This document shows positions 1 through 64,000 of a stretch of 64,000 bases of DNA, one piece after another. The first letter of the stretch is position 1. Each line of letters starts with the position of its first letter. The position numbers were made by a program, and so were the translations under genes. The stretch lies in IMG/VR virus record IMGVR_UViG_3300035183_001077; one strand, 5' to 3'. Source of the stretch: an uncultured virus (IMG/VR IMGVR_UViG_3300035183_001077) (lineage: Duplodnaviria > Heunggongvirae > Uroviricota > Caudoviricetes). Below the pieces are notes generated by a model that made no database searches, had not been told where the DNA came from, and was given only the letters and a program-made list of their open reading frames with translations.

Positions 1-315
1 TTGAAAAAATTAATAAAACTCCGCTATTTCCTTATCCAACCATATTTAAAGAATTACACAAAAGTGTATAATTTTCTAGGATTTACAAAATATGATGTAA
101 GCGAATCCATTTATAAAAACTCCGGCTTGAATACGAAATTGAAGGTTTTTGATTTTTTGAAAAAAGAGCTTGCTCAAAAGAACAATGAATTTCTTTTGAA
201 ACATCATGATTCCAGGAGATTTATGGATGAAAAGCTGGATAGTAATAAAGTCAGATATGCTCGAAGAATTTTATGGAAGATTATGAGCGAAATGCAAAAC
301 TGGAATTTATTATAG
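1..315 (+). CDS. hypothetical protein, probably 5'-truncated by the window edge
   Basis: Open frame from base 1; overlaps the next ORF; no motif recognised. Confidence 0.55.
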   Translation: MKKLIKLRYFLIQPYLKNYTKVYNFLGFTKYDVSESIYKNSGLNTKLKVFDFLKKELAQKNNEFLLKHHDSRRFMDEKLDSNKVRYARRILWKIMSEMQNWNLL

Positions 316-620
316 ATTCCGTCGTTTCTGGAATCAAAGTATCTATTATTAAAGAATTGTTGATTCAGGTTGATAAAATCCACGAAATGTTAATTAAATG
401 GGAATCTAAAATATCTGAGACTGTCTCTAAGAATGATAAAGCTAAAAGGAAACTTGAAAGCCTGATGAATGATACGATGTTTTTAATTAATAAATCCGAC
501 CTTGTTTGCGATCTGGAGTATGTAAGTTGGCCCGATATTATTGAGTTCATTGATAAATACCGCAGGATATGGAAAAATTTCAAGTTCATTAAGAAACTAA
601 CTTCATTACCCATAGAATGA
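273..620 (+). CDS. hypothetical protein
   Basis: 115-aa ORF in the co-directional gene run. Confidence 0.6.
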   Translation: MEDYERNAKLEFIIDSVVSGIKVSIIKELLIQVDKIHEMLIKWESKISETVSKNDKAKRKLESLMNDTMFLINKSDLVCDLEYVSWPDIIEFIDKYRRIWKNFKFIKKLTSLPIE

Positions 621-683
621 AGTCAACTTCGGAATTTATAATTAAATAAGTAAGAATTTATTATAGAAAACTAGTGGGATAAC

Positions 684-1091
684 ATGGATTTAATTCTTAC
701 AGTCTTATTAAGCTTAGGGAGTTCTGTTATTGGGGCTATTGTAACGCTGGTAAGCAGATCTTTTGGACTTTTGCAAGGCTTATCTTCTAAAATCAATGAG
801 ACTGTAGATCATAAATTGCAGATGTTGTTTCAGCAATATGAAATATTAATACAAAATCAAAGCACTCGTATCTCACAACTGGAAGTACAATTATCTGAAC
901 TTTCTAATAAATTTTTCGAGTTGAAACAATCTTATTCAAAAGTCCTTTTAGAAAATATGGCTTTGAAGAAATCATGCTGTGAACTGAGAAATGAACTGGA
1001 ATCTCTGGGTGTAAAAGTAAAAGATATAGAAGTAAAAATAAACGGGAATGATAATGGTAACGGTAAATCAGAACCGTGCGACTCGTGCTAG
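684..1091 (+). CDS. membrane protein with N-terminal TM helix and coiled coil (holin/spanin-like architecture, unproven)
   Basis: Hydrophobic N-terminus (LILTVLLSLGSSVIGAIVTLV) followed by heptad Leu/Gln/Glu-rich segment. Confidence 0.55.
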   Translation: MDLILTVLLSLGSSVIGAIVTLVSRSFGLLQGLSSKINETVDHKLQMLFQQYEILIQNQSTRISQLEVQLSELSNKFFELKQSYSKVLLENMALKKSCCELRNELESLGVKVKDIEVKINGNDNGNGKSEPCDSC

Positions 1092-3333
1092 TTTAAAAAA
1101 CGTTTTAGTCCCTCTTGTTTACAAAAAAGCCGCTGAAAATATAATAAAAAATAGAATTTCCCCATATTCTCATATCTCTATCCCGATTATTGTTTCAAAA
1201 CCTTCTATTTTTTCTGATTCTTTTTTTACAGTAAACTTCCCACCAACTTTTGAAAAATTTATAAAAAAAGCATATATTAAGCAATCTGGTTCTATATTTA
1301 CTCCATCGGATATTGATGTTTGTGCTTTTATAGCACCGGAAGAAGACAATAAAGAGTTTTTCCCGCCAACAATTATTAAAATCCCATTATGTGATATAGC
1401 TGAAACAAAATTGGTGAAAACGGCTGGTTTTTTATGCATTAAATTACAATCTTACAAGTTTATGGAAAAGTTTGGTACTGATAAAATTTATGTTTTTATA
1501 ACAAGAAAGCCGGAATTATCCAGTATTTTTCTCAAACGTGGCCTTAAGAAGATTGCAAAGATTATTAAAGAAGCGCAAAGACCTGCTCAGACTAAACCTC
1601 CTGCTGAAGCCAGTCCACCAGTAGTTAGTCCTGTAATTCAAGAGGCTGGAATACAACCAACTTCTCAAAATATTGAGGAGTTGGCCAACTGGATATCTAC
1701 TATTGTTATTATTTTACAGGCTTTAGGCTTAATCCAGATTGATTTTGGTCTTGCCCGCGGGCCAGCTTATCCAAATGCTGTTGCAATGGAAATTCTTAGG
1801 CTTACTCCGTTATCGAGGATGGACTATGATGCTAACAAAATAGCAGGCATATTTGTTAATGGAGCTCGTTTGGTTGGCATTCAATTGGATAGAAAAGCCT
1901 GGTCAGAAAGGGTGGAACACTTTTTAAGGAGTGGAGGCTGGCTGGCTTATCCTCTGCTTACTCCTATTCTCATTGATGTTTTGGGTCCTACGGATCTTAC
2001 TATTTCGGTTACAGCTGCTCATATTGTAGCCAATATTTTTGCTATAAATGATCCAAGAGCTACTCCTGAAGATGCTGCTCGCCGTGCTTTTATAGCTACT
2101 CAAAGAGTTACTGCTGAAATAAAAGATTTTTATGATAAACACCCGTATTTGCAATCAATTCATCCATACTACGTTGCTTCAGACATATTTGAATTAGCTA
2201 GTATTTATCCTCAATTATGGTCGGTACCTCCAGAAAAGCTTGATGACCCTAATTACATTTCTTCTCTTGTCAGAAAAAATATTAAAGATTTCATCCCGCT
2301 TGTTTACATGGCCAGGCTTAATGGCATTTCTACAGCCGCATTGAAGAAGTTTATTATTGAAAATAAATTAACAGACGCACCTCCCCATGTTGTTGCAAAG
2401 GCTTTAGGAGAGGCTTTAGGATATTATCGTTTACCTAAGATAGCTCCTTTTGCTGCTCAAAGTAACGTTTTTAATGCTCTTGTGCATATAAAACAGGCAA
2501 TTAAAGCTAATCCAGCAGCATTATCTAATCCAGCTGTTTTTATGGTTTATAACAAAATGCTCGCTAATGAAGAAGCAATAAAAAAAGGTATGTTCCCTGG
2601 CAATTTGTTTACTATGGCAGAATTATCTATGGCTGGTATGGCGCTTGGTTTCCATCCTGCCCAGCTTCTTGCTCCTGTAACTCAACGGGAAGTTGTTGAG
2701 AATATGGAATTACTTACGGCTGTAGCTAAACATACCTTCATAGATGTAGCTTATGCTTCTGGAATACCACCACATGTAACGGCTATGCTTTTGTATCAGA
2801 TGCAACAACCACATATTCAAGCTTTATTAAATAAACCTGGAAATGAACGGGAAGCCTTGACAATGGCAGCTATTTCGGCTGGAATACCGCCACCAGTAGC
2901 CAACCATTATGTAGGTGCTATTTATCATACGGCTATGAGACATAAACTTCCACCAGAGCAACTGTTATATTCAGTTGCAGCTCAGCAGAGAACTCCTTTT
3001 GACCCTGATTCTACAATAGCCCGCGCTATGGTTGGTACACCACGCTACCAATCACCATTTAGTAGCGCATTAGCATTGCTGGCCGGAGAAAAACCTGTTA
3101 GCGTGGGAGATCTTTTTATGGCTTTTATAGGAAGAACTACTTCTGAACAGAAAGAACTAATGAAAGACATGTTCGGAAAAATAAGAAGAGGCGAATTTAA
3201 TTTGAGTGATATTTTGAGTGAAAGAGGTAGCCTTGGGTTGGATAAAGGGGATCTTTCTGATTTTGCCAGTGCGATTGAAAAGGCTTGGGAAGGTGTGTCA
3301 GGCCAGCGAGTACCTTCAGCGATTTTGCCGTAG
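1048..3333 (+). CDS. large hypothetical virion-associated protein with K-x-A motifs in the N-terminal region
   Basis: 761 aa; YKKAA, IKKAY, VKTAG and IIKEAQ in the first ~180 aa, then a Pro-rich linker and an Ala-rich helical body. Confidence 0.7.
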   Translation: MIMVTVNQNRATRASLKNVLVPLVYKKAAENIIKNRISPYSHISIPIIVSKPSIFSDSFFTVNFPPTFEKFIKKAYIKQSGSIFTPSDIDVCAFIAPEEDNKEFFPPTIIKIPLCDIAETKLVKTAGFLCIKLQSYKFMEKFGTDKIYVFITRKPELSSIFLKRGLKKIAKIIKEAQRPAQTKPPAEASPPVVSPVIQEAGIQPTSQNIEELANWISTIVIILQALGLIQIDFGLARGPAYPNAVAMEILRLTPLSRMDYDANKIAGIFVNGARLVGIQLDRKAWSERVEHFLRSGGWLAYPLLTPILIDVLGPTDLTISVTAAHIVANIFAINDPRATPEDAARRAFIATQRVTAEIKDFYDKHPYLQSIHPYYVASDIFELASIYPQLWSVPPEKLDDPNYISSLVRKNIKDFIPLVYMARLNGISTAALKKFIIENKLTDAPPHVVAKALGEALGYYRLPKIAPFAAQSNVFNALVHIKQAIKANPAALSNPAVFMVYNKMLANEEAIKKGMFPGNLFTMAELSMAGMALGFHPAQLLAPVTQREVVENMELLTAVAKHTFIDVAYASGIPPHVTAMLLYQMQQPHIQALLNKPGNEREALTMAAISAGIPPPVANHYVGAIYHTAMRHKLPPEQLLYSVAAQQRTPFDPDSTIARAMVGTPRYQSPFSSALALLAGEKPVSVGDLFMAFIGRTTSEQKELMKDMFGKIRRGEFNLSDILSERGSLGLDKGDLSDFASAIEKAWEGVSGQRVPSAILP

Positions 3334-3372
3334 TAAATATTTATAATACTATTATTTGTAAGGAGGTTTACT

Positions 3373-3549
3373 ATGCGTCTATTTACTAAAATTATTTTGA
3401 CGGCAGCTTTTGCATTGAGTATTGGATGTGGTGAATCTTATGATTCAAGTTTATATAAAGATAAAAAGTGCAAAGACTGTATTTGCAAAATATGCAGCTG
3501 CAAGCCATGTCTTAATGCTCAATGCCCGTGTAAATGCAAGAATTGCTGA
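3373..3549 (+). CDS. small Cys-rich putative lipoprotein with metallothionein-like tail (absent from ORF track)
   Basis: AAGGAGG RBS upstream; MRLFTKIILTAAFALSIGC signal/lipobox, then 10 Cys in the last 26 of 58 aa. Confidence 0.7.
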   Translation: MRLFTKIILTAAFALSIGCGESYDSSLYKDKKCKDCICKICSCKPCLNAQCPCKCKNC

Positions 3550-3632
3550 CCTATTCCTTCTGTAATGGCCGTGTGCCAATAGTAAAAAGCCGGTTATACT
3601 ACTCGTATATGGCAGAAAGAAGATGATAGACT

Positions 3633-4487
3633 ATGACTGAAAGGTTGCAGCCACTTATTTGGATTGGTGGAAAATATTATCTGACAAAACATTTGCTGCC
3701 TCTAATTCCTGAACACTTTTCTTACGTAGAAGTATTTGGCGGGGCAGCCGCTCTTTTATTTGCTAAAAAACCTTCAAAATTAGAAGTTTATAACGACATA
3801 AATTCTGATTTAGTCAATTTCTTTCGAGTTTTAAGGGATGAGAATAAATTTAAAGAATTTTATAAAAGAGTATGTTTAATTCCTTACAGTCGTGAAGAAT
3901 TTTATTTTTGCAGAGATACTTATACAGACTCTTCTTTAGATGAAATAGAAAGAGCCGTAAGGTTTTTTGTTGCTGTGCGGCAATCTTTTAGTGGTAATAT
4001 ATCATCATGGTCGTATTCCCGCTCGTTTTCAAGGCGTGGAATGAGTATGGTAGTTTCGGCTTACTTGAATTGTATCGAAATGCTGCCAGAAGTACACGAA
4101 AGATTGATACGTGTTCAAGTCGAGCATGATGATTTCAGGAATATTTTAAAAAGATATGACACAAAAGATACTTTCTTTTATTGTGATCCGCCTTATGTTC
4201 CTGAAACAAGACGGGATGATAAATATTATGAATATGAAATGACTTTAGAAGACCACAAAGAACTGGTTGAAATTTTATTAAATTTGAAAGGAAAAGTAAT
4301 GCTTTCTGGATATGATCATGAAGTTTACAGACCATTAGAAGAAAATGGATGGATAAAAAAATCGTTTGACGTTCCCTGTCATGGCAGTTTAGTTACCAGA
4401 GATGAAAACAATAATATTACCACCAAGAAAGAACGAAGGATAGAATGTGTTTGGCTATCATATAATGTTGATGGTGGTTTATTGTAA
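3633..4487 (+). CDS. dam: Dam-family (D12 class) DNA N6-adenine methyltransferase
   Basis: WIGGK, EVFGGAA (motif I), NDIN and YCDPPY (motif IV). Confidence 0.9.
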   Translation: MTERLQPLIWIGGKYYLTKHLLPLIPEHFSYVEVFGGAAALLFAKKPSKLEVYNDINSDLVNFFRVLRDENKFKEFYKRVCLIPYSREEFYFCRDTYTDSSLDEIERAVRFFVAVRQSFSGNISSWSYSRSFSRRGMSMVVSAYLNCIEMLPEVHERLIRVQVEHDDFRNILKRYDTKDTFFYCDPPYVPETRRDDKYYEYEMTLEDHKELVEILLNLKGKVMLSGYDHEVYRPLEENGWIKKSFDVPCHGSLVTRDENNNITTKKERRIECVWLSYNVDGGLL

Positions 4488-4543
4488 TTTTTATAATTGT
4501 TTATGAGAACCAGTAGTAGTAGCTTAATAAAGTAGGAAGAAGC

Positions 4544-5233
4544 ATGCACAAACTAACGAAGCAAATAGTTAAAATCTTAAAAATAGCTGCTACAGCAAGT
4601 AATTTATCTAACAGAAACAATTTGGTAGTTGATCCTAATAGGTTTGAAAGGAAAAAAGCCGTTTTACCTCCAGCTTTAGCTAATGTTCTTGGAGGTGGAG
4701 TTATTGGAAGGAAGTCATTACCAAGTCCCGAAGACATGGAAGAAGAAATAAGAACCAGGCTTGATTCTATGAAAATTCCTAAAGACGTTGCTAATTTACA
4801 GCTTGCCAGGGATATGCATATTATGATAAATAAATTCTACGTTCCTTTAATTGACAGTATTCGCAATGATTTTGAACAACGTCGTCTTGTAGCCGAAGAT
4901 AGTTACCTTGCTTCACCTTATTACCCAGCTATTGCAGCAGATAAATATACGGCCAATTATTACAGAACTATGGCTAATGCTATGGAAGCATATTTGAAAG
5001 GCACTGCCAGCCGACAATTAAGAGCTTTGGTTGAACGGATAAGTAAAGAAGATAATATAAAAATAACTCCAGAATTAGTTAAAAAATATAAAGATATCGC
5101 TGAATATCATGATGAAAGATATAATCTTGGTTCACGCTTGCATAAACATCATTTAGAGACAGGTGGTTTTGGAGGTTCCCCAGAATCCAGATACTCCCGT
5201 AGGTACGAAGAATTAAATAAATCACCCAAATAA
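4544..5233 (+). CDS. hypothetical protein with K-x-A leader (putative internal head protein)
   Basis: N-terminus MHKLTKQIVKILKIAA. Confidence 0.7.
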   Translation: MHKLTKQIVKILKIAATASNLSNRNNLVVDPNRFERKKAVLPPALANVLGGGVIGRKSLPSPEDMEEEIRTRLDSMKIPKDVANLQLARDMHIMINKFYVPLIDSIRNDFEQRRLVAEDSYLASPYYPAIAADKYTANYYRTMANAMEAYLKGTASRQLRALVERISKEDNIKITPELVKKYKDIAEYHDERYNLGSRLHKHHLETGGFGGSPESRYSRRYEELNKSPK

Positions 5234-5248
5234 GGAGAGACACAAACA

Positions 5249-5716
5249 ATGCGTAAAAGAAATTTAATGAAATTAAGTAGTAAAATAATAAATATTTTGA
5301 AAGTAGCAGCTTCGTTGGGATCGAATATTACAGAAAATAAACTGCTAGCTGATCAAAGTTCGCCTTTAAATGAAAGTTTTCGTTATATGACGCATCCCGC
5401 ATCGGCTATTTTACAAATGCATCCTAAAACGTTTAGAGATTTTTCTCGTGATATGATTAGTTTATTTGAAGAAATAAATAAGGAAACTAAAAAGTATTAT
5501 GGAGAAGGAACTGATGAAAAAACTAAAGCAGAAGCTGCAAAAAGATTGCAGGAATTAAATGCGAAAGGTTTTGAATTATTAAAACATTATAAAGTTTCAC
5601 CACATCAGTTCGGCACTTATTTGAATGCTATACGTAATCCACACGAATATTTTAAGAGAGTATTTTTGTACGGTGAACGACCGGATGAGCTAGACTGGAC
5701 AGAAAGATCAAGATAG
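5249..5716 (+). CDS. hypothetical protein with K-x-A leader
   Basis: AAGGAG RBS; N-terminus ...KLSSKIINILKVAA. Confidence 0.7.
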   Translation: MRKRNLMKLSSKIINILKVAASLGSNITENKLLADQSSPLNESFRYMTHPASAILQMHPKTFRDFSRDMISLFEEINKETKKYYGEGTDEKTKAEAAKRLQELNAKGFELLKHYKVSPHQFGTYLNAIRNPHEYFKRVFLYGERPDELDWTERSR

Positions 5717-5729
5717 AGTAAAAGATAGA

Positions 5730-6716
5730 ATGCAATCGAAAAATAATATTGTTAAAAAATTAACCAAACTGATAAAAATTGCTATTGGGAATACTGAAGA
5801 CACTCGTCGAGAACCTAACATCAGTAGCTATTTTAAAACTAAACCGGATATTACACCAAGAAAATCGGACCAATTTCTTTCACCGTGGGATCCAGGATTT
5901 AATTTAACTTACGCAATTAATATTACACCGCATTTAGTTCCTAACAATTTTTATCTTCATCCATCATTTCGTTATTACCATGATAAAATGGTAAAATACT
6001 CTACCAATCTGGAAAAATTATTGAAGGATAGTGAAAGCAGAAAAGATGTTTTTGAGAAAATGTATGGATTTGTAATTACTGCAGGTTATTTTGCCGAACA
6101 TTCTCAAGGACTCAAAGATAAAATGTATGATTCTTTTAAGAAAGATGAAAATATAGATGATAGATTGAACTTTTTAAGAAAACTTAAAAATGCTTATGAT
6201 GAACCTGCCACAGATTTTACGGTAAACGCTTATTATAGTGGTGTTAGATATTATGCTTATTCTGCACTAGCACAATTTATAGAATCGTATTTGAAAATAA
6301 GGCCTACTTTAAGGCCTGACGAGAGAGAACAGATAGAGAAAGAAATTAAAGTAATATTACTTAAAAACCGCATGTATCATCCACGTCCATTAAGGGGCGA
6401 CCTGCGATATTTACCTGATTTTTCTGTAAGTAAGTCATATGGGCCAGCTCAGCTTCAGGAATTTAATAAAAGATTGAAAGCCCATGCCGCTGCTCATCGG
6501 GAGTTATATGAAGTAGCAACAAAACTGGATGATTTACACAGAAAAAAGATTTTTTCCAGAAAAGAGACTATACCTGCTGGAGAAATATCAGGACGTACAG
6601 AATATAAATTGTATGAAAGATATAAGGAATTGTTGAATGAGATAAATAAACTGGAAGAAGAAATGCCAGTACATGATACCCACAGCTATAATCCTATATT
6701 ACCGGAAATGACATGA
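5730..6716 (+). CDS. hypothetical protein with K-x-A leader
   Basis: N-terminus MQSKNNIVKKLTKLIKIAI; a central YYxALA-like helix resembles the 4544 protein. Confidence 0.7.
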   Translation: MQSKNNIVKKLTKLIKIAIGNTEDTRREPNISSYFKTKPDITPRKSDQFLSPWDPGFNLTYAINITPHLVPNNFYLHPSFRYYHDKMVKYSTNLEKLLKDSESRKDVFEKMYGFVITAGYFAEHSQGLKDKMYDSFKKDENIDDRLNFLRKLKNAYDEPATDFTVNAYYSGVRYYAYSALAQFIESYLKIRPTLRPDEREQIEKEIKVILLKNRMYHPRPLRGDLRYLPDFSVSKSYGPAQLQEFNKRLKAHAAAHRELYEVATKLDDLHRKKIFSRKETIPAGEISGRTEYKLYERYKELLNEINKLEEEMPVHDTHSYNPILPEMT

Positions 6717-7003
6717 TGATATTAAACAATCTTAAATATCTCTTCGTCCCTGCCATTATTTTTCTTCTTGGTGTAGTCTTTGGTGCTGTTGGTACTGTTG
6801 TAGAGTTTGAAATTTTATATTCTTACCTTCAAGATTGGCATCTTCATCCCAAGACATGGGTATATGTCTGGGGTTCGGCATTAGCATTGGTTAGAGATGT
6901 TCTGACAGTTTATGTTGCCGCAGTTTTTATTTTATTAATAATCAAAGTAATACAGGTTTTCATAGATTACTGGCGGTTATACAAGTTTGGGTTAAAGAAA
7001 TAG
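6713..7003 (+). CDS. small membrane protein (2-3 TM segments)
   Basis: Hydrophobic stretches, basic C-terminus, ATGA overlap with the upstream gene. Confidence 0.6.
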   Translation: MMILNNLKYLFVPAIIFLLGVVFGAVGTVVEFEILYSYLQDWHLHPKTWVYVWGSALALVRDVLTVYVAAVFILLIIKVIQVFIDYWRLYKFGLKK

Positions 7004-7067
7004 TTATGGTGTAATTGTTTAAATCTCAAGAAGTTATTTTTTATAATTTATTGAATACTCTCAGTAT

Positions 7068-8735
7068 ATGCAGGGATACAGTATGGGTTATAGAGAGAAG
7101 ATAGCGGGGAAAATTATAAAATTGTGTAAAGTTGCGGCTGATGATGGTCAGACAGGTGGAGGTACTCAGGTAACTACTACACCAGCAACCAGTGATGTAC
7201 AGGCAAATAAGAAGAAAAAACCGCCTGTAATGTCGCTTGATGCTTCAGGTCGTTTGCAAGCTGTACCTAAAGGTACACCCTGGTATGATCAGCCTTTACC
7301 TCAGCAGCAAGGCCCAGGGCTTTTATCCAGCCCTGCCTTTGATGCCAGAACTTACGCCGATCCAATTGCAGAAGGGATATCTTCTGGTTTCAGGGGATTT
7401 CATAGGAATTTTGGGAGATATGCTAATATATTTTTCTGGGATAAATACCGGTGGTGGTCGAGGGGGCCTGATGACGATGAATATGAACATGCTTTAACAG
7501 ATCATATTGTAACGCTTGGCGGTTTACTTGGACTTGCCGGTTTGGGTACATCGCTGATGCTTTATGGTCGTGAGCGAAAGAATATAAGGGAATATAATCG
7601 TAGGTTGAATGAAGCCAAAATAAGGTATGAAAGCTTTTTAGCTGGAAATTTCTCGCCTGATTATGTTAATAAAATGTTTTCTGCTACTCAGGGAGTTTTA
7701 GCCAGAGGATTATTCAGTTCATCGCTGGTAAGTTTGAGAACTATTAATTTAAGAGATTTAGACCCGCTTGCTTATAGAAATCAGGATGGTAAAGTCGTTT
7801 TGCCAAGCCTTAAACCAGCTTTGCAGTTATTGACGCTTGAGATGATGGAAGAAAAGCACAGTAAAACCTTTGAAACTAATCCAGATGCCCAGAACAGATT
7901 CAAACAGGCCGTTGATAATATTAGAAATGGTGTATTAGCCAGTAATTTTGAAGTTTTAAAAGATCTGGAAAATCAGCGTATTAAACGGAACTTTGATGGA
8001 ATGATGAAAAAAGTTAATGAAGAAGCAGCTAATAATAGAAGAGTTGGGTTTACTTTTATTGCCTTAGCAACGGAAAAAGTAAGGCAAAGGGTTACAAAGC
8101 CTGATGGAAGTTCTGAAGTAGCTACAGTCAATAGACCCAGTTTTGTAAGAGTAACGTATACTGGTAGAGGTCAGCAGACGATTGTGAGAAGGTTGAATGA
8201 AGGTGAAGCAAATGGAATTTTAGATTATTTCAATTCCCGTTATGAAAGAGCTCAGGAAGCTCTAAATATTTTGGAAAGATATATCACAAATAGAGATGCT
8301 AAGACAATAATTGGAGGGTTACGTGCTGATTTGACACAGTCGCGGGATGAGGTTGTAAAATCTGGAGAAGGTGAAAATATAGCTAAATTAGCCGATATTG
8401 TTTTGAGAACCTCCGAGAGAACCCAGAAAATGGCTATGGAATTGAGAAGATTTGCATTGCCGGAGCTGCAAAAAAGCACTGTTAATGAGGGTTTACATGC
8501 ACTCAATAGAGCACTATGGGATTTATCTTCACCAATAGTCGATCATCGTGGAGCTCGAATACTTGTGCTGGATAGAAATGTTGCGGAATCTTTAAATCTG
8601 AGAGCATATCCAGCCATCAGAAGTAGTTCGTTAGATGTGGCGGGTTTGGAAGGAACAAGAAGAATGAGGGAATTTGCACGGGTGCAAGTGAGAACAGGGG
8701 GGAGATCGCCAATTAGAATCGGCAGAGGAAGGTAA
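7068..8735 (+). CDS. leader/Gly-TM/Arg-tail family protein 1 (start may be ATG 7083)
   Basis: KIIKLCKVAA leader; LGGLLGLAGLG segment; ends RIGRGR. Confidence 0.75.
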   Translation: MQGYSMGYREKIAGKIIKLCKVAADDGQTGGGTQVTTTPATSDVQANKKKKPPVMSLDASGRLQAVPKGTPWYDQPLPQQQGPGLLSSPAFDARTYADPIAEGISSGFRGFHRNFGRYANIFFWDKYRWWSRGPDDDEYEHALTDHIVTLGGLLGLAGLGTSLMLYGRERKNIREYNRRLNEAKIRYESFLAGNFSPDYVNKMFSATQGVLARGLFSSSLVSLRTINLRDLDPLAYRNQDGKVVLPSLKPALQLLTLEMMEEKHSKTFETNPDAQNRFKQAVDNIRNGVLASNFEVLKDLENQRIKRNFDGMMKKVNEEAANNRRVGFTFIALATEKVRQRVTKPDGSSEVATVNRPSFVRVTYTGRGQQTIVRRLNEGEANGILDYFNSRYERAQEALNILERYITNRDAKTIIGGLRADLTQSRDEVVKSGEGENIAKLADIVLRTSERTQKMAMELRRFALPELQKSTVNEGLHALNRALWDLSSPIVDHRGARILVLDRNVAESLNLRAYPAIRSSSLDVAGLEGTRRMREFARVQVRTGGRSPIRIGRGR

Positions 8736-8757
8736 TAAATCATATATAGGAAAAATC

Positions 8758-10377
8758 ATGAATAAAAACAGATTGGCAAAAGCTATTACTTCAATTATTA
8801 AAAAAGCACAAGAGAATTCTAATAATGGGACTGGTAATCCACAATCTGGGGTAGGAGACCCAGATAGTTCTCATAATCAGGGAACTGGTTCAGGAAGTTC
8901 TATATGGCCGTGGGTAGTATGGGGTGGGCTTGGTACGCTTGGTACGCTTGGTGCTGGTGGTGGTATATATGCTGCTTATAGAAAGTGGCCACAAATTTCT
9001 GGTGCTGCTCAATCAGCCTGGGAAGGGATAAAATGGCCGTTTAAATTTATACACCAGCGTTTAAAACCTTCTACAGGTACAGCGTCTACTGCCACGCCAG
9101 AACAGCAGGTTAGTCAGTCTGTACCCGAATCTCAGCAGACACCTACTCCTGTCTCACCTATCACAACTAATGTAGTTAATCCTGCACAACCTGAAGAAAA
9201 ACCCCCCGCCATACAGCATCCTGAATACAATCCGGCTGGAAAATATGCTTTTCAATCTGATTTAATTGAATTGTATGAAAGTATAACCAGATATCGGGTA
9301 GGACAAACCTGGGGTACTGACCGATCGTTTTACGGAGAAACAGATAATACCGGTAGAATATTGTCCCACGGAGCATTTCATGTATATAGTGAGAACTTAA
9401 AACGTTTATTTGGAGATACTGAAATAGCAAAAGACCCGGTTGCTGGCAGGCCAGCGCAACTTCTTGCTATTTTGGCTACGATGGAAGAATTACCAAGCAG
9501 AAAGGAGTTCAGTAGAGTTGGTGGTGGTGGAGGTAAGGCGGTAATAGCAGCACGTGCTCTAGAACACCGATATAAATTCTTGTCTGAGGTTTATTATCCA
9601 GCTTCTTATCTGGAAACAAGAGTAGAGAAGCAATCATTGAAAAGCTTGTTCCAAGAAGCAATAAAGAATAATCGTCCTCTTACATTTATTGGTGGTCGGG
9701 ACGGTAAATTTAAAGTTTTTACGTGGAATCCCAACGGTCGTGTAACTACAGAAGATTTATCAGAGGCTGATGTTTCTACGCTTAGAAATGTATTACGGCA
9801 GCATATTCGCAGCAGATTGCAAGCTACGCAACATCTGTTGGGTTATGCTGATGAGGTATTAAAACAAGAGTCTACAATAAAACCAGGAGAGGAAGAAAAA
9901 TGGCAGAAAAAAAGAGATAATTTTATCCAGACTAGAGATGAAATACGCAATTATCAGGATAGGCTGAGTGGTATTGATAAAATTCTGGAAAAAGGCCAGT
10001 TTACTGATGCCGGAGGAGAATTATATTCTATTACTAAAGAATTAATAAAAACTCAAAGAGAGTTGGCAATGTCAAAAACTGTTGTTTCTTTTCTAAATTC
10101 TGGATATTATTTGACCGAGCAAGTTCGCCCTTCAACTGATATTCTTAAATATTTTCAGACTGGTGAGCCGGCATTCAGAATAACTGAGGCTAGAGGTAGG
10201 TTATCTGGTTTGAATGGCGTACTGTTGCCAGTAGTAAATCCCACTGATCAGTTTTCCTTACCAAATACTGATATTGGGAAAATATTGATTAGACGACAGC
10301 AACCGGTTTATAGCATGCATTCAGATTCTAGAGTAGTCTCGTTCGTGAGGGGCTTATCAAGAGCTGGTAGAAGATAA
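8758..10377 (+). CDS. leader/Gly-TM/Arg-tail family protein 2
   Basis: AITSIIKKAQ leader; WGGLGTLGTLGAGGGIYAAYRKW; ends FVRGLSRAGRR. Confidence 0.75.
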   Translation: MNKNRLAKAITSIIKKAQENSNNGTGNPQSGVGDPDSSHNQGTGSGSSIWPWVVWGGLGTLGTLGAGGGIYAAYRKWPQISGAAQSAWEGIKWPFKFIHQRLKPSTGTASTATPEQQVSQSVPESQQTPTPVSPITTNVVNPAQPEEKPPAIQHPEYNPAGKYAFQSDLIELYESITRYRVGQTWGTDRSFYGETDNTGRILSHGAFHVYSENLKRLFGDTEIAKDPVAGRPAQLLAILATMEELPSRKEFSRVGGGGGKAVIAARALEHRYKFLSEVYYPASYLETRVEKQSLKSLFQEAIKNNRPLTFIGGRDGKFKVFTWNPNGRVTTEDLSEADVSTLRNVLRQHIRSRLQATQHLLGYADEVLKQESTIKPGEEEKWQKKRDNFIQTRDEIRNYQDRLSGIDKILEKGQFTDAGGELYSITKELIKTQRELAMSKTVVSFLNSGYYLTEQVRPSTDILKYFQTGEPAFRITEARGRLSGLNGVLLPVVNPTDQFSLPNTDIGKILIRRQQPVYSMHSDSRVVSFVRGLSRAGRR

Positions 10378-10385
10378 TAGAGCAT

Positions 10386-12236
10386 ATGGGAGAAACCATG
10401 AATAAAAATAATTTAGCAAAAGCTATTACTTCGATTATTAAAAAAGCCCAAGGAGAAACATTTGGGTTCAATTTAAGTGAAAAACAAAAGAAACAGTTGA
10501 GTGAAGCTGGTGAAGAATTGCTTAATAAAGGACTAAGCGAGGCAAAACAAGAAGTTCAACAGACAGGAGGGAGTGCTCCTAGTCGGACAAATGAACAGCG
10601 AAATCAACCGACAGAAGGAGGTGCTTCTGGCGGAACGGGTAAACAGCCTGGTAAGGGTACGGGAAGTTCTCTGTTGTCGTGGTTATTGGGTATTGGTGGG
10701 CTTGCCGGTGGTGGTATACTTGCTTATAAGTATAGAGGTAAATGGGTGCCTCCTGTTAAAGGATTTGCTAGTAGTCTTGGCGCTCATGCGGCTAATTTGC
10801 TTAGAAAACGTAAAACGACTTCAGTTTCCCAATCTCAGGCCGGTTCATCTTTAGGTAACGCTTCTTTGGCACCTACAACAAGTGAGTCCATACCAGAAGC
10901 TATTCATATTCCAGAAAATATACCAGAGGCTACCCTTATTCCAGAAAATATACCAGAGGCTACCCTTATTCCAGAAAATATACCAGAGGCTACCCTTATT
11001 CCAGAAAATGTTCCAGAAGCTACTCTCGTTGATACGCCAGCATCTCCAGCTCAACCATCAGAATCTAAACCTGTTGCGACAATAAATACTGCTGCTTTTT
11101 TGGAGCCTACTTTAGTTATTGATGAAGAATATAGAATCAGGAAAAGCCCAACCAGACTTTATATGGAAATAAGTGGGATTAGTAAAGATGCTTGGTTTGG
11201 TACTGCAGGTGCTACTACAGGAATAGCGGATGTTTATAGGGATCAGGCTAATGAGTTTGCTAGAAGTATCCAAGTTGATCTTGGGACTTTATCTCGTCAT
11301 GCTGAAGTTGACAATTTCGCTAGATTATTGATTCTTTCAAAAACCTTAGATGTTATATCAGAAAAACCAGACACTCTTAATTTGGATAAAAATGCGGATG
11401 CAAAAAGAGCTGCTCAGCTGGCACCTTTGCATAAATTTGAATTAATAAGGCAAAACTATTTATCTTTAGCTTCTTTAGAAGCTCAAGCAAGTAAACACGA
11501 TATAAAAGGAAAATTAGTAGATGTTATTCAAGGTAAAGCACAGTATTTTCAATTTTTTGGAATTAAAGATGGAAAACTCCAGAAAATGCAATGGCATAGT
11601 GATGGTACTTTGGAAGAGAAAGGTCTCAATAGGAGTGAAGTAGGTCTTGTTGGTACTGTATTGCAAAAGAAAGCGGACAATCTTAGGGAAGGTATTGGAA
11701 AGTTATTACAGCATTTTAGAGATGAAGTATTACCTCAAAGACGCATGATAAGTAAGGAGGAAAAAGAAGCTTTTAGGAGTCTAGAAAGAGATGCACGGGC
11801 ATTAAGTGTGCTTTCCGCTCAAATTTCAACATTAAGAGAGGGTGTAACAAATCAGCAAATAAGTGCTGATAAAGGAAGCGAAGATTTGGCCAGAGTAGCT
11901 GATGCTTTGCATAAAATTAATAGAAGAATGGCAACATCACAAGATATATCAACTATATTGAGAGCCGGACGAGATACTTTACCATTTGTAGATATTAACA
12001 CATTTAGCAGATTACAACATGGAGAAATATATTTCAAATCTTCAGCTACAGGCTTGTTTAGAAATCTGGATGGAATTAAAGTCCTTGCTCATGATGTTGA
12101 TATACCTGACTTATCAAGTGGCGGCAGGAGATTAAACATTCCAACTTTCGCAATCGAAAGGCCTGTTTCTAATTTCCGTATGCATTCAGACGTGCGAGTA
12201 CTTGGTTTCTTGAGAACTTTAGCCAAAAGACGGTAA
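10386..12236 (+). CDS. leader/Gly-TM/Arg-tail family protein 3 (likely start ATG 10398)
   Basis: Leader nearly identical to the 8758 gene; LLGIGGLAGGGILAYKYRGKW; IPEATLIPEN repeats; ends FLRTLAKRR. Confidence 0.75.
   Translation: MGETMNKNNLAKAITSIIKKAQGETFGFNLSEKQKKQLSEAGEELLNKGLSEAKQEVQQTGGSAPSRTNEQRNQPTEGGASGGTGKQPGKGTGSSLLSWLLGIGGLAGGGILAYKYRGKWVPPVKGFASSLGAHAANLLRKRKTTSVSQSQAGSSLGNASLAPTTSESIPEAIHIPENIPEATLIPENIPEATLIPENIPEATLIPENVPEATLVDTPASPAQPSESKPVATINTAAFLEPTLVIDEEYRIRKSPTRLYMEISGISKDAWFGTAGATTGIADVYRDQANEFARSIQVDLGTLSRHAEVDNFARLLILSKTLDVISEKPDTLNLDKNADAKRAAQLAPLHKFELIRQNYLSLASLEAQASKHDIKGKLVDVIQGKAQYFQFFGIKDGKLQKMQWHSDGTLEEKGLNRSEVGLVGTVLQKKADNLREGIGKLLQHFRDEVLPQRRMISKEEKEAFRSLERDARALSVLSAQISTLREGVTNQQISADKGSEDLARVADALHKINRRMATSQDISTILRAGRDTLPFVDINTFSRLQHGEIYFKSSATGLFRNLDGIKVLAHDVDIPDLSSGGRRLNIPTFAIERPVSNFRMHSDVRVLGFLRTLAKRR
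10890..11030 (+). repeat. in-frame 30-bp tandem repeat, about 4.7 copies, three identical
   Basis: Unit ATACCAGAGGCTACCCTTATTCCAGAAAAT encoding IPEATLIPEN. Confidence 0.95.
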
Positions 12237-12239
12237 GCT

Positions 12240-13640
12240 ATGACTACTAATTTCATAAATCATACATTATCCCGGCTTATCAAACTGGCAGCGTTACCTG
12301 GTGGAGGTAGTAATTTGCCTGAGCTAGGGAATTTTAGTTTTGCAAATTTTAATCCACCCAGTGAATTGTATAAAGGACAGACTCCTCTTCAATATGCTAC
12401 TGATAAATTGAAAGGATATGGGCTAATCAATGCGGAAAGGACGTTTCCTACGCTACTGACAGGTATACATCGCAGTCTTTCTCCTGTTCAGAGATTATCA
12501 ATTCCTCAAAACCTGCACGAATTACCCAGGTTTCTTCATGCTGGTTGGGAATTGTTTGTTACGATGCATGAACTTGATTATTTATATAATCCTCAAATTG
12601 AATATCATAGACTTCGTGGAAGGATAACTGAAGAAATGTATCAAAGAATGTACCGGCATATTCAACCTGATGTACGTAATATAGAACCTGTTTTGAGGAG
12701 TATGTTATTAGGACGTTACTGGGATTATGCCAGATACCTGGATTTGCAGGGGGTAAAATTAAAAATTCTTGAAGATGCCAGATTTACGGCAGCGCAAGGA
12801 TTACCATTTTCGCTTGTTGTTGCCCATCCTGAACATGGGTTTGTCAGAGCTGTCTGGCAACCAAATTCAAAAAGAATTACGTTTGAGGGGTTATCACCAC
12901 GTGATTTGCATGAAATAACCCGCGTTTTCTATTCTGAAATAGAAGATAGAGCACATCGAACCAACAGCACTGTTTCATATCTTGATAAACTAATATCTGA
13001 AACCAGAAAAACTACAGCAGATTGGGTTGACGTTGTCAGTTTACAACCTGGTAAAGGGCGTGGAATACGAGATACTTTGATGAGATTGGAAGAGTATAAC
13101 AATGATTTACGAGAATCAGGTAAAGCATTAAGTGAGGCTGTAAAAGCTGTTTCTGCTATTGAAGGATATTTAAGAGATAATATAAAAAATATTCCTCGTG
13201 GAGCTGAAGCAAAACTATCACAAGGTCTTTACCAGGCCGTTAGTGCGGTAGAGCAGTTATCTGACAGAGTACGGAAGGTAGCTGGCTATGTTGGTGTAGA
13301 TTTATTTAATTTGAATGATCGTATTTATGGCGGATGGCATGAACATGGAGTTATGCCGCGTTCGCTTATTACAGAGACAGCCAGAAGTACGTCAGAGCTA
13401 TTCCGCGGAAATCTATTAATGCAAATAGAAAAATCGTCAGGGGTATTTGAACATTTGAGAGATTATCAAATACCAATAGTACGCGAATCGTCATTACAGT
13501 ATGTGAGTTCATCTCAGAAATTAAAATTTTCCCATCTTTACAGTGAAATACCTTCCAGACCTGTGGAAGTATTCAAAGTTGGCAGCAATCCTAACGCCTG
13601 GCGATTTCTCAGAGCAGCATCGAGGCTGGCTAGAAGATGA
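12240..13640 (+). CDS. leader/Arg-tail family protein 4
   Basis: LSRLIKLAA leader; shared core (FSLV...VRAVWQPN...EGLSPRDL); ends FLRAASRLARR. Confidence 0.75.
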   Translation: MTTNFINHTLSRLIKLAALPGGGSNLPELGNFSFANFNPPSELYKGQTPLQYATDKLKGYGLINAERTFPTLLTGIHRSLSPVQRLSIPQNLHELPRFLHAGWELFVTMHELDYLYNPQIEYHRLRGRITEEMYQRMYRHIQPDVRNIEPVLRSMLLGRYWDYARYLDLQGVKLKILEDARFTAAQGLPFSLVVAHPEHGFVRAVWQPNSKRITFEGLSPRDLHEITRVFYSEIEDRAHRTNSTVSYLDKLISETRKTTADWVDVVSLQPGKGRGIRDTLMRLEEYNNDLRESGKALSEAVKAVSAIEGYLRDNIKNIPRGAEAKLSQGLYQAVSAVEQLSDRVRKVAGYVGVDLFNLNDRIYGGWHEHGVMPRSLITETARSTSELFRGNLLMQIEKSSGVFEHLRDYQIPIVRESSLQYVSSSQKLKFSHLYSEIPSRPVEVFKVGSNPNAWRFLRAASRLARR

Positions 13641-15076
13641 GCTTATTAACAGCTATTTCTAATAAAATAAAAAAATTAATAAAAGTCGCTATTGGTTTAC
13701 CTGGTATGGGTGGGGAAGGAAGCAAACTTCCCAAACCTTACAAGGGCTGGCGATTGGAATATGAAGAAATTGATCCGTTTACACCGTTAGAACATGGTGG
13801 TTTAAAAGGTGGCATAACGGGTGGTTGGATTCATTCCACACCTTTGTTTTTGCATAGAGTCAGGTTAGATGATGTGGAGCAACAGTTTCATAAAACTTTT
13901 GATAAAATACAAAAATTAAATAATGAAATGCTTCGAGTTATCTTTTCGCGTGAGGTTGATATAGGCTGGAGTTACCCGCATGATTTTGACAGAATGGCCT
14001 GGGATTATTTATATCGCCTTGATAATACCATGTCTGAGGTAGTTGAATTTTCAGTCGAAGTTGTCCAGCCACATCTGAAACAACTTAATTATATAACCGA
14101 ATATGCTCCGCCGGATGTTTCAGTTTTTAATAGTGGAAATCCTCAGTTAGACCGGCGTTTGTATACTATTGCAACTTTGATGAAGGATGATTTAATAATT
14201 AACACTATTTTCCGTGGACCTCTTCCTGACAATATAAAATATGACTTGATAGAAAGGTTTTCTCTTGAAAGATTGCCATCCTTGTTAGTGGCTTTACCTG
14301 AAATTGTTAATTTAGAAAAGCGTGTTTTGTCAGAAGATTTATATAAAAAAGTATCAAAAGGTGGAGAAGTTCTGATTGTAGATCCAAAAGGTTCGGAAGG
14401 GATAATAGACTTGTATGTTGCCAAACTTAAGCCGGTTAGAAGAGGTAATAATACGTATATGATTTTGCAAACAAGATCACCAACGTATGAAGAATTAGCA
14501 GATATAACTGCCGAAGTTTATGCAAAAAGTGTGATAACAAAACATGCTCTCTCAGAACTGAAAGCAAAGGATACTAGTGGTGAACTGAATCGCTTTTTCG
14601 CTGATAATGGTGGAAGTTTGGATTATTTTATTGACTATATGACCAGATATGAGCGGTTAGTGGGCCTGTATGAAAAATTCTATTCTCACCAGCGAATGTC
14701 GGCACAAGTTTTTGATCTGGCTAAATCTGTTACTGCTCTGGCTGTAAGTGATTTTGAAAAAATATCTCAGAAATTCAACAGTATTCTGCATAAAGTGTAT
14801 ACTGAAACAATGATATCCCCTGATCCAGGTGCAGGAAGAGATTTGTCAGTGCTTTTCAGATTGTTCAGACCTGGATATTTACTGGATATTACAGAACCAA
14901 AGAAAGGTAATTTACATGCAGTTGCGTATGTTGGCGGTGGTTATGCTTCGGCAATTGAGTTTCCCACTTTTCCGCATTTACAACGAATTGCATTAGAACG
15001 ATACAACGAACCAACACCGTTGGCCAGAAGAACTCCACTTGGTATGTGGTGGAAAAGCTTCAGACCACGAAGGTAA
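13637..15076 (+). CDS. leader/Arg-tail family protein 5
   Basis: IKKLIKVAIGLPG leader; ends WWKSFRPRR. Confidence 0.75.
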   Translation: MSLLTAISNKIKKLIKVAIGLPGMGGEGSKLPKPYKGWRLEYEEIDPFTPLEHGGLKGGITGGWIHSTPLFLHRVRLDDVEQQFHKTFDKIQKLNNEMLRVIFSREVDIGWSYPHDFDRMAWDYLYRLDNTMSEVVEFSVEVVQPHLKQLNYITEYAPPDVSVFNSGNPQLDRRLYTIATLMKDDLIINTIFRGPLPDNIKYDLIERFSLERLPSLLVALPEIVNLEKRVLSEDLYKKVSKGGEVLIVDPKGSEGIIDLYVAKLKPVRRGNNTYMILQTRSPTYEELADITAEVYAKSVITKHALSELKAKDTSGELNRFFADNGGSLDYFIDYMTRYERLVGLYEKFYSHQRMSAQVFDLAKSVTALAVSDFEKISQKFNSILHKVYTETMISPDPGAGRDLSVLFRLFRPGYLLDITEPKKGNLHAVAYVGGGYASAIEFPTFPHLQRIALERYNEPTPLARRTPLGMWWKSFRPRR

Positions 15077-15082
15077 ATAATT

Positions 15083-16708
15083 ATGCCGCCATTATATAAT
15101 TTGTTTCCAGGGAATATAATTCAGAATCCTTTAAAAATGCCGGATAATGACAGATTGGCTCATGATCTTTTTGATAGAATTGTCGAGGCTATTCCACCAG
15201 AAAAAGAGCGGGACATTCCGCTTCCTGAAGATAATCAAAACGAGGGTAATTGGAAAAAATGGTTAGGTATTCTTGCTGGTCTTGCTGGTGGTGCAGCTGG
15301 GGGATATGGATTATACAGGCTTTATAGACGAATGATGGCTGATCGCGGTTCTCAACCACCTGCAAGAGCACAAACCAGACCACGAACAGTTACTTATTCT
15401 ACTACACCTCTTGCAAACGTCAGGGTTCCAGACACTGATGTTAGATTAATTGATGATATAGGTACTGGATTGCCACAACCACCTCGTGGAATACCAGGTG
15501 GTGAATCTTTAATTCCTAATATTAACTTTTTTGAATCAGAACCAACTGTTGTACCGCTCAATATAAGACTTCTTTTCGATGTTAATCGCTTTCCAGTTCA
15601 AGAACGAAGACCCCGGGTACTTCTTGCTAATTTTATTGGAACAGCTCTCAGAAAGATTGATCATGATATTGCCTTATTTGAAGATTTTAAAGAAGAATTG
15701 CGTCGTGGTGGTTGGTATGAACGTGATACGGACTTGCAGTTATCTTTCCGCGAACCGTCGCTTAGAGAAACAAATGCACCTTACAGGATTATTTTATTGA
15801 AAACTTTGAGCGATTATGCTTTGGAAGAAATTGACAGAGTATCGGAATTATCTCCAGATGCTATAGATCCAAGGTTGAGAGACTTTTTTAAAGCAACATT
15901 TGTAAATCTTAAAAATCACCTTTATGCAGAGCATTTTGATGTATTTGTGAAGGCAGACAGAGATATGGTTATGCGTGAATTTGCGGCGAGAAAGCAGAGC
16001 GGTTCTAAGGTTCTTGTTGTAAAATATGGCAAGGTTATGATTGAGCGAGGAGGCATGTTTACTCAACCTGATAAACAGACATTGTTATATCTTTCCAGCT
16101 TGTTGAAATCTGAAACAGCAGGTCGATTGGAAGCGTTGAGCAGGTTGATAAGTCAGATGCAGCCAGATAGGTCGTCCAGATTTTTTGCTCAGAATGTACC
16201 AGTTGAGGATGCTAAGACAGAAATGCGTAGAGAGGTTGAGCGTGTCAGACGTGCAACTGTACAGGCTGTTAATGCCGAATTACGGAGTAATGAAGCTGCT
16301 TTTATTGAAGGACGCATCAGCGGCATCGAATTCAGCGAATCTCTGGCAAGATATATGAAAACTATTCAGAGGGAGCACGGTGGTTTGATACGTTATTTGG
16401 CTGAAAACAAAGAGTTAATTCAACCAAATAATGAAGTCGTAAATTTCGTTGCTGAAAGGGCTTGGCAACTCAGGCCAAGTTTGTTAGTAAGATATGAAGA
16501 TGCTTCTGGAACTGAACGAAGAATTATAAGTTTTGATAGTTTTACAAAAATGCAGGTAGCAATGGATCGTAATTTCCGTTTCAGTCCGGATTTGAATAGA
16601 TTAGAAGCTCTTGTAATATCACGATATCATCATCCTGAGAACGTTTCTAGCCATCCAATCAGCCAAAATATAATGAGGTTGTTACGAGGAATGCGAGTAC
16701 GAAGATAA
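15083..16708 (+). CDS. Gly-TM/Arg-tail family protein 6 (no obvious K-x-A leader)
   Basis: WLGILAGLAGGAAGGYGLYRLYRR; ends MRLLRGMRVRR. Confidence 0.75.
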   Translation: MPPLYNLFPGNIIQNPLKMPDNDRLAHDLFDRIVEAIPPEKERDIPLPEDNQNEGNWKKWLGILAGLAGGAAGGYGLYRLYRRMMADRGSQPPARAQTRPRTVTYSTTPLANVRVPDTDVRLIDDIGTGLPQPPRGIPGGESLIPNINFFESEPTVVPLNIRLLFDVNRFPVQERRPRVLLANFIGTALRKIDHDIALFEDFKEELRRGGWYERDTDLQLSFREPSLRETNAPYRIILLKTLSDYALEEIDRVSELSPDAIDPRLRDFFKATFVNLKNHLYAEHFDVFVKADRDMVMREFAARKQSGSKVLVVKYGKVMIERGGMFTQPDKQTLLYLSSLLKSETAGRLEALSRLISQMQPDRSSRFFAQNVPVEDAKTEMRREVERVRRATVQAVNAELRSNEAAFIEGRISGIEFSESLARYMKTIQREHGGLIRYLAENKELIQPNNEVVNFVAERAWQLRPSLLVRYEDASGTERRIISFDSFTKMQVAMDRNFRFSPDLNRLEALVISRYHHPENVSSHPISQNIMRLLRGMRVRR

Positions 16709-16749
16709 AAAATTAATTATTCTAAAACTGTACTTGCAAAACCAGGTAG

Positions 16750-16755
16750 TATAAT
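16750..16755 (+). promoter_or_regulatory. TATAAT -10 box 5 nt upstream of ATG (putative leaderless promoter)
   Basis: TATAAT-TACTT-ATG; same geometry at 21615 and 25834. Confidence 0.5.
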
Positions 16756-16760
16756 TACTT

Positions 16761-17522
16761 ATGAATCCAAAAATTGAATTTCTTGGCGAACCGGCATTAA
16801 TAAAAAGCAAATACGCCCACATCCGTCAGGAAGTAACCAAATTTTTATTAAAATTCATCCAACCTGGCGATATTTTGTTTCGCCTTGGTAATGCTAAGGC
16901 TTTTAATGTAATTCCTTTCAGTTTTATCGTTGCTGGCGTTACACAATCACATTACAGCCACGCAGCCATGATTGCAAACATAGAAAATGATGTAGTTGAC
17001 GTTGCTGATGTAGATATTTATGGATTTCAAATTAAAGATTTACCATCCTGGCTGAACGATTGTATTGGCCCATTCCTTGGTGTCTATAGACTGAAAGATT
17101 TTGACGAAACTAAAAAACAAAAAGTAATAGATTTGTTCAAAAAATGGCGTAATTTAACAATTTTATATAATTCTAATTTTATAGATGTGAATGTAGATTT
17201 TGACAATCATGATCCTTCGGTATTGTATTGCACGCAGATGGTGGATGCTGTATGCAGGTATTTGGGTTATGAGATGAAAAAGTCAAAAATTAAATTATCA
17301 GAAGCTCCTGGGATAGCTTCGGTGCCTGAAATAGTTATAGATGTAGCAACAAAGAAGTTTGGAGTGAATTTGAATCAGGATATGATAGTTGTGGGTAATG
17401 AAAATATTGGTTTACTGGCGAATGGAGAACTGGAACCTTTGGCTGTTATAGTTTCAGATGGTACTAAGTGGCAGACAGTTAAAGGTAAATATCAAAAATT
17501 ATTATCAGAAAAAGTAGAATAG
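16761..17522 (+). CDS. permuted papain-like NlpC/P60 enzyme (YiiX/YaeF-like)
   Basis: IQPGDILF, YSHAAM (His) and downstream LYCTQMV (Cys) in permuted order. Confidence 0.75.
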   Translation: MNPKIEFLGEPALIKSKYAHIRQEVTKFLLKFIQPGDILFRLGNAKAFNVIPFSFIVAGVTQSHYSHAAMIANIENDVVDVADVDIYGFQIKDLPSWLNDCIGPFLGVYRLKDFDETKKQKVIDLFKKWRNLTILYNSNFIDVNVDFDNHDPSVLYCTQMVDAVCRYLGYEMKKSKIKLSEAPGIASVPEIVIDVATKKFGVNLNQDMIVVGNENIGLLANGELEPLAVIVSDGTKWQTVKGKYQKLLSEKVE

Positions 17523-17529
17523 CTTACAC

Positions 17530-18882
17530 ATGCCAGAACAGGCGTTAGGAATTCCAGATCGCGATAAGTTTGGCGATTTACGAAATATATTAAAATCCGA
17601 TTTTTATGATTTAGTATTGCAATCTCATGAAGCTGAGAGGGCTGGAAAGCATCTTGATTTACGGTTAGGAAACCCTGAGATTGGATTGGTTTCGTGGGCA
17701 GTACGTAAAGGTTTACCTGAACCAGGAAAAAAGCATTTAGCTGTTCGTCAGCCGTTACATGAGTATTCTTATAAAGACTTTTCAGGAGAAATTACTGAAG
17801 GTTATGGAAAAGGGAAAGTAGAAACTGAACTGGGAACTATTCTTATTAATAAAGTTTCACGAAATAAATTAGTCTTTACCCGTGCTGATAAACGTAATCA
17901 AGAACGATATGCGTTAGTACATACCCCAAAATATGGTAAAGATAAGTGGCTGCTTATTAATATTACTCCAACAAAATATTCTATTCCTACAAAAATACAT
18001 TACAAGACGGTAGATAAAGAACAAGCATTAAAAATAATTAATAATTTACAGCCAGGTTCAACTGTTTCTGCCAAACTTGATGGTGCGAGGACAATAATTC
18101 AGTTATTAGATGATACAGTAGAATTATATTCTGAACGTGTTTCTAAAGATAAGAACAGACCAATTATTTATACAGAGAAAGTTTATGAAGAAATTCCTGA
18201 AGGAAAAATACCTGACACTCTCAAAAATGCTGTTTTAGTCGGCGAACTTATTGGAGTTGATAGTAAAGGCAAAGCAATTCCCACCAATGAACTCAGTGGT
18301 TTACTCAACTCTACTCTCGAAAATGCTGTAACTTATAAGCGTAAAAATGATATTGAGTTTTTAATTTATCTATTTGATATTGCTAAACTCAAAGGAATAG
18401 ACGTTAATCAATTGTTGCCAGCTGAAAAAATTAAATTATTAGAAGAAATACGTAACCGCTTACCAGAGAGTATAAAGAAAAACCTTCGTATTGTTGAGGC
18501 TGTTTACACTTCAGATAAGGCAAAGAAATTATTGCATAAGATAATAGAGAAAAAGCATCCTCTTACTGAAGAAGGAGTTGTTATCAACCCAGTTACTGGC
18601 AAACCAATGAAATTTAAGAATTTTGAAGAAAAAGATGTTTACATAAGAGCTGTTTTTCCTGGTGGCGGGAAATATAAGAACATAGCTGCTGGCGGATTTT
18701 ACTACTCTTATACGCCTGATGGGCCGATAGTTGGTAAGATTGGAACTGGTTTCAGTGATGAAATGCGTAAAGATATGTGGCTTAATCCTGATGTATATGT
18801 TGGCAGAAGAGCCAGAGTGCAGTTTTTCAGAGAAGGAAATGCTTTACAACACCCATCATTCATTGCTTTACACGAAGGCTAA
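17530..18882 (+). CDS. ligD: LigD-like 3'-phosphoesterase fused to ATP-dependent DNA ligase
   Basis: PE motifs QSHEA, HLDLRL, SWAVRKG, LAV..PLH..Y..FSGEI..GYGKG; ligase motifs KLDG, GE, FDI, EGVV, KFK; OB-fold KIGTGFSD and HPSF. Confidence 0.85.
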   Translation: MPEQALGIPDRDKFGDLRNILKSDFYDLVLQSHEAERAGKHLDLRLGNPEIGLVSWAVRKGLPEPGKKHLAVRQPLHEYSYKDFSGEITEGYGKGKVETELGTILINKVSRNKLVFTRADKRNQERYALVHTPKYGKDKWLLINITPTKYSIPTKIHYKTVDKEQALKIINNLQPGSTVSAKLDGARTIIQLLDDTVELYSERVSKDKNRPIIYTEKVYEEIPEGKIPDTLKNAVLVGELIGVDSKGKAIPTNELSGLLNSTLENAVTYKRKNDIEFLIYLFDIAKLKGIDVNQLLPAEKIKLLEEIRNRLPESIKKNLRIVEAVYTSDKAKKLLHKIIEKKHPLTEEGVVINPVTGKPMKFKNFEEKDVYIRAVFPGGGKYKNIAAGGFYYSYTPDGPIVGKIGTGFSDEMRKDMWLNPDVYVGRRARVQFFREGNALQHPSFIALHEG

Positions 18883-18888
18883 CTTACT

Positions 18889-19215
18889 ATGTTGAAACAT
18901 CTTTTAAGCGTAATATTAATTTTTTCAAAATTATTCTCACACTTGGATGAAAGCGATAAAAAGCGGCGAATAAAGTACCTTATTCTGATGAAATTACTTG
19001 ATATATTGAATAAAAAGTATGGCATAGATTTACCTACGTTTCTTGGTTTGGCTGTGTATTTGCTGGAAAAGGATAAAAGTAATTTTGTATGTACCGTTGA
19101 AGATGGTAAAGTGATTTTATGTCATAAAGAAAACAGGACGAAATTTAAGATTGACAAAGATGTTTGGCAGCAAGTGCATGTTGAATTGTTAGATTCATTA
19201 GGAAAGGTAGGATAG
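18889..19215 (+). CDS. hypothetical protein
   Basis: 108-aa ORF, tightly packed. Confidence 0.6.
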   Translation: MLKHLLSVILIFSKLFSHLDESDKKRRIKYLILMKLLDILNKKYGIDLPTFLGLAVYLLEKDKSNFVCTVEDGKVILCHKENRTKFKIDKDVWQQVHVELLDSLGKVG

Positions 19216-19217
19216 CT

Positions 19218-19733
19218 ATGTCGTACAAATTAATTAAATTAGGCTGGCTTTATCCATCAACTAGTATATATAAACGGGCGGATATATCACTTGAAGAAAT
19301 AGAGAAAGTTGATTTACGTCCACCCAGACCTGGAAAGTTTGAATGGGCGATGCATCAGGCAGGCCCGCTAGGTTTTTTGTTAGGCTGGCCTTATTTAAGG
19401 TATAAAAAACGGAAATTATGGGAAAAGGTCAGGGACAAATATAATCTTTCCGAACCAGCACCAGAGTTTGCTCTTCGGGACTTACAGGCATCTATTGATT
19501 TCTACAAAATATTAACAAAATTAATTGAAAATCCCGATTTTGTGAATGAGCTTAGAGCGACCAATGAGGGTCAAGATATTTTGGAAGCGCTATTTAACAC
19601 TCCAGATGTATCGCCAAAAGATATAAAGAGGAATAAGGAACTATATCAGCAGATGGCCCTTATTCAATTAGATGACATTAAAAGACGTTACTCCGCTATT
19701 GAAGAATGGAAACAGGAAGTTATGAAAATTTAG
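19218..19733 (+). CDS. hypothetical protein with degenerate K-x-A/G leader
   Basis: MSYKLIKLG...IYKRAD; short hydrophobic AGPLGFLLGWPYL. Confidence 0.65.
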   Translation: MSYKLIKLGWLYPSTSIYKRADISLEEIEKVDLRPPRPGKFEWAMHQAGPLGFLLGWPYLRYKKRKLWEKVRDKYNLSEPAPEFALRDLQASIDFYKILTKLIENPDFVNELRATNEGQDILEALFNTPDVSPKDIKRNKELYQQMALIQLDDIKRRYSAIEEWKQEVMKI

Positions 19734-19810
19734 CAAAAGATAAGAAATTTATTTTTTAGTTTTTGTATAATTAGTTGAAGGCTTTTCAGTCATAGACCGA
19801 GGGAAAAACT

Positions 19811-20377
19811 ATGCCAGAAGATTTGTCTTTGATGTTTGGCGAAGAAGAAAAGAAAAAGAAGAAAGGCGGTAAACTTAAAACGGTGGCGATGTATGGTGGT
19901 GCTGGTTTGCTGGCGTTTCTTGGTGGTGCTGCGTTAGCGCTTATGGCAATGTCGCCAGAACAACGTAACGAAGCAATAGAAAAGCTTAAAGGTATGCTTG
20001 GTTCTATTGGTGGTGGTATTGCTGGTGCCGGAAGGTGGGCTGGTGGTAAAATAAAAGATCTATGGGATCTCTTAACTGGAAATAGTCCTAAAGCCAGGTT
20101 AAATCGTTATGTTGATGAACAGTTAGCCAGTGCTCGTAAGTCAACTCCTGCAGAAGCTCAAAGGATTATTGAAGGATTGGAAGAAGAAGCTCCAGAAAGA
20201 GCTGGCACATTCTTCCAACCTAAGGAAATTTCGGAACTTGCTAAGAAAGAACTTCCAGGGACTCCAGAAGAATTGGAAAAATATCCTGTGGAAGCTCTGG
20301 AAAGCTTCCTTAAGAGCCAGTTTGCTGAGCATGCTGCAAGACGTGGGCAGTACTTAAAAGCAAGAGGAAAAAAGTAA
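19811..20377 (+). CDS. poly-Lys + Gly-rich TM protein
   Basis: KKKKKGGKLKTVAMYGGAGLLAFLGGAALAL. Confidence 0.7.
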   Translation: MPEDLSLMFGEEEKKKKKGGKLKTVAMYGGAGLLAFLGGAALALMAMSPEQRNEAIEKLKGMLGSIGGGIAGAGRWAGGKIKDLWDLLTGNSPKARLNRYVDEQLASARKSTPAEAQRIIEGLEEEAPERAGTFFQPKEISELAKKELPGTPEELEKYPVEALESFLKSQFAEHAARRGQYLKARGKK

Positions 20378-20394
20378 TTCCGAGGTAAATAAGT

Positions 20395-20775
20395 ATGCCA
20401 GAAGAAACTAAGAAGAAAAGTAAAAAGAAATGGCTTTATGCTGGTGGTGCTCTTGCCGGATTAGCGACTTTGGGAGCATTGGCGGCGTGGTTGTTGGGAA
20501 GAAAAAAGCCAGAAGAATTACCTGTAGCCCCCATACCAAAAGATTTGCGTACTTTAGCCACAGAACTGGGATTAGGGAACGTTGAAAATTACACTGAAGG
20601 TGAGTTGGGCGAGTACGTTGAATCTGCTTTATACGAAAAATTACAGGATGTACTAAAACAAGAAGGTTTGATTCCTAGTTTGTCATTAGAAGATTATTTG
20701 AAACTACGACCAGGTTCTGACTTTGGTGAACAAATAAGACGAGCTAAAGAACTGGGTTTACAACTCCCTAAATAA
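20395..20775 (+). CDS. poly-Lys + Gly-rich TM protein, probable paralogue of 19811
   Basis: MPEETKKKSKKKWLYAGGALAGLATLGALAAWLL; GAGG RBS. Confidence 0.7.
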   Translation: MPEETKKKSKKKWLYAGGALAGLATLGALAAWLLGRKKPEELPVAPIPKDLRTLATELGLGNVENYTEGELGEYVESALYEKLQDVLKQEGLIPSLSLEDYLKLRPGSDFGEQIRRAKELGLQLPK

Positions 20776-20805
20776 AACCTACCTTCCGAGAAATCGAAAA
20801 TTATA

Positions 20806-21609
20806 ATGCGTCAATCATTCTTTGCCGGTGCTTGTATAGCGCTTGCTGTATTTGCTGGAATTTGTGGCTCTTATGTCTGGGAAAAAAACGCGAATACTTT
20901 TCCTGCTGTTACAGCGCCGGTTCCATCTAATACCAATTCTGATACTACTTCATGGCTTGCTGCTCATTTTGAAAAAGTTCATAATTATATAATTCTTGTT
21001 GGATATAAAAACGATAAAAAAGAATATGTTTGGATTGGAAGTGGTGGAGTGGTTGTTGTTAAAGAAAATAATGTTCCTTCTGCTTATGTATTAACAGCTG
21101 CACATGTTGTCAGGTATATTACGGATGATCTACATAAAGAAGATATTTATATTGGCACTACCACTTTATCTGCCGTTTTCCCAACCAAAGTTGTCTTAGT
21201 TGGCCCTGAAAACGATGAAATGGCTGATTATGCCATTTTACGAATTAAATGCACTACGGCAGATATTGGGATGCATTTTGGTGATAAAGGATTACAACTA
21301 TCAAAGCATGCTCTCCTTGATATAGGTAAAGAAGTTGTTCTGGTTGGAAATATGCTTGCCGATTGTGCTCCTGTTTCTATAAGTTATGGAAGATTATTAC
21401 ATACAACCCCCAAATGGCCACCATATCACGTTTATGCTGATTATGCTTCTCTGCCAGGAACATCAGGTTCTCCAGTTTTTAATAAAGAAGGTAAAGTAAT
21501 TGGTATTCATGTTGCTGCTTTATATAACAGAGTATCCTTATTTGTTGACCTGTATCATGTTAGAAAAGCTGCTGAAGCTGAAGGTTTAGGCTTTTTATGG
21601 AATGAATAA
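20806..21609 (+). CDS. trypsin-like (S1) serine protease with signal/anchor peptide
   Basis: Catalytic triad motifs LTAAHV, DYAIL and PGTSGSPV; hydrophobic N-terminus. Confidence 0.85.
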   Translation: MRQSFFAGACIALAVFAGICGSYVWEKNANTFPAVTAPVPSNTNSDTTSWLAAHFEKVHNYIILVGYKNDKKEYVWIGSGGVVVVKENNVPSAYVLTAAHVVRYITDDLHKEDIYIGTTTLSAVFPTKVVLVGPENDEMADYAILRIKCTTADIGMHFGDKGLQLSKHALLDIGKEVVLVGNMLADCAPVSISYGRLLHTTPKWPPYHVYADYASLPGTSGSPVFNKEGKVIGIHVAALYNRVSLFVDLYHVRKAAEAEGLGFLWNE

Positions 21610-21625
21610 TTTTTTATAATAATAC

Positions 21626-22552
21626 ATGCCAATACCAGTTAATCCTCAACAATTTCAGAATCAGCAGCAACCACCTTCTTCTCCCAATCAGACCGTTGAA
21701 AAAGCGGTTGCTTCACTTATTTTAGCATTATTGAAAAATAAAATTCCCAAATCTATTCAAACTGTTATTGGATTTCATCTGGTAGAATATGATGAAGATA
21801 TTAATGAAGGTTCAGGTTTTGCCGTTATGAAACTGGGAAAACTGACTGGATATGTCCCAGTTATCTTCGATAAAGGCGACGTCAGAGGATTAGATGTACT
21901 CTTTATTAAAGAATTGTTATTATTTGTTCCCAATGATGATGAATGGATAGAATTTCTTGCTAATCAGCAACTGGAATATCATGGCGGCAAACCTGCTGAT
22001 AAGCAAGATGTACAACGATATGCCGTACCTGACCTGACAAGAGCACTAACTTCCCCAGTAAAGCAGGCCAGCTATAAACAGGCAGAAATATATAAAGATT
22101 TTTATAAAAATATAAAATTTGGTGAAAGAGTATTTTCTGCTATTCAAAAGCACTTTTTAACTAAAAAAGCGCATGTTAAAGTTATATTTGAGAAATTAGC
22201 AACGGGATTACCTTCGGGTTTACCAAGACCGTGGAATTTGAATGGAAGTAATGACTTTTTTGCTAAATTATGGAAACTCAGTCCTGATGCTGCTGTTCAG
22301 GTAATGCTTTATTACAAAAGATACCCGTTACTGGAAAAGTATGCTGATATATTTTATGGAAACGACAAAGTATATAATTTATTAAAGAAAGCAGTAAAGC
22401 CTACAGCTCCTGGGACTGGGTATGCGTTGCAGGCGTTATCGGCTGGTGGTGCTGGTGGAATTCCTCCCGCTGCTGAAGAAGAAGAGCCTCCGCCACCGCG
22501 AAGAAGAGGTCGTCGTAAGAAAATGTCTCCTAAGAAGGAAGAGGAAGATTAG
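21626..22552 (+). CDS. hypothetical head-associated protein with multiple K-x-A motifs
   Basis: VKQAS, YKQAE, TKKAH, EKLAT, EKYAD, LKKAV; low-complexity E/P/R C-terminus. Confidence 0.7.
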   Translation: MPIPVNPQQFQNQQQPPSSPNQTVEKAVASLILALLKNKIPKSIQTVIGFHLVEYDEDINEGSGFAVMKLGKLTGYVPVIFDKGDVRGLDVLFIKELLLFVPNDDEWIEFLANQQLEYHGGKPADKQDVQRYAVPDLTRALTSPVKQASYKQAEIYKDFYKNIKFGERVFSAIQKHFLTKKAHVKVIFEKLATGLPSGLPRPWNLNGSNDFFAKLWKLSPDAAVQVMLYYKRYPLLEKYADIFYGNDKVYNLLKKAVKPTAPGTGYALQALSAGGAGGIPPAAEEEEPPPPRRRGRRKKMSPKKEEED

Positions 22553-22554
22553 CC

Positions 22555-23685
22555 GTGCCGGATTTCAGCCGCCTTGTATCTTTAGAACCCAAAGTAAAAG
22601 TAATAGAAGTAAACGAATTATCAGATATTCCAGTAAAAGTTGATGGAGAAGATTTGCATAAAATACTGGAACAAGGATATTTTGTACATGATGAAAGAGA
22701 TGACGATGAAGTTTCGACAATCAGAGTTAAAGCAACTGGTTCTAAAGAGTTCATCAACGTAAGCCAGTCTGGTATTTACTCTGTTTTATTCAATGCTGGT
22801 GATGTCAGAGATGCGATTGTTCTTGTAGATTTTCCGGTTTCTTTGCCTTATTCTGGCAAATACAGAATGTCGTCTTCTCCTGGAATAACTTTCGCATCGC
22901 CTTACGCTTTAGTTATTTTGCTTGAAGGCAAAACTGAAGAAGGTTACAATGCTTTTATTGCTCCTAGACATAAAGTTTATGCGTCTGCCCAATTACTTGG
23001 CGAGGCATTTAATAACATTTATGATAAACTTCCTGATGCTACTAAACTTCTTTCGATTACTCGCATAGGTGATAACGATATTTTTGTGATGATTTCAAAA
23101 TATTTTGCTGGAGATGAGAAACTTACAAGTACTTTCCCGTTCTATATTTTAGATAGAGATAAGAACGACTTTGATTATCATAGAATGCTTGTCAGACCGG
23201 TGTATCAATTTATTGTAGATGAAGTTGAATCAGCTATTCATTCGGAATTTCAGTTACCAGAAAACTTTTCTGCTGGTCATGTAGCCTCGTCTGCTGCGTT
23301 TGAGATTATTTTTGGCAGAACCAGAAAAAGTATCGTGTTTCATCACGACGAACATCGTTTTTATGTACCCCACACAGCGAAATATCTTAAGTTAGATTTA
23401 TCTTTATCTTCAACCCTGCGTGATTTGTATTATCCTGGTGATCCTGTAGAGATGGAAATCGAATTTAAAGCAAAATATAAACCATTGAAGATGATCTGGA
23501 AACAGGCTGATATGGTAGAAATGAATGGGCATCTTAAAAATGCTTTTACAGCTTTCAAAACTTTAGTTGAAAAATATAATTTACGCGAAAAAGATGCTAA
23601 GAAAGCTTTAGCGATAACTAGATTGACTAAACAAGCGGAATTTTACATTTTTGACCCGGACTTAAGATATGTCGATCAAGAATAG
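22555..23685 (+). CDS. hypothetical head-associated protein
   Basis: 376 aa; GTG start with GAGGA RBS; WKQAD and TKQAE near the C-terminus. Confidence 0.7.
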   Translation: MPDFSRLVSLEPKVKVIEVNELSDIPVKVDGEDLHKILEQGYFVHDERDDDEVSTIRVKATGSKEFINVSQSGIYSVLFNAGDVRDAIVLVDFPVSLPYSGKYRMSSSPGITFASPYALVILLEGKTEEGYNAFIAPRHKVYASAQLLGEAFNNIYDKLPDATKLLSITRIGDNDIFVMISKYFAGDEKLTSTFPFYILDRDKNDFDYHRMLVRPVYQFIVDEVESAIHSEFQLPENFSAGHVASSAAFEIIFGRTRKSIVFHHDEHRFYVPHTAKYLKLDLSLSSTLRDLYYPGDPVEMEIEFKAKYKPLKMIWKQADMVEMNGHLKNAFTAFKTLVEKYNLREKDAKKALAITRLTKQAEFYIFDPDLRYVDQE

Positions 23686-24277
23686 ATTTTATAAGAAATC
23701 AGCTCCTGAAGATTATTCTGTTCCTGTTGGTCAATGGCAAGCTCCCGTTACGTCTGATCCGAATAATCCATATTCTGATTATCCTGCCGTACAACAATTT
23801 GAACAGACAATTCCAGCACAAGGAATGCCTGGCGAAGCAGCTCAAACTGATACTTCACAATATTATGTAAATGATAAAATAAATCCTCCCAAAAGCTCAT
23901 TGAAATATGAAAATTCTGGCGGAAATGATGCTCAGAAACCTCAAGAACCAACACTTAAAGAGTTGTTTGAAGCCGACAGTTTGTTACATACTATGGAAAG
24001 ACTGGATATTGATCCGCAGGACGTAATTAAAAAATTCGTTCCTTCGTGGTTGCATTCAATGAGTAATCTTGGTAAACTTATATTAATAATCGAATCCAAT
24101 TATGAAACTTTCATGGAACAATTTGGCGAAGAGATAACTACATCTTTGTTACAGAATCTTAAGAATCTGTTCCTTAAATTTGGAAAGACTGTATTGAGTC
24201 TGCAGCAGAATTTCCCGAAAGAGAATACCAGGGGATTGTTCACATCTGAAGATCTTGAAAGGAGTGTAAATGTATAA
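23669..24277 (+). CDS. hypothetical protein with K-x-A leader
   Basis: MSIKNRFYKKSAP, P/Q-rich linker, helical C-terminal domain. Confidence 0.7.
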   Translation: MSIKNRFYKKSAPEDYSVPVGQWQAPVTSDPNNPYSDYPAVQQFEQTIPAQGMPGEAAQTDTSQYYVNDKINPPKSSLKYENSGGNDAQKPQEPTLKELFEADSLLHTMERLDIDPQDVIKKFVPSWLHSMSNLGKLILIIESNYETFMEQFGEEITTSLLQNLKNLFLKFGKTVLSLQQNFPKENTRGLFTSEDLERSVNV

Positions 24278-24710
24278 GTATCAATTTGTAAAAACGTCAG
24301 CTACTCTGGCGAATACGGACTCAGGTAATCCTGCAAGCCATATTGTTATTCCAGTTTCTGTATATCATGAAGGAATGATCAATAATATAACTCTCAGCCG
24401 TGATGCAACTGTTGATTTTGATTTTTATATTTTCCAATCTTTAGTTGTTCCTGCAAGTGATTTGAATGTTGAACAACTTGGTTCTTTCACTGTAACTCCA
24501 GATAAAGCTGTTTACTGTATTTACAAAGATTCAGTAAACTCGGATTTATATGTTCGTTCCGGCACTTTTCCAATTCATTACAAAAACATTGTCGAAGGTA
24601 AAAATAACGATTATTTCCCAGAACAGAAATTATACCTTGTATTTTATAAATCCACCGCAGTGGCTGTAACTATCAGCGCTGGCATTCTAATTTCGTATGT
24701 TGCACGATAA
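24270..24710 (+). CDS. hypothetical beta-rich protein
   Basis: AGGAG RBS; overlaps both neighbours. Confidence 0.65.
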   Translation: MYKYQFVKTSATLANTDSGNPASHIVIPVSVYHEGMINNITLSRDATVDFDFYIFQSLVVPASDLNVEQLGSFTVTPDKAVYCIYKDSVNSDLYVRSGTFPIHYKNIVEGKNNDYFPEQKLYLVFYKSTAVAVTISAGILISYVAR

Positions 24711-25654
24711 TGCTCTTCCAGAAAAATGAAACAAAATTACTTTTCGCACTAGAAAAGTTAAATGCTGATCATCCCAGACGTCCAGTAGATTGGCGCTGGC
24801 AGTTAGTAAATAAACTTTTTTCACTTCAGAATTCTGATTTAGTGAATTTATATAAACCTCAGAACGATACATGGTTTGATAAAGCATATAGTTTTTATGC
24901 CTTTCTTCCGGAAAATAATCGTAATGCTCAGGATAAGTTAATAAATTTCATAAATTCTACCACCAGAGAAGATAGATTGGCGTACATGATTTATATGGAT
25001 GAAGATGATAATTTATTAAAGCATGCTCTTGAAGCTTACTTATTGACAGACCTTGAATATGCTTTTATAAGTGCTAAACTAAATATTCCACTTGCGACTA
25101 TTGAATTTTATGAAAAGATATTTTTCAATGTAAAAGATAGATTGCATAATATAGTTTGGGTAGTAGATCAGGTATTTGGGACGTCGTTGGTTGTTGGTGT
25201 ACCTTTTGAAAGATATCAGATTTTATGGAAGTTCTATGGATATTTTGGTGGTGTGAATATTCTTGACAAAGTTATCAGTCTTGCTCCAGAAAGATGTGAA
25301 ACGCTTACTGAATTCGTAAAGTCCGAATTACAACAACTTATGTTTTTCAAAGCCGCTATCATGGCCAGAAATATGCGTGCTGACGAAGAATCAATGAAAA
25401 CATTGTTTTCTTCTATTACCAAAATATTAGAGATAGAAACAAAAACTGTACAGACTCAGTCTTTTGAACAATTAGATAGTGATTTAGTTAAGTTCAAACA
25501 GGATTTGACAGAATTATTAGATTTTGCTAAAAATAAAGCCATAACTGTTGTTACGCCTTTACAGAAAGATAATGAACAAATTAGTAACAGAGAAGAATGT
25601 GCACTTCTAAATCTTCCTTCTTTAATAACAGAAGTAACTGAAAATAACAATTAA
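24710..25654 (+). CDS. hypothetical protein, possible central helix-turn-helix
   Basis: 314 aa; EYAFISAKLNIPLATIEFYEK resembles an HTH. Confidence 0.65.
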   Translation: MLFQKNETKLLFALEKLNADHPRRPVDWRWQLVNKLFSLQNSDLVNLYKPQNDTWFDKAYSFYAFLPENNRNAQDKLINFINSTTREDRLAYMIYMDEDDNLLKHALEAYLLTDLEYAFISAKLNIPLATIEFYEKIFFNVKDRLHNIVWVVDQVFGTSLVVGVPFERYQILWKFYGYFGGVNILDKVISLAPERCETLTEFVKSELQQLMFFKAAIMARNMRADEESMKTLFSSITKILEIETKTVQTQSFEQLDSDLVKFKQDLTELLDFAKNKAITVVTPLQKDNEQISNREECALLNLPSLITEVTENNN

Positions 25655-25768
25655 AAAAATCGTGCCAGGCAGGTTGGTGAGGAATAGTGCGTCATGCACA
25701 GCCATTGTTTAGGGAGGTAGTGGGTTTTACCTGCCTGGCACGCAGCAAGAGGAGGTCGCCTTACGGCA
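25653..25768 (-). ncRNA. candidate small RNA with three anti-Shine-Dalgarno motifs
   Basis: Perfect 14-bp inverted repeat (25661-25674 / 25729-25742) followed on the - strand by a U-tract; upstream TTGCTA-N16-TATAAT; GC-rich island in an AT-rich gap. Confidence 0.5.
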
Positions 25769-25773
25769 TTGGA

Positions 25774-25801
25774 ATTATACTCGGCTGGCAACTTTTAGCA
25801 A
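25774..25801 (-). promoter_or_regulatory. putative sigma-70 promoter for the antisense-oriented sRNA
   Basis: TTGCTA-16 nt-TATAAT on the - strand. Confidence 0.45.
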
Positions 25802-25844
25802 CTACCAGTTTTATTTTTTTATTTCAAGTTATTTATAATAATTT

Positions 25845-26132
25845 ATGCCTGACCCCATTAGTAAATTATCTAAGGAAAACCAGGAAATTATTTATAAAGC
25901 CTTAGAAAAGGTCGCTGAAGTTGTAGCTTCCGGCAGACATCCAGAAGACGTAGTTGTAGCTATGTTTAAAAATAATGAAATAAGCCTGCCTCATTTGCCT
26001 TATCTTGTGTATTCTTATAATAATGGTATAGTTGTTAATCAACTTCGTGAAGGAACTAATGTCAAAGAGAAGCTGGCATCAGTACCTATTATTAAATTAG
26101 ACAAAGTATTAAAACGTTGTAAGGTAGTATAA
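25845..26132 (+). CDS. hypothetical protein
   Basis: TATAAT-N5-ATG start; LEKVAE and EKLAS motifs. Confidence 0.65.
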   Translation: MPDPISKLSKENQEIIYKALEKVAEVVASGRHPEDVVVAMFKNNEISLPHLPYLVYSYNNGIVVNQLREGTNVKEKLASVPIIKLDKVLKRCKVV

Positions 26133-26133
26133 A

Positions 26134-28437
26134 ATGCTAAATCCTATAGCACGAGTAGCTCAGCAGTATAAACTAGAAAAAACTAAAGAAGAAAATATTA
26201 CTAAACGCAGGATTTTTGACTTAACAGAAAAATTGGCTTATGCTGTAGCCAGATATTCTAAGGAAAGTCAAGTTAATATCTTGAAAGCTCTTGCTGTTAA
26301 AGAAGGTGAATTAGGAAGTTTTATTGCTAATAGAGTTGCAAAATTATTAAGAATTAATCTTTTTGAAAAAACAGCAGATGTTACTGTTACAATACCGGAG
26401 GAAATTGAAAAGTTTTTTCGTGGAATTAAAAAAATCATTAAAGTAGCTCAAGATGATGATGAAGGCCATGATCGTCCTGTTAAGACGATGGAATCGCCTG
26501 AGTTACGAAAAATTGTTTCTAAATCTATAGAAGCTTCATTAGATCCATTAATTGTCGTTGCTAAATTGAAAGAAATAGCAAAAGCCGATTCATCGTTTGC
26601 AGCGTTGTTTGATCAATACCCGAAAAGAACTTTCAATTCTGCTATGATGCTGTTACAAACTTATCCCTGGCTTATTGATCGGCCTGCATTACTTGCATCA
26701 TTAGTAAAACGTATGACTTCTCATTCCGGTTTGGAACCCAGTGAACTAATTGCGATAGGTCATAAAAGTTTGAAAACTGATCCGTTTATTGAAAGTATTG
26801 TGAAATCGGCAGAAGATCCAAACGGAAATCCAAGTACTGACAGGAAGTTGAAAGTTGAAGTTAAGAAAACTGAAATGCCTGATTGGCTCAAGCCAATTTT
26901 GTCTCATGGTGCTGAGGTGTCGCCGTGGTTGCTTTCCGGTTTAGCTGGCGCTTTTACTAACCCATTTACGGCTACTGCTTTAGGTGCACTAAGCTATGAA
27001 TTAAATAAATATTACGGTCCTGAAAAAAAAGACAGATGGGTATGGCCACAACTAGCTAATCTTTTGCCAATTTGGTACGGCGCGTTATCATTGCGTAACT
27101 TAATAACTCCAATATCAAAGTATATATTACCTGAAAAGTTGCATAGATTATTAGCTGCAACACCAGAGAGCATACCATACGATGTAAGCCTGTCAGGTCT
27201 TAATCTTGAAAAGCTCACTCCTGAATGGCAAAAACCTCCAGATTCAGTGCCTTCGTGGTTTAGAAGAAAAGTTTTATGGCCTTCGGATATTGAGCCTGCA
27301 TTGCAAGTATTGAAGAACAAAAATTTTCTTGAAATGGATTTTCCTGAAAAACCAGCAACAAGTGCACCAGGCCATCAATGGCTTTTTGGAACTGTAGCGG
27401 AAACTTTAAGAAATTATAAAAATGCTTTCCGTGGTGCGATTGACGAATTTAGTGATGGGTACAAACAAAATCTAAGCCAATTATCGCAATTCATTGGGAA
27501 TACACCAAATGATATTCCGTTACGTCTTAAAACATCAATGTATGGAGTGCTTCAAGATTTGACTAGATCTACAGCTTTCAGTTCTAAGCCGACCACAGAA
27601 GGCATGATTTATCGAGTGTATAGAGATACTTTTGATGGTGTTGCTGCAGAAAAACAAGGAATAAGGGTACAGAATTTGCGGCCACAGACTATTAAAGGTT
27701 CGGTTAGTAATTTAATTATTGAAATACCTACTAATAAACCAGACACTATCGAGTTTAAATTACAATTACGTGGAGATAATATCCCTTCGGTTTCCGAAGT
27801 ACTACATAGAGAAGCACAGTTATTTAAAGGAGATGTTTTTGAGAATTATGGTCAAATTAAAAGGGAACACCCTATGCTGGATGCATTGCGTGGGGATATT
27901 CGTACTTTTGAGCGAACGTTGAGATTAGTTGATATGAATAACGAACCTTTACGGCAAGGTCCAGAACTAGAAGCAGCCCGTGAGTTTTTAAATAACATTA
28001 GGCAGCATGCGCTGGGTGATAGTGTTCGTGTCTCCCTAGATCGCTTTCGAGTTCTTGGAGCACTTGAACATCATTATGGCTCAGGCGTGCTTCGTAGTGC
28101 GTTAGATAGGGGAACCTTATCTGTTGGAACATTGATACATCCTAAAAGATTGATGGTTTCTCATCATCCTACTTACGCACGTGCTAGAGCTGCTAAGTCT
28201 GGATTCCTACCGTTGATTATTGCTGCTGGTGCGGGTTTGATAATACCTGGATTAGTGAGCAGCTGGGAAGAAAATAAAAACCGTCCTCTTCCACGAGAAG
28301 AGGGAACACCAGGTATAGATTCAGCATCTAAGGTACCAACAAGTCCTTTGGTAAAACCCGATTCTGGCACAGGCAGCCAACCTGTTAAGTATGACCCAGC
28401 ATCCAGAGTACCAACTAGTCCACTTGCACCGCGGTAG
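26134..28437 (+). CDS. large hypothetical virion-associated protein with K-x-A motifs and hydrophobic segments
   Basis: EKLAY, EKTAD, IKKIIKVAQ, IVKSAE; Gly/Ala-rich TM-like stretches; duplicated ASxVPTSPL at the C-terminus. Confidence 0.7.
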   Translation: MLNPIARVAQQYKLEKTKEENITKRRIFDLTEKLAYAVARYSKESQVNILKALAVKEGELGSFIANRVAKLLRINLFEKTADVTVTIPEEIEKFFRGIKKIIKVAQDDDEGHDRPVKTMESPELRKIVSKSIEASLDPLIVVAKLKEIAKADSSFAALFDQYPKRTFNSAMMLLQTYPWLIDRPALLASLVKRMTSHSGLEPSELIAIGHKSLKTDPFIESIVKSAEDPNGNPSTDRKLKVEVKKTEMPDWLKPILSHGAEVSPWLLSGLAGAFTNPFTATALGALSYELNKYYGPEKKDRWVWPQLANLLPIWYGALSLRNLITPISKYILPEKLHRLLAATPESIPYDVSLSGLNLEKLTPEWQKPPDSVPSWFRRKVLWPSDIEPALQVLKNKNFLEMDFPEKPATSAPGHQWLFGTVAETLRNYKNAFRGAIDEFSDGYKQNLSQLSQFIGNTPNDIPLRLKTSMYGVLQDLTRSTAFSSKPTTEGMIYRVYRDTFDGVAAEKQGIRVQNLRPQTIKGSVSNLIIEIPTNKPDTIEFKLQLRGDNIPSVSEVLHREAQLFKGDVFENYGQIKREHPMLDALRGDIRTFERTLRLVDMNNEPLRQGPELEAAREFLNNIRQHALGDSVRVSLDRFRVLGALEHHYGSGVLRSALDRGTLSVGTLIHPKRLMVSHHPTYARARAAKSGFLPLIIAAGAGLIIPGLVSSWEENKNRPLPREEGTPGIDSASKVPTSPLVKPDSGTGSQPVKYDPASRVPTSPLAPR

Positions 28438-28507
28438 ACCTTTTTCGGTCTGCTAACATAATTCTGAATTCGGAAAACTTTATTGGAGATAACGCAGGGT
28501 AATACAT

Positions 28508-29251
28508 ATGATCAAAATAGTAACATCTTTCGATTACAATTTCAGCGAAAAAATAGGCGAAGTAGTACCAATATCCCGACGTGGTCTCATAGGCTGCGAC
28601 TATAGAAAAGTTGTCAAAAGATCCTGCGAAAAATTGGCATGGAATTTAAGAAATTATAAATTAGAGCCTGGTGAAGTGTTAGTTCATGCTATTGCGTTAG
28701 GTACAACTGAGACGTATGGCCCTAACAGGAATGGGGATGGTTTCCGTCGTTACTGGTGTAAAAAATGCCACGACAGTTTTGTAAAAAATGCTTATTTCTA
28801 TCGTTCCCATGTGAATAAAGACCCGAAAAAATCTTATGGAATAATTAAAAAAAGCTTTTTCAATGAAGAGATGGATAGAATAGAACTATTAATTTCTTTG
28901 AATGGAACTAAGGCTTTAGCTGAAAAACGTGGTGGCTTAGTAGCCGATAAAGAATTAGATAAATTGGAATCTGGCAAAGATTTACCTATTTCTATGGCCT
29001 GTTATGTCGAATATGATGTTTGTTCAAGCTGTAAAAATAAAGCCACATCCAGAGACGAGTATTGTCTTGGTGTGCATGAAGGTGGTTTGTGTAAACATGG
29101 TGGTCTGAAACGCAACATTGGCCGTCCGTGCGATGACGGCCACATATTGCATGCCGACAATCCCAATCCTAAATGGTTTGATATTTCTCATGTATTCAAG
29201 CCTGCCGACAGAACGGCTTATGCTATTTTAATTGAACATAATCTTGGTTAA
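28508..29251 (+). CDS. putative prohead (capsid maturation) protease
   Basis: PNRNGDGF, H in RSHVNK, ISMAC (candidate catalytic Ser), CxxC insert, FDISHV..PAD..A; lies upstream of scaffold and capsid genes. Confidence 0.7.
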   Translation: MIKIVTSFDYNFSEKIGEVVPISRRGLIGCDYRKVVKRSCEKLAWNLRNYKLEPGEVLVHAIALGTTETYGPNRNGDGFRRYWCKKCHDSFVKNAYFYRSHVNKDPKKSYGIIKKSFFNEEMDRIELLISLNGTKALAEKRGGLVADKELDKLESGKDLPISMACYVEYDVCSSCKNKATSRDEYCLGVHEGGLCKHGGLKRNIGRPCDDGHILHADNPNPKWFDISHVFKPADRTAYAILIEHNLG

Positions 29252-29317
29252 ATGTTGAATTTTATAATTTATTTTTAGTATATTATTATGAGCAGGTAAT
29301 ATCTTGAGGGAACAAAT

Positions 29318-30460
29318 ATGGCTAATCAAAATTTAAAGACTTTTCTTGACGACCTGGATGGATTTTTGAAGCGGTTTGTTAAGCAAGGTGCTGATGATGG
29401 TCGTGTAGATGCTAATACAGAAGACGAAGTGCATAACGATACGGAACTGGATATTCCGCGTGATGAAAATTTGGAAGAGTATGAAACCGGCTCTTATGAA
29501 GAAGAGCAGAGTGATACTTTAGATGAGTTTTATCATGGTCATGCCGGTGATGCTCCTGAAAATACTGATAAATCTTTAGACGATGATGCCTATCGTCGTA
29601 CAGAAGATTCGCCAGAAGTTCACGAATCTGGCGAAGGTGATGTTCCGACCAAACGTAAACCAAAAGAACTTCAGGACACAGAAAGTCCGGCTAAAGTTTC
29701 TTCGGCAAAGTTAGCAGAATATATTGATTATCTCAGTGATAAAATAATTAATGTTTTATCAGAAAAGAAGGCTGCAGTTGTTGGCGGGGAGATTTCCCAA
29801 GAAGAGTTGGCTGAAGCAGAAAGCTTAGTAAAACAGGCTTATGCAGATGCAAATCTTGCTCTTGAATATCTTGATACTTTTGAACGGCTTGTGAAAGCTG
29901 CTGAAGAGGTTGCAGAAGAAGCTGCAGAAAAAGAGGAAGAAAAGCCGGAAACAGAAGAAACCCCTGAAGAAGAAGTTGTAGGCGTAGAAAAAAAGAAAAA
30001 AGCTCCGGAAGATGTTGATGTCAGCGGTGATGCAGAAGATTTGCAGCAGTTATTGGAATCTATGTATACAGATACGGGTGAAGGTGCTGAAGGAGCTGGC
30101 GAACTGGATTTGAGTATTGCTGATACTGGTGAAGGAGAAGAAGAGACTCCGCATGCTGAAGAAACACCTCCAGCTGAAGAGGAGGCTCCTTCTCCTGAAA
30201 CTAAACCTGAAGAAGAAGTTAAACAGGCCTCTGTAATCGCCGCATTATTCTCTCAGGCTCTTGATGATCTTGGTGTTTCTACTTACGAACTTCGCAACGC
30301 CAGGGGTATTAATAAACAAGCCGCTGCAGAATTAGCCAACGCTGTTGAGCAATTCCGACGAACCAATCCCAGAAAGATAAAAGTTGGTAGATCGGCTAAA
30401 CTGGCTAGACTGTATTGCCAGTTTACTGATTATATAAAGGAAATTACAAATCGTAGATAA
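29318..30460 (+). CDS. acidic scaffold-like head assembly protein
   Basis: Very E/D-rich and low complexity; many K-x-A motifs; between protease and capsid genes. Confidence 0.6.
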   Translation: MANQNLKTFLDDLDGFLKRFVKQGADDGRVDANTEDEVHNDTELDIPRDENLEEYETGSYEEEQSDTLDEFYHGHAGDAPENTDKSLDDDAYRRTEDSPEVHESGEGDVPTKRKPKELQDTESPAKVSSAKLAEYIDYLSDKIINVLSEKKAAVVGGEISQEELAEAESLVKQAYADANLALEYLDTFERLVKAAEEVAEEAAEKEEEKPETEETPEEEVVGVEKKKKAPEDVDVSGDAEDLQQLLESMYTDTGEGAEGAGELDLSIADTGEGEEETPHAEETPPAEEEAPSPETKPEEEVKQASVIAALFSQALDDLGVSTYELRNARGINKQAAAELANAVEQFRRTNPRKIKVGRSAKLARLYCQFTDYIKEITNRR

Positions 30461-30471
30461 GAGGATAGAAG

Positions 30472-30867
30472 ATGGCAGCTAATCTCACGAAAGAAATTAA
30501 TCTGCTGATTAAATTTGCGAAAGAGGCTGCTCGTCGTCTGCGGTATCAGAATGAGAAGAAGGCCGAAGTTACCGCCGCAGCCAAGATCATAGCTGATCTC
30601 CTTGCAAATCGTGGTTATATTGAACCTTATGAGAAAGTGGCTACTGTTAAGAAACTGATGGATCATGGTGAGGCAGTTCGTATTCTTCATGAAGTTCTTG
30701 AGAAACAAAAGACGAAATCGGCTACACTTAATGGTTTTACTACCGTGAAAGTAGCCAGTGCCGGTAATGGCGCAAGCGATCCGGCAAGAGTTAATTACCG
30801 TGGTTATGTACCTATTGATCAAACAATTGCGGGAAGAAAGCTTAAATCTTCTCTTCTCGGAGAATAA
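30472..30867 (+). CDS. hypothetical head assembly/core protein
   Basis: GAGGA RBS; IKFAKEAA, EKKAE, EKVAT, TKSAT, VKVAS. Confidence 0.65.
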   Translation: MAANLTKEINLLIKFAKEAARRLRYQNEKKAEVTAAAKIIADLLANRGYIEPYEKVATVKKLMDHGEAVRILHEVLEKQKTKSATLNGFTTVKVASAGNGASDPARVNYRGYVPIDQTIAGRKLKSSLLGE

Positions 30868-30873
30868 TAAGAT

Positions 30874-31437
30874 ATGTCGCCGAAAACAGTAATTAAAAAC
30901 CTGACCAGCTCTGAGCTTTTCCTTGGTTTTGTTCCTCCTAATGGCGTCAAGGTTGCCGCTAATGGAAGCGTAACGATTGATGGAAACATTCTGGCAGAAC
31001 TGGCTGCCAGATCGAATAAAACTGCCAGGCAGCACTTTGCGGCTTTTGTCCAGGCTATCAGAGATAAAAAGATTGATGCGTATGTAGTCCCTGGTTCTGT
31101 TCACGTAGTGAAGGAAGTTACTGCTAATACTACTGTAGATGCCAATGATGGATCGCCGCAACTGGTTGTTGTTAATGGCTCTGGTGCTGTTACTTTGACA
31201 TTACCAGTTCCGCGTGTTGGACTGGTAGTGCGAGTAATTAATCGTGTAAATCAGAATTTGACAGTAAATGGTGTTACTGGTGTGAAATTTGTTGCTAACA
31301 GCAATAATAATGCTAATTCGGTTGCTTTTACGACTGCTGCTGAAAACAAAATTGGCGCTGCAGTCGAATTTGTCGGTGTCAGCGATACTCATTATGCCGT
31401 ATTTACTTTGTCTGATCATACATTGACAGTTTCATAA
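30874..31437 (+). CDS. putative head decoration/fibre protein
   Basis: V/A/N/T-rich beta sequence with AVTLTLP...GLVVRVIN; in the head module. Confidence 0.5.
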   Translation: MSPKTVIKNLTSSELFLGFVPPNGVKVAANGSVTIDGNILAELAARSNKTARQHFAAFVQAIRDKKIDAYVVPGSVHVVKEVTANTTVDANDGSPQLVVVNGSGAVTLTLPVPRVGLVVRVINRVNQNLTVNGVTGVKFVANSNNNANSVAFTTAAENKIGAAVEFVGVSDTHYAVFTLSDHTLTVS

Positions 31438-31521
31438 TAGAATTGATATTTCATAGCGAAAATTTGTAAAATATTAATAGAACGGGATATTAATAACAAA
31501 TAAGAATAGACGAGGTAAGCC

Positions 31522-32109
31522 ATGCCCAACCCGCGACAGATGTTCGATCATGCTCTTGACGCGATTAAAGGTTACTGGCATGAATATGCTCTGGATATTC
31601 AGGGAAAGATTCATAACGATCAAAAGAACTGGCCGATTTTTGCCGGTGCTGTATTGTACATAGATGAGACCATTCCAAACAGCAATACCTCAACGAAAGT
31701 GCAGGTTGTTTTCAAAGCCGGTACTCCTAAGTCCGGTACTGATGGAGTTATGGGCTGCTTTGTGTGGCAGAATTTGAACGATTTTGATGTTGTTAACGAT
31801 GGTGGTGATGTATGGAAAGGTATAATTCCATCCGACGTTGGTGTTCTGAATTGCCTTGTTGCTAAAGGCGCTTATGAATTGCAGACAACGGAATATAAAA
31901 CCACAGATACTTTTACACCAAACAAGAAAGTATATGGTCATCCTGGTGATGCTGCTGGTAATGAAGCCGGTATTTTGACTACGGCGTCTTCTGTAACTAT
32001 AGGCAGTAACACTATCAACCTTTCTGTCTGTGGTGTCGTTTCTCAGGGTGTAACGACGAATTACAACGACGTCAGCGTCCTTACCTTCTGGCCGGTTTAT
32101 CTTGGCTAA
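31522..32109 (+). CDS. putative capsid decoration/cement protein
   Basis: GAGG RBS; G/T-rich beta protein immediately upstream of the major capsid gene. Confidence 0.55.
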   Translation: MPNPRQMFDHALDAIKGYWHEYALDIQGKIHNDQKNWPIFAGAVLYIDETIPNSNTSTKVQVVFKAGTPKSGTDGVMGCFVWQNLNDFDVVNDGGDVWKGIIPSDVGVLNCLVAKGAYELQTTEYKTTDTFTPNKKVYGHPGDAAGNEAGILTTASSVTIGSNTINLSVCGVVSQGVTTNYNDVSVLTFWPVYLG

Positions 32110-32158
32110 TTAACAAACGAGGCAATAAACAGCATAAAACTAAATAAGGGTATAGGTC

Positions 32159-33088
32159 ATGTACGAACACGAACGAGAAGTGCAGGAACTCAATCAACGA
32201 TTCTTGCAGGCCCTGACTACACCCGGCATGGAGAAGGTAGCTCAGGATGAAGTTACTGAATTTACTCGTACATACGTACTTGAAATGGGATTCAAGCGTA
32301 AGATTCTCCCTCCTATTCCGATTAGCCCTGATAAACTGGATCGCCGGTCTGATACTGATAAACCTTACGTAATCGTGGATAAGGAACCTGGTATGCCTCC
32401 GGCTATCAGCGTTCCTCTTGGTACGCTGCCGACAGGTTTCTACATCCGTGGGCCTCGTTACGAAGTTAAATTCCAGAGAATTCTCAGCCCGAAATTCTAT
32501 AAGGATATTGGTGAACTGGCTACGTATCGTATGGATATTCGTCAGGTTCTGGCTGATAAGATTGTTAAAGTAATTCAGTTCGAGGAAGACAGCAAATTCC
32601 TTAAAGCTGTTGATTCCATCCTTGTTGGTCCTAACACGAATGTTCCTCGTGTTGGTGTGCCGCTGTGGCGTCAATTTGTTGGTGGTTTGTCCCGTGTCAA
32701 CTGGGTTGAATCTACGAAGATTATGGCTTCTACTAAATTCCACCTTGAACCCAGCTGCATGTTGCTCAATACGCTGACTTATCGTGAATTCCTGAAATGG
32801 GGTCGTGATGAGTGGGGTGGCGATGTTGCTGCCGAGATTATTCGGACTGGTAATGTTATCGAATCTATCGACAATATTAAATTGATTCTGACGATTAAAC
32901 ACGAACTCGTACCGACGAACACGATTTACTACTTTGCCGAACCGCGATTCCTTGGTAAGTTCTTCGTCGTAGATGATATTACAATGTATGTGAAGAACAC
33001 GGCTTACATCATTGAATTCTGGGCTTACGAATTCATCGGCTCGGCAATCGGCCACGGCGCTGGTCTTGCTCGTGCCGATTTCGTGTAA
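32159..33088 (+). CDS. major capsid protein (HK97-fold predicted)
   Basis: 309 aa; F.RKILPP, E-loop-like segment, spine-helix-like DIRQVLADKIVKVIQFEEDSKFL, C-terminal FWAYEFIGSAI; codon bias typical of high expression; MEKVA/Q candidate cleavage site. Confidence 0.8.
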   Translation: MYEHEREVQELNQRFLQALTTPGMEKVAQDEVTEFTRTYVLEMGFKRKILPPIPISPDKLDRRSDTDKPYVIVDKEPGMPPAISVPLGTLPTGFYIRGPRYEVKFQRILSPKFYKDIGELATYRMDIRQVLADKIVKVIQFEEDSKFLKAVDSILVGPNTNVPRVGVPLWRQFVGGLSRVNWVESTKIMASTKFHLEPSCMLLNTLTYREFLKWGRDEWGGDVAAEIIRTGNVIESIDNIKLILTIKHELVPTNTIYYFAEPRFLGKFFVVDDITMYVKNTAYIIEFWAYEFIGSAIGHGAGLARADFV

Positions 33089-33118
33089 TAAATAAAAAAT
33101 AAAAACAGGAAACCTGAT

Positions 33119-33370
33119 ATGCTTAGCAAACAAGCTCAGTGGCACATTTATTCCGGAGTTATTAAAAAAGCTTTCGCTGCTCATGGGTATGATTTGTCTG
33201 ACATGGATGTACAGGCTGTTACGCAGCTGGTTGATCAGCTTTTGCATCATAATGCCAGTTTGATGAACGAAAAAAGAGCAGCTTTTACAAAAGAAGCCAG
33301 TGCCCAACCTGAAATCAGTTCTCTAGCAATAAGCTGGATTTATGACGCGGCTCTGAACAATGCTCTCTAA
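33119..33370 (+). CDS. small hypothetical protein with K-x-A motifs
   Basis: SKQAQ, IKKAF, EKRAA and TKEAS in 83 aa. Confidence 0.65.
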   Translation: MLSKQAQWHIYSGVIKKAFAAHGYDLSDMDVQAVTQLVDQLLHHNASLMNEKRAAFTKEASAQPEISSLAISWIYDAALNNAL

Positions 33371-33378
33371 TTTTATAA

Positions 33379-34245
33379 ATGCCGTCATTAGACGATTTAA
33401 TTGTCGTTTCGCCAGCCGTTACAAAGTTTGAGAACTCCCCCGTTTGGGAGAAGTTGCGTTCTGTTGAGATTTACCAGAATTCTAAAGTTAAATTGCGTTT
33501 GAATTTTTTAACTAATGATGGTAGAAATGTGGATTTTTCTGGGATAACCGGTTTATCGTTACCTAAACTTCGTTTATTTGAAGTTACAGGACTTGATCGC
33601 CGTATGCTGATTGAAGTAGAAGGTACAGCAATTGATGAATCTAAAGGTCTTGTAGAGTTTGATTTGACTGGAAAGACAAATCAACCTGGAATTTATTATG
33701 GAAATTATTTTAGAACAGACAGTTCTGGAAATCCTGTTGTTGTAACGCCAATGTACATTTCTATAATTCCTTCATTATTAAACGTAGATACATCCGGGCC
33801 ATTGATGATCGGGCCTATAAGCAGTAAAGAATTACAGCTGGCAATACGTGGCAGTTCTCCTGTAGAAAGTACACTGCTTATGGCAATTGAATTTGACTTA
33901 TCTGAAATTGTTCAAGCCTTACGTTGGCCTGTGGAATTCTGGAATACAAGTGCTCCTGATATTGGTGTTTATTATCATACGGGTAACTTCCCATACAAGT
34001 ATCAGTGGGTTGAGGCTGCTATTGGAGAACTGCTTATTCTTGGTGCTCACCGCTACAGAAGAGACCACTTACCTAACAAAGTTGAGGGCGGTCTAGCTCT
34101 GGATGATTTGAACAAATTTGCTCCATACGATCAGGCAGGATGGCAAAGACGTCAGGTTTATCAACGTTTTGTCCGCAACCGCAAAGTTACACTCGATATC
34201 GCCGGTGGTTATGGAAGTGTCCGCGGCGTTATGACCCGTTTCTAA
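33379..34245 (+). CDS. putative head-tail adaptor/neck protein with N-terminal Ig/BppU-like domain
   Basis: Beta-rich N-half (KGLVEFDL...PGIYYG), helical C-half; follows the capsid gene. Confidence 0.5.
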   Translation: MPSLDDLIVVSPAVTKFENSPVWEKLRSVEIYQNSKVKLRLNFLTNDGRNVDFSGITGLSLPKLRLFEVTGLDRRMLIEVEGTAIDESKGLVEFDLTGKTNQPGIYYGNYFRTDSSGNPVVVTPMYISIIPSLLNVDTSGPLMIGPISSKELQLAIRGSSPVESTLLMAIEFDLSEIVQALRWPVEFWNTSAPDIGVYYHTGNFPYKYQWVEAAIGELLILGAHRYRRDHLPNKVEGGLALDDLNKFAPYDQAGWQRRQVYQRFVRNRKVTLDIAGGYGSVRGVMTRF

Positions 34246-35081
34246 AAATTATAAATCAAAACTTCTGTTATTTTAAATCGTGAAGATAATCTAGCCCCAA
34301 CATGGTAAAAGTGATCTATCATTAGATATTTGTATTTTCCAGGTTTTATCCAGAACGTATCAGCATAGATGTTTATTTTCTTACCATCATCGTACCATGA
34401 CGATAAGATAAATTTGCACGGTAACCTTTGCAATATACGAGCCAGTTCTTTTTCATCTTTTTCTGACCATAGATTGTAATAATTCGTGTTTCTATTGACG
34501 TAAGGCGGGTCAACATAAACCAGATCATTTTCTTTCACACTCTTTAATATTTCTTTGTAATCACCACATACAAACTGCCAGTTTTTTGATTTAATAATTT
34601 CTTGTGTTTTTCTGACGATATTGACTACTTTTGTTATGTAGCTTTTAGTAAATTTACCAGGCCTGCGACAGAAAGGTGTATTGAATTTTCCAGAACTGTT
34701 GAAGCGTATCACTCCATTGAAACATGCCCGACTTAAAAAAATAAAATCAAGAGAATTAGGAACTGCGTTGAATTTGTCGCGTATTTTGTAATACGCCGCT
34801 CCATTAGAGTTTTTTAAGCGTATGCTGATTTCTTCCAGGTATTGTCGTACCTTCTCTGGTGTGATAGCGTCTAATTGTAAGTCTTTGTAAAGTTGTGTAA
34901 TATGTGGATTGATATCTGATAGAACTGCTTTATCAGGTTGCAGGTTCAAGGCTACAACGCCGGAACCGCAAAAAGGTTCATAGTACGTATCAAAGGAAAT
35001 GTTGGAACACAAATTTAGTATATGAGGAATCAGCCTGGTTTTTATACCCTGGATTTTTAATGGAGGTAAAATGATCGACAT
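34242..35081 (-). CDS. orphan N6-adenine DNA methyltransferase, M.EcoRV-like
   Basis: PPLKIQGIK, EPFCGSG, FNGVIRFNS, DPPY and HFYHVGA, as recalled for M.EcoRV. Confidence 0.85.
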   Translation of the reverse strand: MSIILPPLKIQGIKTRLIPHILNLCSNISFDTYYEPFCGSGVVALNLQPDKAVLSDINPHITQLYKDLQLDAITPEKVRQYLEEISIRLKNSNGAAYYKIRDKFNAVPNSLDFIFLSRACFNGVIRFNSSGKFNTPFCRRPGKFTKSYITKVVNIVRKTQEIIKSKNWQFVCGDYKEILKSVKENDLVYVDPPYVNRNTNYYNLWSEKDEKELARILQRLPCKFILSSWYDDGKKINIYADTFWIKPGKYKYLMIDHFYHVGARLSSRFKITEVLIYNF

Positions 35082-35084
35082 GGG

Positions 35085-35855
35085 TTAATACTTAATTTTC
35101 TGCAGAATAGTAACCATTTTACTATTAATATCCACTCCGCATATGTATTCTCCTACATCTCTTCCTAACTTATCTGTCGAGAACAAAATTACATCATCAG
35201 TTAGAAAATCAATTGGACGTAATTGATTTATTCCATGTTTGAATATTGTGTCATAGTCAATAGTAGATATAAGCTCTAAGCGGGGAAATGTTAGTACATG
35301 TATTCTACTATCCAAAATACTCTCGACATCATCATCATCGAAATATTCAGCATCATGTACGCAAAAAGCAATCCTAGACATATCCTGATTGATTATATAA
35401 GGTTTAGACGCATCGAATATAATTATTTCTTCACAATATTCTTCTCCCATGTCTTTCTCATTGGGAGATCTTACCCAAACTGCATGGCCTTCTTTTTGAG
35501 CGGATATCTCATTGCCTTTGAAATTTAGCCGGTAAGTTATTGCGATCACTTCTTTAGATTTATTTGACCAGCCAAGAATAAGCATAATATGCTTATCTTT
35601 ACAGCTATTTGCATTTTTAGGCAGTATTTTCAAGTGAAACGGGGTAAAGCTCTTCCCGTATTCAGTGTTTGTTTCTTCGTTACGTATGACAAATGACCAA
35701 AATGAAATAAGCTTTTTTTCATAAATCATGCTTCCTTGTTTACTGTCGAAACACACAACAATCACGCTGTGATGGTTATTGTGAGAGGTAAAAGCAAAAA
35801 CGTACTTGAAATCGCTATTGTCATAAGACCTGTTTAGGGTTGTTGTGCGGTACAT
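35085..35855 (-). CDS. accordion family protein (divergent member)
   Basis: 256 aa beta-rich; similar size and C-terminal pattern to neighbours. Confidence 0.65.
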   Translation of the reverse strand: MYRTTTLNRSYDNSDFKYVFAFTSHNNHHSVIVVCFDSKQGSMIYEKKLISFWSFVIRNEETNTEYGKSFTPFHLKILPKNANSCKDKHIMLILGWSNKSKEVIAITYRLNFKGNEISAQKEGHAVWVRSPNEKDMGEEYCEEIIIFDASKPYIINQDMSRIAFCVHDAEYFDDDDVESILDSRIHVLTFPRLELISTIDYDTIFKHGINQLRPIDFLTDDVILFSTDKLGRDVGEYICGVDINSKMVTILQKIKY

Positions 35856-35868
35856 TGTTCATCGTGTT

Positions 35869-36546
35869 TCATATTTTCTGATTGTAATACAAAAGGCCAG
35901 TTTCAATATCATAAAACTGGCCGAAGGTCTTACCCAACGACAAATCATGGTATACAACGGCTAGTGCTTTGTCGTTTACCAGATTAACATGTTCTATTCT
36001 TTTAATATTCTTACCAATTGGTATAGTTAATTTGAATACCTGATCTCCAGTGAGTATGTTCCAAATTATTACACTTAATTGATTGTTATCATAATTATCA
36101 TATTCCCGTATCGTGGTAGCAAAGCCGAACAATTCAGGTCTGGTTGGAACTTGCAATAAATTTTCTACAACGTAACCAACCCAATAGCGAATATTGAGAA
36201 CATGAATATCGTAGCAAGGGTTGGCTTCGATAGTACCATTATTATTTTCCAACCTGTAAGCAAGATATTTCATTTGTGCAGACCGGCTGCTTGTATAATG
36301 GAAAGCTATAAGTATCAGAAAATTGCCTACATGATAAACACTGCAAACTTCATGGTCTTTTATCAATCGTTCCGAACGTTTGTCAGGTAAAGTTACAATC
36401 TTCAGAATTGAGCAATGCTGTGCGTCTGTTGGATGTATGCCGTACCTATTACGATCTGGAGCTTTTAATTTTTCTACTTTAGCGACAAAATGTAAGCTAT
36501 CAATAATTCCGCACGTATATCCTTTACCATACTTCATAGTTTTCAT
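35869..36546 (-). CDS. accordion family protein (WD40-like blades)
   Basis: VIIWNILTG and FYDIETG. Confidence 0.7.
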   Translation of the reverse strand: MKTMKYGKGYTCGIIDSLHFVAKVEKLKAPDRNRYGIHPTDAQHCSILKIVTLPDKRSERLIKDHEVCSVYHVGNFLILIAFHYTSSRSAQMKYLAYRLENNNGTIEANPCYDIHVLNIRYWVGYVVENLLQVPTRPELFGFATTIREYDNYDNNQLSVIIWNILTGDQVFKLTIPIGKNIKRIEHVNLVNDKALAVVYHDLSLGKTFGQFYDIETGLLYYNQKI

Positions 36547-37145
36547 TCTTGTTTCTCCGTTGTTATTGATATAACAGGCATACGGTAATCAAGATCATAC
36601 ACTAACGCTCCTGAGTAAAGATAAACAATTATCAAATTGTTATAAAACTCAATATTTTCATATCCGGAAACACTGTCGTGGTTATTTATTTCAAAAACGT
36701 GCTGCAGAACTATTTTGCCTGTTTCCAGTTCCCAGACGACGAGTTTAAATTTTTTTGCTTCACTGTTGGCTGCGCTGCGATCTTCAAACCATGTGGCCGC
36801 TAAATTCTTATCTGGGTGAAATGCTATTGACTGCCTGTCTACTATATCTTTGACTGGCAAAGCATAAAGAGGTTCGATTTCTGATGGTGATAGTATCTTA
36901 AATACAAAAATATTATTCCCCCCATCAATATCTGGTATGACCAGTAGATATTTGCTGTTATGAGAAACCAGTACAATCCAATCTCCATGCGGCGAAATCA
37001 CATAAGGCCATTTATATATTTTGCCAGTGTCCAGTTCAAGGACTTTGATTAGTGATTCATCTTTTTTGATAGAAGAATATGTATTTACGATAACGTAGTC
37101 ATGGTTACCGTATCTGAATGCTCGTCCCATTGCAGTATCCACCAT
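36543..37145 (-). CDS. accordion family protein (WD40-like blades)
   Basis: SIAFHPD, LVVWELETGK and VYDLDY. Confidence 0.7.
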   Translation of the reverse strand: MVDTAMGRAFRYGNHDYVIVNTYSSIKKDESLIKVLELDTGKIYKWPYVISPHGDWIVLVSHNSKYLLVIPDIDGGNNIFVFKILSPSEIEPLYALPVKDIVDRQSIAFHPDKNLAATWFEDRSAANSEAKKFKLVVWELETGKIVLQHVFEINNHDSVSGYENIEFYNNLIIVYLYSGALVYDLDYRMPVISITTEKQE

Positions 37146-37786
37146 CTAGCATCTACTGGTTCGTGATATATACCGGTATTTTCCGGATAGAATAAGATTT
37201 TATTGTTATTTATAAATTCCAACGCACCAATACTGGTTTTGGTATGTTTTAAGGCTTTTGAAAAGATTATTTTACCAGTATGTAATTTCCAAACCAGAAT
37301 ATTAGATATCGGCAGGTTATGTGTATGCTTTTGGCGATCAAACGAGAATACTGCTACAGCCAGATTATTGTCTGGTGATATTGCCAGTGTTTCTACACCC
37401 GACACGTATCCTAATGGTAAATAGAAATCTATATAAGGGTATCTAAAGTCATGTTCATCATATTCTGAAGAAATTTCATAAACTTTTTTGAATAATACTT
37501 TATTTCCAGTTATTTCCGGGGTTATACCAATTACACTGAAAGTATATTTCAATAAAACAATTTTATTGTCGCTGGAAACTTTAATATCGTAAAGTTTATC
37601 TGTTCTTTTATCAAACCATTCTGGAACGGTAGCGAATCTGTATGGTATTGGAAAAGAGGCCAGAGAAGTAACGTTTACGATATATGCCTGGCGGAAATCC
37701 TTTTCCGAGGTTACTATGATGTGGAGCTCATTGTTTATTTCTATCGTTCTTTTTGTCAGGTTCATCTTCAGTTCTCTTGGAAGCAA
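37085..37786 (-). CDS. accordion family protein (WD40-like blades)
   Basis: LAISPDN and ILVWKLHTGK. Confidence 0.7.
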   Translation of the reverse strand: MLPRELKMNLTKRTIEINNELHIIVTSEKDFRQAYIVNVTSLASFPIPYRFATVPEWFDKRTDKLYDIKVSSDNKIVLLKYTFSVIGITPEITGNKVLFKKVYEISSEYDEHDFRYPYIDFYLPLGYVSGVETLAISPDNNLAVAVFSFDRQKHTHNLPISNILVWKLHTGKIIFSKALKHTKTSIGALEFINNNKILFYPENTGIYHEPVDARWWILQWDEHSDTVTMTTLS

Positions 37787-38171
37787 CTAATTTATCGTTT
37801 TCAATAAATTCAAAAGCATGAGTTACTACTTGCGTAAGCCAGTTCAATAAGGCGAGTTTTACTAAATCAATGAAATTATCTGGTATATTTTTCTTATTCT
37901 TCAGTATTTTATCAATGTAGTCAAACGATAAAGCAGACTGATCAAGCCATATTCTAACCGTACTCCAGGTGATATTCCTAACCACATTTTCGATTAACTT
38001 GGATATTGGTAAATCTGAGTTTTTGTCAGCCAATTGTTTAAAAACTATCATCAGATATGCACCGACACAGCGAGGGTCATCAACCATTTCCTGGGAAACT
38101 TTTTGTGATAACAAAGCTAATTTATCGTAATTTAAATATTCCTTGATTTTCTTTATTTCTGGTGTTTTCAT
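37728..38171 (-). CDS. hypothetical helical protein
   Basis: 147-aa ORF interrupting the array. Confidence 0.6.
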   Translation of the reverse strand: MKTPEIKKIKEYLNYDKLALLSQKVSQEMVDDPRCVGAYLMIVFKQLADKNSDLPISKLIENVVRNITWSTVRIWLDQSALSFDYIDKILKNKKNIPDNFIDLVKLALLNWLTQVVTHAFEFIENDKLVASKRTEDEPDKKNDRNKQ

Positions 38172-38185
38172 AGGTGGTACCGCCT

Positions 38186-38872
38186 TTATTGCCTTTTACG
38201 TGCATCAATAATCTCGCAAGTGCTGACTTTAACAATGTAAAGTGCTCTAGGTTGATCACCTGAGTCTGTCGAATAAATTTCTTCATATATTATTAATTGG
38301 TCGTTGTCAATGAAACTTATGTGCGGGAAATCCCTTGCATTCTCGTAGTAATATTGTATTCCAAGAACGTCTGGTAATTTACATGCGGCAATAGGCGAAA
38401 GATAATTAATTTCTTCGTTTGTTAATTTCCAGAATGCTAGATGCGAATCATACATAATTGGGGAATCGTCCTTACGTCCACATGCAACCATCACACCGAT
38501 TGTAGTTTTATCCGGTGAAACTAAACAGTGCCTTAGCAGGAAATGAGAAAACGATGGGAAAATCCGTTTCATATTCCATGAAACAATTCGTATTGGTTCA
38601 ATGAATACGTGATGTATTTTACTATTAATTGCATATTCAAGAGAATAAAGATCCATTGTCCCGCTTCGCAAACCTACAAGTAAATAATTGCCGTCAATAC
38701 ATGTTATTAATTTTATTCTTTCGTCAGCAGAATCGAAATCAATAAGTTCGATACAATTGTTGCATTTATTACATTTGCATGTTGCTGACGAGTATTGCAA
38801 TGACAATTCCCAACTATATTTTATATCCAGCCAGAATGTTATATCTTCTTTTACCCAGGCAAAAGGGCTCAT
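38186..38872 (-). CDS. accordion family protein
   Basis: LVSPDK, LAFWKL and ISFIDNDQL. Confidence 0.7.
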   Translation of the reverse strand: MSPFAWVKEDITFWLDIKYSWELSLQYSSATCKCNKCNNCIELIDFDSADERIKLITCIDGNYLLVGLRSGTMDLYSLEYAINSKIHHVFIEPIRIVSWNMKRIFPSFSHFLLRHCLVSPDKTTIGVMVACGRKDDSPIMYDSHLAFWKLTNEEINYLSPIAACKLPDVLGIQYYYENARDFPHISFIDNDQLIIYEEIYSTDSGDQPRALYIVKVSTCEIIDARKRQ

Positions 38873-38892
38873 GCCGTGCTACCTGCGTTTGT

Positions 38893-39639
38893 TCATGTCT
38901 GGTTATTTGATACTTGTACAGTAAGTGGTTCGACAGCTGTAATAATCTTCATAGTAAGATCATAAATCAGGCTATAACTTTTCAAGTCTCCCTTTTCAGA
39001 CTTTATTGTAATACCTAATCGCATTTGATCTTCATTTATAATTTGCAGGTAATCTTCAATTAAATCGCACTCATATTGTAAACCAATCTCAGTAATTCGA
39101 TGAGTAAGATCGTTGTCAATTATAAGGTCTTCTGAAGGACTGCCTATTTTCCATAACAACATAGGACAATTTATAGTTCTATTCCTATAATTGTAAATCC
39201 TTGTTATCATACAGAAGTACTTGATATCCGCATTATATGACATAAATGTGTTAATTCTACGTTGAATAGGGTTGTATCTATAATGGTAATACTTTTTATA
39301 AAAATCAGATATATCGGTACTGTATAGTTCCTTAACGAAGGCTGCGTCTCTATAAATCTTTTTTATCTTGCCAAATTTGATAAAGTAATGCTCATCATTT
39401 GGATATCTCTCTCGCTCATTAAATACATAAACAATATAGTCATCCGACGTAGCTGTCATAAATTCAAAATCTGAGGAATAGGCTGGTGTACGACCTTCTT
39501 CAAAAACGCCAAGTATTTCTCTTTTATTATCAACTAGTACCCAATATGATGAACCACTGTAAACATTCTTATAACATGCCAACTTATAATCTTTATCCTC
39601 ATAATGGAATATATCAGCTATATCGTTATTTTTACTCAT
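38893..39639 (-). CDS. accordion family protein, close paralogue of 39681
   Basis: YEDKDYKL, MLLWKIGSP and YDLTMK. Confidence 0.75.
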   Translation of the reverse strand: MSKNNDIADIFHYEDKDYKLACYKNVYSGSSYWVLVDNKREILGVFEEGRTPAYSSDFEFMTATSDDYIVYVFNERERYPNDEHYFIKFGKIKKIYRDAAFVKELYSTDISDFYKKYYHYRYNPIQRRINTFMSYNADIKYFCMITRIYNYRNRTINCPMLLWKIGSPSEDLIIDNDLTHRITEIGLQYECDLIEDYLQIINEDQMRLGITIKSEKGDLKSYSLIYDLTMKIITAVEPLTVQVSNNQT

Positions 39640-39680
39640 GCCGTGCTACCTGCCTTTGTTCATGTCTGGTTACCTGATAC

Positions 39681-40415
39681 TTATACAGTGAGTTGCTCGA
39701 CAGCTGTAATAACCTTAATGATTGGATCATAAACAAGGCTATAATTTTTCCAATCTCCATTTTCGGACTTTACTGTAATACCTAAACGTATTTGATCTTC
39801 ACCTATGATTTGCAGATAATCTTCAATTAAATCGAATTCCTGTTGTGAGTTAATCAATTGTAAGTCAGCCATTCGATGAATAAGACCATTGTCAATTATG
39901 AGGCTATCTGACGGATTTCCTATTTTCCATAATAATATTGGGCATTCCTGCATTATATGTTTGTGATCATAAACCGTTCTTATCATGCAGAAGTGCTTGA
40001 GATTTGCATTATATGCCATAAAGGTATTAATTCCTGGTTCAATTTCCTTGTATTTATAAAAATAATACTCCTTATAAAAATCTGATATATCGTGCCGATA
40101 TAATTCTTTGATTAAGACTTCGCTTCCGTTAATTTTTATCGTGCCAAATTTAATAAAGTATTCCCAACGTGGATAGATATTCACCTCAGCAAATATATAA
40201 ATAACATAGCCATCCTGCGTAGACGTTATAAATATAAATTTTGAAGCCTTGGCAATCCTACTATCTTCTTCAAAAATATTAAATATTTCTCTTTCATTAT
40301 CAACAAGTACCCAATATAATAAACTAGAGACTGACTTATAAGGTTTCAATTTATAATCCTTTCCCTCATAATATAATGTATCGGTTAAACCGGTATTATT
40401 TGTGTTATTGTTCAT
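39681..40415 (-). CDS. accordion family protein
   Basis: YEGKDYKL, ILLWKIGNP and YDPIIK. Confidence 0.75.
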   Translation of the reverse strand: MNNNTNNTGLTDTLYYEGKDYKLKPYKSVSSLLYWVLVDNEREIFNIFEEDSRIAKASKFIFITSTQDGYVIYIFAEVNIYPRWEYFIKFGTIKINGSEVLIKELYRHDISDFYKEYYFYKYKEIEPGINTFMAYNANLKHFCMIRTVYDHKHIMQECPILLWKIGNPSDSLIIDNGLIHRMADLQLINSQQEFDLIEDYLQIIGEDQIRLGITVKSENGDWKNYSLVYDPIIKVITAVEQLTV

Positions 40416-40432
40416 GCTTTGTTATCTGTTAT

Positions 40433-41158
40433 TTATGAAGTAGTCTGATTAACGCTTGTAAAAATTTTCAGATTGAGGTCATAAGTTAAATTCCAGATTC
40501 TCGAACCCTCTTCTCTTGACCATGTTGCAGCAACTACGGATATTTGGTCTTCATTTAAGATTTGCAGAGAATTTTCATCAAACGACGGCGGAGATTTTAA
40601 TGGCAATTTATTAATTCGGCGAGAAAAATAATTGTCGATTATTGGATTTGAAGGATCGCTCATTTTCCAGAATAATATTGGATATTCGGAGGTAACATCG
40701 TTATTGTCTGATTTAATATTTAAAACGCTTACTAGCATACAAAAAGACTTGACGTCAGCATTGTATGCTGCAAAGGTGTTAGTTCCAGGTCTGACGTTAT
40801 CATGTCTATCATAATAGCATTTCTTATAAAAATCTGTTATATCGGCACTATGTTTTTCTTTAATAAAGGCTTTGTCTTCGTTAATTTCTACTTCACCGAA
40901 TTTAATAAAATACCGCCAGTTTGGATAGCTGTCTGGTTCGGTAAGTATATAAATAATATGATTATCTGCTGTAATTACTACAGAATTAAAGTAAAATGTA
41001 GAAACTGGTATACGGCGTTTTTCGAGAATGCTAATTCTTTCGTTGTTGTCAGTATCAACAAATACAAAACCTAGGCAGTAAGAATACCGATCATATTTCA
41101 GCTTATACTTCTTATCTTTATACTGCAATATATTAGTTATGCCGCTGTTCTTGTTCAT
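40433..41158 (-). CDS. accordion family protein
   Basis: YKDKKYKL, AYNAD, ILFWKMSDP and YDLNLK. Confidence 0.75.
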   Translation of the reverse strand: MNKNSGITNILQYKDKKYKLKYDRYSYCLGFVFVDTDNNERISILEKRRIPVSTFYFNSVVITADNHIIYILTEPDSYPNWRYFIKFGEVEINEDKAFIKEKHSADITDFYKKCYYDRHDNVRPGTNTFAAYNADVKSFCMLVSVLNIKSDNNDVTSEYPILFWKMSDPSNPIIDNYFSRRINKLPLKSPPSFDENSLQILNEDQISVVAATWSREEGSRIWNLTYDLNLKIFTSVNQTTS

Positions 41159-41196
41159 AGTTGATTCTTTAGTTCCTCTCGTAATATTGGCATAAA

Positions 41197-41868
41197 TTAG
41201 CTGCTCTCTGGTTCGAGTGTAATGATAGTTTTCAATGTCAGATCATAAACTAAGTTATACCTTTTTGTATTTTCCGATTTATTGGCACTTTTGATAGTCA
41301 TTCCGATTTTATCATTTCCGATCATTTTCAGAGTATTAGGTACTACATGGAAACCAAGCAACAAGTTATTTGTGTCTAGCAAACTCTCCAGTATAAGGCT
41401 TGAAGGGTCGTCTATTTTCCAGAAAAGTAAGGTAAAGTTTATACATCCTATTATGCAAACACGTTTCGATTCCAACTCATATAACGTTTCTAGATTATCT
41501 AATATAGTAGAAAACGGATGTGTTTTATGGCTATCGACAAACTTTTCATAAGGACCAGTAATATCAACGCTGTATTTTTCTACAAATTTAACTTTATTGG
41601 ATTTGGTTATTTCTAAAATACCGGCTTTGATAAAATAGCGGTTAATACGGTAAATAGATCTATCCCATTCTTCTACTATGGCTACTAAATAATTATCCGG
41701 TGTAAACGCCGCAAATGTATCTCGGCACAAAAGATAATTTTCATTCTTCAGATGAATAGCAAAATAATTATCGTACCTGTCAAGCAATCTCCACACACCA
41801 AACATATTCATTAAACGATACTTTTTTCCACCGTACCAGAGCGTTTGTTTCAGGTGTTTGGTATTCAT
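41197..41868 (-). CDS. accordion family protein
   Basis: YGGKKYRL, LLFWKIDDP and YDLTLK. Confidence 0.75.
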   Translation of the reverse strand: MNTKHLKQTLWYGGKKYRLMNMFGVWRLLDRYDNYFAIHLKNENYLLCRDTFAAFTPDNYLVAIVEEWDRSIYRINRYFIKAGILEITKSNKVKFVEKYSVDITGPYEKFVDSHKTHPFSTILDNLETLYELESKRVCIIGCINFTLLFWKIDDPSSLILESLLDTNNLLLGFHVVPNTLKMIGNDKIGMTIKSANKSENTKRYNLVYDLTLKTIITLEPESS

Positions 41869-41880
41869 TATATGGCTTTC

Positions 41881-42573
41881 CTATTTACCGATAGGTTCTC
41901 CAGTGTCTTCCACTGATACAATGGCTCCCAGACCGAAATCATATGTTATAACTGTTGTCGTCGAATATCCTCGTTTGTATTCACGAGTTCCAACAAGTTG
42001 TATTTGATGTTCATTGATGATTGATAAGCTTCCTTTCTTTATTGTAATAGACATATCCTTAAGCCAATTTAGTTCTTTGCGTAAATCTTTGATTAGTATC
42101 TTATCGGGACTAGCTAATCCCCAGAAAAACGCTGTCTTAGAATATTTCAAGTTGAATGTACAAAAGCGTTTGCAATCTGCATTATATGCCGCTTCAACTT
42201 CATCTCCGCAAAATGGCGGATAACAAGGAAAATAGTCGGTTATATCAACCATATAATTGCTTTTAAAAATAGCTTTACGTTTATTTATTTTTACCTTACC
42301 GACCACCAGAAAGAATTTTAAATCATCTTCCTCTATTATTGACGCACTAACTACGGTTATATACTGCCCATCTGATGTAAAGCCTGACAATGAATATGCT
42401 ATTTTGTAGTCAATGTCATAACCAATGTCATCGTCAATATCATTAAGGTCATCAATATGTATGTTAATTTCTTTGCCATGTTTATCTTGCAGCACCCAAG
42501 GCAAAATTAATTCGTAAGACTTCCCTTTATGACAAATTCGATCCGCTAGCTTCTGGTTCTCTAGCTGTATCAT
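41881..42573 (-). CDS. accordion family protein
   Basis: EAAYNADCK, AFFWGL and YDFGLG. Confidence 0.75.
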   Translation of the reverse strand: MIQLENQKLADRICHKGKSYELILPWVLQDKHGKEINIHIDDLNDIDDDIGYDIDYKIAYSLSGFTSDGQYITVVSASIIEEDDLKFFLVVGKVKINKRKAIFKSNYMVDITDYFPCYPPFCGDEVEAAYNADCKRFCTFNLKYSKTAFFWGLASPDKILIKDLRKELNWLKDMSITIKKGSLSIINEHQIQLVGTREYKRGYSTTTVITYDFGLGAIVSVEDTGEPIGK

Positions 42574-42612
42574 TTATTTCTCTTTTATTACTTGATCGAC
42601 GATTCAGCCATT

Positions 42613-43287
42613 TTATTCGATAGATACAATAGCTCTTAGACTAAAATCGTAAGTTATTACCACATCCGTCGTATAATATTCTTCTTCCTCTTCCTCTTCA
42701 TCTTCATCTTCTGTTTCTATTCTACGAGTACCAGCTAACTGTATCTGATTTTCATCAATAATTGATAAACTTCCTTCCTTTATTTCAATAGACATATCCT
42801 CAATCCAATATAGTTCTTTATTTAAATCTTTGATTATTATATTATTTGAGTCAGCATACAGTTTCCAGAAAAATGCAACTCTATAGCAACTTAAATCGAA
42901 TGCGCAAAAACATTTACAATCCGCATTATATGCGGCTTCAACACTACCGAGCTCACCAGAATCGAAGTTTGGATACTCGTAAAAATCGTGGGTTATATCA
43001 ACCAGACGATATTCTTCGAGAGTAACCTTGTACCCATTTACCTGTATTTTACCGGCTGCAAGAAAATATCGCCGATCCTTTGGTGCACTGATTACGGTTA
43101 TATATTGTTTGTCTAACGTAAAAGCTGAGAATTTATATGCGATTTTATAGCCATTACCAACATGAATAAATAACTTATTGTTATATCTATCTTGCAGCTC
43201 CCACGGTGAATGTATTTTGTAATACCTTCCTTTACACCGAATTTGATCTGTCAGATTTTCCATCTCCTGTTTTTTCAGAAACGCCAC
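42613..43287 (-). CDS. accordion family protein
   Basis: EAAYNADCK, AFFWKL, poly-Glu insert and YDFSL. Confidence 0.75.
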   Translation of the reverse strand: MAFLKKQEMENLTDQIRCKGRYYKIHSPWELQDRYNNKLFIHVGNGYKIAYKFSAFTLDKQYITVISAPKDRRYFLAAGKIQVNGYKVTLEEYRLVDITHDFYEYPNFDSGELGSVEAAYNADCKCFCAFDLSCYRVAFFWKLYADSNNIIIKDLNKELYWIEDMSIEIKEGSLSIIDENQIQLAGTRRIETEDEDEEEEEEEYYTTDVVITYDFSLRAIVSIE

Positions 43288-43317
43288 TTTGTTTCTCCTT
43301 TCAGCTGTACTAACTTC

Positions 43318-43419
43318 TTATAGTTCAACAATTTGCAGCACCCAAGGCAAAATTAATTCATAAGACTTCCCTTTATGACAAATTCGATCCGCCAGCTTCT
43401 GGTTCTCCAGCTGCACCAT
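43318..43419 (-). pseudogene. 33-aa chimeric junction ORF created by the duplication
   Basis: MVQLENQKLADRICHKGKSYELILPWVLQ (start of the 41881..42573 gene) fused in frame to IVEL* (end of the 44127..44393 gene). Confidence 0.75.
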
Positions 43420-43457
43420 TTATTTCTCTTTTCTTACTTGATTATTGATTTAGCTCT

Positions 43458-44096
43458 TTATTCTATAGATACAATAGCTCCTAGACTAAAATCGTAGGTT
43501 ATTACCACATCCTTCTGGTATTCTTCTTTATCTCCTGTTACACGAGTACCAGTTAACTGTATCTTATTTTCATCAATAATTGATAAGCTTCCGTTCTTTA
43601 TTTCAATAGACATATCCTCAATCCAATTTAGTTCTCTATTTAAACACTTAACCTTTATACCATTTGAGTTGGTAGACAGTTTCCAGAAAAATGCGACTTT
43701 AAAAAACTCTAAATCCAATGTACAAAAGCATTTGCAATCCGCATTATATGCGGCTTCAACAGTACCGGTATCGAAGTTCGGGTAATAGAAATAATCGTTG
43801 GTTATATCGACACGATGATTTTCTTTAAAGGTAAATTTGTACCCATTTACCTGTATTTTACCAGCTACAAGAAAATATCGCCGATAATCTGATGTGCTGA
43901 TTATAGTCAGATACTGCTTATCTGATGTAAAAGCTGAGAATTTATCCATTATTTCGTAACCTTTACCAACATGAATAGAGAAAATATTCTTATGTCTATC
44001 TTGCAGCCTCCACGGTGAATGTATTTCGTAATATCTTCCTTTATACCGAATTCGATCTGTCAGATTTTTCATCTCTTGTTTTGCCAGAAACGCCAC
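43458..44096 (-). CDS. accordion family protein, close paralogue of 42613
   Basis: Collinear with the 42613 protein; AGGAGG RBS with GTG start. Confidence 0.75.
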   Translation of the reverse strand: MAFLAKQEMKNLTDRIRYKGRYYEIHSPWRLQDRHKNIFSIHVGKGYEIMDKFSAFTSDKQYLTIISTSDYRRYFLVAGKIQVNGYKFTFKENHRVDITNDYFYYPNFDTGTVEAAYNADCKCFCTLDLEFFKVAFFWKLSTNSNGIKVKCLNRELNWIEDMSIEIKNGSLSIIDENKIQLTGTRVTGDKEEYQKDVVITYDFSLGAIVSIE

Positions 44097-44126
44097 TTTG
44101 TTCCTCCTTTCAGTTATACTAACTGC

Positions 44127-44393
44127 TTATAGTTCAACAATTATATATTCAGGATTATTGTGCTCATTAACTATGAACAACACCAATATTTTATCTTGAT
44201 ATAAATTAAGAGCTGTAATTTTCAGATTTTTGAAACATATAGGATACTCAGAATAAAAAAGCTGTCTTGTTATATTAACTTTACCAACTCTATTTTTTAT
44301 AAATTCTTCTAAATCACCATAATCATAAAGCCTTATTTTATTCGGATATTCTATCATCAACTGAATTATTATTTTGGGTATCAATTCCAACAT
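44127..44393 (-). CDS. hypothetical protein
   Basis: AGGAGG RBS; 88 aa. Confidence 0.6.
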   Translation of the reverse strand: MLELIPKIIIQLMIEYPNKIRLYDYGDLEEFIKNRVGKVNITRQLFYSEYPICFKNLKITALNLYQDKILVLFIVNEHNNPEYIIVEL

Positions 44394-44613
44394 CTGTGCC
44401 CCTCCTTGGTGGTAGTTGTTTCAATTGCTTCAAGAATTCGTTTAGCTGGCAGTCAGGCAAATGCTGATTGGTATATGATAATCCACCACATACAGGGCAG
44501 ATTAAATCTTTACTGCAATTACATACTGTAAAATCAGGTACCCATTCCAAGCTTTCCAACAAATCTCGTAATTTATATAAGTCAATTTGCTGTTTCTGGC
44601 CGTCCATGCCCAT
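44338..44613 (-). CDS. small putative zinc-binding protein
   Basis: CPVCGG...H..DC. Confidence 0.55.
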   Translation of the reverse strand: MGMDGQKQQIDLYKLRDLLESLEWVPDFTVCNCSKDLICPVCGGLSYTNQHLPDCQLNEFLKQLKQLPPRRGTDVGIDTQNNNSVDDRISE

Positions 44614-45040
44614 ATTCCTTTATTTTGCTGATTATGTTATCCAAAACATAATATCTATTAACTAACGCATCCTGATTACAACTTTTCGATAAAGTGATGA
44701 AAGTCTGCCACGCTTCCGTGGGAACTAAAAAGAAACATGTTTTTATGTTATTGAAAGTTACGATAATATCAAGAACATTATTATCAAAATCAATTTTTAC
44801 GTTATTATCTTCAGACTCACCAAAATGTTTAATTTTGGATTTAATATATTCTGCCATATCGGACAGGTAAAGTTTTATTACATAATCGAACTTACTCGGA
44901 TTTAACGAAGCAACATCCATATTGGTATTTACCCATTTATAGAAGTTATTAAAATTGGCAACCTGCTGTAGTAACTGAGTAACTGCAGATATTGAAAAGT
45001 TGATATTCTCGGTGCTGCTTTGCTCTAGTTGCGTACTCAT
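44582..45040 (-). CDS. hypothetical protein
   Basis: 152 aa, tightly packed. Confidence 0.6.
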   Translation of the reverse strand: MSTQLEQSSTENINFSISAVTQLLQQVANFNNFYKWVNTNMDVASLNPSKFDYVIKLYLSDMAEYIKSKIKHFGESEDNNVKIDFDNNVLDIIVTFNNIKTCFFLVPTEAWQTFITLSKSCNQDALVNRYYVLDNIISKIKEYGHGRPETAN

Positions 45041-45044
45041 ATGG

Positions 45045-45410
45045 TTATCCTGTTAATAGGTATGTCGGTACTATTTTCGTTATTGCACGATTATCCTTTG
45101 TTATTAAATCCATTCTTATATTAAAGTTACTATCTAAATCGGCCCGGAATTGCTTAAACGGGAAGTCTTGGAAAAAGTTTTTCATATTCTCGAAAATATT
45201 CCTTCCCATGAATATTAGTGTCCCTATTTTCGAGTTATCAGCCGGTTGTGTTTCGGACAAATTTGTGAACATCATCCATGACAACACAAATTCATGTAAC
45301 CAATATTCTGTTTCGTCGGTAATGAAATCAGAATTTAAGAAATTTAAATTTTGTTTCAACGTAATTTCTGGTTTTGACAAGTCAAGAATTGAAATGTCTA
45401 GTCTTTTCAT
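45045..45410 (-). CDS. hypothetical protein
   Basis: GGGAG RBS; 121 aa. Confidence 0.6.
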   Translation of the reverse strand: MKRLDISILDLSKPEITLKQNLNFLNSDFITDETEYWLHEFVLSWMMFTNLSETQPADNSKIGTLIFMGRNIFENMKNFFQDFPFKQFRADLDSNFNIRMDLITKDNRAITKIVPTYLLTG

Positions 45411-45486
45411 ACAATTTCTCCCATTAAGTCTTTGCTAGGATTATACTGGCGTCAGCGTTATTTGGCTGCTTTCAAGACGAATTTTA

Positions 45487-46224
45487 TTATTCTGAAAATT
45501 CTACTTCGGAGATTAGTCCGTAATCGAGGTTATAACGACATTTGATTGCTTTAATACCTATTTTACTTTCAGCGTTTAATGATGAGATAGATATAAGCAG
45601 TCTATCTGGTTGTTCTATAGCTACGCTAGTTCTGAAAGGCAAGTTTATTGGCGTATTATCTAAAACGTTTGTTAATGCTTCATGCAGTCGATTATCTACA
45701 CGATAATTCGTTGGATTAGATAATTCCCATATGATTACCGCTGGATCGAGCAGGGTTTTCATATAATAACCGGAACTTTTATTAATAAATAATACCATAG
45801 CTGCTAAATTAAATTGAGAATTATCATTGTAATCTTGGAATCCAAAAAATGTATTGACGCAATTTCCTTTCAAATTAAAAACTTTCAATAATTTTACTGA
45901 ATTTTCGAGACAAAACGTAAACCTGTTTTCAGTTTTTTCTATTCTTCCGAAATATAATGCAAGATAAGATAGAAGTAATAACTTATTGTTGGCTGTTACA
46001 ATAACTCTAAAATTTGGTGCTATCGCCCATTCAGGTTTGATACCGTTCAGGGAATAAAAATTCTTGTGCGTTTTAGTTATGGCGTCGTAAGTATTATCAT
46101 CTGGATCAATTACTTGTACTCTATATCCGGGCACACGCTTGTATCTACGTTCATAATAGCATTCGGCGCATTCGATATTATAAAATTTATCATCAATCTT
46201 GTATCTCCTCCCTGCGGTACTCAT
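45487..46224 (-). CDS. accordion family protein, triplicated subfamily
   Basis: GIKPEWA.APNF, VIIWELSNP and CRYNLDYG. Confidence 0.75.
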   Translation of the reverse strand: MSTAGRRYKIDDKFYNIECAECYYERRYKRVPGYRVQVIDPDDNTYDAITKTHKNFYSLNGIKPEWAIAPNFRVIVTANNKLLLLSYLALYFGRIEKTENRFTFCLENSVKLLKVFNLKGNCVNTFFGFQDYNDNSQFNLAAMVLFINKSSGYYMKTLLDPAVIIWELSNPTNYRVDNRLHEALTNVLDNTPINLPFRTSVAIEQPDRLLISISSLNAESKIGIKAIKCRYNLDYGLISEVEFSE

Positions 46225-46301
46225 TTATATTTCCTCTGGTATCAGATGGCGGTGGGTTTTGTTTAATACGACTAGTTAGGAATTAATATTATCTTTTCAA
46301 A

Positions 46302-47057
46302 TTAATCTTGTTGTTTCAAAAATTCCATTTCAGAAATTAGTCCATAATCGAGGTTATAACGACACTTGACTTTTTTAATACCTATTTTACTTTCAGTGTC
46401 TAATGACGAAATGTATACGAGCAATCTATTTGGTTTTTCTATAGTTATGCGAATTTTAAAAGGCCAGTTTATCGGCGTACTATCTAAAACATTTACTAAT
46501 TCTTCACGCAGTCGATTCTCTACACGGTAATTTGTTGGATTAGATAATTCCCATATGATTACCGCTGGATCGAGCAGGGTTGTTCTAGAATAACCAGAGC
46601 CTTTATCAATAGATAATACCATAACTGCTAAATTAAATTTGGGATTATCATCATAATCTCGGAGTTCAAAAAATGTATTGGTGCAGTTTCCTTTCAAATT
46701 AAACGCTTTCAGTAATTTTACTGAATTTTCGAGACGAAACGTAAACTCATTTTCAGTTTTTTCTATTCTTCCGAAATATAACGTGAAATAGGAAAGGAAT
46801 GCTAATTTACCGTTAGCTGTTACAAAGATACTAAAATTAGGAGCAACTGCCCATTCAGGCTTGATACCTTTTAGATCATAAGAATTACCGTACATTTTAA
46901 CTATGGCGTCATAAGTATTGTAATTATCACAATTTAGGTCAATGACTTTTACTTTATATCCGTGCACACGCCTATGTTTACGTTCATAATAGCATTCGGT
47001 GCATCCAATATTATACAGCTTATTACCAATCTTGCATTTCCTTCTTGTGATAAGCAT
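46302..47057 (-). CDS. accordion family protein, triplicated subfamily
   Basis: Collinear with the 45487 and 47136 proteins. Confidence 0.75.
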   Translation of the reverse strand: MLITRRKCKIGNKLYNIGCTECYYERKHRRVHGYKVKVIDLNCDNYNTYDAIVKMYGNSYDLKGIKPEWAVAPNFSIFVTANGKLAFLSYFTLYFGRIEKTENEFTFRLENSVKLLKAFNLKGNCTNTFFELRDYDDNPKFNLAVMVLSIDKGSGYSRTTLLDPAVIIWELSNPTNYRVENRLREELVNVLDSTPINWPFKIRITIEKPNRLLVYISSLDTESKIGIKKVKCRYNLDYGLISEMEFLKQQD

Positions 47058-47135
47058 TTATCTCTCCTCCGGTACATGGTGGCAGTGGGGTTTTGCTTAA
47101 TACAATCAATTGGAAATCAATATTACCTTTCCAAA

Positions 47136-47888
47136 TCAATCTTGTTGTTTTAAAAATTCCATTCCGGAAATTATTCTGTAACCTAGATTATAACGGCATC
47201 GTATTTCTTTAATTCCTGTTTCTTTATCGGTACTTAATGACGAAAGGGATATAATCAACTGATCTGGATGTTCCAGAGTTACGTTTGTTGTAGGAGACCA
47301 TTTCAATTGTATGTTATCAAAAAGATTTTTCAGTTCTTTGTGCAGCTGATTATCTACATAACAATTTTCTGGATTTGATAATTCCCACACAAGAATTGCT
47401 GGATCGAGTATGATTGTATAGTAAGGCCCGGAACGCCTTACTATGGATAACGCTATAACTGCTAAATTTAGTTGGGAATTATCCTCGTAGCTTAGAAACT
47501 TAAATAATGTGTCGGTACAGTTTCCTTTCATATTAAATGCTTTCAATAATTTAATCGAATTTTCGAGATGAAATTTGAATTCTTCTCCAGTTTTTTCTAT
47601 TCTTCCGAAATACAATGTGAAATAGGAAAGGAACATTAATTTATTGTTAGCTGTTACAAAGATATTAAAATTCGGAGCAACTGCCCATTCAGGTTTGATA
47701 CCTTCCAGATTATATATTTTATCGTGGGGTGTAATTACAGTATCATAAGCATCATCGTCATACCTTCGATCAACGACTTTTATTGTATAGCCTGGCTTAT
47801 TTATGTGTTTACGCTGATAATGACATATAAAATATCCAATTTCGTACCATTTATCGTCAATCTTATATTTCCTTTCTGCTACGTACAC
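47136..47888 (-). CDS. accordion family protein, triplicated subfamily
   Basis: GIKPEWAVAPNF, ILVWELSNP; ends MEFLKQQD like 46302. Confidence 0.75.
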   Translation of the reverse strand: MYVAERKYKIDDKWYEIGYFICHYQRKHINKPGYTIKVVDRRYDDDAYDTVITPHDKIYNLEGIKPEWAVAPNFNIFVTANNKLMFLSYFTLYFGRIEKTGEEFKFHLENSIKLLKAFNMKGNCTDTLFKFLSYEDNSQLNLAVIALSIVRRSGPYYTIILDPAILVWELSNPENCYVDNQLHKELKNLFDNIQLKWSPTTNVTLEHPDQLIISLSSLSTDKETGIKEIRCRYNLGYRIISGMEFLKQQD

Positions 47889-48149
47889 CTATACCTCTAC
47901 TGGTATCAGGGCCATGATTGGGGTTTTTTCACTTAATCTGATTAACCAAAACTTAAAATCGCTTTTCAGCATCACTGTAGAGTCGTCTTTAATAACTGGT
48001 ACAGACAATTGAGGTTCACCAACAACCCAATCAACATTTTGATCGCTCATCAGTTCAGCTAACTTATCAACAAATTCAGGATTAATTGAATGCTTGATGG
48101 CCTGCTGCAAAAACTTCTGCGTTACACAGAGCTCTTGCGTCGCTTTCAT
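47889..48149 (-). CDS. hypothetical protein
   Basis: GGAGGTG RBS; 86 aa. Confidence 0.6.
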   Translation of the reverse strand: MKATQELCVTQKFLQQAIKHSINPEFVDKLAELMSDQNVDWVVGEPQLSVPVIKDDSTVMLKSDFKFWLIRLSEKTPIMALIPVEV

Positions 48150-48978
48150 CTTTCACCTCCATCCATGATATATCCGTCTTACCTGCAAAACGCTTTTTCA
48201 TAGTTTCAATTGCCTGAGGGTTGCTATCAATTAAAACAAATCTTCTACCTAATTCCAATGCTGCCACACCAGTTGTCCCACTACCGGCGAAAAAATCCAA
48301 AACCCAATCACCAGGATTGGACGAAGCTTCTATAATTCGACGTAAAATGCCTAGAGGTTTTTGAGTAGGGTAACCTGTTTTTTCAGAGCTATTCGTAGGA
48401 ACTATCGTGTGCCACCAAACATCGGTAGGTTCTTCGCAATTCAGACCTGGATAAGCAAATTTTATTTCAGTTATTTTATCTATGTTGAAAATATGATTCT
48501 CAGGACTTTTTACGTAAAATAGAATATTGTCATGTTTTGGAGGCCATTTATTACGTGGTCTGCCACCGAAGTCGTAAGCCCAGATTATTTCATTCATAAA
48601 ACAATCTTTACCAAAAATATCATCTAAAATAATCTTGCAATAATGAATTTCCCTGTAATCAAGATGGCAATAGAAAGAACCGTTTTCAGCCAGAACGCGG
48701 TAAGCCTCTTCAAGCCTTGGTATCATAAAATCCCAGTACTTTTCTGAACTCTCAAAAACATCACTGTAACTCTTTTCATCAACTACTTCAGATACATATT
48801 GTTTATTAGCAAAACCTTTCCTAGTTCCACCAGTACTGGTTTGTTTTACTTTAATTGATGTTCTTTTCTGCTGTTTTCCGGTATTGAACGGCGGATCAAC
48901 ATATATCAAAGTAAAAAAATGGGAAGGAAGATGTTTCAACACGAGTAGATTATCGCCATGAATAATGGCAGAGCTCAT
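48082..48978 (-). CDS. orphan N4/N6 DNA methyltransferase (beta class)
   Basis: YVDPPF precedes YPTQKP and DFFAGSGTT. Confidence 0.9.
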   Translation of the reverse strand: MSSAIIHGDNLLVLKHLPSHFFTLIYVDPPFNTGKQQKRTSIKVKQTSTGGTRKGFANKQYVSEVVDEKSYSDVFESSEKYWDFMIPRLEEAYRVLAENGSFYCHLDYREIHYCKIILDDIFGKDCFMNEIIWAYDFGGRPRNKWPPKHDNILFYVKSPENHIFNIDKITEIKFAYPGLNCEEPTDVWWHTIVPTNSSEKTGYPTQKPLGILRRIIEASSNPGDWVLDFFAGSGTTGVAALELGRRFVLIDSNPQAIETMKKRFAGKTDISWMEVKDESDARALCNAEVFAAGHQAFN

Positions 48979-48984
48979 ATTGCT

Positions 48985-49320
48985 TTATTCCACCGGCTCA
49001 ATAATAGCAGTCATTGATCCTTTGCAACGAGGAATCATAGGATCTGGACCAAAACTATGAATTTGTTCCTGCTTCAATTCAGCATGCTCTTTCGTAGTTG
49101 TAATCAGAATGGCCCTGCCAGTATTATGAACTTCAAGAGCTATCTGCATACCTTTTTCCTTAGGAAAACCGAATAATATTTTCAACATGCGTACTACATA
49201 TGTAAAAGTATGATCATTGTCATTCAGTAAAACGACGTTATACTTCGGACAATGCTTTTCTTTTTGCTGATCTTTTTTCTTTTGTTCTGGAATTACAAGC
49301 GTTTCTGCTGCCATACTCAC
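48985..49320 (-). CDS. clpS: ATP-dependent Clp protease adaptor ClpS
   Basis: YNVVLLNDNDHTFTYVV..L...F, EVHNTGRA and EHAE. Confidence 0.9.
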   Translation of the reverse strand: MSMAAETLVIPEQKKKDQQKEKHCPKYNVVLLNDNDHTFTYVVRMLKILFGFPKEKGMQIALEVHNTGRAILITTTKEHAELKQEQIHSFGPDPMIPRCKGSMTAIIEPVE

Positions 49321-49339
49321 CTCCTTTTTTTACTACTTG

Positions 49340-49413
49340 CGAGCCCGGGTGGAGTCGAACCACCAACCTGCGGCTTAGAAGGCCGCTGCTCTATCCAGTT
49401 GAGCTACGGGCTC
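49340..49413 (-). tRNA. tRNA-Arg (anticodon TCT), CCA not encoded
   Basis: GAGCCCG/CGGGCTC acceptor stem, TAGCTCAACTGGATAGAGC D-arm, GCGGC-CTTCTAA-GCCGC anticodon arm, GGTTCGAC T-loop. Confidence 0.95.
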
Positions 49414-49423
49414 GCAACAGCAC

Positions 49424-50575
49424 CTATTTCATGATTTTTAAATTCCTGAGAATATTCATAAGTTTAGTTTTTACTTCAGGTATTTGCCATACGGGATTAT
49501 ATTCGGTAACGCTGGAATATTCAGGCTTGTTCACTTCCATTTCCCATTCTAATAATTTCCTGGCAAAATATATTGCTAAATCGAAATAAGTCATATCGCA
49601 TAATTTATCAACGAAAGCCCAGCATCGTTTCCAGACTGAATAATTATTAAAATTCCTACCTTTCTGATAATCAATCATAGATGATAAAGCAAGATAAATA
49701 AGACCGTCTTCCTTTGGTAACAGATTTATGTTTTCAAACAGTTCAGACGGTCTGGGTACTTTCAGATTACTTACAAAGTTTTTCCACGCTCCTGTAACTT
49801 CATCACCAACACAGGCGACAATAACTTCCGGGGAGTCTTCTGTTAAATCATAATTGTACTGCAATAATGCTCCCAACATACGGCTGGCAAAGTCCCACGT
49901 TCTTTTACCAGCCCATGCCTGATTTTCGACTGGATTGGTTCTATAACATTGCGGGTACGCCCTCAGGAATGTTATTATGATTTGCCTGGCCTCTTTCCAT
50001 ATCGCAGGATCCAGTTCTTCATATACTTTTATATTTTCGTACTTCTGACCAGTCCAATACTCACTAAATCCCTCAAGCCATTCCTCATAATCATCCTCCC
50101 AGTTTACATGAACAAACCTGGAAGACAACGGTGGAGCAAGGGGTGTTCCATCAACAGCTTCTTCTACCGGATTAGCCGCTGCAAACCTTCTAACATGAGG
50201 ATGAATCGTAAAATCTCCAACTACACCATCCAGAATCACTCCAAGCAAAGCAGCCTGGATAGAATATCGGCAGGTAGTTAATTCATCTATAAATAAAATT
50301 GCTTTCTCGCCATTCAGGGCTGCTTCATGCAGTTCAACAGCCCATTTAGGCGGTTTGGCTTCAGTAAATCCATTGCTCGGCACAAGGCATCCTGTAAAAT
50401 CAACAGAATCTCTTTGTGATGGATGCAGAATCTTTAATTTAGCACCAACACATTTTGCGAAATGCTTAATTGTAGCCGACTTACCAACCTGAGCTGAACC
50501 ATAGAAAAGAATAGGTACGTTGGCAGTATACGCTAATTTTAGAAATTTTATATTCCTGGATTCTTTTCCATTCAT
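49424..50575 (-). CDS. MoxR-like AAA+ ATPase
   Basis: Walker A GSAQVGKS, Walker B ILFIDE, AAAN sensor 1, LSSRFVH arginine finger, RTW. Confidence 0.85.
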   Translation of the reverse strand: MNGKESRNIKFLKLAYTANVPILFYGSAQVGKSATIKHFAKCVGAKLKILHPSQRDSVDFTGCLVPSNGFTEAKPPKWAVELHEAALNGEKAILFIDELTTCRYSIQAALLGVILDGVVGDFTIHPHVRRFAAANPVEEAVDGTPLAPPLSSRFVHVNWEDDYEEWLEGFSEYWTGQKYENIKVYEELDPAIWKEARQIIITFLRAYPQCYRTNPVENQAWAGKRTWDFASRMLGALLQYNYDLTEDSPEVIVACVGDEVTGAWKNFVSNLKVPRPSELFENINLLPKEDGLIYLALSSMIDYQKGRNFNNYSVWKRCWAFVDKLCDMTYFDLAIYFARKLLEWEMEVNKPEYSSVTEYNPVWQIPEVKTKLMNILRNLKIMK

Positions 50576-50596
50576 ACGTCTCCTTTCTTTTCTAGT

Positions 50597-51826
50597 TTAG
50601 AATAGGAAATTTACTATTTCTCTATCAGAGACTAATTTGGACTTATTAACTTTCAATGGATTTGCTGAAATTATCGTTAATTCTCTTTCAAAATCGGACT
50701 GAATTTGCAAATCAATAGAATGCGTTGCGAAACAGACCAGACTTTGAAATAGTTGCGGGTTATTCCAGTTAAGTTTGTTTGGTTCCATCCATCTTGAATT
50801 TAGACAATGTTCAAGATCTCTCATAAAACTTAGATTTTCAGATTTCATATAACTATATGTAATTACAAATAAGCTGTTTTCATAATAATAATAGTCAGTA
50901 AATAACCTGAATGTATCAGACCTTAAGGCAGGTACCTTTTCTTGTTCTTGATTACTGCCGGTTATAGAAACGACTTTTTCTTCATTTAATAGAAACAAAG
51001 TATCTTCAGTTGTAACACACGTTGGGCAACAACTCCACCTGCTTTCATAAGTATTATCTCTAAACCTAATTTTCAACGTTCTTTTTTCCGGAGCATAACA
51101 CGCCAGTACGTCTGGGCCAGCAAATATAGCACCCGAAACAGTAGATATTTCCTGGGAGGTAATATTTTCTATTCTAGCATTTGGGTTGGCTATAATTACG
51201 GGAATAGCTAATTCTGAATTACCACGTGCTGCTACATGAGTAAACCATATCCAAAGTTCATCGCCATAAGTATTGGCCGTTATAAAAGTCTCGATATTAT
51301 TGCAAAATGGCTGTTTTATAGAATGTAAATGATCGAGTGGAATTTCTGTGCAACTATATTTACCGTTACTTATTTTATGCCATGTGATAACATAAGGAGA
51401 TCTACGACGTACCGAAATTAACGAAAGCGATAAATTGTCAACATTTTTTATCGGTAATATTAAATCAGAAATAAAATGGTCGTAAACGTCAAGTTTATGT
51501 TCATTTCTATCTATTTTTAACAAATAAACTTCAAATTTCCTGTCTACGAAAGACCTGAATTTTATTAAATAAAAGAAAAGTGAATTTTCTAACGCCAATG
51601 AATTTATCAAAGGTATAGTACTACTTGGATGGCGTAAATAGTTGTGCTTTATCCATTTCAGCAGCTTTTTTTCTGTGTCTAATTCATACACAAGTCGGGA
51701 ATCCTGATACGACACATGGTCGTTGCAATACGAAAAGTTTTCTTCAACAAGACAAACTTTTTTGTCTTGACAAATTAAGGAAAAATCAGTAAGTTTAAAA
51801 CAATCGTCTGCAATTTGTATTTTCAT
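50597..51826 (-). CDS. hypothetical beta-rich protein (start likely ATG 51826 rather than 51895)
   Basis: ATGA overlap with the vWA gene stop; lies between vWA and AAA genes. Confidence 0.6.
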   Translation of the reverse strand: MKIQIADDCFKLTDFSLICQDKKVCLVEENFSYCNDHVSYQDSRLVYELDTEKKLLKWIKHNYLRHPSSTIPLINSLALENSLFFYLIKFRSFVDRKFEVYLLKIDRNEHKLDVYDHFISDLILPIKNVDNLSLSLISVRRRSPYVITWHKISNGKYSCTEIPLDHLHSIKQPFCNNIETFITANTYGDELWIWFTHVAARGNSELAIPVIIANPNARIENITSQEISTVSGAIFAGPDVLACYAPEKRTLKIRFRDNTYESRWSCCPTCVTTEDTLFLLNEEKVVSITGSNQEQEKVPALRSDTFRLFTDYYYYENSLFVITYSYMKSENLSFMRDLEHCLNSRWMEPNKLNWNNPQLFQSLVCFATHSIDLQIQSDFERELTIISANPLKVNKSKLVSDREIVNFLF

Positions 51827-53496
51827 ACCTGCACCACCTTGAAGAACGATGGAGCTTGTTTGCCCCATTCTTCTGCACCAACGTTGATTACACAAACGTA
51901 AATTCCCTCAGGTGGCGAACTTGGCCACTCAGTTTCACAATCTGTAACTACGAACAGAAACTTTGTATCTGGCATCGAAGTTTTAATCTTTTCAATCATT
52001 ACTTCGATTGCGGCGTCCATAGCTGTGCCGCCGCCCTGGGTAACGGTCGATAAAACATCTGATATGTTCGCACATTGTGTCAAATCTAATTCTCTGCAAA
52101 TATCGGTATCAAACTCTACCAGTTTAGCGACATTTAAGAATTTAGCCAAATTTAAGATAGCTCCAACGGCTTTGGCTGTTCTATCATAATCTTTCTCAAC
52201 AATAGATGTCATCGAACCTGATACGTCTAAAACGATGGCAGCTTTTGGCCCGCAGTATATGATACTTGGATCAAGTATTTCTGAAAAGGAGTAGCGTTTT
52301 GGTCTGGACCAATCAACATCAGTATAGAAATCATTTTGAACGGTAAGAGAATGATGATGCGCCTGAACAAGAAAATCGAGAATTTGATAATAAATATCTT
52401 CTACGGTCATAGGCTGAACTTTCTTTAAATAACCAGGCAAATGATCTGTTCCGATGCCATCTTTCTTTGCTAAATGCTGAAGTATTTCCTCCATCCAGTA
52501 TTTCTTAAATACAGATTCCAAACCGGAAAGTTCGCTATCATTAATTTTCCCATCATTAGCCTGACCGGAATTTTTGCTTTGTTCATCTTGTTCACCGGAA
52601 CCGCTGCTATCCATCAATTCTTTAAGAAACTCTTCCAGGTCTTTATGACCGGCGGAATCATAAAGGGTTTTCCAATCTTTAATTAGTTCATCTACGAATT
52701 TTTCATAATCTTCCTTAGAACATCCAGAACCGGACGACTGCTGCTGATCGTTGCCGGAATTTTCGCCTGAACCTTGTGAATCAGACTGCTGAGATTTGGA
52801 TTTTTTCTTACTTTTACCACTGGATTGACTTGTGGAAGTATTAGTTCCAGAAGACTGGCTGTTTGTTGAAGAGCTAGAGCTGCTCGAAGAAGAACTAGAC
52901 GAAGGCATAACGTTAACAGGCATTTGAGGTTGCTGCTGTGTTTGCTGATTCAGTAAACGCTCGAAGAGAGAACATATACAATCAAGCATCATCTCAAGAG
53001 TCATACTCTTAAGGTCATATTTAACGTTTTTAACATTAGCTTTTTTTGCAAGGTTATCAACTAACTGTTGTACTGTATCGAAAGTAATAACAACACCGTG
53101 TTTATGCAACTCCGGATCAGACAAATTGATTGAAGTACAAAGTTTGACAGCTAAATCGTTCACAATAGCGTCAGCACAAATCTGAGAAACTGCTAATATG
53201 AGCGTTCGTGGTATATTATATATGCAACTCTTCAAATAATATGCCATACGTTCAGGGTGTTCGAGCAACCAGTGCAAAATTTCATGAACTAAAGTGAACT
53301 TGCGATCATGTTTGGAAAAATCTGGTTGACAAACTTTCTCATGTATTTGAATATCATAACATGTAGCACAGCCAAGAAAGCCTTTCTCTCCCGATACGAT
53401 ACGGATGGGGTAAGGGCGGGCAAGAGGAGGACATTCTTCCCATACTGATAGTTTCGACGCACTTAGATAATCTTCCATCGTTGCTGTTTGTGCCAT
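51823..53496 (-). CDS. metallopeptidase-like (HExxH) plus vWA domain protein (DUF2201-like); start likely 53496
   Basis: HEILH, D..VN, S/G/Q-rich linker, DVSGSM MIDAS, GGGT, VVTD; AGGAGG RBS. Confidence 0.85.
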   Translation of the reverse strand: MAQTATMEDYLSASKLSVWEECPPLARPYPIRIVSGEKGFLGCATCYDIQIHEKVCQPDFSKHDRKFTLVHEILHWLLEHPERMAYYLKSCIYNIPRTLILAVSQICADAIVNDLAVKLCTSINLSDPELHKHGVVITFDTVQQLVDNLAKKANVKNVKYDLKSMTLEMMLDCICSLFERLLNQQTQQQPQMPVNVMPSSSSSSSSSSSSTNSQSSGTNTSTSQSSGKSKKKSKSQQSDSQGSGENSGNDQQQSSGSGCSKEDYEKFVDELIKDWKTLYDSAGHKDLEEFLKELMDSSGSGEQDEQSKNSGQANDGKINDSELSGLESVFKKYWMEEILQHLAKKDGIGTDHLPGYLKKVQPMTVEDIYYQILDFLVQAHHHSLTVQNDFYTDVDWSRPKRYSFSEILDPSIIYCGPKAAIVLDVSGSMTSIVEKDYDRTAKAVGAILNLAKFLNVAKLVEFDTDICRELDLTQCANISDVLSTVTQGGGTAMDAAIEVMIEKIKTSMPDTKFLFVVTDCETEWPSSPPEGIYVCVINVGAEEWGKQAPSFFKVVQV

Positions 53497-53512
53497 ACCT
53501 TTCCTCCTATCG

Positions 53513-54733
53513 TTACTGTAAGCGACTGATTTTTGCAAAGATTTTCTTAACTTCCGGATCGTTTAATACATCAAGATACTTCTGGATATTGAATGCGATG
53601 TTATTCTGGCACAGCAGTCTTGGTACATCACGTATTGTCATGCAAACCAGGTCAGAACCAAGCTTTTGACCAGTCAGAGCTAATTCGCTTAACTTGAAAA
53701 CTGTACTCATTTCCTTGTCAATCTTATCACCTAAAGAATTGAGGAATTTAGGTTGATTTTTGAAAGTCGGATCTTCAAACAAACGGACAGCTTTTTCGAT
53801 AGCATGAGATACTAACATTTTCAAGCAACCATAGGCTTGAGAGGACGAAAGTTTAGTAATTATCGTTGGATTATCAACAAGTTCAGCTACAGATGGTAAT
53901 CGCCAGTTATTGAGAAACGCCACCAGGGCAGAGAAAGCCTCATGACCGACTGTAGAGGCGAAGGCATACTCCAGGGATGAGCCTTTCAGGTTGATACCTT
54001 TAGAAGCAGCCAGACGGCAACCCAAATCCCATGTTCTTTGGCAAGGCCAAGGACTTTGAATTACTCCTTGCGGGAGGGCGAACAACAGATTGGGATGTTG
54101 TTTAATAAATTCAGCAATAGTTGTCCGCCACCATTCGTAATTTTTCAAATATTCTTCATCCAAGCGAACCACCTCGACTGGGTTGCCCCAATATACTGGA
54201 AAGTTATTGACGAAATCATCAATTGACGGCTCGAACCAGTAATGAGCCACACGAGAAAGTACTGCCATTGACAACAACATAACGCCGGTACCACTCTGAG
54301 TCGGATTACCGGCAGCAATAATTACGCAATTTCTTGGTAGAGGATATCCACCAACCCGACGGGATGTTAAGATATTCTGAATTGCACGAAGTACACGAAC
54401 ATCGCTGCTGTTTAATTCATCAAAGAACAGCACGACGTATTTATGAGTTTTAGCATGTTTATGAAGCTCTGCAAACCATTTCTCTACGTGAACGTTTACC
54501 GGAGTAAGGTCTTCACCACCCTTTGGCGGGCTACGCCATCCGGCAAATTCTGCGGGTTCAGATTGAGAAGCGATAAGCACTACAACATGAGCTCCAGCTT
54601 GCTTTGCATCGTATTCGACACGGGAAGTTTTGCCAACACCAGGATGACCCCACAGGAAAACAGGGCAGCAGGAAGCAGCGTGAATCAGATTATTTTCAAA
54701 AGACCATTTGGGCATGCTTTGCTTTTGGGACAT
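53513..54733 (-). CDS. MoxR-like AAA+ ATPase
   Basis: GHPGVGKT, LFFDELN, AAGNP, LSRVAH, PWPCQRTW; AGGAGG RBS. Confidence 0.85.
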   Translation of the reverse strand: MSQKQSMPKWSFENNLIHAASCCPVFLWGHPGVGKTSRVEYDAKQAGAHVVVLIASQSEPAEFAGWRSPPKGGEDLTPVNVHVEKWFAELHKHAKTHKYVVLFFDELNSSDVRVLRAIQNILTSRRVGGYPLPRNCVIIAAGNPTQSGTGVMLLSMAVLSRVAHYWFEPSIDDFVNNFPVYWGNPVEVVRLDEEYLKNYEWWRTTIAEFIKQHPNLLFALPQGVIQSPWPCQRTWDLGCRLAASKGINLKGSSLEYAFASTVGHEAFSALVAFLNNWRLPSVAELVDNPTIITKLSSSQAYGCLKMLVSHAIEKAVRLFEDPTFKNQPKFLNSLGDKIDKEMSTVFKLSELALTGQKLGSDLVCMTIRDVPRLLCQNNIAFNIQKYLDVLNDPEVKKIFAKISRLQ

Positions 54734-54769
54734 ACTTTCATCCTCCTGCTTGTTGTCTGCTTTTGTAAA

Positions 54770-54804
54770 AATCTAAAAATGAGCGCGGAGGAAAACCCGC
54801 GCTC
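54770..54804 (-). terminator. intrinsic terminator
   Basis: GAGCGCGG/CCGCGCTC 8-bp stem followed on the - strand by ATTTTTAGATTTTT. Confidence 0.7.
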
Positions 54805-54829
54805 GGCTAAACCAGTACCCCCGGCTGTA

Positions 54830-54925
54830 TTAGTTACCCAGCAATACCAGGAATTGCTGGCCTACTAAGTACAGCACGGCTAGGGTAACGGCAAGCCAGA
54901 AACCAATGGCAAATGAATCTTGCAT
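54830..54925 (-). CDS. 31-aa single-TM peptide (absent from ORF track)
   Basis: CAGGAGGT RBS; MQDSFAIGFWLAVTLAVLYLVGQQFLVLLGN. Confidence 0.6.
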   Translation of the reverse strand: MQDSFAIGFWLAVTLAVLYLVGQQFLVLLGN

Positions 54926-54984
54926 AAAGCGACCTCCTGTAAGGGTTAATGAATGCCAGCCTGCCATTAGGCTGGTAATGCTTT

Positions 54985-55083
54985 CTAGTTGCTGCTAAAT
55001 GCCATGCATAGCATCATAACTATGTATAACACTCCTATAACCAGAATTGCCAACGCTGCCACATCCATGAGCGTATCTTTCAC
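54985..55083 (-). CDS. 32-aa single-TM peptide (alternative start ATG 55068)
   Basis: (M)KDTLMDVAALAILVIGVLYIVMMLCMAFSSN; weak RBS. Confidence 0.5.
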   Translation of the reverse strand: MKDTLMDVAALAILVIGVLYIVMMLCMAFSSN

Positions 55084-55109
55084 CTTGTTTTTCCCTGTTT
55101 TATATATTC

Positions 55110-55248
55110 AAAAGGCAGCCGTGATAGAGACCACCTCTATCACACTGGCACACTACTTTGGATACTAGCACCGCACGGTCGGTACTATCCATCCCGCCTC
55201 TCTTTCCCAGTAGTGTACCAGGATTTGTCGGCTGCCGGTCGCCTCGCC
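55110..55248 (-). ncRNA. candidate multi-stem structured RNA or 5' leader
   Basis: Four nested helices directly behind a consensus promoter, ending in TTTT. Confidence 0.55.
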
Positions 55249-55254
55249 TATCTG

Positions 55255-55283
55255 ATTGTAACGGCTACTTAGCAGTTTGTCAA
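55255..55283 (-). promoter_or_regulatory. sigma-70-type promoter
   Basis: TTGACA-17 nt-TACAAT. Confidence 0.8.
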
Positions 55284-55408
55284 CCGAAAATCACACTCAG
55301 AATCATTCTTAAGACATTGAATGCTAGTAAGACAAGAAAGATAACACCGCCTATCGTACATATACCTACCATAATTTCTATAATCTCGCCTATACCTCCG
55401 CCTCTCAT
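55280..55408 (-). CDS. 42-aa single-TM peptide (absent from ORF track)
   Basis: AGGAG RBS, ATGA overlap; MRGGGIGEIIEIMVGICTIGGVIFLVLLAFNVLRMILSVIFG. Confidence 0.6.
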   Translation of the reverse strand: MRGGGIGEIIEIMVGICTIGGVIFLVLLAFNVLRMILSVIFG

Positions 55409-55815
55409 CTTGTCTCCTGCCCTGCTTCAGCTATTAATAACTTTATAGTTTTATCTAATACATCGCAGGATACTTCAAGCAATTCTTTACGTTTTTTCAA
55501 TTTATCATACTGGTTTTTCAATCTCATATATTCCTGATTTTCTTGTAACTTTAGGATAAAAGCTGTCTTACGACTACTTTCGTTCGTATATAAAGGATTT
55601 CCTTCTTCATCAACAGCTTCTAAAATTTCCTTCAAAGTTTGCATTTGCAATAATTGCAGTTTATCCTCCAATTCGCTTAGTTTTGAACGCAGATTAACCA
55701 CTTTCTTTTTAAGATTTTCATATTTGGAAAGGAAAGAGAAATACTGTATGTCTGGTAGTTTTAGCATATTTGTGTCATACTGACTCATCATCTGAATCAA
55801 CATAAAAGATTTCAC
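55405..55815 (-). CDS. coiled-coil hypothetical protein (true start probably internal, MLKLP)
   Basis: Two heptad helices flanking LYTNESSRK. Confidence 0.6.
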   Translation of the reverse strand: MKSFMLIQMMSQYDTNMLKLPDIQYFSFLSKYENLKKKVVNLRSKLSELEDKLQLLQMQTLKEILEAVDEEGNPLYTNESSRKTAFILKLQENQEYMRLKNQYDKLKKRKELLEVSCDVLDKTIKLLIAEAGQETR

Positions 55816-56101
55816 TTAAGTCCAATCCTAAATCTTCGAGTGATACCCAACCTTGTGGGACAATATAAATGTCCTGTGCAGGATTAAATGCTAAACTTTT
55901 TGCACCATCAAGTATATCACTTTCAAAATTAAGGAGTGCCTGGATAAGTTTTTTCTTGAATTGGCTAGGTTCATCAACCTCGAATTCACCTGCTATGAAA
56001 TATCTGTCAAGATCGTCATCGTACAGCACAGGATCGCGCACCACAATATACAATTTACCAGCAAGAGTTTTTGCCTGATCTTTGGCCACTTGTTTCGACA
56101 T
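55775..56101 (-). CDS. acidic hypothetical protein, paralogue of 56133 (start 56101)
   Basis: AGGAG RBS before MSKQ; DRYFIAG.FE, FNP.QDI, W..LEDL. Confidence 0.7.
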   Translation of the reverse strand: MSKQVAKDQAKTLAGKLYIVVRDPVLYDDDLDRYFIAGEFEVDEPSQFKKKLIQALLNFESDILDGAKSLAFNPAQDIYIVPQGWVSLEDLGLDLSEIFYVDSDDESV

Positions 56102-56132
56102 ACTCTTCTCCTTTCCTCTTGTTTGCATGTGT

Positions 56133-56480
56133 TTAATCTTCATCACTTTCATCACCTTCATTATCATCTTCTTCTTCAAAAAGTATCTGATTTATATCTT
56201 CACTCATATCCAAATCTTCTAGAGTAAGCCAGGATAATTCAGGAATGATAATGATATCCTGATCGGGGTTAAATTCTTCCATGTTTTCAAGATTACTAAG
56301 TATTTCTTCCTTCAAGCTATTGAGGGCTAACAACAATTCAGGTTTGAATGTTCCTGGTGATTCTATTTCAAAAACACCAGCAACAAAATATCGGTCTCCC
56401 ATATCAGGTAGATAATCACGAATCAAAACATAAAAAGTACCTGTTAATTTCTTTGCATCTTTATCGGTCAGAGGTTTCAT
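56133..56480 (-). CDS. acidic hypothetical protein, paralogue of 55775
   Basis: DRYFVAG.FE, FNPDQDI, WLTLEDL; acidic tail. Confidence 0.7.
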   Translation of the reverse strand: MKPLTDKDAKKLTGTFYVLIRDYLPDMGDRYFVAGVFEIESPGTFKPELLLALNSLKEEILSNLENMEEFNPDQDIIIIPELSWLTLEDLDMSEDINQILFEEEDDNEGDESDED

Positions 56481-56545
56481 AGCTCTACCCCTTTCTATTC
56501 TGTTTGGTGATAATCGAACTAATTGAAAATCAATTTATAACAAAG

Positions 56546-57340
56546 TTATTCATTGCTCTTTTTTGGATTACTGCGAGCTTTTGCAGAAGCAATGTCGGGT
56601 TCATCAAGTTCTTCATTTTCTTCAATGGTAACAAAGCCCTTTTGATAACGCCTTTTAATAATATCGTCTAAGCTGCGAATGGCATGTTTAACTTCTTCGT
56701 CAACGTCATTACTTTCTGAAGTAATTTCAGCAGTTGGAGACACGTCATCTTCATAATAATCGGTTTCTCCAGTAGCTAATTCGGAAGTTACATTTGCAGA
56801 AGGAGAAGCCTTTTCATGCTCTTCCATATCAACGGTTTCTGGTTCTTCTTGTTCAACCTCTTCCTGATATGGTTGAACGTTTTGAACAGGGGAAGAAGTG
56901 CTTTCTTCTTCTGCCTGTGCGGGAAGAACTAGATAAACCGTTCCGACATAAATATTATTAAATAGCATATTTTTAGCAAACCACACCAGCTTTTTCAAAG
57001 CATTGAGCGTTAAGGCGTGTGGTTTACCATCTGCGGGGTTTTTACCACGGCGTTTAACCTCAGTACGGAATTGCTGGAAATCCTTTTGGAAAGAATCAAT
57101 AAAGTCATCAAGAGAAACGGACTTCCTGTCGGGATGTTCCAAAGCTGACATTTCAACGTTTGCAGGATCAACATGATACTTCCATTTCAGGTAGTCCGTA
57201 AGTTGGCGAATAGAACCTTTGACAAACAAATTAACATCTGTTGGCTTACGGCCCTGACCGCCAACTTGAGAAAAGACCTGCACGTACCGATCCAGGAAAG
57301 ACTTGGTGAATTGCTCAAAAGTCGTGGTAGCGCTACTCAT
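56546..57340 (-). CDS. hypothetical protein with acidic disordered C-terminal half
   Basis: GGGAGG RBS; first gene behind the 57391 promoter. Confidence 0.7.
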   Translation of the reverse strand: MSSATTTFEQFTKSFLDRYVQVFSQVGGQGRKPTDVNLFVKGSIRQLTDYLKWKYHVDPANVEMSALEHPDRKSVSLDDFIDSFQKDFQQFRTEVKRRGKNPADGKPHALTLNALKKLVWFAKNMLFNNIYVGTVYLVLPAQAEEESTSSPVQNVQPYQEEVEQEEPETVDMEEHEKASPSANVTSELATGETDYYEDDVSPTAEITSESNDVDEEVKHAIRSLDDIIKRRYQKGFVTIEENEELDEPDIASAKARSNPKKSNE

Positions 57341-57390
57341 ACTTGATCCTCCCTTTTTTGGTGGTAGCGGTTTTCAATCAAGCGTAATGA

Positions 57391-57419
57391 ATTGTACACG
57401 GCAAATAGAAGATTGTCAA
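57391..57419 (-). promoter_or_regulatory. sigma-70-type promoter
   Basis: TTGACA-17 nt-TACAAT. Confidence 0.8.
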
Positions 57420-57431
57420 GTAAGCCAGAAA

Positions 57432-57496
57432 TTAAAAAATTTTACCCGCAAGTGTCCCCGCGGCGGCCATCCGTGGCCACCAACGAGGACAGTAAA
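57432..57496 (-). terminator. GC-rich imperfect hairpin, possible terminator
   Basis: TGTCC...GGCCA-TCCG-TGGCC...GGACA with an A/T tract on its left; separates the Cys-rich genes from the 57391 promoter. Confidence 0.4.
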
Positions 57497-57524
57497 TTAT
57501 TCTTATAAATTTCAAGAAATTAAA

Positions 57525-58436
57525 TTAATACCAAACTTCAAGTTTTCCGCTAATACATTCATTATTTAAATAGCCCAAACCATAAACATCCTTTACCCAA
57601 TAAAACGAGTTCGATGTCGCTTCTTGTGGGCAGCCAGAATTTCCCCAGCTAAATTTTTGTATAGGAGTACATTGTGTGTTGTCAGATGTACAAAAATAGC
57701 TTATATTGAACAGATCAGGACATATCGTTGGTTTGAAATCGTAAGCAATACACATTTTTAAAAAAGTAATCATAAAAGCAGATGCTATAGAGTAATAGCA
57801 TATGTTCGGTATGTTGGAAGTTGGTGGTGGCGAATACATAATTACTCCAAAAACGAAAGCATGCCAGCAGCTGGAATCAAAATAACGTCTATTTCCGTAA
57901 ATGTCTGTTTCAGACCATTTACAAGCTGATGTTATCCAATCAGGCAGACATTGTTCTAGTTCAGTAGATCTGCCTAAATTGAAAGAACCTCTATAATATA
58001 AGGCTATTGATCTACAGGCTACGTTCAACCCCCACCACCACCATCCCCACCACCACCATCCCCACCATATCCAAATATCTTCAGGTAAACAATTTCTCCG
58101 ATCATCGCTACTTATAAATTCCCATACTGGTTCTTTAAGACACAATTGCAATGGGAAGGTATAAGTTATATCACTGTTTAAATGAAGCGATAAAGTTAAT
58201 GAAGGATAGATGAAAACATTGGAGGCGGCACATTCTTCCTTGGCATCAGGCCATTTATAGCAGTTTTTATAGTCGCAAATTGAGTCATAGTTTCGTAATT
58301 TTAGATGTTTTACTTTATAAGCATTATATGTAATGAAAGTATCTTCTTTAAATGTAGAAGTAATATAATAAATCTTTGAGGGGTTACTTACTTTTAGCGA
58401 TTTTTTGGATACTGATGATGGTTGGTTGCAAGTCAT
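57525..58436 (-). CDS. Cys/Trp-rich hypothetical protein
   Basis: Many Cys; WIWWGWWWWGWWWWG tract. Confidence 0.6.
   Translation of the reverse strand: MTCNQPSSVSKKSLKVSNPSKIYYITSTFKEDTFITYNAYKVKHLKLRNYDSICDYKNCYKWPDAKEECAASNVFIYPSLTLSLHLNSDITYTFPLQLCLKEPVWEFISSDDRRNCLPEDIWIWWGWWWWGWWWWGLNVACRSIALYYRGSFNLGRSTELEQCLPDWITSACKWSETDIYGNRRYFDSSCWHAFVFGVIMYSPPPTSNIPNICYYSIASAFMITFLKMCIAYDFKPTICPDLFNISYFCTSDNTQCTPIQKFSWGNSGCPQEATSNSFYWVKDVYGLGYLNNECISGKLEVWY
58029..58073 (-). repeat. TGG-based 15-bp tandem repeat encoding poly-Trp
   Basis: Unit GGATGGTGGTGGTGG, about 2.5 copies. Confidence 0.85.
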
Positions 58437-58438
58437 GG

Positions 58439-59176
58439 TTATGTTGATATTTCTACTATCAATCTGTGATTAGAGACATCATAAGTTTTCTGCATGTACA
58501 GATCCGTTGATGGGAAGTAGTTCCTGAAAAGGCACTCATTACCACTCCAATGATAACACCAATCGCTATAGCTACCAAACGTCCATATTGACGATTCTGG
58601 TGAAAATTGTGGTAAAGTACCCCTCGTATTTTTAAAAGGATCGCAAGGTTGATAATATGTTGATAAACAAAAGAAAACGAAATGCATGCTAAAGCTAATC
58701 CACTCCGGTCCTAAACCTACGAATTGACCACCAAAATATATAGATGCACCTGCTGTTACTGCCATCCACAATTTGAAATTTTCAGGGCAAGGATTGCAAG
58801 GGTAATAGTTACCAGGATGAAGTATTGTAAGAATGGTCAATTGGATGTCGTGAGATAATGCGTAAAATGGTATGACTACAAATCTATTACAGTCCTTATT
58901 GCACGATGAGAAATAAATTTTTGAAAAGTGGTCTCCCCAAACTTGCTCTAAAATGAGGGGTATTGTAAAGAACGACTGGCAACTACAGAAAGTTATAAAC
59001 ATACTAAGATATAAAGGTAATATTGTCATAGAAGGAAAAGGGCACGGCTGTTCAAGATATGTTTCACAGGTTGGCCTGAAAATATTGAAAGTTATATACT
59101 TCTTAAAATAGCCATGTTTAAATTTGAACTTACTCCGTTTATATACAGGTGGTACAGGGGGGCAGTACCTGATCAT
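58439..59176 (-). CDS. Cys/aromatic-rich hypothetical protein
   Basis: N-terminal CPP..P.Y.R...KF shared with the 59173 gene. Confidence 0.6.
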   Translation of the reverse strand: MIRYCPPVPPVYKRSKFKFKHGYFKKYITFNIFRPTCETYLEQPCPFPSMTILPLYLSMFITFCSCQSFFTIPLILEQVWGDHFSKIYFSSCNKDCNRFVVIPFYALSHDIQLTILTILHPGNYYPCNPCPENFKLWMAVTAGASIYFGGQFVGLGPEWISFSMHFVFFCLSTYYQPCDPFKNTRGTLPQFSPESSIWTFGSYSDWCYHWSGNECLFRNYFPSTDLYMQKTYDVSNHRLIVEIST

Positions 59177-60321
59177 TTGTAAATTTCCACAGTTACTGAA
59201 ATATTAAAGTAGGGATCTTTCGTATATAAGCCCACACGATTATTTTCAAAGCTTTTTGAAACGGGAGAAAGATAACAGTCTTTATGCCCAACTACCATAT
59301 CTGAAGTATCCCAGCTAAAAGTATAATAATCATGCCATACCAAACATTGCATCAATTTCCATTGCCAATTTAGATACAGAAGCCAATTCAACCAATCCGG
59401 AAAAGTATTAAAGATTAAATAAAAACTACTTTTTGAATTAATTTCAGAGGTTAACCCATCTACATATATATCGTAGACAAATTGTCTCGGACCTGTATAT
59501 ATAGAATAACCTATAGAAAAACATGGGCCGGGTTGTATCACTAGATCTAACCACCTATAAGGAAGGCGATTGTTAGTAGGATTATCCGTAATAAATGTGC
59601 TATTGAATACATCACACATGTAGACTTCATAATTATCTTCGTAATTTTGCTCTATACATCCGCTGCATCCCTGTAGAACAACATATAATACTTCGGGATA
59701 CACAACTACTTTGCTTATTTTATCTTTTACATAATAAATAGTTTGAACCACTTTTAGTATAATTATTATTCTAAGTCTATATGCAAACTTGAATTTATCG
59801 TAAGTATATTCGTATGGACAATTCCAGTCTATTATCGGACCTTCATTATTTTCGGACCGAAAATACTTGCAATTGATAAAATTGGTTAGGCCGAGTATTA
59901 ACCCTGGTACGGATACACTGAAATCGAAATTTTTTATAACAAGATAAGCATTATAATATTGAGTTTTAGTTACTGTTTTTTTGTTATCACCACAAGCCTC
60001 GTCGGTTTGTGTAGTTTCGTCTTCATGACATTTATTTAATACAAGGCCAGTAAACTCGTTGATTATTTCACCTGCAAAACAAAATTTTAAATTTACCGAG
60101 GCACCACTAAAATCTACTTCCTCTCTTGTTTCAAAGGAAGAAAAATAATAATTGTGAAAGGTCGGAGTATATTCAAAGTTCCAATCATCAATAACATTTT
60201 CAGTTATTGACATGTTACCTTTTTTAACAATTGGTAACGGTACCAAATAACATGGATCGAACTTTAAACGTCTTCTAATATATATCGGATAGCGAGGAGG
60301 ACATTTCTTTATGTATGGCAT
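59173..60321 (-). CDS. Cys/aromatic-rich hypothetical protein
   Basis: N-terminal CPPRYPIYIRRRLKF; ends VTVEIYK, similar to LIVEIST and KLEVWY of the neighbours. Confidence 0.65.
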   Translation of the reverse strand: MPYIKKCPPRYPIYIRRRLKFDPCYLVPLPIVKKGNMSITENVIDDWNFEYTPTFHNYYFSSFETREEVDFSGASVNLKFCFAGEIINEFTGLVLNKCHEDETTQTDEACGDNKKTVTKTQYYNAYLVIKNFDFSVSVPGLILGLTNFINCKYFRSENNEGPIIDWNCPYEYTYDKFKFAYRLRIIIILKVVQTIYYVKDKISKVVVYPEVLYVVLQGCSGCIEQNYEDNYEVYMCDVFNSTFITDNPTNNRLPYRWLDLVIQPGPCFSIGYSIYTGPRQFVYDIYVDGLTSEINSKSSFYLIFNTFPDWLNWLLYLNWQWKLMQCLVWHDYYTFSWDTSDMVVGHKDCYLSPVSKSFENNRVGLYTKDPYFNISVTVEIYK

Positions 60322-60324
60322 GGT

Positions 60325-61014
60325 TCATTCAATCAATAATAAGTATGCGGGTACCAGTGAGTAAGGGTTCAAATCTAAAAAAATATAAGTGGTACTGAAA
60401 ACTGGGTCAAATATCATAAAGTGTAATTCTGCAAAAGCGCTTTTACAGTGTGTCAGTTGATATTTGTACCATTCTTTGTGCGCTTCTATGAGTCTAGCTT
60501 CTAGTAGGTTTGGATCTCCATCGTTTAATAGGTACAGTTGACAAATCGTAGCAGTAGCAAGGAAATAATTTTCCCAAATTGTGTGATATTCGCAAGTACT
60601 GCAATTATATTCTTTTGCCAGTAAGGCGGGCAGCATTCTCTTACCATATTGACTATCGTAAATTTTATTACCATTATTATCTGTATTCAACTGCTCTACC
60701 AACGGCATCGGAACTTTTTCTAAAATGTCTAAATTTTTATCAACTTTTTCTGGTTGCCAAATTGCAATTTTAGATGAAAACATAACGTCTGCAGGCACAT
60801 AAGGGCTTATTTTTAATTCTAATTTCTTATATAAAGCTTGGCGTGCATTACGTTTTGTTTGATAAAAACGCTCCTTTTCTGCAATATTAAGGACTATTAA
60901 CAATTGCGATGGTGATAACTGTTGTAAATGCGTAAAATCTGTTTTGTAATCGCTGTTGAATGCTATGAAATAATAAATCGCAAGCGTGCTTAATAATGAT
61001 GTAGTATCCCACAT
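60325..61014 (-). CDS. hypothetical protein with hydrophobic N-terminus
   Basis: GAGG RBS; LLSTLAIYYFIAF. Confidence 0.6.
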   Translation of the reverse strand: MWDTTSLLSTLAIYYFIAFNSDYKTDFTHLQQLSPSQLLIVLNIAEKERFYQTKRNARQALYKKLELKISPYVPADVMFSSKIAIWQPEKVDKNLDILEKVPMPLVEQLNTDNNGNKIYDSQYGKRMLPALLAKEYNCSTCEYHTIWENYFLATATICQLYLLNDGDPNLLEARLIEAHKEWYKYQLTHCKSAFAELHFMIFDPVFSTTYIFLDLNPYSLVPAYLLLIE

Positions 61015-61047
61015 CGCTATGCCTCGATAATTAATATCTAAACAATT

Positions 61048-62253
61048 TTACACGTTATCGTATTCTTCATCAACTTTTACCATACGCTCGCGTAATTTAC
61101 ACTCAGCATCTTTAATTTTGTTCCTAATCGTTTCTCGGCTCAGTGTCGTAATATAAGACAGCTCGTCAAGACTAAATCCAAATCCGCATAATACTTCGTG
61201 GTAGGCATTTAATAAAAACCAATTAACAAAGGGCAGTTCATCAATATACATCATCATTTCATTTACTTGTTGGGCAGTGTCTGAGTCTTCATCAATATCA
61301 TCATCATAAGAAATAAGATATTTTTGACTGTTACTGTCTTCGTCATATTCCGAATCCAAATGTGTCGTCGTCAGCATTCGACTTAATACAGCATATTCTC
61401 TCAACTTATCTTCGTCAATGTCTAACTCTTTTGCTGTATTGACGATTTCATAATTAGTTAAATGCTGCAAGTTAGGTATTGTGCGACTGAATTTTGATAA
61501 TTGTAAAGTTTTATCCGCGGGAACTTTCACTGAAAAGACATTGTTGCTCATATAGTTTCTGATTTGCTGATTTATCCAAAAGACGGCATACGTTGAAAAC
61601 TTGTTTTTATATTCTAAAGAAAATCTGTCGATTGCTATAAGCAAACCCAGAACGCCGCAATTATACAGGTCGTCTTTATCGTAGGTCGGGCTTTCATTGT
61701 TTTGACTTGCAACACAATTATTCACAATACGAAAGACAAGACGTATATTTTTCCTAACAATGTAGTCGCGTATATTTTTAATATTAATAATTTCTTTTCT
61801 ACTTTGCTCGATCAGGTAATGCATCAATTTAATATCCAGTCCAAAAGTTTCTTTGCATATTTCGTCAGAATCTGTTCGTCCCAACATTAACGCGAATTCA
61901 TCGCATACAATCTTATTTATTCTAAAAACAACTATTGGTATGACATTCAGTTTATCAACAGTTTCGAGTACGTTGTCATAAAATTCAGTAGAGTATTGCC
62001 AATTGTCAACTAGATTTTTTAATTTCTCGAAGATATTATCTTCCTTTTGCACTTCTTTCAAGTGGTCAATTGGTAGAGTTGCAAAGTTTTTGTACTCATA
62101 ATTACCTAGCGCATAATTAACAATCGTAGATAATGACTTTTTGTTTGTACATAAATACATTTTTGCAGCGTATGTTGCTTTCGCAAGCTCTTCAAACTTT
62201 GACTTTTCTTCTTCAGCAGTCATCAAGTCATGCGCTAGCAAGTTCGCTGTCAT
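61048..62253 (-). CDS. sigma-70 family RNA polymerase sigma factor
   Basis: Region 2 NIRLV..., DDL...G.LGL..AIDRF, KFSTYA.FWI.Q.I; region 4 SLDELS......RETIR....A..KLR. Confidence 0.85.
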   Translation of the reverse strand: MTANLLAHDLMTAEEEKSKFEELAKATYAAKMYLCTNKKSLSTIVNYALGNYEYKNFATLPIDHLKEVQKEDNIFEKLKNLVDNWQYSTEFYDNVLETVDKLNVIPIVVFRINKIVCDEFALMLGRTDSDEICKETFGLDIKLMHYLIEQSRKEIINIKNIRDYIVRKNIRLVFRIVNNCVASQNNESPTYDKDDLYNCGVLGLLIAIDRFSLEYKNKFSTYAVFWINQQIRNYMSNNVFSVKVPADKTLQLSKFSRTIPNLQHLTNYEIVNTAKELDIDEDKLREYAVLSRMLTTTHLDSEYDEDSNSQKYLISYDDDIDEDSDTAQQVNEMMMYIDELPFVNWFLLNAYHEVLCGFGFSLDELSYITTLSRETIRNKIKDAECKLRERMVKVDEEYDNV

Positions 62254-62884
62254 TATTCGTCTCCTCTTCTTGATGATGTAATGGAATTAACAGCGACGTT
62301 TCACCAGAACAGATAGGGCATTTAAGTAGCAATTGTATTTCATTATCCTTACGATCAATGTGTACTAACTCAAGCGGGTGATCATGGCAGCCAAAATAGA
62401 TTTTATTAGACATATGAATTAACGCTATGTAAGAATTAATATCTTTTGTATCCTTTGCGGAAATCAAAGGTATATCTGATATTAGTTTTTCAAGAATTAG
62501 TAAATTGGCAACAATGCTGTCAAGCTGAACAAGAACAAGAGCTGCAATAACCGAGGGCAGGCTTTTCTGTGAAAATAGCTCTCTTACTGTTCCTGTATAT
62601 TTAATCTTCATTAATTTTTTCAAAAACGCTTCTAGTTCAGGTCGTATCAAATTAAGAAATGTCATTTGAGCATTATCATTGACAATCTGTGATTTAAAAC
62701 TATTCATATATAAACATTCAGCTTCAAAATCCCGTTTTAACGCTTCTATGAACTTGTCTTTAAAGTTTAATGTTTGCGGGTCTTTCTTCTTAGCTTCTAT
62801 GAAACGCAGTAAAACTTCTATAAGTAAATCTAGAATGCTGCTAGGCTTGCGATTAATCGCAAAGATCTGTTCGTAAGAGTACAT
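62228..62884 (-). CDS. hypothetical protein with C-terminal putative Zn ribbon
   Basis: CHDH...CPIC; strong RBS; overlaps the sigma gene start. Confidence 0.65.
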   Translation of the reverse strand: MYSYEQIFAINRKPSSILDLLIEVLLRFIEAKKKDPQTLNFKDKFIEALKRDFEAECLYMNSFKSQIVNDNAQMTFLNLIRPELEAFLKKLMKIKYTGTVRELFSQKSLPSVIAALVLVQLDSIVANLLILEKLISDIPLISAKDTKDINSYIALIHMSNKIYFGCHDHPLELVHIDRKDNEIQLLLKCPICSGETSLLIPLHHQEEETNNDSELASA

Positions 62885-62935
62885 GACGACCTCCTCTCTT
62901 TGATAGAAGCACCTCCCCTCGCCTCCTTGCTGAGC

Positions 62936-62964
62936 ATTATAACCGCCTGTACGGAGTTTGTCAA
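62936..62964 (-). promoter_or_regulatory. perfect-consensus sigma-70 promoter
   Basis: TTGACA-17 nt-TATAAT. Confidence 0.85.
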
Positions 62965-64000
62965 GCCCCTACGTCGAGAAATTTCTGCGTTGCTAATTGA
63001 TCTGACCATAACTTTTCCAGCGGCGATATAATATCGAAAAATTGCAAATCATGTTTTTGCAATTCTTTAATTACTTTATGTCTGGCCGATTTCGATCTTA
63101 CGAAATTGATAATATCATGTTTCGACCACACCGGCGCGAAAGACAGATCGGCCACACATTTGGTGGGAATTAATAATTTATACGGGTAAAGTTTGGTAAT
63201 AGGATCGTTGCATGGATGAGAAAGACAGAATAGAAAAGAATGATGCAACATTGCTAGGTAATATTCTTGTAACGTACCTTCTGCATGGCACAAAACAATA
63301 GTAACTAAACTGTTTTCAAGTACTTCAAGAACGTCTTTTATTGTTCTACAAACAACTATTCTGACATATTTATTTTTCTTCATATTTTCAATAAATTTAG
63401 CCATGTATGAATCTTTGTTATAAAATTCTTCAGTTGGTGCTAGCAGTACGTATTCAAGTTCAGATATTGGAGATGTTGTCAGCATTTGTATCAACTCAAG
63501 TTCTTCTATTCTGTACTTGTACCATAAATTAGAAAACAGTGGGAAAACAATATATTTCTTATCCTCAACTGATTCCAAACTTGTTAAATTATTAAAGAAA
63601 GGCCAATACAGCATATTAGAGTATACCTGCGGCTGATAACGGTTTTGGACAAAATATACCATTTCGGCATGGTTGCTGAATATATAAACAAGATTCGGGT
63701 CTTTTATTATCTTATTTTGCATTATTATCTTTGCCGAGGATAAGAAAAAGGCCCTGCATTCGATTTGTGGTTTTGCTCTGACCGATTCTTCCTTATATTT
63801 TTTAATTTTTTTATACAAAGATTTTGCTGCTCCAATAAACCAGAAATTTGTTGCATTATTAATAACATCTATATAACCTTCATCAGCATCTGCATCTATT
63901 AAGTAGTAATCATATTCTGGTGAGAACGAATGATGTATCGTTTTACAAATATGAAGTGTTTTATGGCCAGCTAAATTTAATATTTTACTTAAACCTTTAC
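62961..64000 (-). CDS. 5'-truncated hypothetical protein, possibly glycosyltransferase-like
   Basis: The frame stays open past the TTG at 63818 to the window edge (KGLSKILNLAGHKTLHIC...); the L..GH pattern weakly recalls GT-B N-termini. Confidence 0.5.
   Translation of the reverse strand, partial: KGLSKILNLAGHKTLHICKTIHHSFSPEYDYYLIDADADEGYIDVINNATNFWFIGAAKSLYKKIKKYKEESVRAKPQIECRAFFLSSAKIIMQNKIIKDPNLVYIFSNHAEMVYFVQNRYQPQVYSNMLYWPFFNNLTSLESVEDKKYIVFPLFSNLWYKYRIEELELIQMLTTSPISELEYVLLAPTEEFYNKDSYMAKFIENMKKNKYVRIVVCRTIKDVLEVLENSLVTIVLCHAEGTLQEYYLAMLHHSFLFCLSHPCNDPITKLYPYKLLIPTKCVADLSFAPVWSKHDIINFVRSKSARHKVIKELQKHDLQFFDIISPLEKLWSDQLATQKFLDVGA

Follow-up and report, generated by a model that had tools for sequence, protein, structure and literature searches.

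The genome of an uncultured large phage carries, within the 64,000-nucleotide stretch of DNA analysed here (the window), a tightly packed minus-strand row of 15 candidate ORFs of 195-256 aa, and this row is a genomic accordion, in which a tandem-duplication junction has been preserved and whose copy number differs among close relatives. The explanation that we favour, and to which we give somewhat better than even chances, is that of a tandem array of lineage-restricted, small, soluble, all-beta binding proteins, grown by duplication and acting inside the host cell. The array would have expanded through repeated tandem segmental duplication, of which one junction remains visible, and copies would have been gained and lost between close relatives; the proteins would be made inside the infected cell, where, as modules, they would bind proteins of the host or the phage, most probably to take over the host or to counter its defences, with different copies recognising different targets. 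The intracellular binding of host proteins is our best guess as to what they do. Since copy number differs between closely related phages, the array suggests a fast-changing set of candidate binding proteins. A preliminary description of this DNA had noticed the row and had interpreted it as a diversifying repertoire of protein-binding modules; its observation is partly confirmed, and its interpretation partly supported.

The array and its genomic surroundings

All 15 ORFs of the preliminary description are present where it placed them, all on the minus strand, and they overlap or are separated by 0-78 nt, apart from a single gap of 170 nt that holds a relic ORF. All-against-all BLASTP distributes 12 of the genes (named here by their first coordinate) among three groups. 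Group A comprises seven paralogues of 212-248 aa over 38893..44096, namely g38893 (38893-39639), g39681 (39681-40415), g40433 (40433-41158), g41197 (41197-41868), g41881 (41881-42573), g42613 (42613-43287) and g43458 (43458-44096); group B, three paralogues of 245-251 aa over 45487..47888, namely g45487 (45487-46224), g46302 (46302-47057) and g47136 (47136-47888); and group C, the two paralogues g36543 and g37085, over 36543..37765. The starts of these last two were corrected by database orthologues, to give 36543-37130 (195 aa) and 37085-37765 (226 aa), with an overlap of 46 nt. The other three genes are g38186 (38186..38872; 228 aa), a probable distant member, g35869 (35869..36546; 225 aa), a possible member, and g35085 (35085..35855; 256 aa), a candidate by position which the sequence tests do not support. 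The row is interrupted by five unrelated small genes that had gone unmentioned: g44127 (88 aa), g44338 (91 aa), g44582 (152 aa) and g45045 (121 aa), on the minus strand within 44127..45410, between groups A and B, and g37728 (37728-38171; 147 aa), of the same kind, between g38186 and group C. Neither BLASTP nor profiles link any of the five to the family, and searches of Pfam and PHROGs with them gave no significant match.

The array lies in a long minus-strand block that also encodes a sigma factor, AAA+ ATPases, ClpS and DNA methylases. On the side that is upstream by transcription it is flanked by an N6/N4 DNA methylase (48082-48978, minus strand; PF01555, E 7.8e-51) and a ClpS homologue (48985-49320, minus strand; PF02617, E 2.8e-19), and the last gene of the block is a D12-class N6-adenine DNA methyltransferase (34242..35081, minus strand; PF02086, E 1.2e-39). 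The array proteins, with pI values of 4.7-9.1, contain no signal peptide or membrane segment (maximum Kyte-Doolittle mean over 19 residues ≤1.43). From this gene company, and from the lack of a signal peptide or membrane segment, we infer that they would act inside the cell as binding modules. Promoter and terminator scans returned sites no more numerous than in shuffles.

The foremost alternative, which we consider unlikely, is that these proteins belong to the virion or bind the host surface, as accessory receptor-binding, lectin-like or decoration modules, in which case host range would be tuned from without by changes in copy number. Phage beta-propellers are often virion or receptor-binding parts, and the tail fibres and appendages of phages commonly have such folds. 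The Foldseek lists contain, with weak scores, the neck appendage of GA-1 and the tail fibre of P68, and the major capsid gene (32159-33088) is situated some 2 kb from the array start. That gene, however, runs on the opposite strand, and the array is co-oriented instead with the methylases, ClpS, the AAA+ ATPases and the sigma factor; its products are small, stand-alone proteins of a non-structural gene block, without an N-terminal anchoring domain, a signal peptide, or a match to Kelch or any other Pfam repeat. Nor are internal repeats (of about 40-50 residues) detectable in them as in lectin propellers, the best off-diagonal E-values in self-hhalign being 0.88 for group A, 0.69 for group B and 0.1 for group C, that is, at least 0.1 throughout.

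Kinship among the genes

Within the groups the relationships are clear: BLASTP joins all seven genes of group A, with E-values from 1e-4 to 1e-106, and their alignment has 16 invariant columns; the members of group B are 53-69% identical, and the pair of group C 26% (E 4e-7). As had been described, divergence is graded and neighbours are the most alike, both in BLASTP (42613/43458, 68%; 45487/46302, 69%; 38893/39681, 57%) and in the tree. No BLASTP match at E<0.05 connects g35085, g35869 or g38186 with any other candidate.

Between the groups the evidence is weak yet consistent, and it comes from profile ranks, shuffle controls and a tryptophan motif, all of which point in the same direction. 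When the 240 frames of the window are ranked with the group A profile, the seven A genes are followed at ranks 8-10 by the three B genes, and g47136 scores 15.1 bits, compared with 11.0 for the best of 4200 shuffles; A and B are also joined by several independent pairwise matches, with E-values between 2.4e-5 (P0002 against g47136) and 6e-4. The A+B profile picks out g37085 at 11.5 bits, a score that 0 of 4200 shuffles reach, and with the B+C profile six of the seven A genes score within the best 47 of 4200 shuffles. This enrichment is reciprocal: whichever group supplies the profile, it is genes of the other groups that come next at the top of the 240 frames. Finally, a hydrophobic-W-(K/E/N)-hydrophobic strand, one of the features first noticed, occurs in 13 of the 15 genes, always at 62-71% of the length, and in none of the 44 control frames, which are those of at least 150 aa elsewhere in the window; g41881 has the variant FFWGL, and g35085 lacks the motif. 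The other two motifs then proposed are less general: the N-terminal one is found in its exact form in only four of the 15, and in a loosened form in nine, and the C-terminal one, taken as Y(D/N)(L/F/P), is found in most but not all (11/15, against 6/44 control frames).

It could be argued, second among the alternatives and in our opinion rather improbable, that this is a hyperplastic region with at least three unrelated small beta-rich families, plus orphans, whose likeness in size and motif would be convergent or due to chance. The comparison of the groups by hhalign is indeed poor, with probabilities of 1-43% (E 2.4e-4 to 0.064), g35085 and g35869 score as non-members do, five clearly unrelated genes are interspersed, and the poor model of group B (see below) leaves a shared fold unproven. 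Against this must be set the reciprocal enrichment in rank, the A-to-B and A+B-to-C scores above all 4200 shuffles, the independent pairwise matches between A and B, the tryptophan motif at a like relative position, and a joint alignment in which the order of the motifs is kept collinear. On these grounds we infer that all three groups probably descend from a common ancestor.

As to the initial proposal of a single family of 15, the 12 genes of the three groups are linked by profile evidence that is weak, though above shuffles, g38186 probably belongs with them, and for g35869 and g35085 the proposal is unsupported. That g38186 is probably a distant member is suggested by its score with the A+B+C profile (9.4-9.5 bits, reached by 6 of 4200 shuffles), which makes it the top non-member among the 240 frames (the next has 5.0), by its hhalign to the three groups (E 0.0039, 73 collinear columns), by a C-terminal leave-out profile (9.2 bits; 7 of 4200 shuffles reach this) and by the AFWKL that it carries at 64% of its length. 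Possible membership of g35869 is indicated by IIWNI at 71% of its length and by rank 6 of 240 frames with the group C profile (7.0 bits); its hhalign E-values (0.14-0.54) are no better than those of non-member neighbours, and its leave-out profile scores of 0.9-1.5 bits are reached by 848-1349 of 4200 shuffles. As for g35085, membership is not supported by comparison of sequences: the tryptophan motif is absent, hhalign gives E 0.15-0.72, and the leave-out profile 2.1-4.8 bits, which 100-558 of 4200 shuffles reach. Its sole lead is a set of ESM-Atlas neighbours with propeller-type names (TolB-like, WD40-like, PD40, LpqB and YqgU; 0.87-0.92), with low recognition.

The family is nameless in Pfam, PHROGs, NCBIfam and PADLOC. 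NCBIfam gave zero matches and PADLOC no significant match (best E 0.017), and in PHROGs there is no family match, the best hit (E 6.9e-4) covering 38 residues of g42613 at a poly-E tract. Relatives come only from a small number of metagenome contigs belonging to this same lineage of phages, where each orthologue is 65-89% identical to one single paralogue of the window; those of group C are 85-89% identical, and three of them are labelled "WD40 repeat protein" by the source.

Predicted fold

In the AF2 model of g40433, group A is all-beta (pLDDT 84.6, pTM 0.84), with 19 strand elements of at least three residues. Its best VIA matches are DDB1 BPA (Z 10.6, rmsd 4.4, 174 residues aligned), DPP10 and eIF3b; the best 50, spanning Z 8.0-10.6, we take to be propeller domains, judging by entry titles, and there is no closed four- or five-bladed propeller among these 50. 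Residues 8-241 of the model map to arcs of 165-234 residues in larger propellers, and on known propellers the model superposes with Z 9-10.6 and rmsd 4-5.6 over 158-195 residues. In Foldseek the best TM-score, normalised to the query, is 0.45, and apyrase, GH43 and GH68 also appear in the list, weakly. The model thus predicts for group A a beta-propeller-like architecture with blades packed side by side, and its alignment ranges suggest that the geometry would be an open arc of about four blades, which agrees with the earlier remark that these proteins are too short for a seven-blade ring. The monomer modelling that had been proposed as a check is therefore confident and propeller-like for group A, but not for group B, whose fold is not established because its model reaches a pLDDT of only 39.3.

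Weak sequence links and language-model leads hint that groups B and C, g38186, g35869 and g35085 may also be propellers. Group C has the strand and turn of WD40 proteins ("...VVWELETGK"; the WD40-like stretch of g36543 reads SIAFHPDKNLAA...KLVVWELETGKIV), a likeness that the naming of its orthologues shares; its ESM-Atlas neighbours are YncE-like or WD40/eIF2A/ANAPC4_WD40 clusters (0.89-0.95), to be read as a lead only, and its best match in a PDB profile search is eIF2A, at E 0.11. WD40 domains are usually seven-bladed, and closed propeller rings have 4 to 12 blades, usually 7. The group A model resembles these proteins (DDB1 BPA, eIF3b/eIF2A, DPP4/DPP10, YncE-like) in that it superposes on their consecutive blades, and the array differs from them in the length of its proteins, 195-256 aa with about four blades, and in the lack of internal repeats and of matches to the WD40, Kelch and PD40 models: at E<=1, no Pfam propeller repeat model matches any of the 15, with the exception of WD40_CDC20-Fz in g38186 (E 0.085), whose 12.6 bits are below the cut-off of 200.

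An arc of this kind invites a further reading, which we offer as a speculation with little more than a slim chance of being right. NTPase-based defence systems with WD40-type sensor arms are common in mat-forming bacteria, and the array could be a changeable set of open half-propellers, each of which would close its ring on another copy or on a host propeller or sensor, for example such an arm, and would then block the target or pass it to the ClpS and AAA+ proteins encoded just upstream, so that the gain and loss of copies would track the defences of local hosts. If both the half-propeller reading and the host-directed role were true, the host-interaction proteins of phages would gain a new class, which would also be a natural case of incomplete propellers as modular binders.

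Duplication, copy number and known counterparts

The trace of duplication is a relic ORF of 33 codons (43318..43419, minus strand), the first 29 of which repeat the beginning of g41881 (28/29 residues and 82/87 bases identical). Upstream of the relic copy 42 of 51 aligned bases match, and the junction lies at approximately 43332/43333, followed by leader sequence that also precedes g43458; the duplicated unit measures some 810-844 bp, with 84% DNA identity overall. In contigs of run X3, which are about 6-12% diverged, 38903 is joined to 40418, 41869 to 43461 and 45471 to 46301. The joints all fall at gene boundaries; each is represented by one low-depth contig (4.3-6.2x), and on the short side of one the match extends over only 46 letters. 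Five genes are missing from this relative, whose divergence is about 7%: g38893 and g39681, g41881 and g42613, and g45487. The copy number, then, is not static, as the idea of an accordion had supposed. The description of the repertoire as diversifying is borne out in so far as copies have diverged and their number changes, but not as positive selection: whole-gene dN/dS between paralogues is 0.29-0.52 (ten unsaturated pairs), and values >1 appear in short windows only, resting on very few synonymous changes. The view that error-prone recombination has merely left functionless copies behind, neutral duplicates heading for decay, could appeal to the truncated relic, to a relative without five copies and with no obvious consequence, and to these fairly high dN/dS values, and is nonetheless very improbable, given that all 15 frames are intact at a dS between copies of 0.33 to >1, that dN/dS is <1 in every whole-gene comparison, and that individual paralogues have conserved orthologues (65-89% identity) on other contigs.

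Large eukaryotic viruses engaged in arms races with their hosts characteristically carry binding scaffolds in tandem families; clear counterparts in bacterial viruses, in which a duplication junction can still be seen and near relatives differ in copy number, have to our knowledge rarely been documented. As it stands, the array provides a well-defined set of candidates for screens of interaction and of anti-defence activity. Among T-even phages, segmental amplification involving anti-defence genes is described for T4 tifA (bioRxiv 10.1101/2022.04.14.488369) and T6 SegB (PMC13096335); the likeness lies in a tandem segmental duplication that leaves a novel junction, here 43332/43333, and the difference in that their amplifications are reported to be recent, laboratory-selected and of known anti-defence genes, whereas the duplicates in the array are 84% identical in DNA. 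Another parallel is provided by the multigene repeat or propeller families (kelch-like, BTB-kelch, ankyrin) that poxviruses and giant viruses carry, and by the model of the "genomic accordion" (Elde et al. 2012, cited in PMC13359090): there too a virus encodes a protein-binding scaffold in tandem paralogues, the number of which varies between relatives. The array proteins, in contrast, have no BTB, F-box or other adaptor domain, their host is presumably a bacterium, and the copies, old and diverged (dS 0.33 to >1), are not recent identical amplifications. Poxvirus kelch-like and mimivirus BTB proteins also appear among the BFVD matches, with weak scores.

The gene row and its surroundings

Between 35085 and 47888 the space-filling open reading frames of at least 80 aa all lie on the minus strand, and the 15 genes of the array named in the preliminary description are all present there on that strand; each is designated here by its lower coordinate. 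All-against-all BLASTP splits them into group A, with seven members (g38893, g39681, g40433, g41197, g41881, g42613 and g43458), group B, with three (g45487, g46302 and g47136), and group C, with two (g36543 and g37085), leaving g38186, g35869 and g35085 as single genes. The genes are separated by 0–78 nt or overlap, the one wider gap, of 170 nt, lying between g43458 and g42613, and the row is interrupted by five additional small genes that bear no likeness to the array family (g37728, g44127, g44338, g44582 and g45045). The starts of the group C genes, placed by means of database orthologues (MNLTKR for g37085 and MGRAF for g36543), give g37085 the interval 37085–37765 (226 aa) and g36543 the interval 36543–37130 (195 aa), which overlap by 46 nt (37085–37130), while g37728 and g37085 overlap by 38 nt (37728–37765). 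The C-terminus of g37085, in its overlapped part, is conserved among the orthologues. Inside the array, g44338 (44338–44613, minus strand) encodes 91 aa, among them five cysteines, two of which form a CPVC pair, and may be a small zinc-binding protein.

The window, whose own contig is listed at 137,582 bp, is phage-like in content. Among cultured phages its major capsid protein (32159–33088, plus strand) comes closest to those of Salmonella phage Arash and the Vibrio phages D69, D181 and D148, all of 180–188 kb, at only 31–33% identity. In the plus-strand block most large reading frames have no match in PHROGs or Pfam. The window also encodes a DNA ligase and three DNA methyltransferases (3633–4487, plus; 34242–35081 and 48082–48978, both minus), the last two of which bracket the array, and at the upstream end of the array's minus-strand block lies a sigma-70-type factor (61048–62253, minus; region 2, E 2.3e-9). 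Scans for promoters and terminators gave no excess over shuffled sequences (68 vs 74.8 and 6 vs 8.4, respectively). Directly upstream of the array there is an unusual proteostasis-like set, all on the minus strand, in which a ClpS adaptor homologue accompanies a pair of MoxR-like AAA+ ATPases and a protein combining VWA and DUF2201-type metallopeptidase domains (48985–49320, 49424–50575, 51823–53538 and 53513–54733). A tRNA-Arg with anticodon TCT (49339–49413, minus) is found between the ClpS homologue and an AAA+ ATPase gene, and contigs belonging to many other organisms stack at this site, about 500–1000 deep.

Predicted fold and possible role

The AlphaFold2 model of g40433, built from 11 sequences (pLDDT 84.6, pTM 0.84), is all-beta except for two short helices. 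Compared with 48,161 solved chains, it gave Z of 8.0–10.6 for the best 50 matches listed, which judging by their titles are beta-propeller domains, including DDB1, DPP10/DPP4, eIF3b, amine dehydrogenases, NHL and many WD40 proteins. Residues 8–241 of the model align to contiguous stretches of 165–234 residues in these targets, and from these ranges we read g40433 as roughly four blades set in an arc, curved as they would be in a larger ring. Foldseek agrees weakly (best E 7.6e-4, TM-score at most 0.45), viral structure models returned only generic kelch/propeller matches, and internal repeats were not detectable in the sequence. The predicted homodimer of g40433 scored 0.14 vs a mark of 0.42, which weighs neither for nor against pairing. 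Five group B sequences did not yield a usable model (pLDDT 39.3), and for group C the propeller leads are a source name, “WD40 repeat protein,” and ESM-Atlas neighbors.

By fold, the nearest known kind is the WD40-like propeller, although by sequence the array proteins do not match it, and in genome behavior the array resembles the multigene families or “accordions” of poxviruses and giant viruses, as well as the segmental amplifications of T-even phages. In the literature searched on phage propeller/WD40 paralogues, genomic accordions and four-bladed homodimers, arrays of propeller paralogues in phages were not found described. The array family matches no family in Pfam, PHROGs, NCBIfam or PADLOC.

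A propeller-type scaffold is typical of protein binding, and this, together with the non-structural gene context and the lack of hydrophobic N-termini and membrane segments in the array proteins, leads us to consider as most likely that they would act inside the cell, binding host or phage proteins. Their pI ranges from 4.7 to 9.1. Binding at the virion or at the host surface, a function that the same type of scaffold could serve, seems to us unlikely given those N-termini and that context.

Relationships among the groups

The preliminary description treated the 15 genes as one family, and this idea is probable for the 12 genes of the three groups, which are joined by links that are each weak alone and consistent when taken together. 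In hhalign comparisons, A vs B gave E of 8.5e-4 to 1.3e-3, B vs C 2.4e-4 to 3.7e-3, and A vs C 0.03–0.064, with probabilities between groups of 1–43%. With the A profile, g47136 reaches 15.1 bits, the best of 4200 shuffled proteins reaching 11.0, and over the 240 frames of at least 60 aa in the window the three B genes rank right behind the seven A genes; orthologues of A genes also match g47136 at E 2.4e-5 to 4.5e-4. Over the same frames, the next four matches of the C profile are g46302, g41197, g43458 and g35869, and with the A+B profile g37085 obtains 11.5 bits, a score attained by none of the 4200 shuffles; with the B+C profile, six of the seven A genes fall within the best 47 shuffles. 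Finally, a strand of the form hydrophobic-hydrophobic-W-(K/E/N)-hydrophobic is present in 13 of the 15 candidates, at 62–71% of their length, and in none of 44 control frames.

The single genes are where the one-family claim weakens. With the A+B+C profile g38186 is the top non-member (9.4 bits, the next best being 5.0), a score matched or exceeded by 6–7 of the 4200 shuffles. The profiles do not separate g35869 or g35085 from non-members; the former carries the W motif, and for the latter the sole lead is its language-model neighbors in propeller-named clusters. That the whole row consists of unrelated neighboring families, as the weakness of each link and these last genes might suggest, is in our opinion quite improbable in the face of the consistency between the groups.

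Duplication, copy number and distribution

Divergence is graded with neighbors most alike, as had been proposed: the closest pairs are adjacent, at 68%, 69% and 57% identity, a pattern borne out by the tree. The 170-nt gap contains a relic of 33 codons (43318–43419, minus strand), the first 29 of which match the start of g41881 (28/29 residues, 82/87 bases); after it comes the leader found also in front of g43458. Judging by its sequence, this relic marks the joint left when a unit of 810–844 bp was duplicated in tandem to give g43458 and g42613. At 84% identity, the two units resemble each other more closely at their ends than in their middle, with synonymous divergence of 0.09–0.25 at the ends vs 0.44–0.61 in the middle, an unevenness that points to gene conversion or mosaic recombination afterwards.

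Whole-gene dN/dS (Nei-Gojobori) is 0.29–0.52 in ten paralogue pairs and saturated in the eleventh, that of group C; since the sliding windows with values >1 rest on 2–7 synonymous differences, we claim no positive selection. With such ratios, that the copies are neutral duplicates seems very improbable, and under intracellular binding their turnover would reflect changing targets.

Two sequencing runs labeled microbial mat metagenome contain the stretch nearly unchanged, and a third, X3, labeled hot springs metagenome, contains a relative. Over 34000–49500 the X3 contigs are 5–12% diverged and show three joints at gene boundaries, none with shared letters: from 38903 to 40418, removing g38893 and g39681; from 41869 to 43461, removing g41881 and g42613 with the relic; and from 45471 to 46301, removing g45487. 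Thus copy number, which had been proposed as a check, appears to differ among relatives, with five array copies fewer in the X3 one, each joint being seen on one contig at 4–6x depth with shorter sides of 46, 93 and 255 letters.

Outside this phage lineage the array family is almost absent. Word-indexed searches found four foreign clusters for group A, two for group B and four for group C, and when 1.84 billion representatives were searched exhaustively by HMMER with the group A profile, six proteins emerged, five of the same lineage; the sixth (P0022), a repetitive protein of 1523 aa, was judged spurious. Among viral, metagenome and genome contig sets no related DNA matched groups A, B or C, the foreign protein P0007 or the capsid protein, so gene order in relatives is visible only through the sequencing-run contigs; cultured phages gave no match to 38000–48000 (megablast) or to g40433 (tblastn). 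Each foreign protein pairs clearly best with a single gene of the window (for example P0002, P0005 and P0007 with g40433 at 89%, 82% and 65% identity, P0019 with g39681 at 72%, and P0013 with g47136 at 70%), except P0008, for which g43458 and g42613 are almost equally near, and therefore most duplications predate the split of these relatives.

An acidic run in g42613 (42613–43287, minus strand), EDEDEEEEEEEE, is missing from its closest paralogue, g43458. In the part of the X3 relative matching g43458 (43512–43520) there are 9 extra bases (in insertions of 1, 2 and 6, the last being TTCTTC), and the length of the acidic stretch thus varies.
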